DNA of 53,418 nt, counting the filler, from a bacterium (GTDB lineage Bacteria > UBA9089 > CG2-30-40-21 > SBAY01), in the NCBI GenBank assembly GCA_040757115.1. It is 3 parts of 3 records of this genome, joined end to end, with 100 filler letters (N's around TTAATTAATTAA, not from the genome) between each part and the next. Parts side by side here need not be neighbours in the genome. Positions count along the whole stretch, not along the records: positions 18,124 to 35,741 come from JBFLYA010000070.1; 2 more parts are not named here. One strand, given 5' to 3'. The position numbers and the translations under genes were made by a program. Of the stretch, positions 1 through 53,418 are shown one piece after another. A model generated the notes under the pieces. That model was not told the origin of the DNA, did not search any database, and worked only from the letters and a program-made list of their open reading frames with translations. How positions within the stretch are numbered: the first letter of the stretch is position 1; every line of letters starts with the position of its first letter.

Positions 1-890
1 TATTAGCAATATTTATTTATCTAATTTGCTCATTCCTTAGCAAAAGATTACCACCGGGCATTATTATTCCCATAGATTATCCTGGAGAGCGGAAGATACA
101 TAAAACTCCGACACCCTGCTCGGGAGGAATGTTCATTTTTTTCTCAATCTATATCTCTCTAATAATAACTTTTTCCCTTTATCCGAACATTTTCTTTAAA
201 GATTGGCCAGGCTACACTTATACCTCCTTTATCTTTTGTGGTATGGGAATATTAATTCTTGGTCTCTGGGATGACCATAAGGACATTAAATCATTTGTTA
301 AATTGGTATTCCAAATATGTATTTGTTCAATAGCGGTAATGGCGGGTATAAAGTTTAAAATCGTTGATCTGGAAATCCTTAATATTATCCTGAAGTTTAT
401 TCTGGTTTCTCATTTTTATAAATGGGATGAATCTGATTGATGGAATTGATGGTCTTGCGTCTGGAATTACATTTATCGTGACTATATTTTTGCTCTTTAA
501 TGAAGGATTTGAATTTACACCTTTAGCCTCCATTCTTTCTGGAGCAGTATTAATATTCTTTATCTTCAACCTATCAAAAAAGATATTTTTAGGCAATTCC
601 GGCAGTATGTTATTAGGATTTTTACTTGCCGCCATTTCTATCTTTATATCAAATAAGGGAGAAAAAACAGATGTTTTATCGATTACTATTTTATGTTTTG
701 GAGTTCCTGTATTCGATATTATAGCCGCTATTATAAGAAGGACAAAAGAAGGTAGGTCTATATTTATGGGGGATGGAAGACATATTCACATTATTTACTC
801 AAAAAGGGCTTTCCCAATACAATGGTACTCTTATTCCTTCTTGGAGGCACTTTTATCTTAGGGTGTATATCTTTATTTATCTTCAAGTAG
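1..890 (+). pseudogene. WecA/TagO/MraY-family (glycosyltransferase family 4) undecaprenyl-phosphate GlcNAc-1-P transferase, 5' partial, two frameshifts
   Basis: Motifs DYPGERKIHKTPTPCSGG (72-128), GLWDD, NLIDGIDGLA, IFLGNSGS and HIH. The frame changes near 400-425 and near 790; the third frame continues YLLKKGF...FK* to 890. Confidence 0.8.
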
Positions 891-895
891 AGAGA

Positions 896-975
896 TATAG
901 CACTTATTAATCAAAATTTGACCCCGATATGGTTATGAAATTCCAAATCACAAATTCCAAATTCCAAACAAATTC
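896..975. mobile_element. Truncated end of an IS630/TA-type MITE
   Basis: Near-identical to the reverse complement of 36005-36084 (TATAGCACTTATTAATC...AAATTCCAAA repeats); cut off by the element starting at 977. Confidence 0.7.
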
Positions 976-976
976 G

Positions 977-1324
977 GTAACCGTTCAGCCACAGAGGCAC
1001 AGAGTTCACAGAGAATTAGAGAAATTAGCCACAAATGGACACGAATTAACCTGTAACATTCGATAAATGGTAATTGTTCAGGTAACAGGAATAATATTGA
1101 ATATCGAATGTAGAATGATGAAGTTTCTGGATTTTTCTGTTTGGCCATTTTTATACTTTGAACATTCTACATTCGATATTCTACATTCTACATTCAATAT
1201 TTTGTAAGCCAGAAGTGAGGCTAAAACCTCGCACTACAAATCTTTTTATTATTCGTGTTCATTCGTGGTTATATATTCCCTCTGTGTTCTGTGTGACTCT
1301 GTGGCTATATCCCTGAACGGTTAC
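977..1324. mobile_element. IS66-type MITE (composite)
   Basis: Perfect TIR GTAACCGTTCAG (977-988) / CTGAACGGTTAC (1313-1324) with nested internal inverted repeats; no TSD visible. Confidence 0.7.
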
Positions 1325-1351
1325 CCATTTTCCGCTGTCACATCCTGTTCA

Positions 1352-2200
1352 TCATACTAATTTCAATCTACACTCATTAACAACCTTTTGCCAGGGAAAG
1401 CCGGGATGAAGGTCAGATTTATCCCTTCGCAGATGGTGGTGCCCAAGAATACCGCTAAATTGTCGATAGCTATCATCTGCATCAAAATGATTAGCTGGTG
1501 TCTGCCTGGGAATCTTAAATTGTTCGCAGAGTCCATTAATTAACCCAATCACAGATGAAATCTGGGCATCAGAGTATGCATCAAAAAATCGGTATCCTCT
1601 CCAGGGTACTCCATTATCATAATAGGGTTGTGTAAATAATGTCCGTTCTGAGACCTTGCCAAAGCAATAGAGTTTGCCCTCTCTTTGAATTAAACCACCT
1701 TCACTGGCAATCTCAATTCCAATGCTTCGTTTATCCACAGCACCACCACTCCCTTTAAGTCCCAGATGGAATGCCCAGTATTTAGGGGCAAAAACTTCAT
1801 AGACGACACCATCTCTTTCTACAACATAAGCAGTAGCAATTCGACCACGGTCGCTCCTCCAGTAATTGATGGTGCTCAATGCTGTTCCCCCAACTGTGTG
1901 ATGCAAAACAATTAAATCTTTTGCTATTTCGTTGGCACAATAATCCTTAGATTCAAGAAGAACTGTCCGGTTAATATTTAGTTTGTAGTCTGGTGAAGGA
2001 GCAAATAGTATCTTCCAGGTTGTTGGTCCAACAATACCATCAATAGTAAGATTTTTTTCCTTTTGAAATGATTTAACTGCAGATGCTGTCCCTTCTCCGA
2101 AATCTCCATCTATTGCTCCCTGATAATACCCTAACGCCTTAAGTCTTTTCTGAATCTCCTTTACCTCTTTCCCTTTTGAACCAGGTTTGTAAACTGCCAT
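1352..2200 (-). CDS. Peptidoglycan-binding domain plus N-acetylmuramoyl-L-alanine amidase (Amidase_2)
   Basis: PG-binding repeat (GSKGKEVKEIQKRL...DGDFG...DGIVGPTTW) followed by IVLHHT, WAFH, SIGIEI and GH...KSD motifs; AGGAGG RBS before the ATG at 2200. Confidence 0.9.
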   Translation of the reverse strand: MAVYKPGSKGKEVKEIQKRLKALGYYQGAIDGDFGEGTASAVKSFQKEKNLTIDGIVGPTTWKILFAPSPDYKLNINRTVLLESKDYCANEIAKDLIVLHHTVGGTALSTINYWRSDRGRIATAYVVERDGVVYEVFAPKYWAFHLGLKGSGGAVDKRSIGIEIASEGGLIQREGKLYCFGKVSERTLFTQPYYDNGVPWRGYRFFDAYSDAQISSVIGLINGLCEQFKIPRQTPANHFDADDSYRQFSGILGHHHLRRDKSDLHPGFPWQKVVNECRLKLV

Positions 2201-2324
2201 TGTTTTAACCTCCTTGAATTTCATTAAAATTAACCTTATCCTATAATGCCCACGATAATCCCTCCCTGTCCAATGCTAACAAGAGGGCAGTTTTGTGGTG
2301 TCCTTAAATGCCTCTACTACCCCT

Positions 2325-2663
2325 CTACTCCGGCACATAAACCACTCTCCCATCCTTTAACTGATAGGCGGTTCCCAGCCTGATGCCTTCCCCGGTTAAT
2401 TTCTTATCTGTTACCTTCTTAGCCTTAATTTCCTTGCCTTTTTTGGTGATAATTTCCACCCTGCCATCCGCGGTCTTTTTGGTAATAGTTATTTCTGACT
2501 TTGGGTCAAGTAAATCCAGCATATTATAAGCCATAAACAGGGCAATCATCATACTGACGATAAAGACCACGCTGGCATCAAATAGGTTTGCTACCCCAGA
2601 AATAGGGTCTTCGAGTGGCTCTTCGTATTTCTCAAATCGTTTGTGTCTCTTCAAAAATCTCAT
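2325..2663 (-). CDS. DUF2149 domain membrane protein
   Basis: DP.SGVANLFD.S.VF motif and C-terminal G.G.RLG.AYQL.DG.VVYVPE; GGAGG RBS before 2663. Confidence 0.85.
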   Translation of the reverse strand: MRFLKRHKRFEKYEEPLEDPISGVANLFDASVVFIVSMMIALFMAYNMLDLLDPKSEITITKKTADGRVEIITKKGKEIKAKKVTDKKLTGEGIRLGTAYQLKDGRVVYVPE

Positions 2664-2750
2664 TGTTCCTCCTGAAAAATAGGAAGTAGAAAGTAGAGAG
2701 TAGAAAGTAAAGAAGACATCATTCCTCACGCCTATCTCCTACCACTATTT

Positions 2751-2908
2751 GTAAGCGTTCAGCCATCAGGTATCAGCAATCAGTTAACATCCAGGAAATC
2801 AGGATAGTAACAAATCCTACAATTTTGCGTAAAGGGTGTCTATGTGTCTGGTAGTCTATGTAACCCAGACACTTAGACACCCAGATACCAGACTACCTGA
2901 GCGGTTAC
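2751..2908. mobile_element. IS66-type MITE with 8-bp TSD
   Basis: TIRs GTAAGCGTTCAG / CTGAGCGGTTAC; TSD CACTATTT at 2743-2750 and 2909-2916; a close inverted copy lies at 39845-40001. Confidence 0.9.
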
Positions 2909-3011
2909 CACTATTTTCATCCTCATTCCTCTATCTTCTATTTTGTATCCGCGAATATCCGCATTATCAGCGTCATCAGCGTGCTATTATTTTTCATCGT
3001 CTTATTTACTT

Positions 3012-3803
3012 TTAGATATTAAACAATCTGCCTGCATTTGAAGTAGTAATATCGGCTATTTTCTGGATATTCATCCCTAAAATCTGACTAATCTTTGCGG
3101 CAGTATGTTTCAGATATACTGGTTCATTTCTTTTACCGCGATAAGGCACTGGCGTGAGATAAGGGCAATCTGTTTCGAGCAATAACCGCTCTAACGGAAT
3201 AACTTTTATGATTTTAACTAATGAATCTGCATAAGTAACCGCCCCACTTATGGAGATGTAAAATCCTGCATTAATTACCTCTTTAAGCATATCCACATCT
3301 CCAGAAAAGGAATGGAGGACTCCACTAACGACATTCGCCTTCTCTTCTTTTAATATCTTTAAAATATCTGAATGTGCCTCGCGGTCATGAACGATAACAG
3401 GTAAATTTGTCATTCTGGCTAATCTAATAAATTGACGAAATACCTCTTGTTGAACAGGTTGAGGAGATAGGTTTCGATAGTAGTCTAATCCAATTTCTCC
3501 AATTCCAACTACCTTTTTATTTTTGGTTAATTCTAAGAATGAGGAATAGTGATTATCATTAAATTGGACAGCATCATGGGGATGGACACCGACGGTAGCG
3601 TAAATGAAATCATACCTTTGGGCTAATTCAATGGAGCATCTACTTGTGATTAAATCCGAACCAACATTTATAATAGTCTGTATTCCCTCTTGTTTTGCTC
3701 GGAGGATGACTTCATGGCGGTCATCTGCAAATTTTTCATCCTCAAGATGGGCATGGGTGTCAATTAGGGCTACGGAAGATTTTATGGTCATAAGAATCCT
3801 CAT
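3012..3803 (-). CDS. tatD: TatD family deoxyribonuclease
   Basis: DTHAHL, VGVHPH, IGEIGLDY, VHDREA, LHSFSG, LLETDCPYL and GKRNEP motifs. Confidence 0.95.
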   Translation of the reverse strand: MRILMTIKSSVALIDTHAHLEDEKFADDRHEVILRAKQEGIQTIINVGSDLITSRCSIELAQRYDFIYATVGVHPHDAVQFNDNHYSSFLELTKNKKVVGIGEIGLDYYRNLSPQPVQQEVFRQFIRLARMTNLPVIVHDREAHSDILKILKEEKANVVSGVLHSFSGDVDMLKEVINAGFYISISGAVTYADSLVKIIKVIPLERLLLETDCPYLTPVPYRGKRNEPVYLKHTAAKISQILGMNIQKIADITTSNAGRLFNI

Positions 3804-3865
3804 TCAACGATAAAGCCACAGCGGTAGTGGAGTATTTTCAACACTCCATCATAGTGCGTGGATAG

Positions 3866-4246
3866 TTACTTCTTTTTAAAGAGAACCTGCCAGATGGTTT
3901 TATTTCTTTCTTCTTCCAGCAATACTTCTTTATGGTGCAATTCCCTTTTTAAAGACTCAATCAATTGGTCTCTTTTTTTCAGTGTCTCGGCCTTTTCTTT
4001 TTGAAAAGCCTGATTTTGCTCTTCCAATTCTTTTTTAAGGATTGCAATGGTATCATCTCGCTCGGCTAAAGCCTTTTCTAAATGTTCTACCTTCTTTTCT
4101 CTATCCATCAAAACTTTATGGGTATCGTTAAGTTCTCGCGTCAATCTTTGTCTTTCTTCTTCCTCTTCCCATGCCTTAGCGGCTATTTTTGAAAAATCAC
4201 TACTTGATGATTTTTTTTGTCCTGAATTTGATGATTTTTTTTCCAT
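3866..4246 (-). CDS. Hypothetical coiled-coil protein
   Basis: 126-aa E/K/L-rich heptad ORF with an AGGAGGAG RBS. Confidence 0.7.
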   Translation of the reverse strand: MEKKSSNSGQKKSSSSDFSKIAAKAWEEEEERQRLTRELNDTHKVLMDREKKVEHLEKALAERDDTIAILKKELEEQNQAFQKEKAETLKKRDQLIESLKRELHHKEVLLEEERNKTIWQVLFKKK

Positions 4247-4272
4247 CGTATTTACTCCTCCTTTTAAGAAAC

Positions 4273-4441
4273 GAACGCTCTCGGATAAAATTAAGCGGTA
4301 ATTTTATTAGCCTTCGCACACCGCAAATTTTTCCTTCACCCCCACTTTTTAAGTAGAGAGTAGAGAGTAGAAAGTAGGAATTTTGTTTTATTTACTTCCT
4401 ATTTCCCATTTCTTACTTCCTATTTTTATCCGAGAGGCTTC
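4273..4441. mobile_element. MITE with 5-bp TSD (family unassigned)
   Basis: TIRs GAACGCTCTCGGATAAAA / TTTTATCCGAGAGGCTTC; TSD GAAAC at 4268-4272 and 4442-4446; internal GTAGAGA heptamers. Confidence 0.8.
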
Positions 4442-4452
4442 GAAACCAAACG

Positions 4453-5610
4453 CTATTGGAAATTTAGCGTTGATTTTATTGGTCTTGTGTAACTATTTTC
4501 AATCTCTGTGGTGATTTCTTTTTCCCCCTCAAACATATGTTCATCTATATTTATACTTCTAAGTGCTCTTTTCAGGTCATCTACCTTATTACAAGAAGAA
4601 ATAGCCTCTTTATAACTAATCACATCATTTTTAAGTAATGCGGCTAATGATTGCTCCAGGGTTTGCATTCGATATTGACTTACTGATGTAAAAATAGTGT
4701 CATAGATTTTAGACAGGTTATGTTCTTCGATTAACTTTCTTATGGTTGGGGATGAGATTAGAATTTCAAAGGTTGCTACCCTACTTTTCCCATCTAACTT
4801 ACGAATTAACTTTTGGGAAATTATCCCTTGCAAACTAAGGGATAATTGAACACGCACCTGCTGTTGTTGTTCTGTCGGGAAGATACTTATTATTCGGTCT
4901 AAAGTCTGGTCAGCACTGGCGGTATGTAAAGTACTCAAGACTAAGTGTCCAGTTTCTGCGGCACGCATTGCCACCTTAAAGGTATCCATATCTCGCATCT
5001 CACCGATACAGATTACATTTGGGTCCTGTCTAAAAATACTTATTAAGGCATCATTCATAGAAAGTGTATCTGCACCTAATTCTTTCTGAGTTATGGTTGC
5101 TTTTTTATCCCTAAATAGGAATTCGATTGGGTCTTCCACCGTGATAATATGGCAAGCACGGTTTTCATTAATATAGTCAATCATCGCGGCTAATGTTGTT
5201 GATTTGCCACTTCCCGCCGGGCCGGTTATCAGAACTAATCCGTGAGGGGATGCGGCTAAATCCTTTAATACCTCTGGGAGTTCCAATGAATCAATCGTTG
5301 GGACTTCAAATGGAATCGCCCGAAATACTGCGGCAGCCGTTCCTCGTTGAGAAAAGATACTTGCTCTAAATCGTGAGACACCAGGAATACTATAACTAAT
5401 ATCTACCCAGTGCCGCTCATCAAATCTTTTCTTATGTTCATCATCCATAATAGATTCTAACATCTTTTTTGTATCATTAGCATTTAACTTCCCTGTTTGC
5501 TCCGGAACAATCTCGCCGGCAATACGTAAGATAGGTGGTCTGCCTACCTTTACCTGTAAATCAGAGGCACCTTTTTCTATCATCATTTTAAGCAGATTAT
5601 TAATTTCCAT
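4453..5610 (-). CDS. pilT: Type IV pilus retraction ATPase, PilT/PilU family
   Basis: [15 protein letters not shown] Walker [25 protein letters not shown] and [13 protein letters not shown] motifs. Confidence 0.92.
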
Positions 5611-6298
5611 TTTTTAACCACCTCAATATAGACTCAAATATTACCCTGCCATCTTCGGTCCCGAGTCGCTTTTCACAACATCGCTCCGGGTGTGGCATCA
5701 TCCCTAAAATATTCCCTTCACGATTGCATATCCCGGCAATATTGTCTATTGAACCATTCGGATTAGCCTCATCCGCACATCGACCCTCTGGAGTTGAATA
5801 TCGAAATACTACCTGATTATTTTTCTTTAACTCTTCGATTGTTGTTTTGTCCGCATAGTAATTACCTTCTATATGGGCAATCGGGATATTTAAAACACGG
5901 TCTTGAGAAGTAACATTCGTAAACGGGGTTTTGTCATTTTCAACTCTAATGGTAACATATTTACATATAAAATTCAAGTTTTTATTGCGTAACATTGCCC
6001 CTGGCAAAAATCCGGCTTCAAGTAAGATCTGGAAACCATTACAAATTCCTAAAATTATCCCGCCTCGACTCACAAACTTTTCAATTCCAAACATTACCTT
6101 TGAAAATCGGGCAATTGCTCCGGTGCGTAAATAATCCCCATACGAGAATCCCCCTGGTAAAACGATGCAATCATATCCTTCCACATAACTTTGTTTATGC
6201 CAGATATATTCTACCTCTTGATTAAATATATGTTTTAGCACCCAATAACAATCATGGTCACAATTTGACCCCGGGAAAACGACAACACCCCATTTCAT
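5600..6298 (-). CDS. purQ: Phosphoribosylformylglycinamidine synthase subunit PurQ
   Basis: [32 protein letters not shown] and GMMPHPER motifs. Confidence 0.97.
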
Positions 6299-6361
6299 AG
6301 AGTAGTAAGTAGTAAGTAGTGAGTAATTATTACATCCTCTATCCCTCTACATTCCTACCTT

Positions 6362-6601
6362 TTATTTCACCTCCTCTATTTCAAACCTATAATCTTCAAT
6401 CACCGGATTAGCCAGGAGTCGGTCGCACATTTGCTCAATCGTCTGTGTATTTAATCCAGTGGCTTTTATCTCTAAATATTTTCCCACTCGAACATCTTCT
6501 ATTCCTTGATAACCAAGTGATTCAAGGGCTTTTTTTACCGTAACACCTTGCGGGTCTAAAACAGTTTTTTTTAAAGTAATATAAATTTTGGCTAATGACA
6601 T
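6362..6601 (-). CDS. purS: Phosphoribosylformylglycinamidine synthase subunit PurS
   Basis: LDPQG, VRVGKY and LLANPVIEDY motifs; directly upstream of purQ. Confidence 0.95.
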   Translation of the reverse strand: MSLAKIYITLKKTVLDPQGVTVKKALESLGYQGIEDVRVGKYLEIKATGLNTQTIEQMCDRLLANPVIEDYRFEIEEVK

Positions 6602-6632
6602 AAAATACCCCTTCTCTTTGGTAAATGGTAAC

Positions 6633-6930
6633 TGGTGAAACGGACATGAGCCAGGGCTCACAAAGGGCAATGAAAATGGGAGAAGGACAACCCCCTAACC
6701 CCCTTTATTAAGGGGGAATATCTGTTCTACACCATAGGATACAAGTCTGTGGATACTATACTAATTCACTAATCTCTAATTCACTAATTCGCTATTTTCA
6801 GGTGAAACGGACATGCCGACAAGTCGGCACATAGGAGGATGAAAATACTAGAGGGTAGAAAGAGAAAGAAAAGGCTTGTCTTTCCTTACTTTCTACTCTC
6901 TACTTTCTACTTCCTTATTTTCAGGAGAAC
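6633..6930. repeat. Two tandem intergenic repeat modules (GGTGAAACGGACATG-hairpin-ATGAAAAT...TATTTTCAGG)
   Basis: GGTGAAACGGACATG occurs at ~6633 and ~6801. The second module resembles the reverse complement of ~2666-2923, including CTTTCTA/CTCTCTA heptamers. Confidence 0.65.
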
Positions 6931-6939
6931 CCTATTTCT

Positions 6940-7722
6940 TTAAAGTCTATCAATTACTCCTCCAAATCCACCTACCCTGAGTAAAACAGAGAAAATAAGC
7001 AAACAAAACAATAACGCCATAACACAATAATCTATACTCGAGATTTTAAATTCAAGATACTGTGAGCGTGGTTCTTTACTACCAAATCCTTTTGATTCTA
7101 ATGCTTGAGCCAATAGGTCTGCTTTTTTAATCGCATAAGCAAGAGTAGGAATAATCAAAGGGATATATTTTTTACTCCTTGTAATCATTCCACCTTTGTC
7201 TAACTCTAATCCACGGGCTAATTGAGCCTGCACAATTGTCTCCAATACTTGAGCAAAAGTTGGCACTAATCTAAAAGCAAGTGATAACGCAAAACTAACC
7301 CGAAACGGCAATCCAAATCTGTTTAATCCCCAGGTAAACTCCTCTACCGTGATACAAGAAATGAATATCATCCCTGAAATAGCCATCATTATCAATCTAA
7401 AACTCATCCCCAGGCCATAAAGAAGGGATTCTTTAGATACAGATAAAAAACCAAACTCCCAGAGAACAGTTTCTCCTTTTATAAAAAAAGACCACATCAC
7501 CGGACACATAATCCCCAGCCACATAAGAAGTGTCTTTATTCGCCAGATGTTTTCTAAACATTGGCTTTTGTATCCAATCAAAAGAGTAAATCCCAACACC
7601 ACTAATAAATAACCAGGATGGTTAAAAACTAAGCTTAAGGCAAAAAGAAGGATTAGACTTATAATTTTAGTAATAGGATTTAAGTTATGTATTGGGGTTT
7701 GTTTATCTAAATAAAGATATAT
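6940..7722 (-). CDS. ecfT: Energy-coupling factor transporter transmembrane subunit EcfT/CbiQ
   Basis: The frame is open upstream of the listed ORF (YLYLDKQTPIHNLNPITKI); LAFRLVP, AQLARG and ALESKGF motifs. The probable start is ATA at 7722, 7 nt after GAGGAGG. Confidence 0.85.
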   Translation of the reverse strand: MYLYLDKQTPIHNLNPITKIISLILLFALSLVFNHPGYLLVVLGFTLLIGYKSQCLENIWRIKTLLMWLGIMCPVMWSFFIKGETVLWEFGFLSVSKESLLYGLGMSFRLIMMAISGMIFISCITVEEFTWGLNRFGLPFRVSFALSLAFRLVPTFAQVLETIVQAQLARGLELDKGGMITRSKKYIPLIIPTLAYAIKKADLLAQALESKGFGSKEPRSQYLEFKISSIDYCVMALLFCLLIFSVLLRVGGFGGVIDRL

Positions 7723-7752
7723 GGCAATCCCTCCTCACTTTACCTAATTATA

Positions 7753-8150
7753 TAGAGTTCCGCAAAACTAAGAAACTGTAGTTTTTAAGCGGGTATTTAA
7801 AACCTCTATTTTTATCAATTTCCTCCAAAAATCAAAATGCAAAAAGCAAATATAAAAATTACATATCAAAATGTAAAATTATCTCTTCCCTTTCAGCATT
7901 AAAATACTTGAAGCAAAGATATTACCAAATTCCTCCAACTCTTTGAGAAACACTATCCTTTGGCAACTTATCGATGAATTCTATAAGTCGCAGAGTAAAG
8001 TTATACAATCTTTTCTTGAAGTCCTTTTTGAAATTTGATTTGTAATTTTGCATTTTGATATTTATATTTGATATTTAATATTTGATATTTGATATTTGAT
8101 ATTTGATATTTATTTGTTGTCTCCCCCAAATCCTATTTTGCAGAACCTTA
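7753..8150. mobile_element. IS4-like MITE with 12-bp TSD carrying a deleted four-helix-bundle gene
   Basis: Imperfect TIRs TAGAGTTCCGCAAAA / TTTTGCAGAACCTTA; direct repeat TACCTAATTATA at 7741-7752 and 8151-8162. Confidence 0.8.
7879..8053 (-). pseudogene. Internally deleted four-helix-bundle protein (TIGR02436 / 23S rRNA IVP-like)
   Basis: N-terminus MQNYKSNFKKDFKKRLYNFTLRLIEFIDKLPKDSVSQRVG is joined out of frame to C-terminus EEFGNIFASSILMLKGKR*; flanked by TTTGATA heptamer arrays. Confidence 0.75.
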
Positions 8151-8156
8151 TACCTA

Positions 8157-8185
8157 ATTATACACTAAAAATTAATTTTGGTCAA
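8157..8185 (-). promoter_or_regulatory. Sigma70-type promoter facing ecfT
   Basis: TTGACC-17 nt-TATAAT on the minus strand. Confidence 0.65.
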
Positions 8186-8196
8186 GAAAAAAATTG

Positions 8197-8225
8197 TTGC
8201 ATTCTTTTTAAAATGATGATATAAT
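8197..8225 (+). promoter_or_regulatory. Sigma70-type promoter for the yggU-ileS operon
   Basis: TTGCAT-17 nt-TATAAT with an extended -10 TG. Confidence 0.65.
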
Positions 8226-8237
8226 TATTTAAATTTA

Positions 8238-8516
8238 ATGAGTGTGAATTTTAAAATCAAGGTAATCCCTAAAGCCTCGAAAAATGAGATATTGGAACTG
8301 ACAGACGGGTTATTAAAAATAAAAGTTACTGCTCCACCAGTTGAGGGAGCGGCAAATGAAGCGGTTATAAAACTATTAGCCAGAAAATTAGGCTTAAAAA
8401 AGTCACAAATTGCTATTGTTCAGGGGCAAAAATCAAAGATTAAAACGATTGAACTAAATGGAGTAAATGAAGATGAACTATCAAGATACATTGAACTTGC
8501 CAAAAACAGAGTTTAA
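8238..8516 (+). CDS. yggU: DUF167 / YggU family protein
   Basis: KVIPKASKNEI, LKIKVTAPPVEGAANEA and G.KSK.K motifs. Confidence 0.9.
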   Translation: MSVNFKIKVIPKASKNEILELTDGLLKIKVTAPPVEGAANEAVIKLLARKLGLKKSQIAIVQGQKSKIKTIELNGVNEDELSRYIELAKNRV

Positions 8517-11253
8517 AATGAAGGCAGACTTGCCTAAAAGAGAGCCGGATATTTTAAAATCCTGGCAAGAATTAGATATCTATAATACCCTACGCCAGGA
8601 GAGAAAAGACAATCCCAAATATGTCTTACATGATGGTCCTCCTTATGCCAATGGTGACATCCACATGGGTCATGCCTTAAATAAAATATTAAAGGATATT
8701 ATCGTTAAGTATAAATCAATGAAAGGATTTAATGCCCCGTATGTGCCGGGCTGGGATTGCCACGGATTGCCGATTGAGTATAAAGTCGTTGCTGAAACAA
8801 AAGATAGTGATAAATTAACGAAAATGGAGATTCGCAAGATTTGTCGAGATTATGCCATTTATTTTGCTGGTGTGCAAAAAGAGGAATTTAAAAGACTGGG
8901 AATATTAGGGGACTGGGAAAGACCTTATTTGACATTAACCAATGACTATTCCGCCGCGGTCATTGAGGTGTTTAAAGAATTAGTCGAAAAAGGGTATATC
9001 TACAAAAGTAAGAAACCTGTCTATTGGTGTGCGACCTGTGGCACGGCTTTAGCTGAGGCTGAGGTGGAATATAAAGAGGTTTCCTCCCCTTCTATCTTTG
9101 TCAAATTCCCCATAAAACCAACGGCTAAATGGGAAGAATTTCAATCCAAAATTTTGCTTCGCAACATTCTTCGAATTCAAAATCCCTCCATACTCATCTG
9201 GACGACTACCCCCTGGACACTTCTGGCGAATGTTGCCATTGCTCTCAATCCACAATTTGAGTATTCACTTATTAAAGTAGAGGGTGAAAACTTAATTATG
9301 GCTCGGGAACTAATTGAATCAACATTAACCGCCGCAGGGAAAAAGGACTATGAAGAATTAGCCACATTCAGAGGAGATGAATTAGAGGGAATTGTTTGCC
9401 AACACCCATTTATTGAGCGTGATTCGCTGGTTATTTTAGGTTCTCATGTCACCAGGGAACAGGGCACAGGATGTGTTCATACTGCTCCAGGACATGGGTT
9501 AGACGATTATGAGGTCGGATTCAAATATAACCTGCCTGTTATTGCCCCGGTAGATAGTAATGGTAAATTTACGAATGAAGGAGATGAATTTGCTGGCTTA
9601 AATGTCTTTTCTGCTAATAAACATATCATTGAAAAAATACACTCACTTGGAAAACTCTTTCATCAAGAGACAATTACGCATTCTTATCCTCATTGTTGGA
9701 GATGTAAGCATAAAATTATTTTTCGTGCCACAGACCAATGGTTTATCCGATTAGAAAATGATGAATTACGACAAAAAACACTTAAGGCAATTGAGGATGT
9801 TACCTGGGTTCCTGCCTGGGGTGAAGAACGATTTTATAATACAGTGAATTTGCGGGCTGATTGGTGTATCTCAAGACAGCGGGCATGGGGTGTGCCAATT
9901 CCTGCTTTTTATTGCACAAATTGCCAGCAAACCCTTCTGGATTCAAATATAATTGAGATGATTAAAAATCAAATCCGAGAGCAAGGGATTGACATTTGGT
10001 TTGAGAAAGATGCAGATTCCTTTTTGCCTGAAGGAATAAAGTGTAAAGAATGTGGAGGTAACAAATTCAGAAAGGAAGAGGACATTATTGATGTCTGGTT
10101 TGAATCCGGGGTAAGCCATCGGGCGGTGCTTAAAAAGAGCCAAGAACTTACCTTCCCGGCTGACCTTTATTTAGAAGGCTCTGACCAACACCGTGGCTGG
10201 TTTCAATCCTCAATACTTACCTCAATGGCAACGGAAAAAATACCACCATACAAAGCCGTCTTAACTCACGGATTTATGTTGGATGAGGAAGGAAAGGCAA
10301 TGAGCAAATCTATGGGAAATGTTATCTCCCCATTGAATATTATTGACAAATATGGGGCGGATATTTTAAGGTTATGGGTAATCTCAGAAGATTATCGCGG
10401 GGATGTCCGATTAGGACAGGAAATACTTACCCGAATGGGTGAATCTTATCGAAAAATACGCAATACATTTAGATTTATGCTGGGAAACCTTTATGATTTT
10501 AATCCATCAAAAGATAAGATTGCATATCCAGACCTGATGCGGATTGATAAATGGGTATGCCATCAATTGACATTGCTAATTCAGAAGGTAACAGATGCCT
10601 ATGAGAAATTTGAATTTCATCTCATCTATCATTTGATACTTAATTTCTGCTCAAGTTTCCTGAGTGCGTTATATTTGGATATACTTAAAGATAGGCTTTA
10701 TACCCTTGCCGCAGACTCAAAAAAAAGAAGATCAGCCCAAACCGTGATGTATGAAATTACTACTTCGTTGACTAAACTGTTGGCGCCTGTTTTAAGTTTT
10801 ACCTCAGAAGAAATATGGCAAAATTTGATTATTGAAGATAAAAAAACAAGTGTGCATTTAACCCTGTTTCCAACACCAAATTTAAAATATTTAGATGAAA
10901 CTACCGCAGAACAATGGGAGGAAATTCTGGATGTCCGAGAGAAGGTCAGTAAGGCATTGGAAGAGGCAAGAGCCAGTGGCTTAATTGGCTCATCATTAGA
11001 GGCACAGGTAATTTTGACTTATCCCCCTGAAAAGGAAAATCTACTTAGAGAATACGAAGATGAATTAAGATTTGTCTTTATTGTCTCTTATGTCGAGTTG
11101 ATAAAAGGGGAGGAACTAAAAGTCGAGGTAAAAAGGGCTAAAGGGAGTAAATGCAGTCGTTGTTGGAATTACAGCGAGGCAGTTGGAAGTTTTACCCCAC
11201 ATCCAACTCTTTGTGAACGATGTATTAAAGTGGTCTCGCATGGTAACTGGTAA
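8473..11253 (+). CDS. ileS: Isoleucine--tRNA ligase
   Basis: LHDGPPYANG, HMGH (HIGH), WTTTPWT, AMSKS (KMSKS) and a C-terminal CxxC...CxxC zinc finger. Confidence 0.98.
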   Translation: MNYQDTLNLPKTEFKMKADLPKREPDILKSWQELDIYNTLRQERKDNPKYVLHDGPPYANGDIHMGHALNKILKDIIVKYKSMKGFNAPYVPGWDCHGLPIEYKVVAETKDSDKLTKMEIRKICRDYAIYFAGVQKEEFKRLGILGDWERPYLTLTNDYSAAVIEVFKELVEKGYIYKSKKPVYWCATCGTALAEAEVEYKEVSSPSIFVKFPIKPTAKWEEFQSKILLRNILRIQNPSILIWTTTPWTLLANVAIALNPQFEYSLIKVEGENLIMARELIESTLTAAGKKDYEELATFRGDELEGIVCQHPFIERDSLVILGSHVTREQGTGCVHTAPGHGLDDYEVGFKYNLPVIAPVDSNGKFTNEGDEFAGLNVFSANKHIIEKIHSLGKLFHQETITHSYPHCWRCKHKIIFRATDQWFIRLENDELRQKTLKAIEDVTWVPAWGEERFYNTVNLRADWCISRQRAWGVPIPAFYCTNCQQTLLDSNIIEMIKNQIREQGIDIWFEKDADSFLPEGIKCKECGGNKFRKEEDIIDVWFESGVSHRAVLKKSQELTFPADLYLEGSDQHRGWFQSSILTSMATEKIPPYKAVLTHGFMLDEEGKAMSKSMGNVISPLNIIDKYGADILRLWVISEDYRGDVRLGQEILTRMGESYRKIRNTFRFMLGNLYDFNPSKDKIAYPDLMRIDKWVCHQLTLLIQKVTDAYEKFEFHLIYHLILNFCSSFLSALYLDILKDRLYTLAADSKKRRSAQTVMYEITTSLTKLLAPVLSFTSEEIWQNLIIEDKKTSVHLTLFPTPNLKYLDETTAEQWEEILDVREKVSKALEEARASGLIGSSLEAQVILTYPPEKENLLREYEDELRFVFIVSYVELIKGEELKVEVKRAKGSKCSRCWNYSEAVGSFTPHPTLCERCIKVVSHGNW

Positions 11254-11337
11254 TTGGTAATTGGTGAATGGTAATTAGTTACCAATTAACCGATTACCAG
11301 TTACCAATTACCATTTACCATTTACCAGTTACCAAAA
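11241..11337. repeat. Inverted heptamer array (TGGTAAY repeats facing TTACCAN repeats)
   Basis: Directly visible tandem heptamers in opposite orientations, overlapping the ileS stop codon. Confidence 0.85.
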
Positions 11338-11358
11338 GTAAGGAGGAAGATTAGCACA

Positions 11359-11736
11359 ATGGAAAAAGAAAAATTAGAACAATACAAAACCAAATTATTC
11401 GAATTACGAGAGATTCATCAAAAAGAAAAAGAATTTGTGGAGGAGGGATATTTACGGAATTCCCAACGCGATGCCTCTGGAGATTTATCTGCTTACTCAA
11501 TTCATATGGCAGATGTTGCCGCTGATAGCTATGAACGCGATAAAGATGCCGGATTAGCCAATAATCTGAACAACATCTTATATGAAATTAATGAGGCACT
11601 TTACCGGGTAGAAAAAGGCGAATATGGAATATGTGAATCTTGCCATCGCCCAATTAATGAAGAACGTCTCCAGGCTATGCCCTATGCCCGATTGTGCATT
11701 GAGTGTAAAAAGAGGGGAGAGAAGAAAGAAGATTAA
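11359..11736 (+). CDS. TraR/DksA C4-type zinc finger protein
   Basis: HMADVA, YGICESC and RLQAMPYARLCIEC motifs. Confidence 0.9.
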   Translation: MEKEKLEQYKTKLFELREIHQKEKEFVEEGYLRNSQRDASGDLSAYSIHMADVAADSYERDKDAGLANNLNNILYEINEALYRVEKGEYGICESCHRPINEERLQAMPYARLCIECKKRGEKKED

Positions 11737-11796
11737 AAGACAGGGGTCAGAAATCTGACCTCTGTCTTCTGTAATGGAGGTAAAATATTAAAAAGA

Positions 11797-12249
11797 TTGA
11801 AAAAGAACTGTGCCACTATTCTAATTGCCACTATTGTTTTAATATTAGATAGGATAACTAAATTCATCGTTCAACAAACTATGTCTGAAGGAGAAACTAT
11901 CCCTATCTGGCAGGATATATTTTCTTTATCTTATATACAAAATGAAGGCATAGCCTTTGGCTTTCTGGCTGATTATGGACAATTGTTGGTCGTTACAACC
12001 ACGCTGATTATCGGGATAATTGTATTCTTACTATTCAGGCTTAAATCTATAAATTATTGGACAGCAGATGCCTTTGGATTGGTTTTAGGTGGTGCTATGG
12101 GGAATTTATGGGATAGGCTCTCAGTCGGCGGTGTAATTGACTTCATAGATATTGGATATAAAGATTATCGCTGGCCAGCATTTAATTTAGCCGATGCAAG
12201 TATTTGTATTGGGGTTTTTATGTTATTATTAACCAAGAAAGAGAAATAG
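11797..12249 (+). CDS. lspA: Lipoprotein signal peptidase
   Basis: D..TK, NEGIAFG, GGAMGNLWDR, VIDFID and WPAFNLAD motifs. Confidence 0.95.
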   Translation: MKKNCATILIATIVLILDRITKFIVQQTMSEGETIPIWQDIFSLSYIQNEGIAFGFLADYGQLLVVTTTLIIGIIVFLLFRLKSINYWTADAFGLVLGGAMGNLWDRLSVGGVIDFIDIGYKDYRWPAFNLADASICIGVFMLLLTKKEK

Positions 12250-12257
12250 AAATAATT

Positions 12258-12413
12258 CCACCTGTGCGATTAGACTAATTCATCGCAGAGACGCAAAGGA
12301 AAAATAAATGTAAAATGTAAAATAGGAAATGAAAAATGGGAAATTTTAGTCCTTCGCAAGACTCATTACCTTTCAGTTATACATTTTCATTTTACATTTA
12401 ACCGCACAGGTGG
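12258..12413. mobile_element. MITE (family unassigned)
   Basis: TIRs CCACCTGTGCGATTA / TAACCGCACAGGTGG with internal AAATGTA heptamers; no TSD. Confidence 0.7.
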
Positions 12414-12439
12414 AAACACTTCGTCTATCATGCCAAATT

Positions 12440-12485
12440 GGGAGTATAGAGGAACAAGTTCGTTTATAAACAAGTTAGATGAAAT
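12440..12485 (+). other. Putative attI-like integron recombination site
   Basis: ...TTATAAACAA-GTTAGATGAA. The GTTRRRY core (12474-12480) follows an AAACAA tract, as in attI1, and GTTAGATGAA is the exact reverse complement of TTCATCTAAC at 16433-16442. Confidence 0.55.
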
Positions 12486-12515
12486 TGCTGCCCTGAAATA
12501 AGGAGAAATTAAAAA

Positions 12516-12923
12516 ATGGCTAAAAGAAGAATATTTATTAGTTTTGATCATGATGATACTTCACAAGTCTTGGGTTTTATGGGGTTGCGAAATATAATTG
12601 ACAATTTTGATTTTTATAATCACAAACTTGATAGAAGAATAAATAGTCGCGATAAGGACTATGTCTGTAGAGTTATTAGAGATGAGTATATTAAGCCAGC
12701 ATCAGTAACAGTTGTTCTTATTGGTAACAATACTGCTAATAGTCCATGGGTGAAATGGGAAATCGAAGAAAGTAAACGACAGGACAAAGGTATCTTAGGA
12801 ATTTATTTAAAGGATAGCCGAGGCAATGTCCCGGTTGGTATTCCTTCAAATGCTGTTGGTAGCTGGCAACCTGATAAATTTGCAGATTGGATTGAATGGG
12901 CATATCAACAATCAAGGAAATAG
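12516..12923 (+). CDS. TIR domain protein (DUF1863 / Thoeris ThsB-like)
   Basis: RIFISFDHDD, SVTVVLIG..T..S.WV.WEI (catalytic Glu present) and KGILGI motifs. Confidence 0.9.
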   Translation: MAKRRIFISFDHDDTSQVLGFMGLRNIIDNFDFYNHKLDRRINSRDKDYVCRVIRDEYIKPASVTVVLIGNNTANSPWVKWEIEESKRQDKGILGIYLKDSRGNVPVGIPSNAVGSWQPDKFADWIEWAYQQSRK

Positions 12924-12925
12924 AG

Positions 12926-13648
12926 ATGATTGAAGAATATTCATTCCTCCTGAGTTTTATCTTAAAAATTATCAAAAAGCTCGTGGAATATACCACATTA
13001 TTTACATTTTGGGACGGCATTTTACTCACTGCTATAATAGTTGTGATAATATATTTAGTTACACAGCATAAAAAATATAGAGTTAAATCAGCAACTATAA
13101 ATATACCCTTTTCACTTGGCAATATCACCTACGAACTAACAGAAGAAGATAGAATTGTTGCGTGGAAATTATATATTCAACTAAAGACACGCAAAGCAGC
13201 TCTTATCTTTGATGAAGATTATGATGTTGTTGCGGATGTATATGATTCCCTTTATGAGATTTTCCCGATTGCAAGAGATCTTCTTATGGGTCTTCCTTTA
13301 GATGAGATTCAGAGAAAGCCTAATATAGCAGATTTGGTTCTTCGAGTTCAAAATGATGGCATCCGACCTCATCTGACAAAATGGCAATCTGATTTTCGTA
13401 GATGGTGGGCCAAGGCAATAGAATACCCCGGTAACAAAGATAGTAGACCCCAGGATATTCAAAAGAATTATCCAAAATACGAAGAACTAATCAAAGAATT
13501 AAAGGAAATGAATTTGGAACTTAACAAATACGCTGAAAAGTTACTATTCATTGCTCAAACATCCGCACAGGCAAGACGAAAAATGAAAAAGCCTATACCA
13601 ATACAACCATCTGGTGGCAAAGAGAGACGAAACAATTATGAAGAATAG
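12926..13648 (+). CDS. Uncharacterised membrane-anchored helical protein
   Basis: N-terminal TM helix followed by conserved-looking DRIVAWKLYIQLKTRK, YDSLY and GIRPHLTKWQ..FRRWW segments; starts just after the TIR stop. Confidence 0.75.
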   Translation: MIEEYSFLLSFILKIIKKLVEYTTLFTFWDGILLTAIIVVIIYLVTQHKKYRVKSATINIPFSLGNITYELTEEDRIVAWKLYIQLKTRKAALIFDEDYDVVADVYDSLYEIFPIARDLLMGLPLDEIQRKPNIADLVLRVQNDGIRPHLTKWQSDFRRWWAKAIEYPGNKDSRPQDIQKNYPKYEELIKELKEMNLELNKYAEKLLFIAQTSAQARRKMKKPIPIQPSGGKERRNNYEE

Positions 13649-13699
13649 AAAGTATGAACAAAACGAATATGCTCATCTAAGTAATAAAGGAATAGAGTA

Positions 13700-14569
13700 A
13701 TGTATAAAGCATCTGATGTTTTCAGTGATACAGATAGAATCTTTTGTGCTGAACAACCTGCAAAATATGAAACAAGAAAACTTATACCTTTTTATTACAA
13801 TTCTGAGAAGAAGATTAAACTTTTTAATGGGGATGCATTACATCTTCTCAAGAAAATACCTGATAGTTGCATTGATATGATTTTTGCTGACCCACCTTAT
13901 TTTGGAAATCAATCAGGATTGATTATTAAGCGTACTGACGGACATGCAGAAACCTTTGATACTCAAAAGGCGAAATTTGCTTACTCAAAATCGCTTCAAT
14001 ATCAGTTTGAGTTTCATTACACCTGGTTGAAAGAGGCTCAAAGAGTCTTAAAAGATGGTTCTACCATCTGGATAACAGGTACATATCATAGCATTGGAGT
14101 AGTAAATGTTGTCCTTCAGGATTTGGGGTTCAAGATTCTCAATGATATAATCATTCATAAAATAAATGCTCCCCCTAATTTTAAGGGGTCATGTTTCAGA
14201 GCAGTTACTGAAACTATGCTTTGGGCTAAAAAAAATTTTAAAGGTAAAACTAAATTTAACTACTGGACAATGAAACAATTGAATGGCGGGGTTCAGATGA
14301 AAAATCTTTGGGAATATTGGGCAGAGAAGAATCCATTTAGACACCCCGCTACTAAACAACCAATTATTTTAGAATATGCAATATTGGCAGGTTCTCACGA
14401 AGGAGATTTGATTCTTGACCCATTTGCTGGTTCAGGAACTACTGGTTTTGTGGCTCAAGGACTAAACCGAAAATGTGTTATGATAGAGATAGACCGTAAT
14501 TATTGTCAGCTTATCAAAAGCAGGATAGAGGGAAAATATGGACAATTCAAAAGAAAAACAAAAAATTAA
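13700..14569 (+). CDS. Site-specific DNA methyltransferase (N6/N4, beta class)
   Basis: IFADPPY (motif IV) precedes HPATK and LDPFAGSGTT (motif I). Confidence 0.92.
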   Translation: MYKASDVFSDTDRIFCAEQPAKYETRKLIPFYYNSEKKIKLFNGDALHLLKKIPDSCIDMIFADPPYFGNQSGLIIKRTDGHAETFDTQKAKFAYSKSLQYQFEFHYTWLKEAQRVLKDGSTIWITGTYHSIGVVNVVLQDLGFKILNDIIIHKINAPPNFKGSCFRAVTETMLWAKKNFKGKTKFNYWTMKQLNGGVQMKNLWEYWAEKNPFRHPATKQPIILEYAILAGSHEGDLILDPFAGSGTTGFVAQGLNRKCVMIEIDRNYCQLIKSRIEGKYGQFKRKTKN

Positions 14570-15344
14570 GGAAGAATTCCGTAACAAACTTCTAAAATAT
14601 GTTGATCAGTTTAATTTGGCTGTATCAACTGATAAAGGAGACTGGATTGTAAAAGGATTTATAGATATTGCAAAGAATATCTATACTATCTCTGTGGATA
14701 CCAAAGTTGTCTCAAAAATCATGGAGCTTCTTCTTTTCCCTAAAATATGTCAATTTGCTCAAGAAAATTACTATAAGATGGTTCTATGTAAAGAACAAAA
14801 CTTTTATCCGGATATGAGTTTTATTGATCTTGCTAACAATAAGTATGCATTAGATATTAAAAGCACTTATCGAAAAGATGGAAAGAGGGTAAATGGAATG
14901 ACATTGGGAGCATTCACAGGTTATTTTCGTGACCGCAAGAGTAAGAAAAATATTACTTTCCCTTATGATGAATATGTTGGTCACTTCGTTTTAGGAATAA
15001 TCTACTCCCGTGCAGATGAAAATGTGGATGAAAGAAAAATTTATCATCTTGATAATCTTCAGAATATAACTTCAGTCGTTAAGGATTTTACCTTCTTTGT
15101 ACAAGAAAAATATCTGATTGCAGAAGATAGACCAGGAAGTGGCAATACAAAAAATATAGGCTCGGTGGTCAATATTGATGAGTTGATAAATGGAAGCGGG
15201 CCTTTTGCAAAATTTGGAGAAGAGGTATTTGATGATTATTGGATGTATTATCTGACGAAGGATATGGCAAGAGCTGTAGATCTCAAAGGTTCTCCTTATA
15301 AAAATCTCAAAGAATATTTACAATATAAAAAATTAGAGGTATGA
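14538..15344 (+). CDS. EcoRV-family type II restriction endonuclease
   Basis: DTKVVSK, QNFYPD...ALDIKSTY, TLGAFTGYFR and GSGNTKNIGS, all EcoRV-like signatures. Confidence 0.88.
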   Translation: MDNSKEKQKIKEEFRNKLLKYVDQFNLAVSTDKGDWIVKGFIDIAKNIYTISVDTKVVSKIMELLLFPKICQFAQENYYKMVLCKEQNFYPDMSFIDLANNKYALDIKSTYRKDGKRVNGMTLGAFTGYFRDRKSKKNITFPYDEYVGHFVLGIIYSRADENVDERKIYHLDNLQNITSVVKDFTFFVQEKYLIAEDRPGSGNTKNIGSVVNIDELINGSGPFAKFGEEVFDDYWMYYLTKDMARAVDLKGSPYKNLKEYLQYKKLEV

Positions 15345-15347
15345 AAG

Positions 15348-16415
15348 ATGAATAGAGCCAATCCCCAACAGATGACATTGATTAAGGAAATTCCTGTTTT
15401 TCCTTCTACCCGCTATCAAGGGAGCAAACTAAAGATAGTAGATTGGATATGGGAAAATATTAAAGATTTAAAGTTCCATACCGCTCTTGATGCATTTGGA
15501 GGCACGGGGTGTGTTGCCTACCTCTTTAAACAGAAAGGGAAACAGGTTACTTACAATGATATATTGAAATTCAATTGGTTTATAGCACTTGCCTTGATTG
15601 AAAATGACTCTGTAACCCTGACCTCAAATGATATAACCTTTTTAGTTACTAATCATAAAGAGATTAAATATCCTTCTTTTGTTTATGATACATTCAAGGA
15701 CATCTATTTTACCGATGAAGAAAATCAATGGATAGATGTTGTTATTACTAATATAGATCAATTAGACAATCTATATAAAAGGGCTCTTGCTTATTATGCC
15801 CTTTTTCAGTCTTGTATAATTAAAAGACCATTTAATCTCTTTCATAGAAAGAATCTTTACTTAAGGTTTTCTGATGTTGAAAGGAACTTTGGGAATAAAA
15901 CCACATGGGATACACCTTTTTCCACACATTTTAGAAAGTTTATTGGTGAAGTCAATCAAGCAGTGTTCTCTAATGGTTTGCAGAATAAAGCAGTTAATTT
16001 AGATGTTTTTGATGTTGAAGGAAACTTTGATCTGGTTTATATTGATACGCCATATATTTCAAAAAAGGGTGTAGGGGTTGATTATTTTAGTTTCTATCAT
16101 TTTTTAGAGGGTTTGGTGAGGTATTCTGAATGGGAAAAGATGATTAATTATCGCACAAAACATAAAAAATTGAGAAGTGATAAAAATCCGTGGATTGATA
16201 AAAATCAAATTTGTTCAGCTTTTGAAAGATTAATTAAGAAGTTTGCAGATAGTATTCTGGTTATTTCATACAGGTCAGATGGTATCCCTACAATTTCCGA
16301 ATTGGTAAATCTGTTAAAGAAATACAAATCAGATGTAGAAGAATTAACGCGCAAAAATTACAAATATGTTTTGAGCAACAACGATTCGGAAGAGGTCTTA
16401 CTTATTGGAAAATAG
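15348..16415 (+). CDS. D12-class (alpha) DNA adenine methyltransferase
   Basis: RYQGSK, DAFGGTG.V, NDI and DLVYIDTPY (variant of DPPY) motifs. Confidence 0.88.
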   Translation: MNRANPQQMTLIKEIPVFPSTRYQGSKLKIVDWIWENIKDLKFHTALDAFGGTGCVAYLFKQKGKQVTYNDILKFNWFIALALIENDSVTLTSNDITFLVTNHKEIKYPSFVYDTFKDIYFTDEENQWIDVVITNIDQLDNLYKRALAYYALFQSCIIKRPFNLFHRKNLYLRFSDVERNFGNKTTWDTPFSTHFRKFIGEVNQAVFSNGLQNKAVNLDVFDVEGNFDLVYIDTPYISKKGVGVDYFSFYHFLEGLVRYSEWEKMINYRTKHKKLRSDKNPWIDKNQICSAFERLIKKFADSILVISYRSDGIPTISELVNLLKKYKSDVEELTRKNYKYVLSNNDSEEVLLIGK

Positions 16416-16435
16416 AAAAGTAGGGAAGCAACTTC

Positions 16436-16524
16436 ATCTAACACAGCATAAAAGGTTCGTGCCGTGCGGCACTCACCCAAATTTTTGCTTCGCAAAAACT
16501 TCTTTTATGCTGACACCGTTATAC
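16436..16524 (+). other. Integron attC site
   Basis: R'' ATCTAAC (RYYYAAC), paired arms CAGCATAAAAG / CTTTTATGCTG, internal hairpins, and R' GTTATAC; lies 20 nt after a stop codon. Confidence 0.75.
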
Positions 16525-16560
16525 GCAATTCTGCCGTATGGCGTTTGAAGATAGATAATT

Positions 16561-16819
16561 ATGAGAAAGAAAAATAGTAGGAGAAATAGATACATATTAA
16601 ACAGAATTACCGTTAATCCTAAAGTAATGGTTGGTAAGCCGACTATTAGAGGATTAAGAATTACTGTTGAGCAAGTTTTAAAGGCTCTTGCTAATGGAAT
16701 TCCAACTGAGGAAGTACTCAAAGAGTATCCAGAACTTGAGCCAGAAGATATTCATGCTGTTTTTGTATTATGCAACTGAATTAGTAAGCGAAGAACAAGT
16801 TTTTCCAGTTGCAGTATAA
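16561..16819 (+). pseudogene. DUF433 antitoxin, +1 frameshift in a T-run near 16760
   Basis: RITVNPKVMVGKPTIRGLRITVE...EYPELEPEDI; the native tail YYATELVSEEQVFPVAV* is in another frame. Confidence 0.8.
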
Positions 16820-16829
16820 GGTATAAAAA

Positions 16830-16946
16830 ATGAATCAAAAAGAACTAAGATTTTTAGTCGATGTTGGTGTTGGAAAGAAAGTAGAAAATTGGCTTTTAAG
16901 AAGTGGTTATAACATAAAAGATGTAAGAGATATAAATCCAGGGTAA
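16830..16946 (+). pseudogene. DUF5615 PIN-like toxin, truncated
   Basis: MNQKELRFLVDVGVGKKVENWLLRSGYNI... is cut at the MITE end at 16943; typical partner of DUF433. Confidence 0.75.
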
Positions 16947-17031
16947 CTATTCACCACGAAGAACACGAAGGACACGAAGAAAATTAGATGGTCTCTGATG
17001 CGTCTCTGTGTCTGTGCGGTGAAATAGTTAC
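16943..17031. mobile_element. IS66-type MITE (GTAACTATTCAC subfamily)
   Basis: GTAACTATTCACC / GGTGAAATAGTTAC ends; the left part matches the reverse complement of 37591-37634. Confidence 0.7.
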
Positions 17032-17052
17032 GATTAAAATGAGGATAACAAA

Positions 17053-17826
17053 ATGCATCCAGTATTTTTAAAGATAGGGCCAATTACCATTTATTCCTAT
17101 GGTGTTATGCTGGCTATGGCATTTGCCACAGGAATATATTTAGCCCAAAAAAGGGCAAAAAACATTGGATTGAATTCAAAAATAATTATTGACTTAGGTA
17201 TTTATATCCTGATAGGTTCAATTATTGGCGCAAGGCTTCTTTATGTCCTGACTAATTTAGACGAATATAAATCTCAACCATTACAAATAATCTTCTCAAG
17301 GTATGGATTTATATTTTATGGTGGATTAATAGGGGCAACGATTGTCAGTATCTGGTATTTAAAGAAACAGAAATTACCTGTCTGGGAAATAGCAGATGTC
17401 GTGGCACCGTCTATCGCCATAGGTCAGGCAATAGGTAGGATTGGGTGCTTTTTAAATGGATGTTGTTATGGGAAACCCACAACATTACCCTGGGGAGTGA
17501 TGATGCCAGGGAGTAATCCGCTGGATTTAACCCCACTTCACCCAACTCAACTCTACTCCAGTCTGGCTAATTTACTTACATTTCTTATACTTAGTTACTT
17601 GTGGCAAAAACGCAAATTTACTGGCCAGATATTTTTGAGCTATCTTATATTGTATTCTATCGCCAGATTTATGATTGAAATATATCGTGGGGATAACCCC
17701 GAAATGCTATTTCATCTTACGCTATCTCAAATAATAAGTATCTTTATTGGCTTAGTCGCAATGACCATTTATGGTCGTAAGGAAATAGGGAATAGACAAA
17801 TAAGTATTGAGAAGGAATCTATGTAA
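17053..17826 (+). CDS. lgt: Prolipoprotein diacylglyceryl transferase
   Basis: YSYG, GARL.YV, FYGGL, GQAIGRIGCFLNGCCYG, HPTQLY and RF.IE..R motifs. Confidence 0.95.
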   Translation: MHPVFLKIGPITIYSYGVMLAMAFATGIYLAQKRAKNIGLNSKIIIDLGIYILIGSIIGARLLYVLTNLDEYKSQPLQIIFSRYGFIFYGGLIGATIVSIWYLKKQKLPVWEIADVVAPSIAIGQAIGRIGCFLNGCCYGKPTTLPWGVMMPGSNPLDLTPLHPTQLYSSLANLLTFLILSYLWQKRKFTGQIFLSYLILYSIARFMIEIYRGDNPEMLFHLTLSQIISIFIGLVAMTIYGRKEIGNRQISIEKESM

Positions 17827-17937
17827 TCTCCAAAATCTACAGATAACATAGATTGCTTATCCCTACAACGACATCTATGATTGATCCACAAATCAAGTGG
17901 TCTGGTGTCTGGGTGTCTAAGTGCCTGTGAGGTGGGT

Positions 17938-18023
17938 ATGAGTGACGATAAGTATCGGCTGGATGATTTTGAGCTTTATCAACTGGCACGTAAGTTTCGA
18001 CAAAATGTTTACAAGCTCATTAA
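17938..18023 (+). CDS. Four-helix-bundle protein N-terminus (partial, at contig end)
   Basis: MSDDKYRLDDFELYQLARKFRQNVYKLI follows a GAGGTG RBS and GTCTGGT heptamers. Confidence 0.6.
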
Positions 18024-18123
18024 NNNNNNNNNNNNNNNNNNNNNNNNNNNNNNNNNNNNNNNNNNNNTTAATTAATTAANNNNNNNNNNNNNNNNNNNNN
18101 NNNNNNNNNNNNNNNNNNNNNNN
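18024..18123. other. Artificial contig-joining linker
   Basis: N-run + TTAATTAATTAA (stops in all six frames) + N-run, 100 nt in total. Confidence 0.97.
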
Positions 18124-18138
18124 AGGAGGTTGGTTAAA

Positions 18139-21100
18139 ATGTTAAAACAAAATAAGAGTTGTAAGTATAAGAGAGAGAGAGATTACGAAAGAAAAGAAGT
18201 TTTAAGTGGAGGTTTTTTATGTTTTTTAAGCAGGCTGATAGTATTAATTGCCTGCTTTATTTTTGCCTTGTCAGATAAGGCTTATAGCGATACTTATGAA
18301 TCTTCACAAAATAGTCCTATCTCGGCGATAGCTCCTTTATCCTTTGGTAGTGGTCCTCTACCACAGGCATCAGATTTTCAAACCCGGATACAGGGTAATG
18401 GAGCAAATTTATATACCGGGGATATGAATTTACCTATTCCTTTATTTACAGTGCCAGGCAGAGGTGGTCTAAATTACCCGATTAACCTTTCTTATCAAGC
18501 CGGGATTAAAGTTGACCAGGGGGCATCCTGGGTTGGGTTGGGCTGGGATTTAATACCAGAAGCGATTACTCGAAATGTAATCGGTTACCCCGATGACTAC
18601 TTAAAAAGTGAAGCTGAACTTAAAATCTCTGAAAAAAAATTTATAAAAAATATCGATGGATTTCTATACACAACTGATACAACCTCCTATGTTATCGAGA
18701 ATGATCCTAATGTATATGTAGCTTATGATAATAATTTCTATGGAACTCCTCGTGGTACACAATTAAAAAGTTATTCCTTCTCTCTTCAGGAACCTGCAAG
18801 TATCAAGATTAATGCTACATGTAGACATCAATATCCCACAAATTATTATTGGTATGAACTTACTATCATATTTGATGGAGAAAAAGTATTATATTATGAT
18901 GCTTACCTGGGGCCAGAAACTCATTATTACTGGAAAGATTTCACCGTAAATGTTGACTATGTTGCTCCAGGAAGTCATACTGTTGAATGGTGGATGTATG
19001 CTCGTAAAGAAGGTGACAGTAATGGTGCTGAGATGAAAGATGCCAAGATAGAAGCTGTTAAACATGTTTGTGATACAGCTACTCCAGATGTTTTTTCTCT
19101 ATCAGGAAAAAGATTAATTATGACTGGCAATCCGAATAATCGTAAATTTCATCTACAAAAGACTCAAGGTAGAACCTCATCTGAGTTACAAATAGATGAT
19201 GCCATTAAAATTGAGTATGGGACTGATTCTGCTACTGGTGTTATTAATTTCTTTATAGTTACTGCCGTAGATGGAACTAAATACATCTATAATTATCCAG
19301 TGTATATAAAAAATCAAAACTCAAATTCTATCACAAAAGAGGGGAAGAATACACAGTTAGGTACTACCATATATTACAAAAGCAAAATTACTACTACAAC
19401 TTTTAATAAGCCTTATCCTTATGCCTGGTTATTAACCGCTATCCTTTCTCCAGATTACATAGATGTGAATAATAACCATCTCCCTGATTTAGAAGATAGT
19501 GGTAATTGGATAAGGTTTAATTATGTCAAAGATGCCACTGATTATCGTTTTAAATACCCTTATAGTGGAGATTATACCGATGCACCGTTTGGTGGTAATA
19601 TGGCTATTGAAAGTTTGCGGGAATTATTTCATCTTGAATCCATTGAGACACCTACACATATCGCCTATTTTGATGTGGCTACTGATAGACAGGATGTTAG
19701 AGAATATAATGGTGCCAGACATCCGGTAAGATTAAAAGAGGTGAGATTATATCATCGAAATACCTTTGATCTAAATAACCCGGATGCAGTTATCCAGAGT
19801 ACCTATTTTGATTATGATTATTCCTTATGTCAAGGGACACCAGATTCCGCAAGTGGTAAACTAACATTACAAAACATTACTCAATATGGTCAAGGTGGTA
19901 AGGCAAAGGGTGAGGCTTTACCACCAACAGCCTTTACCTATCACCCAGATAACCCAAATTGGGATAAATACAAATGGGACTGCTGGGGATATTATTACGA
20001 GAATGGCTCTGAAGGGAATCATAACCTTGAAGGTAAATCAGATGGATTAAAACCCTGGGCCTGGTCTGTGAGCAAAGTAATTTTGCCTACCGGAGGTTCT
20101 ATTGAATGGGAATATGAATCAGATGATTATGGCATTGAAGGGGAAAGTAAAGTAAAATATGGCGGTGGAGTTAGGATTAGAACAGTAACAACTGATGATG
20201 GCTTAGGGAATAAATTCTCTACAAGATATTTATATAAGACGAATGATGTCGATTGGAGTAATAGTAACAGTAGTGGATTTGCTTCGGTAGAGCCTCCGCC
20301 ATTTTCTACTTCAACTCCTTCTCTTTATACCCTTGAGTCTCCTCAAGAACAATCTTATGTGGGCTATAAGAAAGTAACTGCTATTCCGGGATATGAGTCC
20401 CATACCCCTACTAAAACTTCTCATGGTTATATAGTTCGTGAATTTACCGGGTGGCAAGAAAAAACTGTGCTGTATGATGGTCCTAGTTGGAAAATAGAAA
20501 ATGATTTTCAGTGGCGATGTATAAAAACACTTAATATTAAATTAGACCATAAAGCAAAACTCAAAATTAGCTGCTATGGAATACAAACTAATGGGGATTA
20601 TGCCTATCAAGTCAAGATAATAGTAGACGGTAACGAGGTATATTCTCAATATGTTGGGGGAAGAACATATAATGATGTGGGGCGACGTTTTACAACAAAA
20701 GAAATAGAAGTTTCTCCAGGTGCTCATAAAATTGAATTCTGGGGAGAAGCGGATAAATATGTTGCCTATCTGAGTAATTTTAGTATATTTTGGGATTATT
20801 ATCAGGATATAGAATATAAAAGGGGAATACTAAAAACTACTAAATTTTATGACTCTTTAAACAATCTTACTAAATCAGTAGAATATAGCTATAAATTTGA
20901 TGAACAGGTAAAATGGTCAAACGACAAAGAAAATTTAACCAGTGGCTGGGCAAAACTGGATAAGGTAGAGACAACTATTGATGGCATCACTACCACCACA
21001 GAATACGAATATCATCCCGCTAACGGCTTAATTAGTAAGAAGATTGAAAGAGGTAATAATGAGGATAGAATCACTCAAATTACCTATGCTTTTGACCCAT

Positions 21101-24100
21101 ATCCTATTCCTAATGGTAGTTTTGAAAGTTGGGATGGAAAATCACCTATAGATTGGACAAGCAATGGATTTATTCCATCAGATGAAGCCCCTGAAGGTTT
21201 AAGAGATGCTTACGAAGGTGTCAGGAGTGCTTGTAGTGTTCTTTCATTTGGTAATATTATTCCTACTCTATTAATAGGCCTTATTTGTGAAATTCGAGAT
21301 GATTCAAATAATTTGCTTACAACGGTCTATTATCGTGAGGATGACTTAACAGATAATTGGAGAGAGTTTACAATAAATTTAAACCAATTTAAAGGCAAAA
21401 GGGGTAGAATTATCTTTTATGGACTTAACAACAATACCCTTACTTCTGATCTTTTCGACTTAGACGGTAATCTTAAGTTTTGGGGCAAAAAGTTTCGTGG
21501 CAAAATAGAAAACAAAAACTATCTTGCTGTTTTTGTTGATTGCTGTGAAATTACAGGTTCTACTCAACCATATAGTAATAATATGAAGACTAAACATATG
21601 TTAAGTCAAATATATAAGAAAGCAATTTATGATAATAATGCCCTGGTAGATTTATCTATAACTTCCTGGAGTGATAATTTTGATAGTGGACAGATATATC
21701 CCAAAACAAGCTACAAATGGTTGGATAAGAATAAAGATGGTCAATTTCTTACTCAATATCAGGAGCTTGACGATAACCCTGAACTTATCTGTACCTCAAG
21801 ATTCCTAAAATACGATGCTTACGGTAACTTACTCAAAGAAGTAGATACCAATAATGGCACTACTACATATTTCTATGGTGATAATTCCAAACCTTATAAA
21901 GAACCTGAAGCTGACGGTACATACAATGATATTAATGGCGGTGGTTACTTCGCACATGCCTATCTTACCGCAGTTCAAAATGCCTTAGGACATACTGCTA
22001 CTACTTTCTACAACCACGATACGACTATTGGAACTGTCACAGATGCTAATGGTGTTTCTACCATTTATCTCTATGATAATTTTGGCAGATTGAAAAAGGA
22101 AGTAAAACCAGGTGATACTATTGAGTCGCCTACGGTAGAGTATGATTATTACTATGCCCTCACCAAAGGTTTGCTTGGCTATGTCAAGCATGAGAAGCCT
22201 ACTCCTTATGAATCCTCTCCTCCCTTTCCACTTTCTCCTTCTCCTCCACAAGAGGAATCACAGAACGCTAATCTGAATATGATAACTATCTGGCAAAAAC
22301 TCGAAGGGACTAAAACTATCCAGGTTAGAAAACATTATGATGGTTTAGGAAGATTACTTCGCACTGAAGCTGAAAATACTAATAATAGTTCTATTGAATC
22401 TTATTCCCAAAAATGGGAAAAGGACTGGAGTAGTTGTCAGCTAAGTAATATCACTACTGAAAATGAAAATTTAGTCTTAGCAAAGTTCACCGGAGGATAT
22501 AATTATCTCTCGGTTTATGCGGAGACTCGACATGGAAGTAGCTATGAGTATAACCTTTCTCTATCAGATTCCAGTTATAAAATGGACAAATGGTGGAGGA
22601 CAAATCTTCAACAACATCGCAGTTATGATAATGGAACAGCTATAGATTATGTTAATAATGTGCTTCGAATAAGGTTTCGTTGTGATGGTAGTAAGTGGAC
22701 TCATAAGGCTTATTATGGTGCTACATATCATGTTGAAGGTAACAAGTATTACAATCAAGGCACTGTCATCTCTCAGCCTATATACTGTGGAGAGGTAGGC
22801 TCCTGGGGTAAGTTTGAGACAGAGGTAGAGGGGCATATTTTCTGGAGGCTTCCCCAAGGTATGTGTATAATGCCGCCTTTGGGAGGTTGGGGACCATCAA
22901 TAACCTTTTATACCCAAAGTAGTGATAATGGGATAGATTGGGAAGACTGGCAACAGGTAGCCGATGGAGATGATGGAATTAAGTCTTCCGTTAAGCGATA
23001 TATTCGTTGGAAGGCTTCTTTTCTTGAAAGTGAAGGGAAAACTGCTGTTTTAAAAAATGTTATTATAAACTGGAATATAAAAGTAGATAATGACATCATT
23101 AGCGATATTGAATACAATAAATTGGGTTTAAAAGAAAAAGTATTTAAACCCTATATCGAGAAAGAAGGGAGAGGAGGATATACCAACTACATCTATGAGT
23201 CAAACCCATTAGCCCGTATCTCTCAGGTGATTTATCCAGATAATAGCACGGTGACAACTTCATATAGTAACGACGGTCAGAATCGCATAGTTACTGTGAA
23301 GGATGAAAATAACCAGTGGACGCAAACTAAATTCGATAAATTAGGGAATATGATTGAGAAACAAACTGACTCTATTGATGGTATTACCTTCAATAACTCT
23401 ACTACCTATGAATACGACATACTGGGCAATCTTCTTAAAGTATCTGACCCTAAAGGAAATACAACTGAATTTAGGTATGATACATTAGGCCAACTTATCA
23501 AAAAGAACCATCCTGATACGGGCATAACCGAATATCGTTACGATAATAATGGCAATCTGCAGTTTAAACGAGATGCATTGCATACCCAAGAAGGTTTATG
23601 GGTAGAATATCGTTATGACCTCCTCAATAGACTTACCCAAAAAGGTGTCCTTAACTACTCTGGAGATAATCCCTATGAGGCACAAAACTTTGAGTCAAAG
23701 GTAGATTACCTCTATGACGGTAAGCATTCTTATGCACCTCAAGGGGATAACTATCCCATCGGTAACCTTACCCGAATGATAGATGGGGTAGGGACAACGA
23801 CCTATTACTATGATGTTAGAGCCAGATTGGTCAGACAGGAACAGTTCCTTAGTGGTGCTAACTATGTTACCAGATATTCATATGATTCTGGAGATAATAT
23901 CATATCCATCACCGACCCGGCGGGTAAAGTAACTAATTACTCTTATAACCACCTCAATCAACTTACTTCACTCAATATTAACGACATCGGTTCTGTTACA
24001 TATACCTATACCCCAGAATCTGCGGTAGATAATATTAACTTTGCTAATGGCATCACCACTAAATACTCATATTATCCGCGTGGTTGGATAAAGATAATTG

Positions 24101-26877
24101 ATACCCAAAAAGCCAGTAACCTTATCTTTCAACGATTATTTACTTATGACCCATCTGGTAATCTCAAACAGGAATATTCAGACGCTACCGGGACGACAGC
24201 ATTTGCCAATTATACCTATGATAACCTGAATAGACTTACGGCTATAGAGTATACACCCGTAGATTATAAAGATATAACCTATGGATATGATAAAGCAGGA
24301 AATCGACTTAGCTCACAGGTTCAATCTGAGCCAGTCCGTAACTATATCTATACCTCTAATCGCCTTAAATCAGATGGGGTTTATAGTTATGAGTATTATC
24401 CAAATGGTAATCTGAAGTCTAAATCAGGTCAAGGAGAGGTTATTACTTATTACTATGATTATGAGAATAATCTGATTATGATTGGTAAAAATGGATTTTT
24501 GGAAGAGCGGTATGTATATGATGGGGATGGAAGACGGGTAGAGAAGATAAAAGGCGAGGATGTTACTATATACCATTATGACCTTTCAGATAGGGTATTA
24601 TGTGAGATGAAGGGAAAGACAGAGGTTAAACAAACAGTTTCTTTAAAATATAATATTTCTAAGACCGATTATCAATGGATAGAAACTACACAGGCTACCG
24701 GTATAACCGGAGATGACCAGACGATATTGTTTAATCTACCATTTAAGTTCAAGTTTTATGGCTATGAGTATGATAAGGTCTATGTCTGTAGTAATGGTTT
24801 TTTAAGTTTTACCTCAAATTCAAGGAGATATAGGGCAGATAACATCCCTAATTCAAGTGACCCAAATGCCTTAGTCGCACCATTCTGGCGGGATTTAGAC
24901 CCAAGAAAAGGAGGCAGCATTACTTACATAAGTAATAATGAGAGACTTGTCGTTAGCTGGGATAATGTCTCTCTTTATTCACCACGAGGTAATTACCAGA
25001 CATTTCAGGTTATACTTAATAAAGATGGCACGATTACATTTCAGTATAAAGACTTGCAAGGAGTGGACGAGAGAGTTGTAGTTGGGATAGAAAATCAAGC
25101 AGGGAGTGAAGGAGAGGCGTATGATTGGAATTCACTTGAAAATGGTCTGGCACTAAAGATTCAAGCACTAACAGGCAAAGAGGCTATTCCAAAAGAAGAG
25201 GTTAAATATGAGATGGCGGAGATTAACTATGACTGGATAGAAACTGATACACCATCCGGGATTATCTATGATGATCAGAACGAACCTTTTAACTTACCAT
25301 TTACCTTTAGTTACTATGGCAAGGATTACGATAAGGTAAATGTATGCAGTAATGGTTTCTTGAGTTTTACATCAAGAAGCACGGCTTATTGGTCATACTG
25401 GCTAAACATTCCTGACAATCAGGACCCAAATGCCATGATAGCACCATTTTTTAGAGACCTGAATCCAGGAGTTGGTGGTAAGATTACATATAAGGATTTA
25501 GGTGATAAGTGGGTAATGAGTTGGGAAGATATACCGTTGTACTGGCCACGGGATAAAAAAGAGACATTTCAGGTAATACTGAATGTAGACGGTTCGATTA
25601 TATTTCAGTATAAAGACCTACAACATGTAGATTCTTATGTAAAAGCAGGGATAGAAGATGAGCGAGGAAAGGAAGGAATAGGAATTAGTCAGACATCACT
25701 TGCCAATGGCAAGGCTTATGAGATAGTGCGGGTAGTCCAGAAGTTAGAATCACCACCTGCAGAGAAGGTAACTATTACCAGTAAGACCTCGTATGTCTAT
25801 GGTAATGGGCAGTTAGTGGCGAAGCTACAGGAAGAACCAATTAACTCTGCTCCCAAGATTTATTACTACCATAATGACCACTTAGGTTCAGCAAGGGTGA
25901 TTACGGATAAGGACGGCAAGGTAGTCGAGCAGTATTTCTATTATCCCTTTGGTGGTGGCGGACCTGCGGGCGGACCGACATTTACTGGCAAGGAGCTGGA
26001 TGACAGCGGCCTATTCTACTTCGGCGCCAGATACTACGACCCGGCATTGGGGAGGTTTATCTCACCGGATCCAATACAGGTGCCAGGAGAGAATATCTAT
26101 GTCTATTGTGCCAACAATCCATTGAAGTATGTAGACCCAAATGGGGAATGGTTCTGGGAAGTTGTACATTTCTTATGGAATGTTTACAGAGCTTATACAA
26201 TTGGTAGGTCGATTTACAATGCATATCAATACGGTGGCTGGGAATATGCATTAATGAGTGCTGGTAGTAGCTGGATGTTTAATCAATTCAGTGCGGGGAT
26301 AAGTGCAGGAATAGATTTTGGTGATTGGGGAGGAGCATTAGGAGATATACTTGAGTTAAGTGTAGAAAGGGCGATATACGGCGGAGTAGGAGCAGCGATG
26401 TATGGTGGAGATTTCTGGGAAGGGGCAAAAGCAGGCGCAATTAGTGGTGCTAAATTCGGTGCGATAGGATACCTCGTTGGTAATCCTGCTGACCCAACTG
26501 ATTCATGCTATGGAGTTAATTCCTTTGTAGGAGGAGTAATAGGAAAAGAAGTAATAAAAAGAGCTCCGAGAGCATGGAATCTACTAAAAAATGTGATAAA
26601 TAAGATTAAGGGGAAATTTGGGAAGGGGGAAGCAAAGTGGCAATTTGGGAAGGATAAGTCTTTAACTAAATGGCAAAATCAAATGAGAACCAGAGGTTGG
26701 ACTGAGAAACAAATTACTGAAGCAATAGAAAGAGGAATTCGTGTGCCAGCAGTTAATAAAATAAATCCAGCAAATGGAGCAACTCGCTTTATTCATCCAG
26801 AAACTGGAAAATCAGTCGTTATTGATAATGTAACTAAAGAAATTATACATATTGGAGGGAAAGGTTTTGTCTATTAA
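18139..26877 (+). CDS. Giant RHS/YD-repeat polymorphic toxin with C-terminal colicin E5-like RNase
   Basis: Signal-peptide-like segment; SpvB/TcB-like start (GRGGL.YPI.LSY..G...SWVGLGW); YD repeats; two nidogen-like domains; RHS core (YYHNDHLGS...GARYYDP..GRF...DPNG); tip KWQNQM..RGWT...ATRF.HP.TG.SVVID. Start taken at the ATG after AGGAGG (the ORF track starts at 18130). Confidence 0.92.
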   Translation: MLKQNKSCKYKRERDYERKEVLSGGFLCFLSRLIVLIACFIFALSDKAYSDTYESSQNSPISAIAPLSFGSGPLPQASDFQTRIQGNGANLYTGDMNLPIPLFTVPGRGGLNYPINLSYQAGIKVDQGASWVGLGWDLIPEAITRNVIGYPDDYLKSEAELKISEKKFIKNIDGFLYTTDTTSYVIENDPNVYVAYDNNFYGTPRGTQLKSYSFSLQEPASIKINATCRHQYPTNYYWYELTIIFDGEKVLYYDAYLGPETHYYWKDFTVNVDYVAPGSHTVEWWMYARKEGDSNGAEMKDAKIEAVKHVCDTATPDVFSLSGKRLIMTGNPNNRKFHLQKTQGRTSSELQIDDAIKIEYGTDSATGVINFFIVTAVDGTKYIYNYPVYIKNQNSNSITKEGKNTQLGTTIYYKSKITTTTFNKPYPYAWLLTAILSPDYIDVNNNHLPDLEDSGNWIRFNYVKDATDYRFKYPYSGDYTDAPFGGNMAIESLRELFHLESIETPTHIAYFDVATDRQDVREYNGARHPVRLKEVRLYHRNTFDLNNPDAVIQSTYFDYDYSLCQGTPDSASGKLTLQNITQYGQGGKAKGEALPPTAFTYHPDNPNWDKYKWDCWGYYYENGSEGNHNLEGKSDGLKPWAWSVSKVILPTGGSIEWEYESDDYGIEGESKVKYGGGVRIRTVTTDDGLGNKFSTRYLYKTNDVDWSNSNSSGFASVEPPPFSTSTPSLYTLESPQEQSYVGYKKVTAIPGYESHTPTKTSHGYIVREFTGWQEKTVLYDGPSWKIENDFQWRCIKTLNIKLDHKAKLKISCYGIQTNGDYAYQVKIIVDGNEVYSQYVGGRTYNDVGRRFTTKEIEVSPGAHKIEFWGEADKYVAYLSNFSIFWDYYQDIEYKRGILKTTKFYDSLNNLTKSVEYSYKFDEQVKWSNDKENLTSGWAKLDKVETTIDGITTTTEYEYHPANGLISKKIERGNNEDRITQITYAFDPYPIPNGSFESWDGKSPIDWTSNGFIPSDEAPEGLRDAYEGVRSACSVLSFGNIIPTLLIGLICEIRDDSNNLLTTVYYREDDLTDNWREFTINLNQFKGKRGRIIFYGLNNNTLTSDLFDLDGNLKFWGKKFRGKIENKNYLAVFVDCCEITGSTQPYSNNMKTKHMLSQIYKKAIYDNNALVDLSITSWSDNFDSGQIYPKTSYKWLDKNKDGQFLTQYQELDDNPELICTSRFLKYDAYGNLLKEVDTNNGTTTYFYGDNSKPYKEPEADGTYNDINGGGYFAHAYLTAVQNALGHTATTFYNHDTTIGTVTDANGVSTIYLYDNFGRLKKEVKPGDTIESPTVEYDYYYALTKGLLGYVKHEKPTPYESSPPFPLSPSPPQEESQNANLNMITIWQKLEGTKTIQVRKHYDGLGRLLRTEAENTNNSSIESYSQKWEKDWSSCQLSNITTENENLVLAKFTGGYNYLSVYAETRHGSSYEYNLSLSDSSYKMDKWWRTNLQQHRSYDNGTAIDYVNNVLRIRFRCDGSKWTHKAYYGATYHVEGNKYYNQGTVISQPIYCGEVGSWGKFETEVEGHIFWRLPQGMCIMPPLGGWGPSITFYTQSSDNGIDWEDWQQVADGDDGIKSSVKRYIRWKASFLESEGKTAVLKNVIINWNIKVDNDIISDIEYNKLGLKEKVFKPYIEKEGRGGYTNYIYESNPLARISQVIYPDNSTVTTSYSNDGQNRIVTVKDENNQWTQTKFDKLGNMIEKQTDSIDGITFNNSTTYEYDILGNLLKVSDPKGNTTEFRYDTLGQLIKKNHPDTGITEYRYDNNGNLQFKRDALHTQEGLWVEYRYDLLNRLTQKGVLNYSGDNPYEAQNFESKVDYLYDGKHSYAPQGDNYPIGNLTRMIDGVGTTTYYYDVRARLVRQEQFLSGANYVTRYSYDSGDNIISITDPAGKVTNYSYNHLNQLTSLNINDIGSVTYTYTPESAVDNINFANGITTKYSYYPRGWIKIIDTQKASNLIFQRLFTYDPSGNLKQEYSDATGTTAFANYTYDNLNRLTAIEYTPVDYKDITYGYDKAGNRLSSQVQSEPVRNYIYTSNRLKSDGVYSYEYYPNGNLKSKSGQGEVITYYYDYENNLIMIGKNGFLEERYVYDGDGRRVEKIKGEDVTIYHYDLSDRVLCEMKGKTEVKQTVSLKYNISKTDYQWIETTQATGITGDDQTILFNLPFKFKFYGYEYDKVYVCSNGFLSFTSNSRRYRADNIPNSSDPNALVAPFWRDLDPRKGGSITYISNNERLVVSWDNVSLYSPRGNYQTFQVILNKDGTITFQYKDLQGVDERVVVGIENQAGSEGEAYDWNSLENGLALKIQALTGKEAIPKEEVKYEMAEINYDWIETDTPSGIIYDDQNEPFNLPFTFSYYGKDYDKVNVCSNGFLSFTSRSTAYWSYWLNIPDNQDPNAMIAPFFRDLNPGVGGKITYKDLGDKWVMSWEDIPLYWPRDKKETFQVILNVDGSIIFQYKDLQHVDSYVKAGIEDERGKEGIGISQTSLANGKAYEIVRVVQKLESPPAEKVTITSKTSYVYGNGQLVAKLQEEPINSAPKIYYYHNDHLGSARVITDKDGKVVEQYFYYPFGGGGPAGGPTFTGKELDDSGLFYFGARYYDPALGRFISPDPIQVPGENIYVYCANNPLKYVDPNGEWFWEVVHFLWNVYRAYTIGRSIYNAYQYGGWEYALMSAGSSWMFNQFSAGISAGIDFGDWGGALGDILELSVERAIYGGVGAAMYGGDFWEGAKAGAISGAKFGAIGYLVGNPADPTDSCYGVNSFVGGVIGKEVIKRAPRAWNLLKNVINKIKGKFGKGEAKWQFGKDKSLTKWQNQMRTRGWTEKQITEAIERGIRVPAVNKINPANGATRFIHPETGKSVVIDNVTKEIIHIGGKGFVY

Positions 26878-27109
26878 GAATGAAAAAAAAGAAGAGATAT
26901 ATATCCCATTACTAAATGAGGGAGTTGATGTTTTTAGACCTACTTTGGGTATTGAAATAGAGAAAAATATTTTTAAAGTGCTTCCAATAGAAAAATATGA
27001 TCCAGAAGATGAAAGATGGAAATTTTTGCCTGGAAGTATTGTTAGATGTAAAAAAGAGATTCGGGAAGGAAAAGAGATATTAATTGCAACAGAACTCCAG
27101 AACTCCTGA
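26852..27109 (+). CDS. Probable immunity protein for the colicin E5-like toxin
   Basis: Small ORF overlapping the toxin stop; IYIPLLNEG..V.RPT...YDPEDE.W.F.PGS.VRC; exact start uncertain. Confidence 0.7.
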   Translation: MEGKVLSIKNEKKEEIYIPLLNEGVDVFRPTLGIEIEKNIFKVLPIEKYDPEDERWKFLPGSIVRCKKEIREGKEILIATELQNS

Positions 27110-27121
27110 CAGGAGGATGAA

Positions 27122-27458
27122 GATCGCATCTTGAATTGTGAATTGACATGTTACATAACTTATTGTTAATAAAAGGAATAGAGTGGTGAAAATTGGGGTT
27201 AGGCTTCGAGCAGAATTAACTAAATTGCTCTTTGAAAACTTAAGACACGGATTACACTGATTTATGGTCGGGGATAGGGTCGGGGTCGGGGATAGGGTCG
27301 GGGTCGGGGATAGGGTCGCATCTTGAATTGGGGTCGGGGATAGGGTCGGTCGGGGATAGGGTCGCATCTTGAATTGTGAATTGTTAATAAAGGAATAGTA
27401 AAATTTACTTTTTCTTTCCTAAATTGCTCTTTGAAAATTAAGCATCCATGATAATAGA
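27122..27458 (+). repeat. Cassette leader copies plus GGGGATAGGGTC tandem repeats
   Basis: TCGCATCTTGAATTG occurs three times; two TGCTCTTTGAAAA copies (27226, 27425); 12-18 bp G-rich tandem repeats at 27266-27362. Confidence 0.9.
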
Positions 27459-28923
27459 GATAGCACCATTTTTTAGAGACCTGAATCCAAGAGCTGGTGG
27501 TAAGATTACTTATAAGGATTTAGGTGATAAGTGGGTAATGAGTTGGGAAGATATACCGTTGTACTGGCCACGGGATAAAAAAGAGACATTTCAGGTAATA
27601 CTGAATGTAGACGGTTCGATTATATTTCAGTATAAAGACTTGCAACGCGTAGATTCCTGGGTAAAAGCAGGGATAGAAGATGAGCGAGGAAAAGAGGGAA
27701 TAGGAATTAGTCAGACATCACTTGCCAATGGCAAGGCATACGAGATAGTGCGGGTAGTCCAGAAGTTAGAATCACCACCGGCAGAGAAGGTAACTATCAC
27801 CAGTAAGACCTCGTATGTCTATGGAAATGGGCAGTTAGTAGCAAAGTTACAGGAAGAGCCAATTGGCTCTTCACCGAAGGTGTATTACTACCATAATGAC
27901 CACTTAGGCTCGGCGCGAGCAATTACTGATAAAGATGGGAAGGTAGTCGAGCAGTATTTCTATTATCCCTTTGGTGGTGGCGGACCTGTCGGTGGACCGA
28001 CATTTACTGGCAAGGAGCTGGATGATAGCGGCCTCTTCTACTTCGGCGCCAGATACTATGACCCGGCATTGGGTAGATTCATTACCCCAGACCCAATTCA
28101 AGCCGCAGGCCAAAATCTGTATGTCTATTGTTACAACAATCCGCTTGGCTATGTTGATCCGAATGGTGAGTGGGCTTTTATTCCATTCCTGATTAGTGTA
28201 TTTAAAGTCTACTCAATTGCCAGTACCATTTATAATATCTATCAAGGATATAAATATGGAGGTTTTGAAGGAGCCATACAGGCAGGAATGGTAAGTTTTG
28301 CCAGTTGGATGCTAACCAGTAGTATTGACTTTGGCAATGAACTCTGGCAAGATATGTTGGAGGGAGCATTATCAGGGGCGATAAGTGGGGGCATAAGTGC
28401 CTTAGTCTACGGTGGAGATTTTGGTAAGGCTATGTATCAAGGCGCTGGCTGGGGTGCTGCTGGCGGTGCAATTGGTCATTGGGCTGAAAAAGTAATGGAA
28501 TCTTATGAAAATGCACCAAAAGATGAGGCAACATTGTATGCGTGGGATAAACCAGAACCAGGGAAGGGGAGGTGGCCACATGCTTCAGTAGAATTTGAAG
28601 GTGGATATGAAAGTTTATATCCTGGTAAGAAAATGAGTTTAGCTGATGATAAAGAAATTCACAAGGATAAGCCAGAAACATTATATAAGCCTCACAATAA
28701 GGATATGATAGTAAAAGGCCTTGATAAGAATAAAATTAGTAAAATAGATAAAGCGTGGACTCCATACAGCTATAATTGCGCAGATCATGCTCAAGCAGTA
28801 TTACAGGCTGGGGGCGCACAATTCTTGCCGAAATTGTTCATAAATACTCCTAATAGCCTTTACTATAGAGTCCAAATAAGAAGAGCATGGCGAACATTTT
28901 TATACGGAAAACAAGAATGGTAA
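27448..28923 (+). CDS. RHS replacement cassette 1: partial nidogen-like domain + RHS core + papain/NlpC-P60-like toxin tip
   Basis: Near-identical to the main gene from 25437 to the DPNG junction; the tip carries WPHAS and YNCAD (His before Cys). Confidence 0.85.
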   Translation: MIIEIAPFFRDLNPRAGGKITYKDLGDKWVMSWEDIPLYWPRDKKETFQVILNVDGSIIFQYKDLQRVDSWVKAGIEDERGKEGIGISQTSLANGKAYEIVRVVQKLESPPAEKVTITSKTSYVYGNGQLVAKLQEEPIGSSPKVYYYHNDHLGSARAITDKDGKVVEQYFYYPFGGGGPVGGPTFTGKELDDSGLFYFGARYYDPALGRFITPDPIQAAGQNLYVYCYNNPLGYVDPNGEWAFIPFLISVFKVYSIASTIYNIYQGYKYGGFEGAIQAGMVSFASWMLTSSIDFGNELWQDMLEGALSGAISGGISALVYGGDFGKAMYQGAGWGAAGGAIGHWAEKVMESYENAPKDEATLYAWDKPEPGKGRWPHASVEFEGGYESLYPGKKMSLADDKEIHKDKPETLYKPHNKDMIVKGLDKNKISKIDKAWTPYSYNCADHAQAVLQAGGAQFLPKLFINTPNSLYYRVQIRRAWRTFLYGKQEW

Positions 28924-28950
28924 TAAAGTTCTATTAGTCAGAGGAATAAT

Positions 28951-29136
28951 ATGCAAAAACATTTTTTTAACATCTTTTGGATTTTTTTAATTTTTACTAT
29001 TGGTTGTACACATAGTTATAAATCAAACTCTGATCTTAATAAGGTTTATCTACTTGAAGAGATAGGACTTGGAACTTACTTTTATGGTGATTCATATAAC
29101 CAAGGGCGAGAATGGGGGTCGCATCTTGAATTGTGA
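28951..29136 (+). pseudogene. Lipoprotein immunity candidate, truncated
   Basis: Lipobox-like FTIGC after a hydrophobic stretch; the ORF runs into the conserved cassette leader at ~29114. Confidence 0.55.
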
Positions 29137-29236
29137 ATTGACATTTTACATAACTTATTGTTAATAAAGGAATAGTAAAATTTACTTTTTCTTCTCTTAA
29201 TTGCTCTTTGAAAATTAAACATCTCTGATAATAGAA
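29114..29236 (+). repeat. Cassette leader copy
   Basis: GGGGTCGCATCTTGAATTGTGAATTGACA...TGCTCTTTGAAAATTAAACATC.CTGATAATAGA. Confidence 0.9.
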
Positions 29237-30700
29237 ATTGCACCATTTTTTAGAGACCTGAATCCATCTAAAGGCGGTAAGATTACATATAAGGATTTAG
29301 GTGATAAGTGGGTAATGAGTTGGGAAGATGTACCGTTGTACTGGCCAAGGGATAAAAAAGAGACATTTCAGGTAATACTGAATGTAGACGGTTCGATTAT
29401 ATTTCAGTATAAAGACCTACAACATGTAGATTCTTATGTAAAAGCAGGGATAGAAGATGAGCGAGGAAAAGAGGGAATAGGAATTAGTCAGACATCACTT
29501 GCCAATGGCAAGGCATACGAGATAGTGCGGGTAGTCCAGAAGTTAGAATCGCCACCGGCAGAGAAGGTAACTATCACCAGTAAGACCTCGTATGCCTATG
29601 GCAATGGGCAATTAGTGGCGAAGCTACAGGAAGAACCAATTAACTCTGCTCCCAAGATTTATTACTACCATAATGACCACTTAGGCTCAGCAAGGGTAAT
29701 TAGTGACAAGGATGGCAAGGTAGTCGAGCAATATTTCTATTATCCCTTTGGTGGTGGTGGACCGGTTGGTGGACCTACTTTTACTGGCAAGGAGCTGGAT
29801 GACAGCGGCCTGTTCTACTTCGGCGCCAGATACTATGACCCTGCATTAGGGAGATTTATAACTCCCGATTCAGTTCAAATCCCAGCAGATAATCTCTATG
29901 TCTACTGTGCTAATAATCCGCTCACAAATATAGACCCGAATGGAGAATTCTGGCAATTTATATGGGCAGCATGGAAGTTTTATACTGCGGTTAAAACCCT
30001 TTATAATGTCTATGAGGCATATCAATACGGTGGATGGGATGCAGCTTTAATGAGTGCTGGTAGTAGCTGGATGTTTAATCAATTCAGTGCTGGGATAAGT
30101 GCAGGGATAAATTTTGGAGACTGGGGTGGTCCATTAGGAGATATATTTGAATTAGGAGTAGAAGGGGCGATAACTGGTGGCATAAGCTCATTAATGTATG
30201 GTGGTGATTTCTGGGAAGGGGCAAGAACAGGAGCTATTTCTGGAGTTGGCTCTGGAATAGCAAATGCTTTATTACCTATTTTAGGTGCAGTACCTACTGC
30301 AGAGAAAGAGACAATTATTAGCGATCCAGTTGATCCAACAGATTTCTTGGGAGCTGGAAAGATAGTTGTTGGAGGAATAAAAACAGTTCTTGTTGGTGGG
30401 GGTAAAGTAATAGGCAAAGGTATAGGTAAAATCGGTGGAAGAGTTATAGGAAAAGGAGCGGCAAAAGAAGGTGTAACTAAAGCTCAAAGTCCAGTTTGGA
30501 AAGAATTTAAAACTTTTAGGGGAGGAATTAAAACCTCTGGTAAAGGAAGGAATAAAGAATACTATAAGTGGGACCACACTCATAACCATATTGAGGTTTA
30601 TGATAGGTACGGTAATCATAAAGGTGTAATGGATCCAATTACTGGTGTGATAGATAGATCAAAACAAGTCCCGGGAAGAACGATTAAAGATGAATTATAA
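29237..30700 (+). CDS. RHS replacement cassette 2 with colicin E3/pyocin S6-like cytotoxic RNase tip
   Basis: Homology to the main gene starts at the same IAPFFRDL codon; tip SPVWK...YYKWDHTHNHIEVYD..GNHKG.MDP.TG; first in-frame ATG at 29315. Confidence 0.85.
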   Translation: MAPFFRDLNPSKGGKITYKDLGDKWVMSWEDVPLYWPRDKKETFQVILNVDGSIIFQYKDLQHVDSYVKAGIEDERGKEGIGISQTSLANGKAYEIVRVVQKLESPPAEKVTITSKTSYAYGNGQLVAKLQEEPINSAPKIYYYHNDHLGSARVISDKDGKVVEQYFYYPFGGGGPVGGPTFTGKELDDSGLFYFGARYYDPALGRFITPDSVQIPADNLYVYCANNPLTNIDPNGEFWQFIWAAWKFYTAVKTLYNVYEAYQYGGWDAALMSAGSSWMFNQFSAGISAGINFGDWGGPLGDIFELGVEGAITGGISSLMYGGDFWEGARTGAISGVGSGIANALLPILGAVPTAEKETIISDPVDPTDFLGAGKIVVGGIKTVLVGGGKVIGKGIGKIGGRVIGKGAAKEGVTKAQSPVWKEFKTFRGGIKTSGKGRNKEYYKWDHTHNHIEVYDRYGNHKGVMDPITGVIDRSKQVPGRTIKDEL

Positions 30701-30739
30701 AGTGATTGAATGGTATAATAAAGTAAAAAGGGGGAAAGA

Positions 30740-30976
30740 ATGTTTGAACATTGTTGTAAGATGATGAATTTTCATATTAATCATGAAGACAAGATAATTC
30801 AGTATTGGTCTAAATTCAGAGAATATGTAATCAAAATTCCTGAGGTACTTGGAGGAGGAGGTTTAGTAATGAATTATTGTCCGTGGTGTGGGAAAAAGCT
30901 GCCGAAGTCACTACGGGATAAGATATTTGAGGAAAATCAAAAAAAGGGATTAGATCTCTTTGGTTGTCCTGAATAA
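30740..30976 (+). CDS. Probable immunity protein (DUF6980-like, Cys-rich)
   Basis: HCC.MM...I.Y..KFREY.I...YCPWCG.KLP.SLRD, directly after the RNase tip. Confidence 0.7.
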   Translation: MFEHCCKMMNFHINHEDKIIQYWSKFREYVIKIPEVLGGGGLVMNYCPWCGKKLPKSLRDKIFEENQKKGLDLFGCPE

Positions 30977-31012
30977 ATAGAATGGTAATTAGGGTCAGCC
31001 GTGAATGTGGAA

Positions 31013-31152
31013 GGCGTAGAATAGGGCGTAGAATAGGGTCGGGCGTAGAATAGGGTCGCATCTTGAATTGTGAATTGTTAATAAAGGAATAGTAAAATTT
31101 ACTTTTTTTTCCTTAATTGTTCTTTGAAAATTAAGCATCCCTGATAATAGAG
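31013..31152 (+). repeat. GGCGTAGAATAG tandem repeats plus cassette leader copy
   Basis: Three GGCGTAGAATAGG units abut GGGTCGCATCTTGAATTGTGAATTG; TGTTCTTTGAAAA at 31118. Confidence 0.9.
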
Positions 31153-32661
31153 ATAGCACCATTTTTTAGAGACCTGAATCCAGGAGATGGTGGTAAGATT
31201 ACATATAAGGATTTAGGTGATAAATGGGTAATGAGTTGGGAAGATGTACCGTTGTACTGGCCAAGTGATAAAAAAGAGACATTTCAGGTAATACTGAATG
31301 TAGACGGTTCGATTATATTTCAGTATAAAGACCTACAACATGTAGATTCTTATGTAAAAGCAGGGATAGAAGATGAGCGAGGAAAAGAGGGAATAGGAAT
31401 TAGTCAGACATCACTTGCCAATGGCAAGGCATACGAGATAGTGCGGGTAGTCCAGAAGTTAGAATCGCCACCGGTACAGAAAGTAACAATCACCAGCAAG
31501 ACTTCATACATCCATGCCAATGGGCAATTGGTAGCAAAACTGCATGAAGAACCTCTCGGCGCATCTGCTAAAATTTACTACTACCACAACGACCACTTAG
31601 GTTCACCACGGGCTATTACGGATAAAGATGGTAAGGTGGTAGAGAATTATTTTTACTACCCATTTGGCTCTGGAGGTCCTGTTGGCGGACCGACATTTAC
31701 TGGCAAGGAGCTGGATGATAGCGGCCTGTTCTACTTTGGCGCCAGATACTATGACCCGGCACTGGGGAGATTCATTACCCCAGACCCGATTCAAGCCGCA
31801 GGCCAAAATCTGTATGTCTATTGCTACAACAATCCGCTTGGCTATGTTGATCCGAATGGTGAGTGGGCTTTTATTCCATTCCTGATTAGTGCCTTTAAAG
31901 TCTATTCAGTTGCAAGTGCAATCTATAATGTCTACCAGGGATATAAATATGGAGGTTTTGAAGGGGCATTACAGGCAGGAATGGTAAGTGTAGCCTGTTG
32001 GGCATTTACCAGTGGGATTGACTTTGGAAATGAACTCTGGCAAGATATGTTGGAGGGAGCATTATCAGGGGCGATAAGTGGTGGCATAAGTGCCGCGGTA
32101 TATGGTGGAGATTTTGGCAAGGCTATGTACCAGGGTGCAGCCTGGGGTGCTGCTGGCGGTGCAATTGGTCATTGGGCTGAGAAAATGTGGGGAAAATACC
32201 AAAATGCACCAAAAGATGAGGCAACATTGTATGCGTGGGAATCTGAAGGTGATTGGCCTCATGCCTCAGTAGATATTGAAGGGAAACAAGGACAATACCC
32301 AGGTTATCAAAGTGCTTATCCATTCCCTGAAGGTAAAAATCGTCCTTTTGATAATAGTGAGAAAGGAGTTGTGTTTAAACTTTATAAAGAGGATGTAAAT
32401 AGCCATCTTCCAAACCCGAAAGAAATAGTAATAAAAGGTGTAAATAAATCAGCAATGCACAGCTTTTTCCCAAAGGGAGGACCTGTATGGAAAGCATATA
32501 CCTACAATTGTGCTGATTACGCCCAGGCAGTGTTACAAGCAGGAGGAGCACGATTCTTACCAAAACTATTTATAAATTCACCAAGAAGTCTGTATTATAG
32601 AGCCCAAATAAGAAGAGCATGGCGAACATTTTTATACGGTCCACAAGAATGGCAAAAATGA
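31153..32661 (+). CDS. RHS replacement cassette 3 with papain/NlpC-P60-like toxin tip
   Basis: Same start junction; tip WPHAS...YNCADYAQAVLQAGG; first in-frame ATG at 31231. Confidence 0.85.
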   Translation: MAPFFRDLNPGDGGKITYKDLGDKWVMSWEDVPLYWPSDKKETFQVILNVDGSIIFQYKDLQHVDSYVKAGIEDERGKEGIGISQTSLANGKAYEIVRVVQKLESPPVQKVTITSKTSYIHANGQLVAKLHEEPLGASAKIYYYHNDHLGSPRAITDKDGKVVENYFYYPFGSGGPVGGPTFTGKELDDSGLFYFGARYYDPALGRFITPDPIQAAGQNLYVYCYNNPLGYVDPNGEWAFIPFLISAFKVYSVASAIYNVYQGYKYGGFEGALQAGMVSVACWAFTSGIDFGNELWQDMLEGALSGAISGGISAAVYGGDFGKAMYQGAAWGAAGGAIGHWAEKMWGKYQNAPKDEATLYAWESEGDWPHASVDIEGKQGQYPGYQSAYPFPEGKNRPFDNSEKGVVFKLYKEDVNSHLPNPKEIVIKGVNKSAMHSFFPKGGPVWKAYTYNCADYAQAVLQAGGARFLPKLFINSPRSLYYRAQIRRAWRTFLYGPQEWQK

Positions 32662-32727
32662 AAGTAAGCCCCGTGTGTTTTACATACAAAGGGTTTACTT
32701 TTTGGAGGTAAGAGAAAAGTTAAGGTA

Positions 32728-33825
32728 ATGAAGAAAGAGATGTTAATACCTGTATTAATATTAACACTAATCATATCAATACTTATTCCAAAACAAACTT
32801 ATGGAGAAGATGTTAAAGTGTATAATAAAATTCTTCTTATCACTTCTCAAGGAAAGTTATTAATAGATTTAATAACTGGTAAGATAGATACTTCTACAGA
32901 GCAAGAATCTCTTTTTCTCATAGATCCTTCTTGGGACATTTTGAAGGAAAGAGGTATGAATATAGATAGTTTAAGAAAGGAAGGGTGTCTTTTTCACTCC
33001 AATCTTTCCTATCATATTTTAAAAGATATAAATTATATAACCCATAACTATCCTGATGATAATAAAATAGTTGTTAGATTATTAGATAAAAATAATAATA
33101 TGTTATATAAAAAAGAGCTATTTACCAATTTATCAAAAGATGTTAACCATGTAATATATCTTTCTTTTGATAGCAATTTGCTTTTTTTATTACGGGAGGA
33201 TTGGAAACAGCGTAAAAGTTGTATAGATATTTTTCTATTAAAAGAGGGAAAGAAAATAGATACTATTTATAGAAATTTTCATATTTATTATCGTTATAAA
33301 CCAAGGTTTTCAAAAAATGGTAAACTTTGGATATATTACGATCCTAAAGAAAAAAAGGTGTTATTGTATGACTTAGAAAAAAAAGAAGCTTGTCATTTGC
33401 CAAATTGTAACGGGGGGATTCCGATTAATCATAATGAATCTATTATTTACAAGGAAATCTACAAAAGGCGAAATATACTTGATATACTTTACAGAGATAA
33501 GCCTTTTGAATATAAATTTTTTAAATATAATAGAATAACCAATCAAAGAGAAAATTTGAATATAGATAATGTGAAAGGATTTATAGTAGAAATGGGAATT
33601 TCTCCAGATGGAAAGTATCTTGCAATTATTCATAGAATGGAGTGGAATAGAGAATATAGAAGGAGATATTATAAGATGATTCCAAGAGTCATCATTAAGG
33701 TTTATGATTTTGAGGATAAAAAGGTTGTAGTTGACTTTGATGGTTTAGAATTTTTTGAGAATGGTTTAGGAATAGGTGATTTTCATATTAAATGGATAGA
33801 AGAAGAAAAAGATGATAGTTTATAG
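32728..33825 (+). CDS. Secreted beta-propeller-like protein, immunity candidate
   Basis: Signal peptide; FSKNGK and ISPDGKYLA WD40/TolB-like turns; very AT-rich. Confidence 0.6.
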   Translation: MKKEMLIPVLILTLIISILIPKQTYGEDVKVYNKILLITSQGKLLIDLITGKIDTSTEQESLFLIDPSWDILKERGMNIDSLRKEGCLFHSNLSYHILKDINYITHNYPDDNKIVVRLLDKNNNMLYKKELFTNLSKDVNHVIYLSFDSNLLFLLREDWKQRKSCIDIFLLKEGKKIDTIYRNFHIYYRYKPRFSKNGKLWIYYDPKEKKVLLYDLEKKEACHLPNCNGGIPINHNESIIYKEIYKRRNILDILYRDKPFEYKFFKYNRITNQRENLNIDNVKGFIVEMGISPDGKYLAIIHRMEWNREYRRRYYKMIPRVIIKVYDFEDKKVVVDFDGLEFFENGLGIGDFHIKWIEEEKDDSL

Positions 33826-33895
33826 AACTTACTTAAATTACAAGACTTATGACAAAAAGTTACTAATAAAAAGGAGAAGATGTAAAAAAGAGAAA

Positions 33896-34477
33896 ATGAA
33901 GAAGGTAATATTGTTAACATTGGTTTTGATTATATTTTTATCAACTAATAATGTATATGCAATAGAGGAAGAATTGAAATCTGGTGTAAGTTTTACTATA
34001 GGATATACTCATGTTAAAGAAATCTGGGAAAAAAAGTCTCTTCCTCCTCTCCCTCCTCCTCCTTTTTCATTTGAAGATACCTACTATCTAAAATTTAGTT
34101 CTGATAAAGGTACTTCTATCAAAATAGGATTCAAGCAATTCCTTAAATTACCTATTCCATTAATGGGAGAGGTAGAATATCTTTCTCTTCATACTATAGA
34201 GTCCTTTAATTATTTATGTTCTGTTAATTATTTATGTTCTGTTGGTATAGCCCACTTCTTGAAGAAGGGTACTGTTTATATTGGTATTGGCTATTATACT
34301 CCAGATATTGGCTCAGGTAAGATGGGTTGTCATGTGCTTATAGAAGGAAAGAAGGCTCTGACTAAAAATCTGAATCTGATTCTGGAAGGAAGATTGAGGA
34401 AAGTGGATAGTTATTCTTCCGATAATAGTAAAATTGATCTTTCTGGATATACCATTTCAATAGGGATTGGAGAGTAG
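33896..34477 (+). CDS. Small outer-membrane beta-barrel-like protein
   Basis: Signal peptide ending VYA, amphipathic beta strands, C-terminal DLSGYTISIGI. Confidence 0.55.
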   Translation: MKKVILLTLVLIIFLSTNNVYAIEEELKSGVSFTIGYTHVKEIWEKKSLPPLPPPPFSFEDTYYLKFSSDKGTSIKIGFKQFLKLPIPLMGEVEYLSLHTIESFNYLCSVNYLCSVGIAHFLKKGTVYIGIGYYTPDIGSGKMGCHVLIEGKKALTKNLNLILEGRLRKVDSYSSDNSKIDLSGYTISIGIGE

Positions 34478-34486
34478 ATTAGCGCA

Positions 34487-34614
34487 GGATGAAGGTCGCA
34501 TCTTGAATTGTGAATTGATATTTTACATAACTTATTGTTAATAAAAGGAATAGTAAAATTTAGTTTTTCTTTACTAAATTGCTCTTTGAAAATTAAACAT
34601 CCCTGATAATAGAG
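34487..34614 (+). repeat. Cassette leader copy
   Basis: AGGATGAAGGTCGCATCTTGAATTGTGAATTG...TGCTCTTTGAAAA (34580). Confidence 0.9.
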
Positions 34615-35741
34615 ATTGCACCATTTTTTAGAGACCTGAATCCATCTAAAGGCGGTAAGATTACATATAAGGATTTAAGTGATAAGTGGGTAATGAGTTG
34701 GGAAGATGTACCGTTGTACTGGCCAGGTGATAAAAAAGAGACATTTCAGGTAATACTGAATGTAGACGGTTCAATAATATTTCAGTATAAAGACTTGCAA
34801 CGCGTAGATTCCTGGGTAAAGGCAGGGATAGAAGATGAGCGAGGAAAAGAGGGAATAGGAATTAGTCAGACATCACTTGCCAATGGCAAGGCTTATGAGA
34901 TAGTGCGGGTAGTCCAGAAGTTAGAATCACCACCGGCAGAGAAGGTAACTATCACCAGTAAGACCTCGTATGCCTATGGCAATGGGCAGTTAGTGGCAAA
35001 GCTACAGGAAGAACCAATTAACTCTGCTCCCAAAATTTATTACTACCATAACGACCACTTAGGTTCAGCAAGGGTGATTACGGATAAAGATGGCAAGGTA
35101 GTTGAGCAGTATTTCTATTATCCCTTTGGTGGTGGCGGACCTGTAGGTGGGCCGACATTTACCGGCAAGGAGCTGGATGACAGCGGCCTGTTCTACTTCG
35201 GCGCTAGATACTATGACCCGGCATTGGGGAGATTCATTACCCCAGACCCGATTCAAGCCGCAGGCCAAAATCTGTATGTCTATTGCTACAACAATCCGCT
35301 TGGCTATGTTGACCGAATGGTGAGTGGGCTTTTATTCCATTCCTGATTAGTGTATTTAAAGTCTACTCAATTGCCAGTACCATTTATAATATTTATCAAG
35401 GATATGAACATGGAGGTTTTGAAGGTGCATTACAGGCAGGAATGGTAAGTTTTGCCAGTTGGATGGTAACCAGTAGTATTGACTTTGGAAATGAACTCTG
35501 GCAAGATATGTTGGAGGGAGCATTATCAGGGGCGATAAGTGGGGGCATAAGTGCAGCGGTATATGGGGGAGACTTTGGTAAGGCAATGTATCAAGGTGCT
35601 GGTTGGGGTGCTGTTGGCGGTGCAATTGGTCATTGGGCTGAAAAAGTAATGGAATCTTATGAAAATGCACCAAAAGATGAGGCAACATTGTATGCGTGGG
35701 ATAAACCAGAACCAGGGAAGGGGAGGTGGCCACATGCTTCA
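34615..35741 (+). pseudogene. RHS replacement cassette 4 (tip like cassette 1), frameshifted, cut by contig end
   Basis: 1-bp deletion at the DPNG junction (GTTGACCGAATGG versus GTTGATCCGAATGG); downstream sequence is nearly identical to cassette 1. Confidence 0.8.
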
Positions 35742-35841
35742 NNNNNNNNNNNNNNNNNNNNNNNNNNNNNNNNNNNNNNNNNNNNTTAATTAATTAANNN
35801 NNNNNNNNNNNNNNNNNNNNNNNNNNNNNNNNNNNNNNNNN
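35742..35841. other. Artificial contig-joining linker
   Basis: N-run + TTAATTAATTAA + N-run. Confidence 0.97.
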
Positions 35842-35863
35842 TTTATGGAAAGCCATTTACCGA

Positions 35864-36084
35864 TATAGCAGTTATTAGTCAAAATTTTACTCAGGGTGGA
35901 TAAGTAAAAAATCCCAAATCCCAAGCACCAAATCCCAAATAAGCACCAAATTTCAAGTACTAAATACCAAACTATGGGGGGTAATGTTTTGAATTTTGGT
36001 CATTTGAATTTGTTTGGAATTTGGAATTTGTGATTTGGAATTTCATAGCCATATCTGGTCAAATTTCGATTAATAAGTGCTATA
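35864..36084. mobile_element. IS630/TA-type MITE
   Basis: ~27-bp imperfect TIRs TATAGCAGTTATTAGTCAAAATTT / AAATTTCGATTAATAAGTGCTATA with TA at both ends; CCAAAT/ATTTGG heptamer arms. Confidence 0.75.
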
Positions 36085-36297
36085 TATTGTCCCTATGGGA
36101 CATTAAATGAAGGATGAGGTAGAATTTTCATATTCTATTTTTTTCCATTTTATCATAAGAAATGGGAGAAGGCAAGCCAAATGGACATAATTGTCTAAAA
36201 ATATAGAGAGTTATAGCACTAATTTGACATAGTGTAGTAATGGTTCACGCATAACTTGTTAATTCACTACGAGTAGTTACGAGTATTTAATTCTAAG

Positions 36298-36591
36298 CTG
36301 GAGTTTCGTGAATTTTCTATGATTCCTTTCTCATTTAATCTTTGCGGTCGATTTCTTTGCGTTCTTTGCGGTTAAAAAAAGGATAAACCACAAAGGGCAC
36401 AAAGTAGTAACGCAAAGGGCACAAAGGGAAGAAAATAGGTGAAGCATTTTTTATCAACTCAACTTCAAAGGATAAGTTGCAAAAAAAAATCATCAGGCTT
36501 TTGAGCCTAATTTTGCCATCTTTGAACAAAATAAACAGATTGATAAGGATTCAGATAGCCTCAATGGCTCCTTAAATTAACGAAACTCCAG
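36298..36591. mobile_element. MITE (family unassigned)
   Basis: TIRs CTGGAGTTTCGT.AATTT / AAATT.ACGAAACTCCAG; no TSD. Confidence 0.65.
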
Positions 36592-36654
36592 ATCCCGAAA
36601 AACCCTCATAAATATTCATTTCTTATTTTCACCGAGAATTGCTGCAACCTGTCC

Positions 36655-37063
36655 TGCAATTCAGACAGTAGACCATAGACATCAGACATTAGACTTAAAG
36701 GAAGGAAATGGCCAGAAATTACACAAAAATAAAAGCATGGCAATTGGCAGATGAATTCTGTGATTCAGACACTGGACATCAGACATAAGACTATAGACTC
36801 TATTTATGCAGGAAATTAGTGACATTTGGGAAACTATCCTCAAAACTTCACTCCCTGAATTTTTCCTAAGCCTTACCTATGTCAGTGACAGTGTCAGTGT
36901 CAGTGAAGAAACTCCTTCAACTCATCCAACACTTCCAACTCTTTCTACTCTTTCAACTCTTCCAGCAGAAGTATAGGCAGGTCTCCCAAGCCTTCATTCT
37001 TCTGCAATTTCTGCCCGCTTTAGTCTGAGGTCCGATGTCTATAGTCTACTGTCTGAATCACAG
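36655..37063. repeat. Inverted heptamer-armed element enclosing a four-helix-bundle N-terminal fragment
   Basis: TTCAGACAGTAGAC arms at 36655 and 36758 are inverted relative to 37020-37063; fragment MARNYTKIKAWQLADE at 36708-36755. Confidence 0.6.
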
Positions 37064-37154
37064 TCCGAACATATAAATGAGTAACTACCCCCTTGAAATT
37101 GCTATAGTTTTTGGGAGAGGGGAAGTTGTGTCTAATTTTACTCTAAAGAAAAAA

Positions 37155-37756
37155 GTAACTATTCACCACGAAGAGCACGAAGGACACGAAATGGAATTTA
37201 ATGTCTTGTAATTTTCGGTAGTGTCTGACAATAACTACAATTTTTTGTAAGCGTTCAGGTGGTGTAACAAAAGGAGATGTGGAGATTAAGGAGATAGGGA
37301 GATATTATTAAAAAAATTGAAATTAGTAGAAACTAATAGAAATTTATGGAAATTTGTTGTTTCCCACAATCAATTTCTACCTATTTCTATAAATTTCAAT
37401 CTATTTCTATTATCTTATCTCCATATCGCCCTTATCTCCTTATCCCCTTTCTTACACTTTTGATATATAGCCTGAACGGTTACAATTTTTTTAACCACAA
37501 AGATCGCAAAGAGTTTCACAAAAGAGTCAAAGATTTTTGAGAGAATAAATTTTTTCCTTTATTTCTTTGTGTACTTTGTGGTTAATTTCAGAGACCATCT
37601 AATTTTCTTCGTGTTCTTCGTGGTGAATAGTTACGTGGATTCAAGCAAACCTGGCCCAAGACTTCGATGCACCGCTATAGCGAATCCAATGACTCTATTC
37701 GATAATTCATCAAATTTCACTTCGTGCTCTCCGTGCCCTTCGTGGTGAATAGTTAC
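37155..37756. mobile_element. Composite IS66-type MITE with 8-bp TSD
   Basis: TIRs GTAACTATTCAC / GTGAATAGTTAC; TSD AGAAAAAA at 37147-37154 and 37757-37764; contains nested elements. Confidence 0.85.
37247..37483. mobile_element. Nested IS66-type MITE with 8-bp TSD
   Basis: TIRs GTAAGCGTTCAG / CTGAACGGTTAC; TSD AATTTTTT on both sides. Confidence 0.88.
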
Positions 37757-38604
37757 AGAAAAAATTTAAAAAAGTGCTTGACTTTTATATGGTAGTCTGA
37801 CCCTAATACTCTTCTCAAAATCCAAAAAGCAACAAGAATCACTCCAAATGTGCAAACAATTGCCGCACCTGTTGGCAAGTCTAATTGGTAAGACAAAAAA
37901 AGACCAATTATGGATGTAAGTATTCCAATTATCCAACCCAAGATAAGTCTTTTGCTTATCTTTTCAAAAACTAATCCTGCACAAACTGCAGGAACTATAA
38001 GATAAGAGAATACCAAAAGAACACCAGCAACTGCAACTGATGTGGTAACAACAAGTCCAAATGTAGCATAAAAAAGGAAATCCCAAAGTTTAATTCTAAT
38101 CCCTTGGTTTTCTGCTTCTCTGGGATATAAGGAAATCTTAAGGAAGGTCTTTCTCCAAATTATGTGGAATATACCCACTAAAATTGCAACAATAAATATT
38201 TTGAAAATATCCACCCCTGTTACAAATAATATATTCCCTACCAGCATTCCTTTTATATGTTCTGCTTCTTCAGGTATTTTAGTCAGGACAAGAATTGCAC
38301 CTGCCGTTGAAACTGCGTAAACTATTCCTATTATTGCTTCCTGAGATACTTTTTTGTCCTTTACCCTTGTTAGGGAAAATATTCCTGCACCAATGAGAGT
38401 AAATAGAAGAGAAATCAAATATGCAGAGGTTGAATGAATCTCAACTCCAAAAAGAATTGATGATATTGCACCCAGTGCGGCAATCTGTGCTAATGCTAAA
38501 TCCACAAAAATTATCTCTCTCTCAATGATATGGATGCCAAAATATGCATAGATACCTGTTAATATCAAACAAGCAATAAAAGGTGCCAACATTAATTCAT
38601 ACAT
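37753..38604 (-). CDS. Metal (Zn/Mn) ABC transporter permease, ABC-3 family
   Basis: IIFVDLALAQIAALG, EAIIGIVY, GVLLVFSYL.VPA and DLPTGAAIV motifs. Confidence 0.9.
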   Translation of the reverse strand: MYELMLAPFIACLILTGIYAYFGIHIIEREIIFVDLALAQIAALGAISSILFGVEIHSTSAYLISLLFTLIGAGIFSLTRVKDKKVSQEAIIGIVYAVSTAGAILVLTKIPEEAEHIKGMLVGNILFVTGVDIFKIFIVAILVGIFHIIWRKTFLKISLYPREAENQGIRIKLWDFLFYATFGLVVTTSVAVAGVLLVFSYLIVPAVCAGLVFEKISKRLILGWIIGILTSIIGLFLSYQLDLPTGAAIVCTFGVILVAFWILRRVLGSDYHIKVKHFFKFFL

Positions 38605-38655
38605 AATTTTCCTCCTTTGCGTTTAGATATTCTGGTAGTCTATGTAGCCCGGGCA

Positions 38656-38877
38656 CTAACTGTTCAGCCGTGTCTATCAGATGGGACAATATTAACTCAA
38701 AACTCAAATGTCAAAACTCAAAACCTCATCTCAAAACCTTAAAACTAATAGATTCATTGAGATTTATTGCGACTGATGGAGAAGCCTTTAGTTTTTAGTT
38801 TTAAGTTGTAGTTTTGAGCTTTGCGTTTTGAGATTTGAGTTATAGTTACATATTTTTATCTATACCTGAACGGTTAC
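38656..38877. mobile_element. IS66-type MITE with 8-bp TSD, inserted into a remnant of another MITE
   Basis: Ends CTAACTGTTCAG / CTGAACGGTTAC; TSD CCCGGGCA; the rejoined flanks resemble the right end of the 2751-2908 element. Confidence 0.85.
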
Positions 38878-38922
38878 CCCGGGCAGATAGGCACTCAGAT
38901 ACCAGACCACCGAATGGTTGCC

Positions 38923-39825
38923 TTATTTCATTGTTTCTTCTATTTTTTCAATTATGTAATCAAAGAGTTTAAAATAATTATTAACCCCTTTTACACCTCC
39001 TGTCTGGCCTGGAAGGAGTAAAACCTTTGCACCTGTTTTCCTTGAGATTAAATCTGGTGCTTTGAGAGAAAAATATGACTCAACAATTATTAATCTGACC
39101 TCCTCCTGTTTTATTGTTTCAATAAGTTTTGCCACATGAGAAGGTGAAGGTGGAATACCTGGTTTTGGCTCAACAAAGCCTGCAATTTGCAAGTCAAAGG
39201 TATTTGTAAAATAGGGCCAGGAATTATGATAAGTAACAATCTTTGTTCCTTTGTATCTTGAAATTTTCTCTTTCCACTCAAGAATTTTTTCATCAAGTTT
39301 TTTTAAAAAATCTGCCCTATTTTTCTCAAAATATTCTTTATCTTTTGGTGAAATCTTAACGAGGGTATTTAAAATATTTTTTGTAACAACCTTTGCACTC
39401 TCGGGTGATAAAAGATAATGTGGATTTCCATAGAGGTGTATATCCCCCATAGAGGCATCTATTTTCCCTTCAGGAACTTCTAACTTTTTAACCCCAACGG
39501 ATACATCGCAATATCCTTTCTTACCATAAAACAAATTTGAATTTCTTGCTGTCTCAACAAGTGAATCAACCCACATATCTAAGTCCATCCCAATTTTTAC
39601 TAACATATCTGCATCCCTTAATTTTATTACCATACTTGGTCTGGGCTCAATTTGATGAATATCCTGATTTCCAGTTGACAAACTTACCACAGAAACCTTA
39701 TCTCCACCTACATATTCAACTAAACTTTTCAGGTCTTCTGTAGTGGTTACAACTTTTGTTGTTGCAAAGACAGTTGAGTTTATGCTTAGAAATAGCGGCA
39801 GAATAAATATCCATATATTTCTCAT
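38923..39825 (-). CDS. Metal ABC transporter substrate-binding protein (ZnuA/TroA family)
   Basis: Signal peptide; QDIHQIEPRPS, GDIH.YGNPHY, VTYHNSW and EPKPGIPPSPSH motifs. Confidence 0.92.
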   Translation of the reverse strand: MRNIWIFILPLFLSINSTVFATTKVVTTTEDLKSLVEYVGGDKVSVVSLSTGNQDIHQIEPRPSMVIKLRDADMLVKIGMDLDMWVDSLVETARNSNLFYGKKGYCDVSVGVKKLEVPEGKIDASMGDIHLYGNPHYLLSPESAKVVTKNILNTLVKISPKDKEYFEKNRADFLKKLDEKILEWKEKISRYKGTKIVTYHNSWPYFTNTFDLQIAGFVEPKPGIPPSPSHVAKLIETIKQEEVRLIIVESYFSLKAPDLISRKTGAKVLLLPGQTGGVKGVNNYFKLFDYIIEKIEETMK

Positions 39826-39844
39826 TTTTTTAGCTCCTTTTTTC

Positions 39845-40001
39845 GTAACCGTTCAGGGAGTCTGGTGTCTGGTGTCTAAGTATCTATGTTACATAGATTA
39901 CCAGACACATAGACACCCTTTACGCAAAATCGTAGGACTTGCTACTGTCCTGATTTCCCGAATGTTAACTGATTGCTGATACAGGATGGCTGAACGCTTA
40001 C
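39845..40001. mobile_element. IS66-type MITE with 8-bp TSD
   Basis: TIRs GTAACCGTTCAG / CTGAACGCTTAC; TSD CTTTTTTC; close inverted copy of 2751-2908. Confidence 0.9.
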
Positions 40002-40023
40002 CTTTTTTCTTACTCCACACCCT

Positions 40024-41130
40024 CTACTCAAGTGGGTGACTATGTGGTCCTATCCCAAATTGCAACTGCAAATATGCAGAATCATTTTTATTTTCAAAAT
40101 CATATTTATACTGCAGTCTCAACTTGGTTGTCTCGGTTAAATTTCTTGTAGCAATTAGAGATAAACCTTCAGATTTTTTTGCTATATTTACATCATCATT
40201 ATGTGGCCAGGCATCCTCTGTATGGTCATATCTAACACCAAAATCGTAATACTTATTTAGCTTATAGTTTGCAAAACTGTAAAAGCCACTTCTTTCTATT
40301 TTACCAATAGGAACCTCTCTTTTTAAGAAAAAGATTTCATTTTGCAACAAAAATCTTTTATGAGCAGAGAGCCATTTTTTGTAGGTCAGGTCTATTCCAT
40401 AAACTTCTACATTATCTTTATGTTCTTTAAAATGTGCTCCTTTCCCTTTGGCAAAATTTAAGCCAATTTCTAATTCAGAAATATCTGACCATGGATACGA
40501 ACCCCACAATTTTGCTGTACAAACCTTGTCTGCAAGAGAAAATTCATCTGTATGATGCTCTTCTTCATCGTGGTGGTGATGACCTTCTACATACCATGTT
40601 CCTAACTCAAACTGAAGGAATCTTTTTGTTGGCAGTAGATAACTTAACACTGCTCCTTGTCCCACTAATCCATGCCCCCCAAAGAAATTTGTAATAACCT
40701 CAGGCTGGTCAGCATAAGGTCGATGATGGGAGTGAATCTTATTTATTTTCCCAAAATCAGTATGGATTTTTCCTGCTTTTAGATTAAATCCTTTTCCTAA
40801 ATTTAAGAAACTGACATAACCTTCACAAATTTCTGCTACGGTTTCTTCTCCATGTCTATGCATTGCTAAAAACATATCCGCCCGCATCTGTGGATAAATA
40901 TATCCTTGCAATGCCAATTCAACTTCCCTGACTAAAATTTTATTTCTCTCTTCATCATTTTTATCATCATTTAACTTTCCGACTATGTCTCCAACAAAAC
41001 TTACATCCGGAAAGTTTGCCGTAGTTGTTTTCATCCCTGGTGGCAGAGTTGATTGTTCCTCCTGATTTTGAGCAAAGGAAATACCTCCCAATAGAAAAAC
41101 CATCAATAAATTAATAAAATTTTTTTTCAT
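40024..41130 (-). CDS. His-rich outer-membrane beta-barrel, probable metal uptake channel
   Basis: Signal peptide; REVELALQG, FGKINKIHSHH, HHHHDEEEHH loop and C-terminal LQF.IGPHSHP. Confidence 0.75.
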   Translation of the reverse strand: MKKNFINLLMVFLLGGISFAQNQEEQSTLPPGMKTTTANFPDVSFVGDIVGKLNDDKNDEERNKILVREVELALQGYIYPQMRADMFLAMHRHGEETVAEICEGYVSFLNLGKGFNLKAGKIHTDFGKINKIHSHHRPYADQPEVITNFFGGHGLVGQGAVLSYLLPTKRFLQFELGTWYVEGHHHHDEEEHHTDEFSLADKVCTAKLWGSYPWSDISELEIGLNFAKGKGAHFKEHKDNVEVYGIDLTYKKWLSAHKRFLLQNEIFFLKREVPIGKIERSGFYSFANYKLNKYYDFGVRYDHTEDAWPHNDDVNIAKKSEGLSLIATRNLTETTKLRLQYKYDFENKNDSAYLQLQFGIGPHSHPLE

Positions 41131-41338
41131 TTTTGAACCTCCTGTAAATAGATTTCACCGCAGAACCACAGAAGACGCAGAGAGTAATAAAAAACCAACT
41201 GGTATTAAGGGCAAGCCATGAGCCCTTGCATCATCCTGCTGGGCAAACGCTTATGGTTATCCCTCCATAACAGAGCAAGCTGCCTGTCCCTCTTCTGTCT
41301 TGCGAATTGTTTTTTTACCGCGAATGGAAAAAACGGGG

Positions 41339-41599
41339 TTATGCCGGTGGGGCACGACTAAATAGAGAGGTTGAAGCAATTGAAGGCAATAGCAAAGATT
41401 CTTGGGGTAAATCTAAAGCGGAAATATGTTGAAGGATATCAAATGAGACATCATCCTGCTGAATTAAAGATAACTGGTGGCTTACAATACAAAGTGAACA
41501 CTCAGAATGTGAAGTCTCATCCTCGTGGTGATGAAAGCCTCCTACAAAGGAGAAGAATAAAAAAAGTAATATCAAAACAAAAGAAATCTTTTTATTCAT
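41339..41599 (-). CDS. DUF2946-like leader peptide with CxxC and C-terminal RAPP motif
   Basis: Hydrophobic N-terminus, HHHEDE.SH.ECSLC, and the ending SRAPPA*. Confidence 0.8.
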   Translation of the reverse strand: MNKKISFVLILLFLFFSFVGGFHHHEDETSHSECSLCIVSHQLSLIQQDDVSFDILQHISALDLPQESLLLPSIASTSLFSRAPPA

Positions 41600-41606
41600 A
41601 GAACCA

Positions 41607-41635
41607 AGTTTAACATAAATAGTTATCATTGTCAA
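41607..41635 (-). promoter_or_regulatory. Sigma70 promoter overlapping a partial Fur/Zur-like box
   Basis: TTGACA-17 nt-TAAACT; the spacer region includes AATGATAACTAT; predicted +1 falls near the ATG at 41599. Confidence 0.6.
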
Positions 41636-41814
41636 GAAAAAAAATTAAAAAGCTGGTAATGCCTCGGTTATCAGGTGTAAATTGTTTGTAGTAACCCGCT
41701 TTATCGGATGAATTCCTGATAAACAACCGCATAATGTTTTTTGCAAAAGTAAGTTCCTCTTTTCGCAACTAATGTGGAGTGCGAAAGTGCCAGAGATGCT
41801 ATCTCCTTGCTTTC

Positions 41815-41911
41815 GCTTACGGATAAGTCTCATCCGCATTATATCCAGGCCGGTTTCAGGATCAATTACAGCCCCTAAATCATTAATTACCTTCCATTTT
41901 AAGCTCTCCAT
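41815..41911 (-). pseudogene. DUF59 / iron-sulfur cluster assembly protein, N-terminal fragment
   Basis: VINDLGAVIDPETGLDIMRMRLI, after which the frame runs into repeat-like sequence. Confidence 0.6.
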
Positions 41912-42755
41912 AGCATTGCTCCCAGATCTTTTTAATGGTAACAGAAACTTCTGCGTGGCTATACTCGACCACAGGTTTTTTATTAACCAGTGATTCTACC
42001 ACCAGCGGGTCAAAACGGATTTTGCCCACCAGACTATATCCGTTCTGCTGGCAATATTGTGTAATTCTCTCTGCCATCTCGGTATTCAGATCGTATTTGT
42101 TGATACAGACCAGGGTTGGGATGCCAAAATGGCCGGCTAATTTAGCCACCCGGTCTAAATCGTGCAGTCCGGATAGAGTGGGTTCGGTTACCACCAGCAC
42201 AGCCGATGCCCCGGTGATAGCCGCAATTACCGGACAGCCAATACCTGGCGGGCCATCAATAATAATCAGGTTATATTTATGTTTTTCAGCTAACAGTTTA
42301 GCCTGATTTCTTACTAAGGTAACCAGCTTACCAGAGTTTTCCTCAGCTATACCCAGCTTTGCATGTGCCATCGGGCCATATTGGGTCTCGGATATAAACC
42401 AATCACCAGATAGGTTCTCCTCCATTTTAATTGCCTTTTGCTCACAGATATGGCTGCAAACCCCACAGCCTTCACAGGAGATAGAATTAACCTTGAAACC
42501 AGGTGATATGGCATCAAACCGGCAAACAACTATGCACTTACCGCACTTATTACAGGCCCGCATATCCAATTTAGCAATCTTACCGCTTCTAAACTGGTGA
42601 GTCTCTTTGACCTGAGGCTGAAGCAGAAGATGCAGGTCTGCCGCATCCACATCGCAGTCTGCCATAACCTTGTTTTTAGCTAAAGCAGCAAAAGAAGCAG
42701 TAATAATAGTCTTACCCGTGCCTCCTTTACCGCTGATAACAACCAGCTCTTTCAA
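41883..42755 (-). CDS. MinD/ParA-superfamily P-loop ATPase with inserted 4Fe-4S ferredoxin domain
   Basis: ISGKGGTGKT, DCDVDAADLH, two CxxCxxCxxxC-type motifs, DGPPGIGCPV and TEPT.SG.HDL. Confidence 0.92.
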   Translation of the reverse strand: MKELVVISGKGGTGKTIITASFAALAKNKVMADCDVDAADLHLLLQPQVKETHQFRSGKIAKLDMRACNKCGKCIVVCRFDAISPGFKVNSISCEGCGVCSHICEQKAIKMEENLSGDWFISETQYGPMAHAKLGIAEENSGKLVTLVRNQAKLLAEKHKYNLIIIDGPPGIGCPVIAAITGASAVLVVTEPTLSGLHDLDRVAKLAGHFGIPTLVCINKYDLNTEMAERITQYCQQNGYSLVGKIRFDPLVVESLVNKKPVVEYSHAEVSVTIKKIWEQCYGELKMEGN

Positions 42756-43045
42756 TTTTATTCCCCCTTTCAAATCTAAAATAGAGCTTGACAATGCCTG
42801 CTCACAAACTACTGTTATACGCTCTGCCGATCTACTCTCACGTATGTGTTTAGCTCCTTAATATGTGTTGAGCTTCCTCATTAAAGAGCCAGAAATCGTT
42901 TTGTTTAATTGTAAATTTTAAATTGCAAATTTTAAATTTTTTCGACCTGTGAAATAGGTTTACAAATATCCTCCAATAGAGTAGAGAAAGCGTCCCGCTT
43001 TGTATCTTCAGTGAGAAAAAGAATAAACAGGCCGCTCCTATGGAG

Positions 43046-43639
43046 CTAACTCATATCTTTGTTTGGTAAAATAGCCTCATAGACAAACTGTCTTCCTCTT
43101 TCATCAAGTAACTCTTCATTTCGACTTACCAGGTGTAATTTGTATAAGTTAAGTAGCCTTGTAGAGCTGGTATTAATTTCAAGACCCATTAAATCCGCTA
43201 ATTCTCTGGCAGAGAGTTTGCCTTTTTTTAATACATAACTTAAGGTATCCCGAAGATAGGTGTTTAATACTCCTAATACCTGATAAGCTTCATTTTCATC
43301 AAAAGATAGTATGGCTAATTTCTTACGCTCTAATGCTACTTCAATATTCTCCCGCTGGGTTGAATTTGTTCCCTTTAACAGGATGTGTTTATCTCCATAC
43401 TCGCCAGAATTAAGTCTGGTGATAAGTTTAGCAATAATCTCATCTGCACAGGAATAGTCAATAATACCAATGCCTCCAAAATCTAATATAATTATTGTCC
43501 CTTCTGGTTCTTTTTCTAACATACCTTCAATAGCCTCTCGAATCCTTTTGCCTGTTTGGCGAGTGACTAAATTAAAAGAGCCATTGGTAAGGCACGTAGC
43601 CATAATATTTTTTAGTTGATAAGTGTTATGCCTGGTCAT
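43046..43639 (-). CDS. STAS-like (DUF4325-like) domain plus winged HTH protein
   Basis: LVTR..G..IR, LDF.GI..ID.S.ADE, and a C-terminal HTH (SARELAD.MGL.INT.STRL..L). Confidence 0.7.
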   Translation of the reverse strand: MTRHNTYQLKNIMATCLTNGSFNLVTRQTGKRIREAIEGMLEKEPEGTIIILDFGGIGIIDYSCADEIIAKLITRLNSGEYGDKHILLKGTNSTQRENIEVALERKKLAILSFDENEAYQVLGVLNTYLRDTLSYVLKKGKLSARELADLMGLEINTSSTRLLNLYKLHLVSRNEELLDERGRQFVYEAILPNKDMS

Positions 43640-43715
43640 GGATATTTTACCTCAAATTATTCACTTAAAAGGCTACATCAAGTTTCTTTTCCATTATACT
43701 TTATCCTTTTATCAA

Positions 43716-43910
43716 CAGCAATTCTCGGTGAAATTTTGCAGGTAGTATTGACAATGGATCTCAGGCAAAAGCAAAAATGTTTTTCGCCAAGATTCTTGGT
43801 AAAGAGAGAATGTAGTGAGGGACTTTAGTCCCGTTATAATGCTTGTGGTTACTATAAGACGCACCTAAAGGTGCTCACTACAGTCTAGTTACATTCACCG
43901 AGAATTGCTG
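43716..43910. mobile_element. MITE with perfect 17-bp TIR and 9-bp TSD, carrying a REP-like doublet
   Basis: CAGCAATTCTCGGTGAA / TTCACCGAGAATTGCTG; TSD TTTTATCAA; internal TGTAGTGAG...CTCACTACA; a solo end also occurs at 36628-36644. Confidence 0.9.
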
Positions 43911-43927
43911 TTTTATCAAAAAAACTC

Positions 43928-43956
43928 TTGACAAATTTATTAAAATGTAGTATATT
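43928..43956 (+). promoter_or_regulatory. Sigma70 promoter driving the putative ncRNA
   Basis: TTGACA-17 nt-TATATT. Confidence 0.7.
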
Positions 43957-43965
43957 ATTATAATA

Positions 43966-44068
43966 GAGTTTGTGAGTAAGGCCTATACGGTTCCCAAGGG
44001 GACTTTGCTCTGTGAGTTGAAGAATGATCCTTGGGGGGTACCATATAGGGGTCGCAAACTCATTTTTT
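43966..44068 (+). ncRNA. Putative DUF3800-associated structured ncRNA
   Basis: Extended hairpin GAGTTTGTGA/TCGCAAACTC, CCTATA/TATAGG, TCCCAAGG/CCTTGGGG with an apical stem; several G-U pairs that only form on the + strand; followed by a U-tract; GC-rich relative to its surroundings. Confidence 0.65.
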
Positions 44069-44717
44069 ATGCAGATAAATTCTCCTCCTCAAAACATATC
44101 TTTTCCTTGAAAATCTCATACCAGTCTAAATTTTTATTCTCATATTTTCTAAATATTCCCCAACAGAAAAGGTCTACTGCCTGTAGCCCTTTACTCGTTT
44201 TGGAATCTAAATGAAAGACATTAAGTTTCACCTTAGGGGAAAGGCTTCCTTCTAATTGATAAAGAAGGTATGCGTCGAATGTTCTTTGTTCTTCTTTGGT
44301 CTTACACCGATCAAGAGTTATAATTATTCTGGAACTTGCTTTTTTAAGTGGGCACCTTTCAATTATTAACCTTGCCAGGTAGTTATATAGCCTTTCTTTA
44401 TCTTTCCTTAAAGTTTCGGGAACTTTCTTTTTGTTGAAAACTACCACATAAAGGCTAAATGGATCATTTTTAATTTGTCTATAAAAGTATCTTTTTGTCC
44501 CTATACTTGTTTTAGACCCTTTAAGCTCTAAGGAGATATTCTTTTTTCTGACGTAATTAACCTTACTTTTAAGTGTCCTTGCAACAGCCTTCTCTATGTT
44601 TCTAATTACAAAACCACTTTCAATTACCAGCAAAGTTATTATGAAATAGCCAGTCGTCTTCGGCTTTGAGAAATCAAACCCTAAATCACCACTTTCATCA
44701 AGATATAAATATAACAT
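44067..44717 (-). CDS. DUF3800 domain protein (RNase H-like fold)
   Basis: YLYLDESGDLG, ELKGS and DSK.S.GLQAVDLFCW motifs. Confidence 0.9.
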   Translation of the reverse strand: MLYLYLDESGDLGFDFSKPKTTGYFIITLLVIESGFVIRNIEKAVARTLKSKVNYVRKKNISLELKGSKTSIGTKRYFYRQIKNDPFSLYVVVFNKKKVPETLRKDKERLYNYLARLIIERCPLKKASSRIIITLDRCKTKEEQRTFDAYLLYQLEGSLSPKVKLNVFHLDSKTSKGLQAVDLFCWGIFRKYENKNLDWYEIFKEKICFEEENLSA

Positions 44718-44864
44718 TTTCGTATTCATTCTCCAGTTCTTTAAGTTTTTCTAGTTCGGCCCAGGGTCTAATAGAATTACCAATAGTCCTGCCGGGTGCT
44801 GGTGAAGAGTATCTTATATAGTTTGATTTTTTATGATTCTCAAGGCTTAAGTTAAGTTGTTGTG
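44716..44864 (-). pseudogene. Chimeric scar: copy of the MTase 5' end fused to a piece of the PLD nuclease
   Basis: 44755-44864 matches 50088-50197 (2 mismatches seen); 44716-44755 matches 47057-47096 (1 mismatch seen). Confidence 0.85.
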
Positions 44865-44891
44865 ACTCCATATGATTCCCATATTTTAACA

Positions 44892-45218
44892 TTATTCTTT
44901 TCTCCCTCCGCCAAGAAATTGTATCAAATTATCATCCCATTTTTGAATCATATATACATGTTTACGAGGATTTTTTAATATTTGAGGGTCTATATCAAAC
45001 TTTAAGTAATATTTGACTCTTTTTAACACATTCAGATTCATTGATTGCCAACAATACCATGCTATTACTCCATCATTTGTATTAGGACCTAAGTTGGTAA
45101 AATACCATCCAGTACCATGTGCTGAATCCATTGCTATCCACGGAGCGGATGGCCTAAATTTTCTAGTTCTCATAATATTATCGTAATTTTCTTTACTTGT
45201 ATAATGGTAAACTATCAT
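44892..45218 (-). CDS. HYD1-type ADP-ribosyltransferase (Tox-ART-HYD1-like)
   Basis: VYHYTS.E....I...F.PS...HG.GWYFT.L.P signature. Confidence 0.75.
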   Translation of the reverse strand: MIVYHYTSKENYDNIMRTRKFRPSAPWIAMDSAHGTGWYFTNLGPNTNDGVIAWYCWQSMNLNVLKRVKYYLKFDIDPQILKNPRKHVYMIQKWDDNLIQFLGGGRKE

Positions 45219-46144
45219 TTTTTTATTTCTCCCAAGGGAACTATTGCATATTGTAGATGTTTGACATACTCCGGTATTTCTGCCTCATCCTTCTCATGAA
45301 CTACAATATCGATTTCTTTTAAGGGACCATGATGAAACTTAGTAAAACAATAGTTAATGGAAATCAGAAGGAGTAGTACGGCTGTACTTATAGATATACC
45401 TCCTCGGCCACTACCCAAAATAGGCATAATTAGTTTAGAGATTCTCATAATAGCTGTTTTTTCAAAGATTTGTTCAACACATTTGCAAATGGAGCTCGGT
45501 TCTGTTTTAAAGCCAATAGATTCTGCTTTTAATACTGAAGCTATTAATAAAATATTAACATTAAGATTGTAAAAGGAAGATAACTCGATGATAGTGCCTA
45601 CTGGATAAATTTCGTTATTGTTTCGTTGACAATCTACTTCTCTTTCTTGCAATTGACCTTTAATAAATTGTTTAAGTTCTGAAATTCTATCAGGACAATA
45701 TGTGATATTAAATGAACCAAATGCAGTTTTAGTATCCACAAGCTCATCAATAAATGTTGCATCAACGGGAAGTACTACTGCTACTGTTTTATCTAAACCT
45801 GAAATATCTTCAATCTTGCCTATTTTGATGTTAACTTTATATTTCCCAAATGTAAGAGGAAGAGGTTCATTCTTAATGTTTATTTTTTCCTTCACCCATT
45901 TGTTTTGTTTCAGAATTTGAATAACACCACAACCCACAAGCATAACTCCCATTATGAATAATAGCCATCTTGTTAAATCTGTTAGAGTTACTGGAAAACA
46001 GAAACCTGTTATTTTATCATATTTAAAAATGGAAGATAAAATGAATAAGAGCCCAACTAATATTGTCAAAACAATAGGATTTTTGGATATTAATATTATA
46101 ATCTCTTTTATCTCTTTAATCATAACTTGTTCTCCATCCATCAA
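45215..46144 (-). CDS. Two-TM protein with C-terminal macrodomain (Thoeris ThsA-macro-like)
   Basis: Two N-terminal TM helices; I.IG.IED, AVVLPVD..F, YPVGTII and MPILGSGRGG (macro P.LG.G.GG loop). Confidence 0.7.
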   Translation of the reverse strand: MMDGEQVMIKEIKEIIILISKNPIVLTILVGLLFILSSIFKYDKITGFCFPVTLTDLTRWLLFIMGVMLVGCGVIQILKQNKWVKEKINIKNEPLPLTFGKYKVNIKIGKIEDISGLDKTVAVVLPVDATFIDELVDTKTAFGSFNITYCPDRISELKQFIKGQLQEREVDCQRNNNEIYPVGTIIELSSFYNLNVNILLIASVLKAESIGFKTEPSSICKCVEQIFEKTAIMRISKLIMPILGSGRGGISISTAVLLLLISINYCFTKFHHGPLKEIDIVVHEKDEAEIPEYVKHLQYAIVPLGEIKK

Positions 46145-46240
46145 TAATATTTCCCTACAAAATGTTTTTCTATCATCCCCCTAATCTCCTTACCATTTAC
46201 AAGTTCTACTTCTGTCTTTTTATCAGATTGAGTTGGTATA

Positions 46241-47329
46241 TTATAAATAACAGTTTTGCCAAATGTGTATAATATTATCGTATGTGGTAATCAGTCTAAT
46301 AACGCCACGACCTATGGATTTAAGTCGATGAGTTTGTAGGAAATTATCCATTTCATCATATCCCTCATCCCTCGGCATCAACAGAACATAATGAAATATT
46401 CTAGTACCAATCTCTCTTACAACTAAAATTGGACGACTATCCGATGGATAAGGTTTATCTCTTTTAGCTGCAAATTCGATTTTTATATTTCTGTTTCTCC
46501 TGCTGAATACTACGGGTCTAACTTCTTCCTGGCCTATTTTTGTAGGAGATATTTTTTCAAACAGATATGCTCTTTCTGATGAATTAGGTTGAACTTTGAA
46601 GAATTGCCTGTTTACATCCACATTAAAATGGATTTGAGTCCATCGATCTCCGGCTTTTGGCACCTCAGCAACCAACATCTTTGAATTTTCTTCGACAGGT
46701 ATTATTTCAATCTCCTCTTTCTCCTCCTCAGATATTTCTTCTGGTTCAACTTCCTCGATAATTTTCCGCTTTCTCCGAATAATTCTATTTTGTCTGGCGA
46801 GTTCTATTATTTCATCATTAATTTCTTTTAAAGAATCCGAATGGATTTCTAAAAACCGCTCCATATCTCCAAGATCAACTTCTTCACCTGGCTCGGAAAT
46901 AAAAACAGAATAAGCTTCAATATTATTTTTTAATCCTCCATGAGTAAGATTACCTGAACCAACAATGATAACTTGTGTTCCATCATTTCGAATAAAGTGG
47001 ACAATCTTGGGATGAAAAACACCTTCCATTCGTTTATAAAATATTTTAACTTTGAAATTTTCGTATTCATTTTCCAGTTCTTTAAGTTTTTCTAGTGCAG
47101 CAGGATCAGTAATAGCATCTATTCCAATAATTAAATCAGTACTACCTCGTTGCAAAAACCTTCTAACATCCGGATCGTCCAAGAGACCACCTATTCCTGG
47201 TCGAGAAGCAAAAGCGAATATGCCTCTCCATAATATGGTCTCCGGGAAAATTAATTGATCGATAATAGCCTCAATAAGATAATGTGGATTTTGACTATGT
47301 GGATCCTGAATGTAAAAATTATATTGCAT
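46241..47329 (-). CDS. Phospholipase D-family (HKD) nuclease, putative restriction endonuclease
   Basis: FAFAS, FHPK...IVGSGNLT.GGL..NIEA, an acidic linker, and a C-terminal putative DNA-recognition domain. Confidence 0.85.
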   Translation of the reverse strand: MQYNFYIQDPHSQNPHYLIEAIIDQLIFPETILWRGIFAFASRPGIGGLLDDPDVRRFLQRGSTDLIIGIDAITDPAALEKLKELENEYENFKVKIFYKRMEGVFHPKIVHFIRNDGTQVIIVGSGNLTHGGLKNNIEAYSVFISEPGEEVDLGDMERFLEIHSDSLKEINDEIIELARQNRIIRRKRKIIEEVEPEEISEEEKEEIEIIPVEENSKMLVAEVPKAGDRWTQIHFNVDVNRQFFKVQPNSSERAYLFEKISPTKIGQEEVRPVVFSRRNRNIKIEFAAKRDKPYPSDSRPILVVREIGTRIFHYVLLMPRDEGYDEMDNFLQTHRLKSIGRGVIRLITTYDNIIHIWQNCYL

Positions 47330-48185
47330 TTTTATCCCCCTGTTGTGATTCACTCATCAACTCTGAATAGAACTTCACCGTTTTTCCTTTTGCCTTCGTC
47401 TTTGGTGGCTTCATAAAAATCAAAATATGCTCATGGACATTTTTAAAAAGAAGGTTAGGTGGATATGGATAACTTCCAAATATCGGTCTTTGAGAACCCC
47501 AGGAGCCCCACTTACCACCAGTGCCGTTTTTATTCCAAATAACCTCATTTACTAATACAAAACCAATATCCCTTAACCGAATAATAAAATCTGCTGCTAA
47601 AGGAAAAGTCAGAAGACCATAATCGGTATGCTGGTTTACATTAGCAGTTACTAGACATATTTTGCGACCAGGCATTAACACCCTATAACATTCTTCAAAA
47701 ACAGGTTGAATTTCCTCAAAGAATTTCGTGTACATATTAATATTGCCCAGATTGATCTCTTTATTCCCATAATCTGCTTTATTCCAATAAGGTGGACTTG
47801 TTACAATGAGTGCAATAGAATTATCTTCAACAAAACCTAACTCCCTACTGTCACCGATGTTAGTAACAAGCTTATCTCCAGGATTAATATTTTTTTCTTC
47901 CAGATCATTTCTCAGGATATTAAGATAATCCTCATTTTGTTCAACACAAATAGCTTTTCTATCTAATTCCAGAGCAATCCTGCCCGTAGTTCCAACTCCT
48001 GCAAAAGGGTCTAACACTGTTTCCCCGACAAAAGTAAACATTTTTATTAGTCTTTTAGGAATTTCCTCTGGAAAAACAGCCGGGTGTTTAGGATGTTTGA
48101 TATTTGCAATCTGCCATACCGTCAATGTATATTCGCGCCACTCATCCTTTGTAATTTTACTCCGCTCCTTTATTTTTGAATCCAT
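47319..48185 (-). CDS. DNA methyltransferase, N4-cytosine type (SPPY), motif I before motif IV
   Basis: HPAVFP and LDPFAGVGTT precede IVTSPPY; C-terminal HEHILIF.K. Confidence 0.88.
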   Translation of the reverse strand: MDSKIKERSKITKDEWREYTLTVWQIANIKHPKHPAVFPEEIPKRLIKMFTFVGETVLDPFAGVGTTGRIALELDRKAICVEQNEDYLNILRNDLEEKNINPGDKLVTNIGDSRELGFVEDNSIALIVTSPPYWNKADYGNKEINLGNINMYTKFFEEIQPVFEECYRVLMPGRKICLVTANVNQHTDYGLLTFPLAADFIIRLRDIGFVLVNEVIWNKNGTGGKWGSWGSQRPIFGSYPYPPNLLFKNVHEHILIFMKPPKTKAKGKTVKFYSELMSESQQGDKNAI

Positions 48186-48188
48186 ATA

Positions 48189-50201
48189 TTACAACTCCTT
48201 TGTTTTGTTATTTTTCTTTGTATCAATTTCATTTTCTCTTCCGCAGACAATTATAGATCTCGTCAACTCTTTGAAATAAGTATATTTTTCTGTCGGCATA
48301 TCAACAAGTTCTAATAATATTCTGTCAATCTCATTTATATTCTCTTCAGCGTTATAAGGACAATAGGTAATAGACTTTACTTTGGAATTATTACTGACTA
48401 TGGGTTTTTTACTAATAGATTCCCATAGTTTAATGCTGTTTTCTTCTACAATAGTTTTTTGCTTTGGGGACAAATCATTAATACTATAAGGCACTCTTTT
48501 TATAAAGGAAAGATTTAAATGAAAACCATCCCCTTCAACTCGCCAAAGCCAATATAGTATCCTGCTTGTAAGTATGCCATAGGCAATATTTGCATCTTTT
48601 TCAGTTTTAAATGAGATCGGAAATAAAGTTGAATATGAATTTTCTTCGTCATTTGTGGAATATGGGTTAAATCGATATATTGAAAGCCAATTATATGAGG
48701 TCCTCCCGACAAATATCCTGTTTGGAGTATGCTTATTAGAATTATCTTCAATAATATCTTGCCTTAATCGACTCTTTCTGTTTAATAGTTTAAAATATAA
48801 AGTTTTTTCAAAATCAGTTCCGATTTTAGGAATGCTTTGTTTTATATTAAGATTTTCTAAACAAGTATGTGTTATGTTTTTAAAAAGAGATGTGCGATTT
48901 CTACTGTTCCATCGCAACAACGGAGTTGTAAAAATAGATTTTTTATTGTTCTTGTTTTGGTCAATGAATATAATCGTGTTTCGTGTTTTAACATCATCAC
49001 CAAATAATGAATCCGGAGTTCTATCAAAATTAGTAAAGTAGCAAATTCTATTAATGTTCATAATGTCTTCCCTGATTTTACAAAATTCCCGGCCAGTATT
49101 GTAAGTAATTGAAAGAGGAACAACTATAGCACCCGCAGAGTGTTGAGGCTTGCATACAGACCACATTATTCTAATAAAATCCGGATATAAATAATCCCCC
49201 CTAATTCTTTTAGAATACGGAGGATTTGTAACAAAAAAGGTGAAATCATTTATTATAGAAAATATCTTTTTTATGAGACTCCTATTTAATTTTGTAGCAT
49301 CCATGACTGCGAGATTTTTTTTAATTGTTTGATAATAATACCAGGGTCTATCAATATTAACATCAGTTTGACTTAAGCAAAATGTTAATAAATTAAACGC
49401 ACTGGATTGAATTGCCTGTCTACTAATATCTATACCATATATCTTTTCTTTGATAAATCGTATTATATCCTCTATTCTATTGGGTATGAATTTTTCGTTG
49501 ATATAGTATTCTACGATTGTTTTTAAAAATAATCCAGAACCACAGGCAGGATCTATCCATTCACCCTGTAAAAAATCTAACCTATCCTTTTTCTTTTCAA
49601 CAATATTTTTTATCATGAAATACGCAACATCTGATGGTGTATAATAAATACCAAATTCCCGTTTTTTCATTCGCTCAAATCCATTTTTCAAGAATAGTTC
49701 ATTGTCCGTTTCATAAATTTCTAATATATATGGATATAGATCTAAAAACATCTCATTATATGATAACTCGCATAATGATTGAGTGCTTATATTATTTAGC
49801 CATTTTTCTAAGGGGTTAATGTCTAATTTAATATACCCATTATAAAACCACATTACACTTTCTAATAAGCCTGCATTTTTATTTACATTATTGGTAGAAA
49901 CTCCTGTGAGCCACATACTTAAAATGGCATTTGTGAGAAGATTTACATTCTTTCCATAATCGGTAGGTGTATTTTCTATTAATGGTGTGTGAACATTAAG
50001 ATTGTTTTTATAGAAATGGCTTAATTCTTCTAACATATTGAGTTCTTTAGCCCTTTTCTTCATTTCTGCAGATATTGTTAAAATCTTTTCAGCCCAGGGT
50101 CTAATAGAATTACCAATAGTCCTGCCGGGTGCTGGTGAAGAGTATCTTATATAGTTTGATTTTTTATGATTTTCAAGGCTTAAGTTAAGTTGTTGTGGCA
50201 T
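48189..50201 (-). CDS. N6-adenine DNA methyltransferase (gamma class) with C-terminal TRD
   Basis: GIYYTP, DPACGSGLF, IYGIDI and NPPY motifs. Confidence 0.88.
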   Translation of the reverse strand: MPQQLNLSLENHKKSNYIRYSSPAPGRTIGNSIRPWAEKILTISAEMKKRAKELNMLEELSHFYKNNLNVHTPLIENTPTDYGKNVNLLTNAILSMWLTGVSTNNVNKNAGLLESVMWFYNGYIKLDINPLEKWLNNISTQSLCELSYNEMFLDLYPYILEIYETDNELFLKNGFERMKKREFGIYYTPSDVAYFMIKNIVEKKKDRLDFLQGEWIDPACGSGLFLKTIVEYYINEKFIPNRIEDIIRFIKEKIYGIDISRQAIQSSAFNLLTFCLSQTDVNIDRPWYYYQTIKKNLAVMDATKLNRSLIKKIFSIINDFTFFVTNPPYSKRIRGDYLYPDFIRIMWSVCKPQHSAGAIVVPLSITYNTGREFCKIREDIMNINRICYFTNFDRTPDSLFGDDVKTRNTIIFIDQNKNNKKSIFTTPLLRWNSRNRTSLFKNITHTCLENLNIKQSIPKIGTDFEKTLYFKLLNRKSRLRQDIIEDNSNKHTPNRIFVGRTSYNWLSIYRFNPYSTNDEENSYSTLFPISFKTEKDANIAYGILTSRILYWLWRVEGDGFHLNLSFIKRVPYSINDLSPKQKTIVEENSIKLWESISKKPIVSNNSKVKSITYCPYNAEENINEIDRILLELVDMPTEKYTYFKELTRSIIVCGRENEIDTKKNNKTKEL

Positions 50202-50250
50202 ATTAGCTCATTTCCTTTCTTTAGTTACATCAACTTGATAACAGCAAAAA

Positions 50251-51174
50251 TTAAAATGAATTTAGTAGTTTTTCTAATTGTTTTGAAATTACGAGGGAAT
50301 TTTCCAAATTGATTCTGGCTAACCGTTTTGCCTCAGCAATTAGTTTTTTTTGCACATCCTCAATTCTCTTCGCATCTTCTAATGGCTTGGGAGATGAGTC
50401 TATAGCAATCACTCTCTGTAAATTGTCTCTTATTTGCCTAATATTTGCATAGTGATAAGATAAATTAAATACTAATTGGCTATTACCCAATAGTCCTAAC
50501 CAGCCTATGTTTATCATTGAGTCCCAAGAATCGGTTATAAAATAACAAAAATCACCCTGATATTTACTTTCAGGTAATTGAGAAAATTTAGCAAGAAAAT
50601 CATCATCCCATTTTATCTCATTAATAATACTTTGAATTAGTTCTCTTTTTCGTTTCTTATCTTCGTCAGTACTAAAAAGATATGATGATTTGGTATAGGT
50701 TAGAATCTCTTGACTCGTTTTAATCTGATTCCCTAATGATTCAACTTGCTTCTTCTCCTGGTTTAACATTTCAGATAATATCTCTACTTGATGACGGATA
50801 TTTTTAAGAGTTTTCTCAGTATTGGTAGCAATAGAATCTGCTCTAACGAGTTGGGTATAGGACAGATCATTATTCTTTTTCATTTGTAATTGTTGTTGTT
50901 GAAATAATTGTGTTTGTGTACCCATTTCATTAAATAACTTGGCGACATTCTCAGCATTTTTCTGAGATTCACGACGAGTATCATTAAGTGCCACAATAGC
51001 AACAAAACAGGCAACGGTAGTCATAAAGCAGGAAATGATAGTCATAAAATTCATAATATTAGAGAATGTAAAAGTTCCTTTCTCTCTCTTCCTATCAGTA
51101 ACATACCATATAAGTAAGATTATTCCATATAAACTGAGTCCCCCTAAAAACCAACCTATCATTAAGCCTAACAT
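50251..51174 (-). CDS. Hypothetical two-TM coiled-coil protein
   Basis: Two N-terminal hydrophobic helices, a Q-rich coiled coil, and a helical C-terminal domain. Confidence 0.7.
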   Translation of the reverse strand: MLGLMIGWFLGGLSLYGIILLIWYVTDRKREKGTFTFSNIMNFMTIISCFMTTVACFVAIVALNDTRRESQKNAENVAKLFNEMGTQTQLFQQQQLQMKKNNDLSYTQLVRADSIATNTEKTLKNIRHQVEILSEMLNQEKKQVESLGNQIKTSQEILTYTKSSYLFSTDEDKKRKRELIQSIINEIKWDDDFLAKFSQLPESKYQGDFCYFITDSWDSMINIGWLGLLGNSQLVFNLSYHYANIRQIRDNLQRVIAIDSSPKPLEDAKRIEDVQKKLIAEAKRLARINLENSLVISKQLEKLLNSF

Positions 51175-51234
51175 CTTTTCTTAACATCCTTTCTTAAGAT
51201 TAAGGTTTCAATGCGTTCAATTGAACTCATAAAT

Positions 51235-51263
51235 AATATACCATATTATTCTAAATCTGTCAA
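51235..51263 (-). promoter_or_regulatory. Sigma70 promoter at the head of the defence operon
   Basis: TTGACA-17 nt-TATATT on the minus strand. Confidence 0.65.
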
Positions 51264-51292
51264 GTGTTTTTTTTAAATTTTTTTAAATTTTT

Positions 51293-52219
51293 TCACGAAA
51301 TTTCAGGAAGGATAATACTTATTTGTGTTCCTGGGAAGAAACTAAGTGCAGATTGTTGAGGTTTAGTAGTATCCCATTCAGGCACTATGCCCAGTTTAGC
51401 TGTTCCTGAGCGAATCATAAACTTACCACCCCATTTTTGTACCAATTTTCTTACATTTGTTAGTCCATGCCCTCTACCTATATCATCATACCGGGATGCA
51501 CCTTCAAATAAAGCAAGCCTGATTGCTTCCAAATCGGACCAATCTTTATAACGACTACTGTACTTATGGGTAAGAGAGTCTTTTATTCCTATCCCTAAAT
51601 CCATAACCGCAATCTTTACCACATACTTGCCTAACCTTTTTTCGTAAAGGTACCTTTGAATGCCCACATACCCCGCAGATTGGCTATGTTCCGGAATATT
51701 CTGACAAATTTCTGATAAAGCGACAATAAAGGAATCAATGGCTTGAGTATCATAGTTAAGATTCGTCTTTAAAATAGTTTCTGCCCTTTGTTTTACTCTG
51801 TCCACAATAGTATGAATATCATCTGTCCCTTCTATCTTTGTAATTTCAAGCAAGACATCTGAGTGTCTACTTCGCAAGAACCGATCTTCTATTTTTATAG
51901 TGGAAGTATCTATTTCAAAGACATTGCCTGCCTTCTCCAAAAAGTCCATCCGCTCAAGATACTTTAACACATCTGTTAATTGAGGCAAGATAAGTATTGG
52001 AATAATGTCTGATTCCTTCTTCAAATACCAACCGATTTCCAATAACCCAACCATCCCATAAGGGTCGATAAACTCAGCTTTGGCTATATTGATAATGGCT
52101 CCATTTTTTATACTATCCTTCTTAGAACTTAATTGGGAAAATAGCCTTTCAAATGTATTTTCATCTAAGGATGTTGGTGAGGATAAACTATCTGCTATGC
52201 GATCTATAATCTTCATCAT
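51293..52219 (-). CDS. STAS-like domain plus GHKL/HATPase (anti-sigma-factor kinase-like) protein
   Basis: FIDP.G, YLERMDF, SEICQNIPEHS (N box), D.G.GI (G1), RG.GL (G2) and GT motifs. Confidence 0.85.
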   Translation of the reverse strand: MMKIIDRIADSLSSPTSLDENTFERLFSQLSSKKDSIKNGAIINIAKAEFIDPYGMVGLLEIGWYLKKESDIIPILILPQLTDVLKYLERMDFLEKAGNVFEIDTSTIKIEDRFLRSRHSDVLLEITKIEGTDDIHTIVDRVKQRAETILKTNLNYDTQAIDSFIVALSEICQNIPEHSQSAGYVGIQRYLYEKRLGKYVVKIAVMDLGIGIKDSLTHKYSSRYKDWSDLEAIRLALFEGASRYDDIGRGHGLTNVRKLVQKWGGKFMIRSGTAKLGIVPEWDTTKPQQSALSFFPGTQISIILPEIS

Positions 52220-52298
52220 CAGCTCCTTTCAATCCCACCTCATAGGGGTAGCATTTACTGCTTCACAACATGAAGCCATAGATAATGTTCTCTAACTC

Positions 52299-52526
52299 CA
52301 GACTTCTCCAAAGTTGAGGTGTCGTTCGCTATAAGATATGGCATTTCAATTAGTTACGAGAATGTCGTTAAATTGGACATTTGCAAATTTCTTGACTCTG
52401 TAACATATTGAATTTAAAAGAGAGATTTTTTGCAATGATTTTGGCTAAAAATTCAACGTGTTTAAAATCAAGAAGTTATCGCTAAAGCTAATGTCCAAAA
52501 ATTTGGAGTCAGGTTGGAGAAGTCTG
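52299..52526. mobile_element. MITE with 13-bp TIR and 5-bp TSD
   Basis: CAGACTTCTCCAA / TTGGAGAAGTCTG; TSD AACTC at 52294-52298 and 52527-52531. Confidence 0.85.
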
Positions 52527-52549
52527 AACTCATTATAATTTTTCGATAA

Positions 52550-52944
52550 GAGTGACTGGACTCTCTGGTTTGATAAAGGTATAAAGTATGCTAAAACAAA
52601 CATACAGAGCATTAAAATAAGTTTATATACTTCTTTCATGATTTTCTCCTGCCTTGTTTTTAGCTAAAGCACCAAAAGAAGCGGTAATAATAGTCTTACC
52701 CGTGCCTCCTTTACCGCTGATAACAACAAGCTCTTTCATTAGTTTGTTCCTTTACCTTTTCTTCCGCATATAACCACAAAACCACCCTGACCGTATCCCT
52801 GCCGATGGGGTTCTACTTCCTTTAAAATCTTCGGCAAAGAAAAGATGGTCTGGCTGGTTGTTATCTCCTTAAAATCGTTCACCTTCAGCAACTCTATTTA
52901 CCAAATACTTTTGTTAAGGATGTAACCTCAATTGCATTTGTCAT
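52550..52944 (-). pseudogene. String of fused gene fragments (ABC ATPase start, SAM-methyltransferase end, MinD-ferredoxin ATPase start, permease start)
   Basis: MTNAIEVTSLTKVFGK*; ...QTIFSLP...EP...GYGQGGFVVI...*; MKELVVISGKGGTGKT (87-bp copy of 42668-42754); MKEVYKLILMLCMFVLAYFIP. Confidence 0.6.
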
Positions 52945-52964
52945 TTCACTTGCTCCGCCATAAC

Positions 52965-53285
52965 TTAAAATGTAACAACTTTATCGCTTTCTTTTATTAT
53001 TTCGTACATATCTTTCATCGTAGAAATCGGACACATTTCCGACCCTTCTTCCTCCCTTGATCTTATACACGTTCCACAGGCATAAATCTTACCGCCGGAT
53101 TTCATAAATTTTTCTGCCTGCTCAATCGTATTGAATTTTTCAGTGCTTATTTTTTGATATTCAACGCCTTTTCCCATAAAAAAGCATTTAACCTCATCTT
53201 TCTGATTCAAACAAAAATTTCCATACCTTAAAGCATTCCAGCATGTTTCCGCATCATTAGTTGAAATAATCAATCCAATTTTCAC
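52965..53285 (-). CDS. DsrE/DsrF-like family protein
   Basis: E..WNALR, FFMG.GVE, ACGTC..SR and C..STM....II.ESDKVVTF motifs. Confidence 0.88.
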   Translation of the reverse strand: MKIGLIISTNDAETCWNALRYGNFCLNQKDEVKCFFMGKGVEYQKISTEKFNTIEQAEKFMKSGGKIYACGTCIRSREEEGSEMCPISTMKDMYEIIKESDKVVTF

Positions 53286-53418
53286 GGTAAGCCTCCTCGT
53301 ATAATATGTTTAATATAGTTATTAATTAATTTATAATTAATATTTAATAATATTTCTCTCCTCATGGGAGAGTTTATGAAATCTTTGATTGTGAACAAAA
53401 AGAAACTTGACTTTTATG

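What the first reader, a model, noticed from the sequence alone, without database searches (positions are those of the whole stretch)
25437..35741. Ordered toxin cassette array: four cassettes share one breakpoint and one conserved non-coding leader
Every cassette begins homology to the main gene at the same codon (AT[AT]GCACCATTTTTTAGAGACC, main gene ~25438). Each is preceded by the same ~100-125-bp leader starting GGTCGCATCTTGAATTGTGAATTG (27359, 29116, 31053, 34494; variants at 27122 and 27314). The unique DNA of the previous cassette ends abruptly at this motif, even mid-gene (the lipoprotein at 28951 is cut there). Orphan rhs modules usually have ragged 5' ends. The repeat (leader plus ~700 bp) / variable tip-plus-immunity layout suggests a dedicated mechanism with GGGTCGCATCTTGAAT as a cut or insertion site, possibly a HUH/RAYT-type substrate, with tip exchange by homologous recombination.
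Basis: partly seen in the sequence, partly recalled or inferred. Interest (0 to 1): 0.85.

Follow-up and report, generated by a model that had tools for sequence, protein, structure and literature searches.

The report
Rhs toxin cassettes bounded by transposon ends
A giant Rhs toxin gene is followed by spare toxin-and-immunity cassettes that all start with the same short leader, and that leader begins with the end-repeat of a little-studied tyrosine transposase, where the DNA seems to have been broken and rejoined again and again.

Summary
Four cassettes share about 715 bp of rhs core and a 99-121-nt leader that starts with an exact 24-nt motif.

This is a classical Rhs main gene with an orphan toxin/immunity array. 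The single breakpoint is inherited rather than re-cut: the same leader|core joint occurs in a sister species (G001), and homology to the main gene really starts 36 nt further 5'. Core fragments show dN/dS of about 0.1. One orphan tip sits on a full-length gene in G001.

The new part is the motif. It is the terminal inverted repeat of a TIRYT/"TIRtron" Y1 (HUH) transposase element. It also occurs outside rhs loci in this genome. Its 5' edge carries "stutter" duplications, and partial copies end after GGTCR. Genes and cassettes are truncated exactly there, including the lipoprotein gene.

The leader is a portable unit. It ends in a conserved 17-nt box that is joined to at least four different rhs breakpoints.

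A dedicated HUH cassette mechanism is possible but unproven. No intact cognate transposase was found in this assembly. The window is three contigs joined end to end, and the array continues on other contigs.

The parts
18139..26877 (+). Main rhs gene (2913 codons from ATG 18139; the ORF listing gives TTG 18130). It has a signal-like N-terminus, a weak SpvB-like N-terminal stretch, RHS/YD repeats, two NIDO domains, a core end, and a variable C-terminal toxin.
   Evidence: RHS_repeat 120 bits; NIDO 80.3 bits; SpvB 19.5 bits (below cut-off 22); RHS PF03527 26.9 bits (cut-off 27.9).
24640..25839 (+). Region holding two tandem NIDO-like domains. The cassette homology begins inside the second one.
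   Evidence: PF06119, 80.3 bits, 4 stretches; internal repeat, family D12.
25402..26151 (+). Core block of the main gene that every cassette repeats. The true 5' limit is 25402. It ends at the codons for DPNGEW (26134-26151).
26665..26859 (+). Colicin E5-like tRNase domain at the tip of the main protein.
   Evidence: PF12106, 26 bits (cut-off 25).
26852..27109 (+). Small ORF after the main gene. Candidate immunity gene; no family hit.
27122..27260 (+). Leader remnant without a core. It holds the motif with 1 mismatch (27122-27145), a second TIR type GGGGTTAGGCTTCGAGCAGAATTAAC (27195-27220), and the box (27223-27239).
27266..27359 (+). Stutter array: GGGGATAG-type units alternating with partial motif copies of 5 and 17 nt.
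27360..27459 (+). Leader of cassette 1 (TIR motif 27360-27383; box 27422-27438). It contains an in-frame ATG at 27448.
27460..28923 (+). Cassette 1: core fragment, glycine-rich pre-toxin stretch, and a toxin of no known family.
28951..29104 (+). Lipoprotein gene (likely immunity), truncated at about codon 51. The full-length version lies on contig C318.
29105..29236 (+). Filler GGCGAGAATGGG (29105-29116) followed by the leader of cassette 2 (TIR 29117-29140; box 29199-29215).
29237..30700 (+). Cassette 2: core fragment and a tip with a colicin-E3-like 'Cytotoxic' domain (30515-30685).
   Evidence: The same tip (84% identity) sits on a 933-codon open frame in G001.
30740..30976 (+). DUF6980 ORF, candidate immunity gene of cassette 2.
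   Evidence: 50.9 bits (cut-off 27).
30990..31053 (+). Remnant of another TIR type (TAGGGTCAGCCGTGAATGTGGAA), then a GGCGTAGAATAG stutter with a 5-nt partial motif.
31054..31152 (+). Leader of cassette 3 (TIR 31054-31077; box 31115-31131).
31153..32661 (+). Cassette 3, a paralogue of cassette 1 (88% over 1263 nt). Toxin of no known family.
32728..34477 (+). Two ORFs (365 and 221 codons) with signal-like N-termini and no family hit. Candidate immunity or accessory genes of cassette 3.
34482..34614 (+). GCGCAGGATGAA followed by the leader of cassette 4 (TIR 34494-34517; box 34577-34593).
34615..35741 (+). Cassette 4, a paralogue of cassette 1 (93.6% over 1209 nt). Frame broken near 35313. The last 127 nt are identical to 28461-28587, and the contig ends there.

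Best explanation
This is a conventional Rhs (YD-repeat) polymorphic-toxin locus: one full-length gene followed by silent 'orphan' cassettes, each made of a 3' core fragment, a toxin tip and an immunity gene. The cassettes can replace the expressed tip by homologous recombination in the roughly 715-bp shared core.

All cassettes share one 5' limit because they descend from a single leader|core joint. That joint has since been copied by duplication, unequal crossing-over, circle integration and gene conversion.

The leader itself is a discrete, portable unit of about 100-120 nt. Its 5' end is a solo terminal inverted repeat of a TIRYT (Y1/HUH tyrosine transposase) element. Its 3' end is a conserved 17-nt box, AATTGCTCTTTGAAAAT.

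The 5' edge of the repeat is a hot spot for breakage and rejoining, probably a nick after GGTCR. This produced small tandem 'stutter' duplications and adjacent deletions that cut off whatever lay upstream: immunity genes, earlier cassettes and leader remnants. That explains why unique DNA ends abruptly at the motif.

Shown here: the anatomy, the link of the motif to the transposase family, the stutter statistics, the truncations, the shared descent, and the purifying selection. Inferred: the nick position, that the transposase caused the joints, and that tips are exchanged in this organism.
For: Rhs identity:
- RHS repeats score 120 bits. The alignment diverges right after ..NNPLxYVDPNGEW. Colicin_E5, Cytotoxic and DUF6980 hits lie in the tips and the small ORFs.
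- Cassettes start inside a NIDO domain, with stop codons upstream.

Descent of the breakpoint:
- G001 cassettes (L086, L088) have the same leader and the same joint. Three copies (C358, L085, L087) keep 12-13 more nt of main-gene sequence.
- The rhs-linked repeat copies in G000 are all the G/G variant (9 of 9). Non-rhs copies are A/A (5), G/A (1) and G/G (1).
- Core fragments: dN/dS 0.09-0.135 and dS 0.29-0.64 for all 10 pairs. The first ~300 nt are 83-100% identical to the main gene in 60-nt windows.
- Tip 2 lies on a 933-codon open frame in G001.
- The published homologous-recombination and circle models predict an inherited core limit (passages).

Transposase link:
- 50 genome-contig loci hold the exact motif. 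14 of the 50 (11 places after merging 3 overlapping locus pairs) hold a P0001-like gene.
- Intact elements L016 and L048 have inverted motifs about 1010 bp apart around a 331-codon ORF. That ORF scores PF01797 at 43 bits (cut-off 23), with HYH and Y..RNP visible.
- In G001 (L098) the motif lies about 40 nt 5' of such a gene.
- Published TIRYT repeats start GGGGWSAS.

Hot spot:
- 15 of 66 motif copies repeat the 6-nt flank plus GGTC upstream. The figure is 0 on the right-hand side and 19 of 4992 at random places.
- 57 of 68 partial copies end after nt 5.
- GGTCR occurs 68 times in 8360 nt upstream, 7 times in 8163 nt downstream, with 9.4 expected.
- Truncations at the motif: the lipoprotein gene; cassette cores cut after 58 and 247 nt; a 1448-codon rhs frame in G003.

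Portable leader:
- The box has 21 hits in G000 against 1 for the reversed control. With up to 1 mismatch, 13 of 14 lie 5' of rhs fragments.
- The box is joined to at least 4 different breakpoints.
Against: - No intact TIRYT gene was found in G000. The best matches to P0001 are a 107-codon fragment (53% identity) and a 213-codon frame with a stop, and none has the motif within 2.5 kb. The G001 copy is frameshifted and lacks a right-hand repeat.
- Nicking after GGTCR rests only on sequence footprints. Replication slippage at a protein-bound or structured site could give the same pattern.
- The function of the box is unknown. No sigma-70-like promoter and no stable fold was found in the leaders.
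- All genomes are fragmented short-read MAGs. A 644-nt stretch shared by cassettes 1 and 4 is collapsed, so the cassette order rests on the assembler's path.
- Only contigs of one run could be laid, not reads.
- Left-hand joints are not all independent. Cassette 4, the remnant at 27122 and the three G003 copies share CAGGAnnATGAAG in front of the motif.
Confidence: 0.55

Rival explanations
1. A dedicated HUH cassette system. A TIRYT enzyme cuts single-stranded DNA at GGTCR^C in two direct repeats, releases the segment between them as a circle (leader, core, tip, immunity), and re-inserts it at another repeat. The rhs array would then be built and reshuffled like an integron, but by a Y1 transposase. 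Homologous recombination would serve only to bring a tip into the main gene.
For: - All joints have the form 'anything | repeat', which is what repeat-by-repeat strand exchange would give.
- Partial copies end after nt 5.
- At C125:3248 a stutter plus GGGGTCA is joined straight to the rhs core at TATTAC.
- The leader unit is joined to at least 4 rhs breakpoints.
- The assembly graph also allows a closed path: cassette 2, cassette 3, cassette 4, shared stretch, cassette 2.
Against: - No intact cognate transposase was found in G000.
- rhs-linked repeats are one clonal variant, and the leader|core joint is shared with G001. Both fit inheritance rather than repeated mobilisation.
- Outside family f1 the motif is never next to rhs: 4 of 50 genome-contig loci have rhs nearby, all four carrying the G003 sequences, and 0 of 4 metagenome loci.
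- No circle joint or alternative joint was seen beyond those already explained by other contigs (contigs only).
- Unique parts have single-copy depth, 227-370.
Confidence: 0.2
2. Plain tandem duplication of one ancestral orphan followed by divergence. The repeat is a passive passenger in the duplicated spacer, and the abrupt ends are ordinary deletions.
For: - Cassettes 1, 3 and 4 are paralogues over about 1.2 kb. Cassettes 1 and 4 share an identical stretch of at least 644 nt.
- Leaders are 93-97% identical to each other.
- rhs-linked repeats are a single variant.
Against: - dS between core fragments is 0.29-0.64 with dN/dS of about 0.1, so the cores are not recent silent copies of one another.
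- Cassette 2 and the main gene carry different tips.
- About 12 different left-hand joints in G000 end exactly at the repeat, several with their own stutter.
- The stutter is specific to this edge in unrelated genomes.
- The same leader is joined to different rhs breakpoints.
Confidence: 0.15
3. An artefact of metagenome assembly and binning. Repeats from several strains or loci were threaded into one contig, so the ordered array does not exist as such.
For: - The MAG has 462 contigs. Contig ends lie at 127-nt repeats.
- Many motif copies lie at contig ends.
- A 644-nt stretch is collapsed.
Against: - Unique parts of the main gene and of cassettes 2 and 3 have similar depth (307, 316, 227-316). 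The collapsed part has about twice that, 549.
- Logan contigs of the run reproduce three 'unique DNA | motif' joints without a difference (records 3, 5 and 8). This is the same data through another assembler.
- The same architecture recurs in G001 and G003.
Confidence: 0.05

Closest known systems
Rhs main gene plus orphan rhs-CT/rhsI modules (Salmonella, Dickeya, Yersinia); C-terminal displacement model
   Same: A full-length gene is followed by promoter-less fragments that keep some core sequence upstream of the DPxGL-type motif, each with its own tip and small immunity ORF. Recombination in the shared core (522 bp at 95% in Salmonella) fuses an orphan tip to the main gene. Orphan tips are found on full-length genes in other bacteria. 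Source: passages read in PMC3150448, PMC3967940 and PMC2935791. Here: 715 bp of shared core, and tip 2 on a main gene in G001.
   Different: A discrete leader with a transposon end-repeat and a conserved box precedes every cassette. NIDO domains sit inside the shell. No T6SS genes were looked for. The host is an uncultured bacterium; the one run found to hold the stretch is labelled groundwater metagenome. The passages I read do not describe such a leader. I did not read those papers in full.
TIRtrons / TIRYT (TIR-associated tyrosine transposases; Di Nocera 2013; subclass 2.1 of Quentin 2018)
   Same: A Y1/HUH transposase gene is flanked by long inverted repeats that start GGGGWSAS. The protein has a C-terminal HTH/DnaA_C-like extension. 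Moderately abundant solo and dimer repeat families occur (passages). Here: GGGGTCAC.. repeats around a PF01797 gene, and hairpin dimers on C30, C146, L011 and L046.
   Different: Solo repeats here sit as direct repeats at toxin-cassette borders. Stutter duplications ending after nt 5 are not mentioned in the passages I read. Only two works in the held library use these names.
REP/RAYT and REPINs
   Same: Short repeats tied to a domesticated Y1 transposase; doublets form hairpins (abstracts in the listing).
   Different: There is no GTAG-tagged short GC-rich palindrome. NCBIfam REP_Tyr_transpos scores 64.5 bits, below its cut-off of 80. Copy number is tens, not hundreds.
Integron gene cassettes (attC x attI, IntI)
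   Same: Arrays of promoter-less units in one orientation separated by a conserved site that recombines as single-stranded DNA (recalled). The same genome has such a system: 79 attC-like repeats and an IntI gene at 368.6 bits.
   Different: There is no attC-like repeat in the window. The leader does not fold. No tyrosine recombinase lies on the contig.
One-ended rolling-circle capture by IS91/ISCR elements (recalled, not tested)
   Same: One precise element end lies next to captured genes of variable extent, building arrays beside a conserved end.
   Different: Those elements use Y2 Rep-like HUH enzymes and ori/ter ends. No such gene was sought or seen here.
   Same: Direct repeats delimiting single-gene units were read as orphan left ends of a TIRYT element.
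   Different: Different genome, no rhs genes mentioned. It is an unchecked AI note.

Membership tests
Rhs/YD-repeat polymorphic toxin with orphan modules | RHS/YD repeats in a large main protein | tested here: met
   PF05593 scores 120.1 bits (cut-off 22), 6 stretches.
Rhs/YD-repeat polymorphic toxin with orphan modules | Conserved core-end motif (DPxGL type) after which sequences diverge | tested here: met
   All five copies share ..YFGARYYDPALGRFI.PD...NNPL; main and cassettes 1-3 go on through DPNGE (cassette 4's frame breaks just before it) and then diverge. PF03527 scores 22.8-32.9 bits around its cut-off of 27.9; 2 of 5 copies pass.
Rhs/YD-repeat polymorphic toxin with orphan modules | Variable C-terminal toxin followed by a small immunity gene | tested here: inconclusive
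   Colicin_E5 26 bits (cut-off 25), Cytotoxic 30.5 (22) and DUF6980 50.9 (27). Tips 1 and 3 and four downstream ORFs hit no family. Activity was not tested.
Rhs/YD-repeat polymorphic toxin with orphan modules | Orphans lack the delivery part and an own start, but share core sequence with the main gene | tested here: met
   Homology starts inside the second NIDO domain, with stop codons just upstream. The shared core is 715 bp at 85-90%.
Rhs/YD-repeat polymorphic toxin with orphan modules | An orphan tip found on a full-length gene elsewhere | tested here: met
   Tip 2 is 84% identical on a 933-codon open frame that runs off contig G001:C302. Tip 1 was not found in the 12 relatives searched.
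TIRtron / TIRYT repeat family | Y1 (HUH) transposase gene flanked by inverted copies of the repeat | tested here: met
   Met in other genomes: L016 and L048 (motifs at 2501+ and 3534-), with PF01797 at 43 bits. Not met in G000 itself.
TIRtron / TIRYT repeat family | Repeat starts with GGGGWSAS | tested here: met
   Most copies read ..GG|GGTCAC. The window's copies read GGGTCGC or AGGTCGC, which departs from the consensus at one or two positions.
TIRtron / TIRYT repeat family | C-terminal HTH / DnaA_C-like extension of the transposase | tested here: inconclusive
   Only a weak NCBIfam DnaA match at residues 272-328 (15.8 bits, E = 0.0055).
TIRtron / TIRYT repeat family | Enzyme binds and cuts the repeat | not testable with these tools
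   Only footprints are available: partial copies end after nt 5.
REP / RAYT | GTAG-tagged short palindromic REP; RAYT equivalog score | tested here: not met
   The 24-nt motif is not self-complementary. NF047646 scores 64.5 bits, below its cut-off of 80.
Integron cassette array | attC site at each cassette border and a neighbouring IntI | tested here: not met
   0 attC-like matches in the window against 79 elsewhere in G000. Leader fold z-scores run from -0.73 to +0.33. The IntI gene lies on another contig.

The most novel reading that the evidence does not exclude
Solo end-repeats of a TIRYT (Y1/HUH) transposase act as single-strand recombination sites. They excise and insert whole rhs toxin/immunity cassettes as circles, cut at GGTCR^C. 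The leader with its box would be the portable handle that captured rhs 3' ends at several breakpoints. This would be an integron-like cassette system run by an HUH enzyme and devoted to polymorphic toxins.
Probability: 0.2. Interest if true: 0.85.

Novelty: new variant of a known kind. Interest (0 to 1): 0.55.

Why it matters
Orphan Rhs arrays are known, but how their borders form is not. The published models leave the origin of the circular intermediate and of the core limit open (passage).

Here every border carries the end-repeat of a transposase family whose activity has never been shown. Only two works in the held library name it. The footprints point to a specific cut position, GGTCR^C, which a simple oligonucleotide cleavage assay could test.

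If the enzyme does make these joints, it would link HUH transposases to the diversification of interbacterial toxins. It would also explain similar 'direct solo-end' arrays noted elsewhere in this scan.

If it does not, the locus is still a clean example of concerted evolution of silent toxin cassettes in an uncultured bacterium.

Tried and rejected
- Rfam on the whole window found no family.
- The sigma-70 promoter and terminator scan of 26800-35741 found 30 promoter-like sites against 30.2 expected, none in a leader.
- Folding four leaders and two reverse strands as DNA gave z-scores of -0.73 to +0.33, so there is no attC-like structure.
- The cross-species conservation of the leader (90-94%, against 71-76% for the adjacent core) at first looked like selection. 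I rejected that reading because ordinary genes are 91-98% identical between G000 and G001. It is the cores that were replaced.
- The 61-codon lipoprotein ORF shows no similarity to the 365-codon ORF after cassette 3.
- The motif was not found within 2.5 kb of any of G000's Y1 genes, even allowing 5 mismatches to its 18-nt core.
- A degenerate leader-joint pattern gave 0 hits in metagenome contigs. The exact motif gave 4 loci there, none with rhs or a P0001-like gene.
- Runs X2 and X3 held nothing. Only Logan contigs, not reads, were available, so starts, circles and rare joints could not be judged. The five odd joints listed at 27357/27358 include joints already present on contig C125 (e.g. 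28017->27357, 31210->27357).
- The upstream regions of the full-length rhs genes carry no box.
- Earlier findings by place and by sequence returned nothing.
- I did not use structure prediction, complex prediction or the large protein searches. Nothing here depended on them.

Full report
**What the window is.** The 53.4-kb window is three contigs of one metagenome-assembled genome (G000: 462 contigs, 4.32 Mb, 36.8% G+C). They are joined by N/TTAATTAATTAA linkers: 1-18023, 18124-35741 and 35842-53418. The finding covers the 3' part of the middle contig (C431), and its end, 35741, is the contig's end. The three contigs need not be neighbours in the genome.

**The observation.** The 24-nt motif is exact at 27360, 29117, 31054 and 34494, with one mismatch at 27122. 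None is expected by chance. The sequence that opens the shared core occurs at 25438 in the main gene and at 27460, 29237, 31153 and 34615. Leaders measure 99-121 nt. A 20-nt insertion distinguishes cassettes 2 and 4 from cassettes 1 and 3. The shared core is 715 bp at 85-90% identity.

**The genes.**
- The main ORF (18139-26877) has RHS repeats (120 bits), two NIDO domains (80 bits) and a weak SpvB-like N-terminal stretch (19.5 bits, below cut-off). Its core end is ..YFGARYYDPALGRFI.PDP...NNPLKYVDPNGEW, after which the five copies diverge.
- The main tip has a colicin-E5-like domain. Tip 2 has a colicin-E3-like 'Cytotoxic' domain followed by a DUF6980 ORF. Tips 1 and 3 are related to each other and hit no family.
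- Cassettes begin inside the second NIDO domain and have stop codons just upstream, so on their own they are silent fragments. Cassette 1 alone has an in-frame ATG in the leader.
- This matches main/orphan Rhs loci, where about 0.5 kb of shared core lets an orphan tip recombine onto the main gene (passages).

**Why there is one breakpoint.** Homology to the main gene does not start at 25438.
- Copies on C358 and in the sister species G001 (L085, L087) keep 12-13 further nt (CCAAATGCTATG). The leader's last ~20 nt (AAACATCCCTGATAATAGAG) align with the main gene's AAACATTCCTGACAATCAGGA.
- The ancestral joint is therefore box|CTAAACAT at about 25402, later blurred by a 12-nt deletion.
- The same leader and joint occur in G001 on cores only 71-76% identical to those of G000. 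Ordinary genes of the two genomes are 91-98% identical.
- So the joint is inherited, and the cores next to it have been overwritten, presumably by conversion against each genome's own rhs genes.
- Within G000 the ten pairs of core fragments have dS 0.29-0.64 and dN/dS 0.09-0.135. The first ~300 nt are 83-100% identical to the main gene in 60-nt windows, while later windows fall to 65%. That is a mosaic typical of recombination among expressed alleles.
- Tip 2 is found at 84% identity on a 933-codon open frame in G001 that runs off the contig start. Tip 1 was not found in the 12 relatives searched.
- The published circle/homologous-recombination model (passage) passes one spacer|core joint on to every later integration. 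A uniform limit therefore needs no special cut.

**What the motif is.**
- It is dispersed. G000 has 20 hits with up to 4 mismatches. Twelve lie in rhs cassettes. Eight lie elsewhere, including perfect inverted pairs on C30 and C146 and copies in front of integron attC sites.
- A scan of one genome per species found 50 loci with the exact motif. By their record titles most are Desulfobacterales-type MAGs. A few are labelled Thermodesulfovibrionia, Sedimentisphaerales, Alphaproteobacteria or Nanoarchaeota.
- In L016 and L048 two inverted copies lie about 1010 bp apart around one ORF. That ORF (P0001, 331 residues) is a Y1_Tnp protein (43 bits, cut-off 23) with HYH and Y..RNP motifs. Its last codons are encoded by the repeat itself.
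- 14 of the 50 loci hold such a gene or fragment, which is 11 places after merging three overlapping locus pairs. G001 has one about 40 nt 3' of the motif, frameshifted.
- It misses the NCBIfam RAYT cut-off (64.5 against 80).
- The literature calls such genes TIRYT and the elements TIRtrons. Their repeats start GGGGWSAS and the proteins carry a DnaA_C/HTH-like tail (passages). GGGGTCAC fits.
- A looser signature, GGTC[AG]NANCTNGA, occurs 69 times in G000 against 6 for the reversed control. It groups several related repeat types, one of which flanks a TIRYT gene in G005 and also occurs at 27195-27220.

**Footprints at the repeat's 5' edge.**
- In front of many copies lies a 'stutter': the flanking 6-12 nt plus the first bases of the repeat, repeated in tandem. 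Examples are 27266-27359 and 31013-31053.
- 15 of 66 copies repeat their 6-nt flank plus GGTC within 60 nt upstream. None shows the mirror pattern on the other side, and 19 of 4992 random places show it.
- Of 68 partial copies upstream, 57 stop after nt 5.
- GGTCR occurs 68 times in the 120 nt upstream, 7 times downstream, with 9.4 expected.
- The pattern occurs in MAGs whose contig names point to different assemblies. Logan's contig of the run reproduces 30343-31079, stutter included, without a difference.
- I infer a preferred break after GGTCR, as an HUH nick would give. This is inference, not proof.

**Abrupt ends.**
- Contig C318 shares 127 nt with 28978-29104 and then carries the lipoprotein gene on to about 175 codons. 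In the window the gene is cut at codon ~51 by 12 nt of filler and the repeat.
- Elsewhere in G000, cassettes are cut after 58 nt (C125) and 247 nt (C276) of core and followed by stutter plus repeat. A tip is cut on C16. A leader remnant is cut at 27260.
- In G003 a 1448-codon rhs frame ends in the repeat.
- About twelve different left-hand partners in G000 end at the repeat. They are not all independent, because some share CAGGAnnATGAAG in front of it.
- Precise ends on one side and arbitrary partners on the other are what adjacent deletions at a transposon end look like.

**The leader is portable.**
- Its 3' end is a 17-nt box, AATTGCTCTTTGAAAAT. It has 21 hits in G000 against 1 for the control. 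With up to 1 mismatch, 13 of 14 lie directly 5' of rhs fragments.
- The box is joined to at least four rhs positions: LNIPDN.. (this locus), NFTFTGKEYDE, (N)YYDxFGRR, and LKKLRFSFDTVDGW. A fifth, unplaced joint lies at 27240. The upstream repeat types differ between these joints.
- The same leader body precedes two different breakpoints: C318 in G000 and L090:1673 in G001.
- The box has no promoter-like or folding signal. Its role is unexplained.
- The rhs-linked repeats in G000 are all one variant (G at positions 5 and 24; 9 of 9). Most other copies are A/A. So the leader is propagated as a unit rather than re-seeded from an active element.

**Limits.**
- G000 has no intact TIRYT next to a motif.
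- Cassettes 1 and 4 share an identical stretch of at least 644 nt that the assembler collapsed. Its depth is 549, against 227-370 for unique parts.
- The linear path main-1-2-3-4-C318 is the simplest reading. A closed path 2-3-4-2 cannot be excluded without long reads.
- Only contigs of one run were available.
- The locus also continues upstream. C16 overlaps the contig start by 127 nt and holds seven or more further orphans. G000 has four full-length rhs genes.

**Verdict.** This is a known kind of locus with an unreported border element. The claim of a dedicated cutting mechanism is not established. I found no paper linking RAYT-type transposases to polymorphic toxins (0 papers; two works on TIRYT).

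Noticed in passing
window 18024-18123 and 35742-35841: N runs around TTAATTAATTAA are linkers between three separate contigs (C429, C431, C432). Features must not be read across them.
   Followed up: yes
G000 contigs C22, C36, C223, C322, C405, C456, C461 and others: A large chromosomal integron. It has 79 attC-like repeats (0 in the control), spaced 0.3-3 kb in one orientation per contig. An IntI gene on C322 scores 368.6 bits (cut-off 265), and several broken IntI copies exist. Cassettes include toxin-antitoxin genes. The TIRYT repeat plus about 90 nt often precedes an attC.
   Followed up: partly
window 27223-27239, 27422-27438, 29199-29215, 31115-31131, 34577-34593; also G000 C16, C125, C276, C318, C337, C358, C439: A conserved 17-nt box, AATTGCTCTTTGAAAAT, lies directly 5' of orphan rhs fragments of several rhs families and breakpoints. 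The region is rich in stop codons in all frames. Its function is unknown.
   Followed up: partly
window about 37240-37495 and about 52300-52543: A ~250-nt repeat present in more than 40 places of sister genome G001 at 91-98% identity. It looks like a very abundant MITE-like element.
   Followed up: no
window about 16943-16998: A 36-56-nt sequence just upstream of lgt recurs on dozens of G001 contigs at 82-100% identity. This is another small dispersed repeat.
   Followed up: no
window 35900-36060: An inverted repeat (..ccaaatcccaaat.. / ..atttggaatttgg..) is flanked by short imperfect tandem units, in the same style as the stutter beside the TIRYT repeat. A similar sequence lies upstream of the main rhs gene on C16.
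   Followed up: no
window 14538-16415: An EcoRV-type restriction endonuclease (359 bits) sits next to a D12-class adenine methyltransferase (62.8 bits). This is an ordinary type II R-M pair.
   Followed up: no
L048 2503-2524 and L097 (G005): The last codons and the stop of the TIRYT gene are encoded inside its own terminal repeat (..NSQFKM*..VNSAFEV*), so one repeat is partly coding.
   Followed up: partly
stutter units in G000 (27266-27359, 31013-31053; C125, C276, C223, C87, C308): Apart from the GGTCR pieces, the repeated flank units are made almost only of G, A and T and often end in TAG. I have no explanation.
   Followed up: no
G000 C318 (reverse strand, about 540-640): A hairpin of another repeat type (GGGGTTAGACCGTGAATGTAGAA ... 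TTCTACATTCAACATTCACGGTCTGACCCC) lies between the full-length lipoprotein gene and a ~330-codon ORF with recurrent W.PDG motifs (beta-propeller-like by eye; no family search was run). Truncated copies of this type precede cassette 3 (30990-31012).
   Followed up: partly
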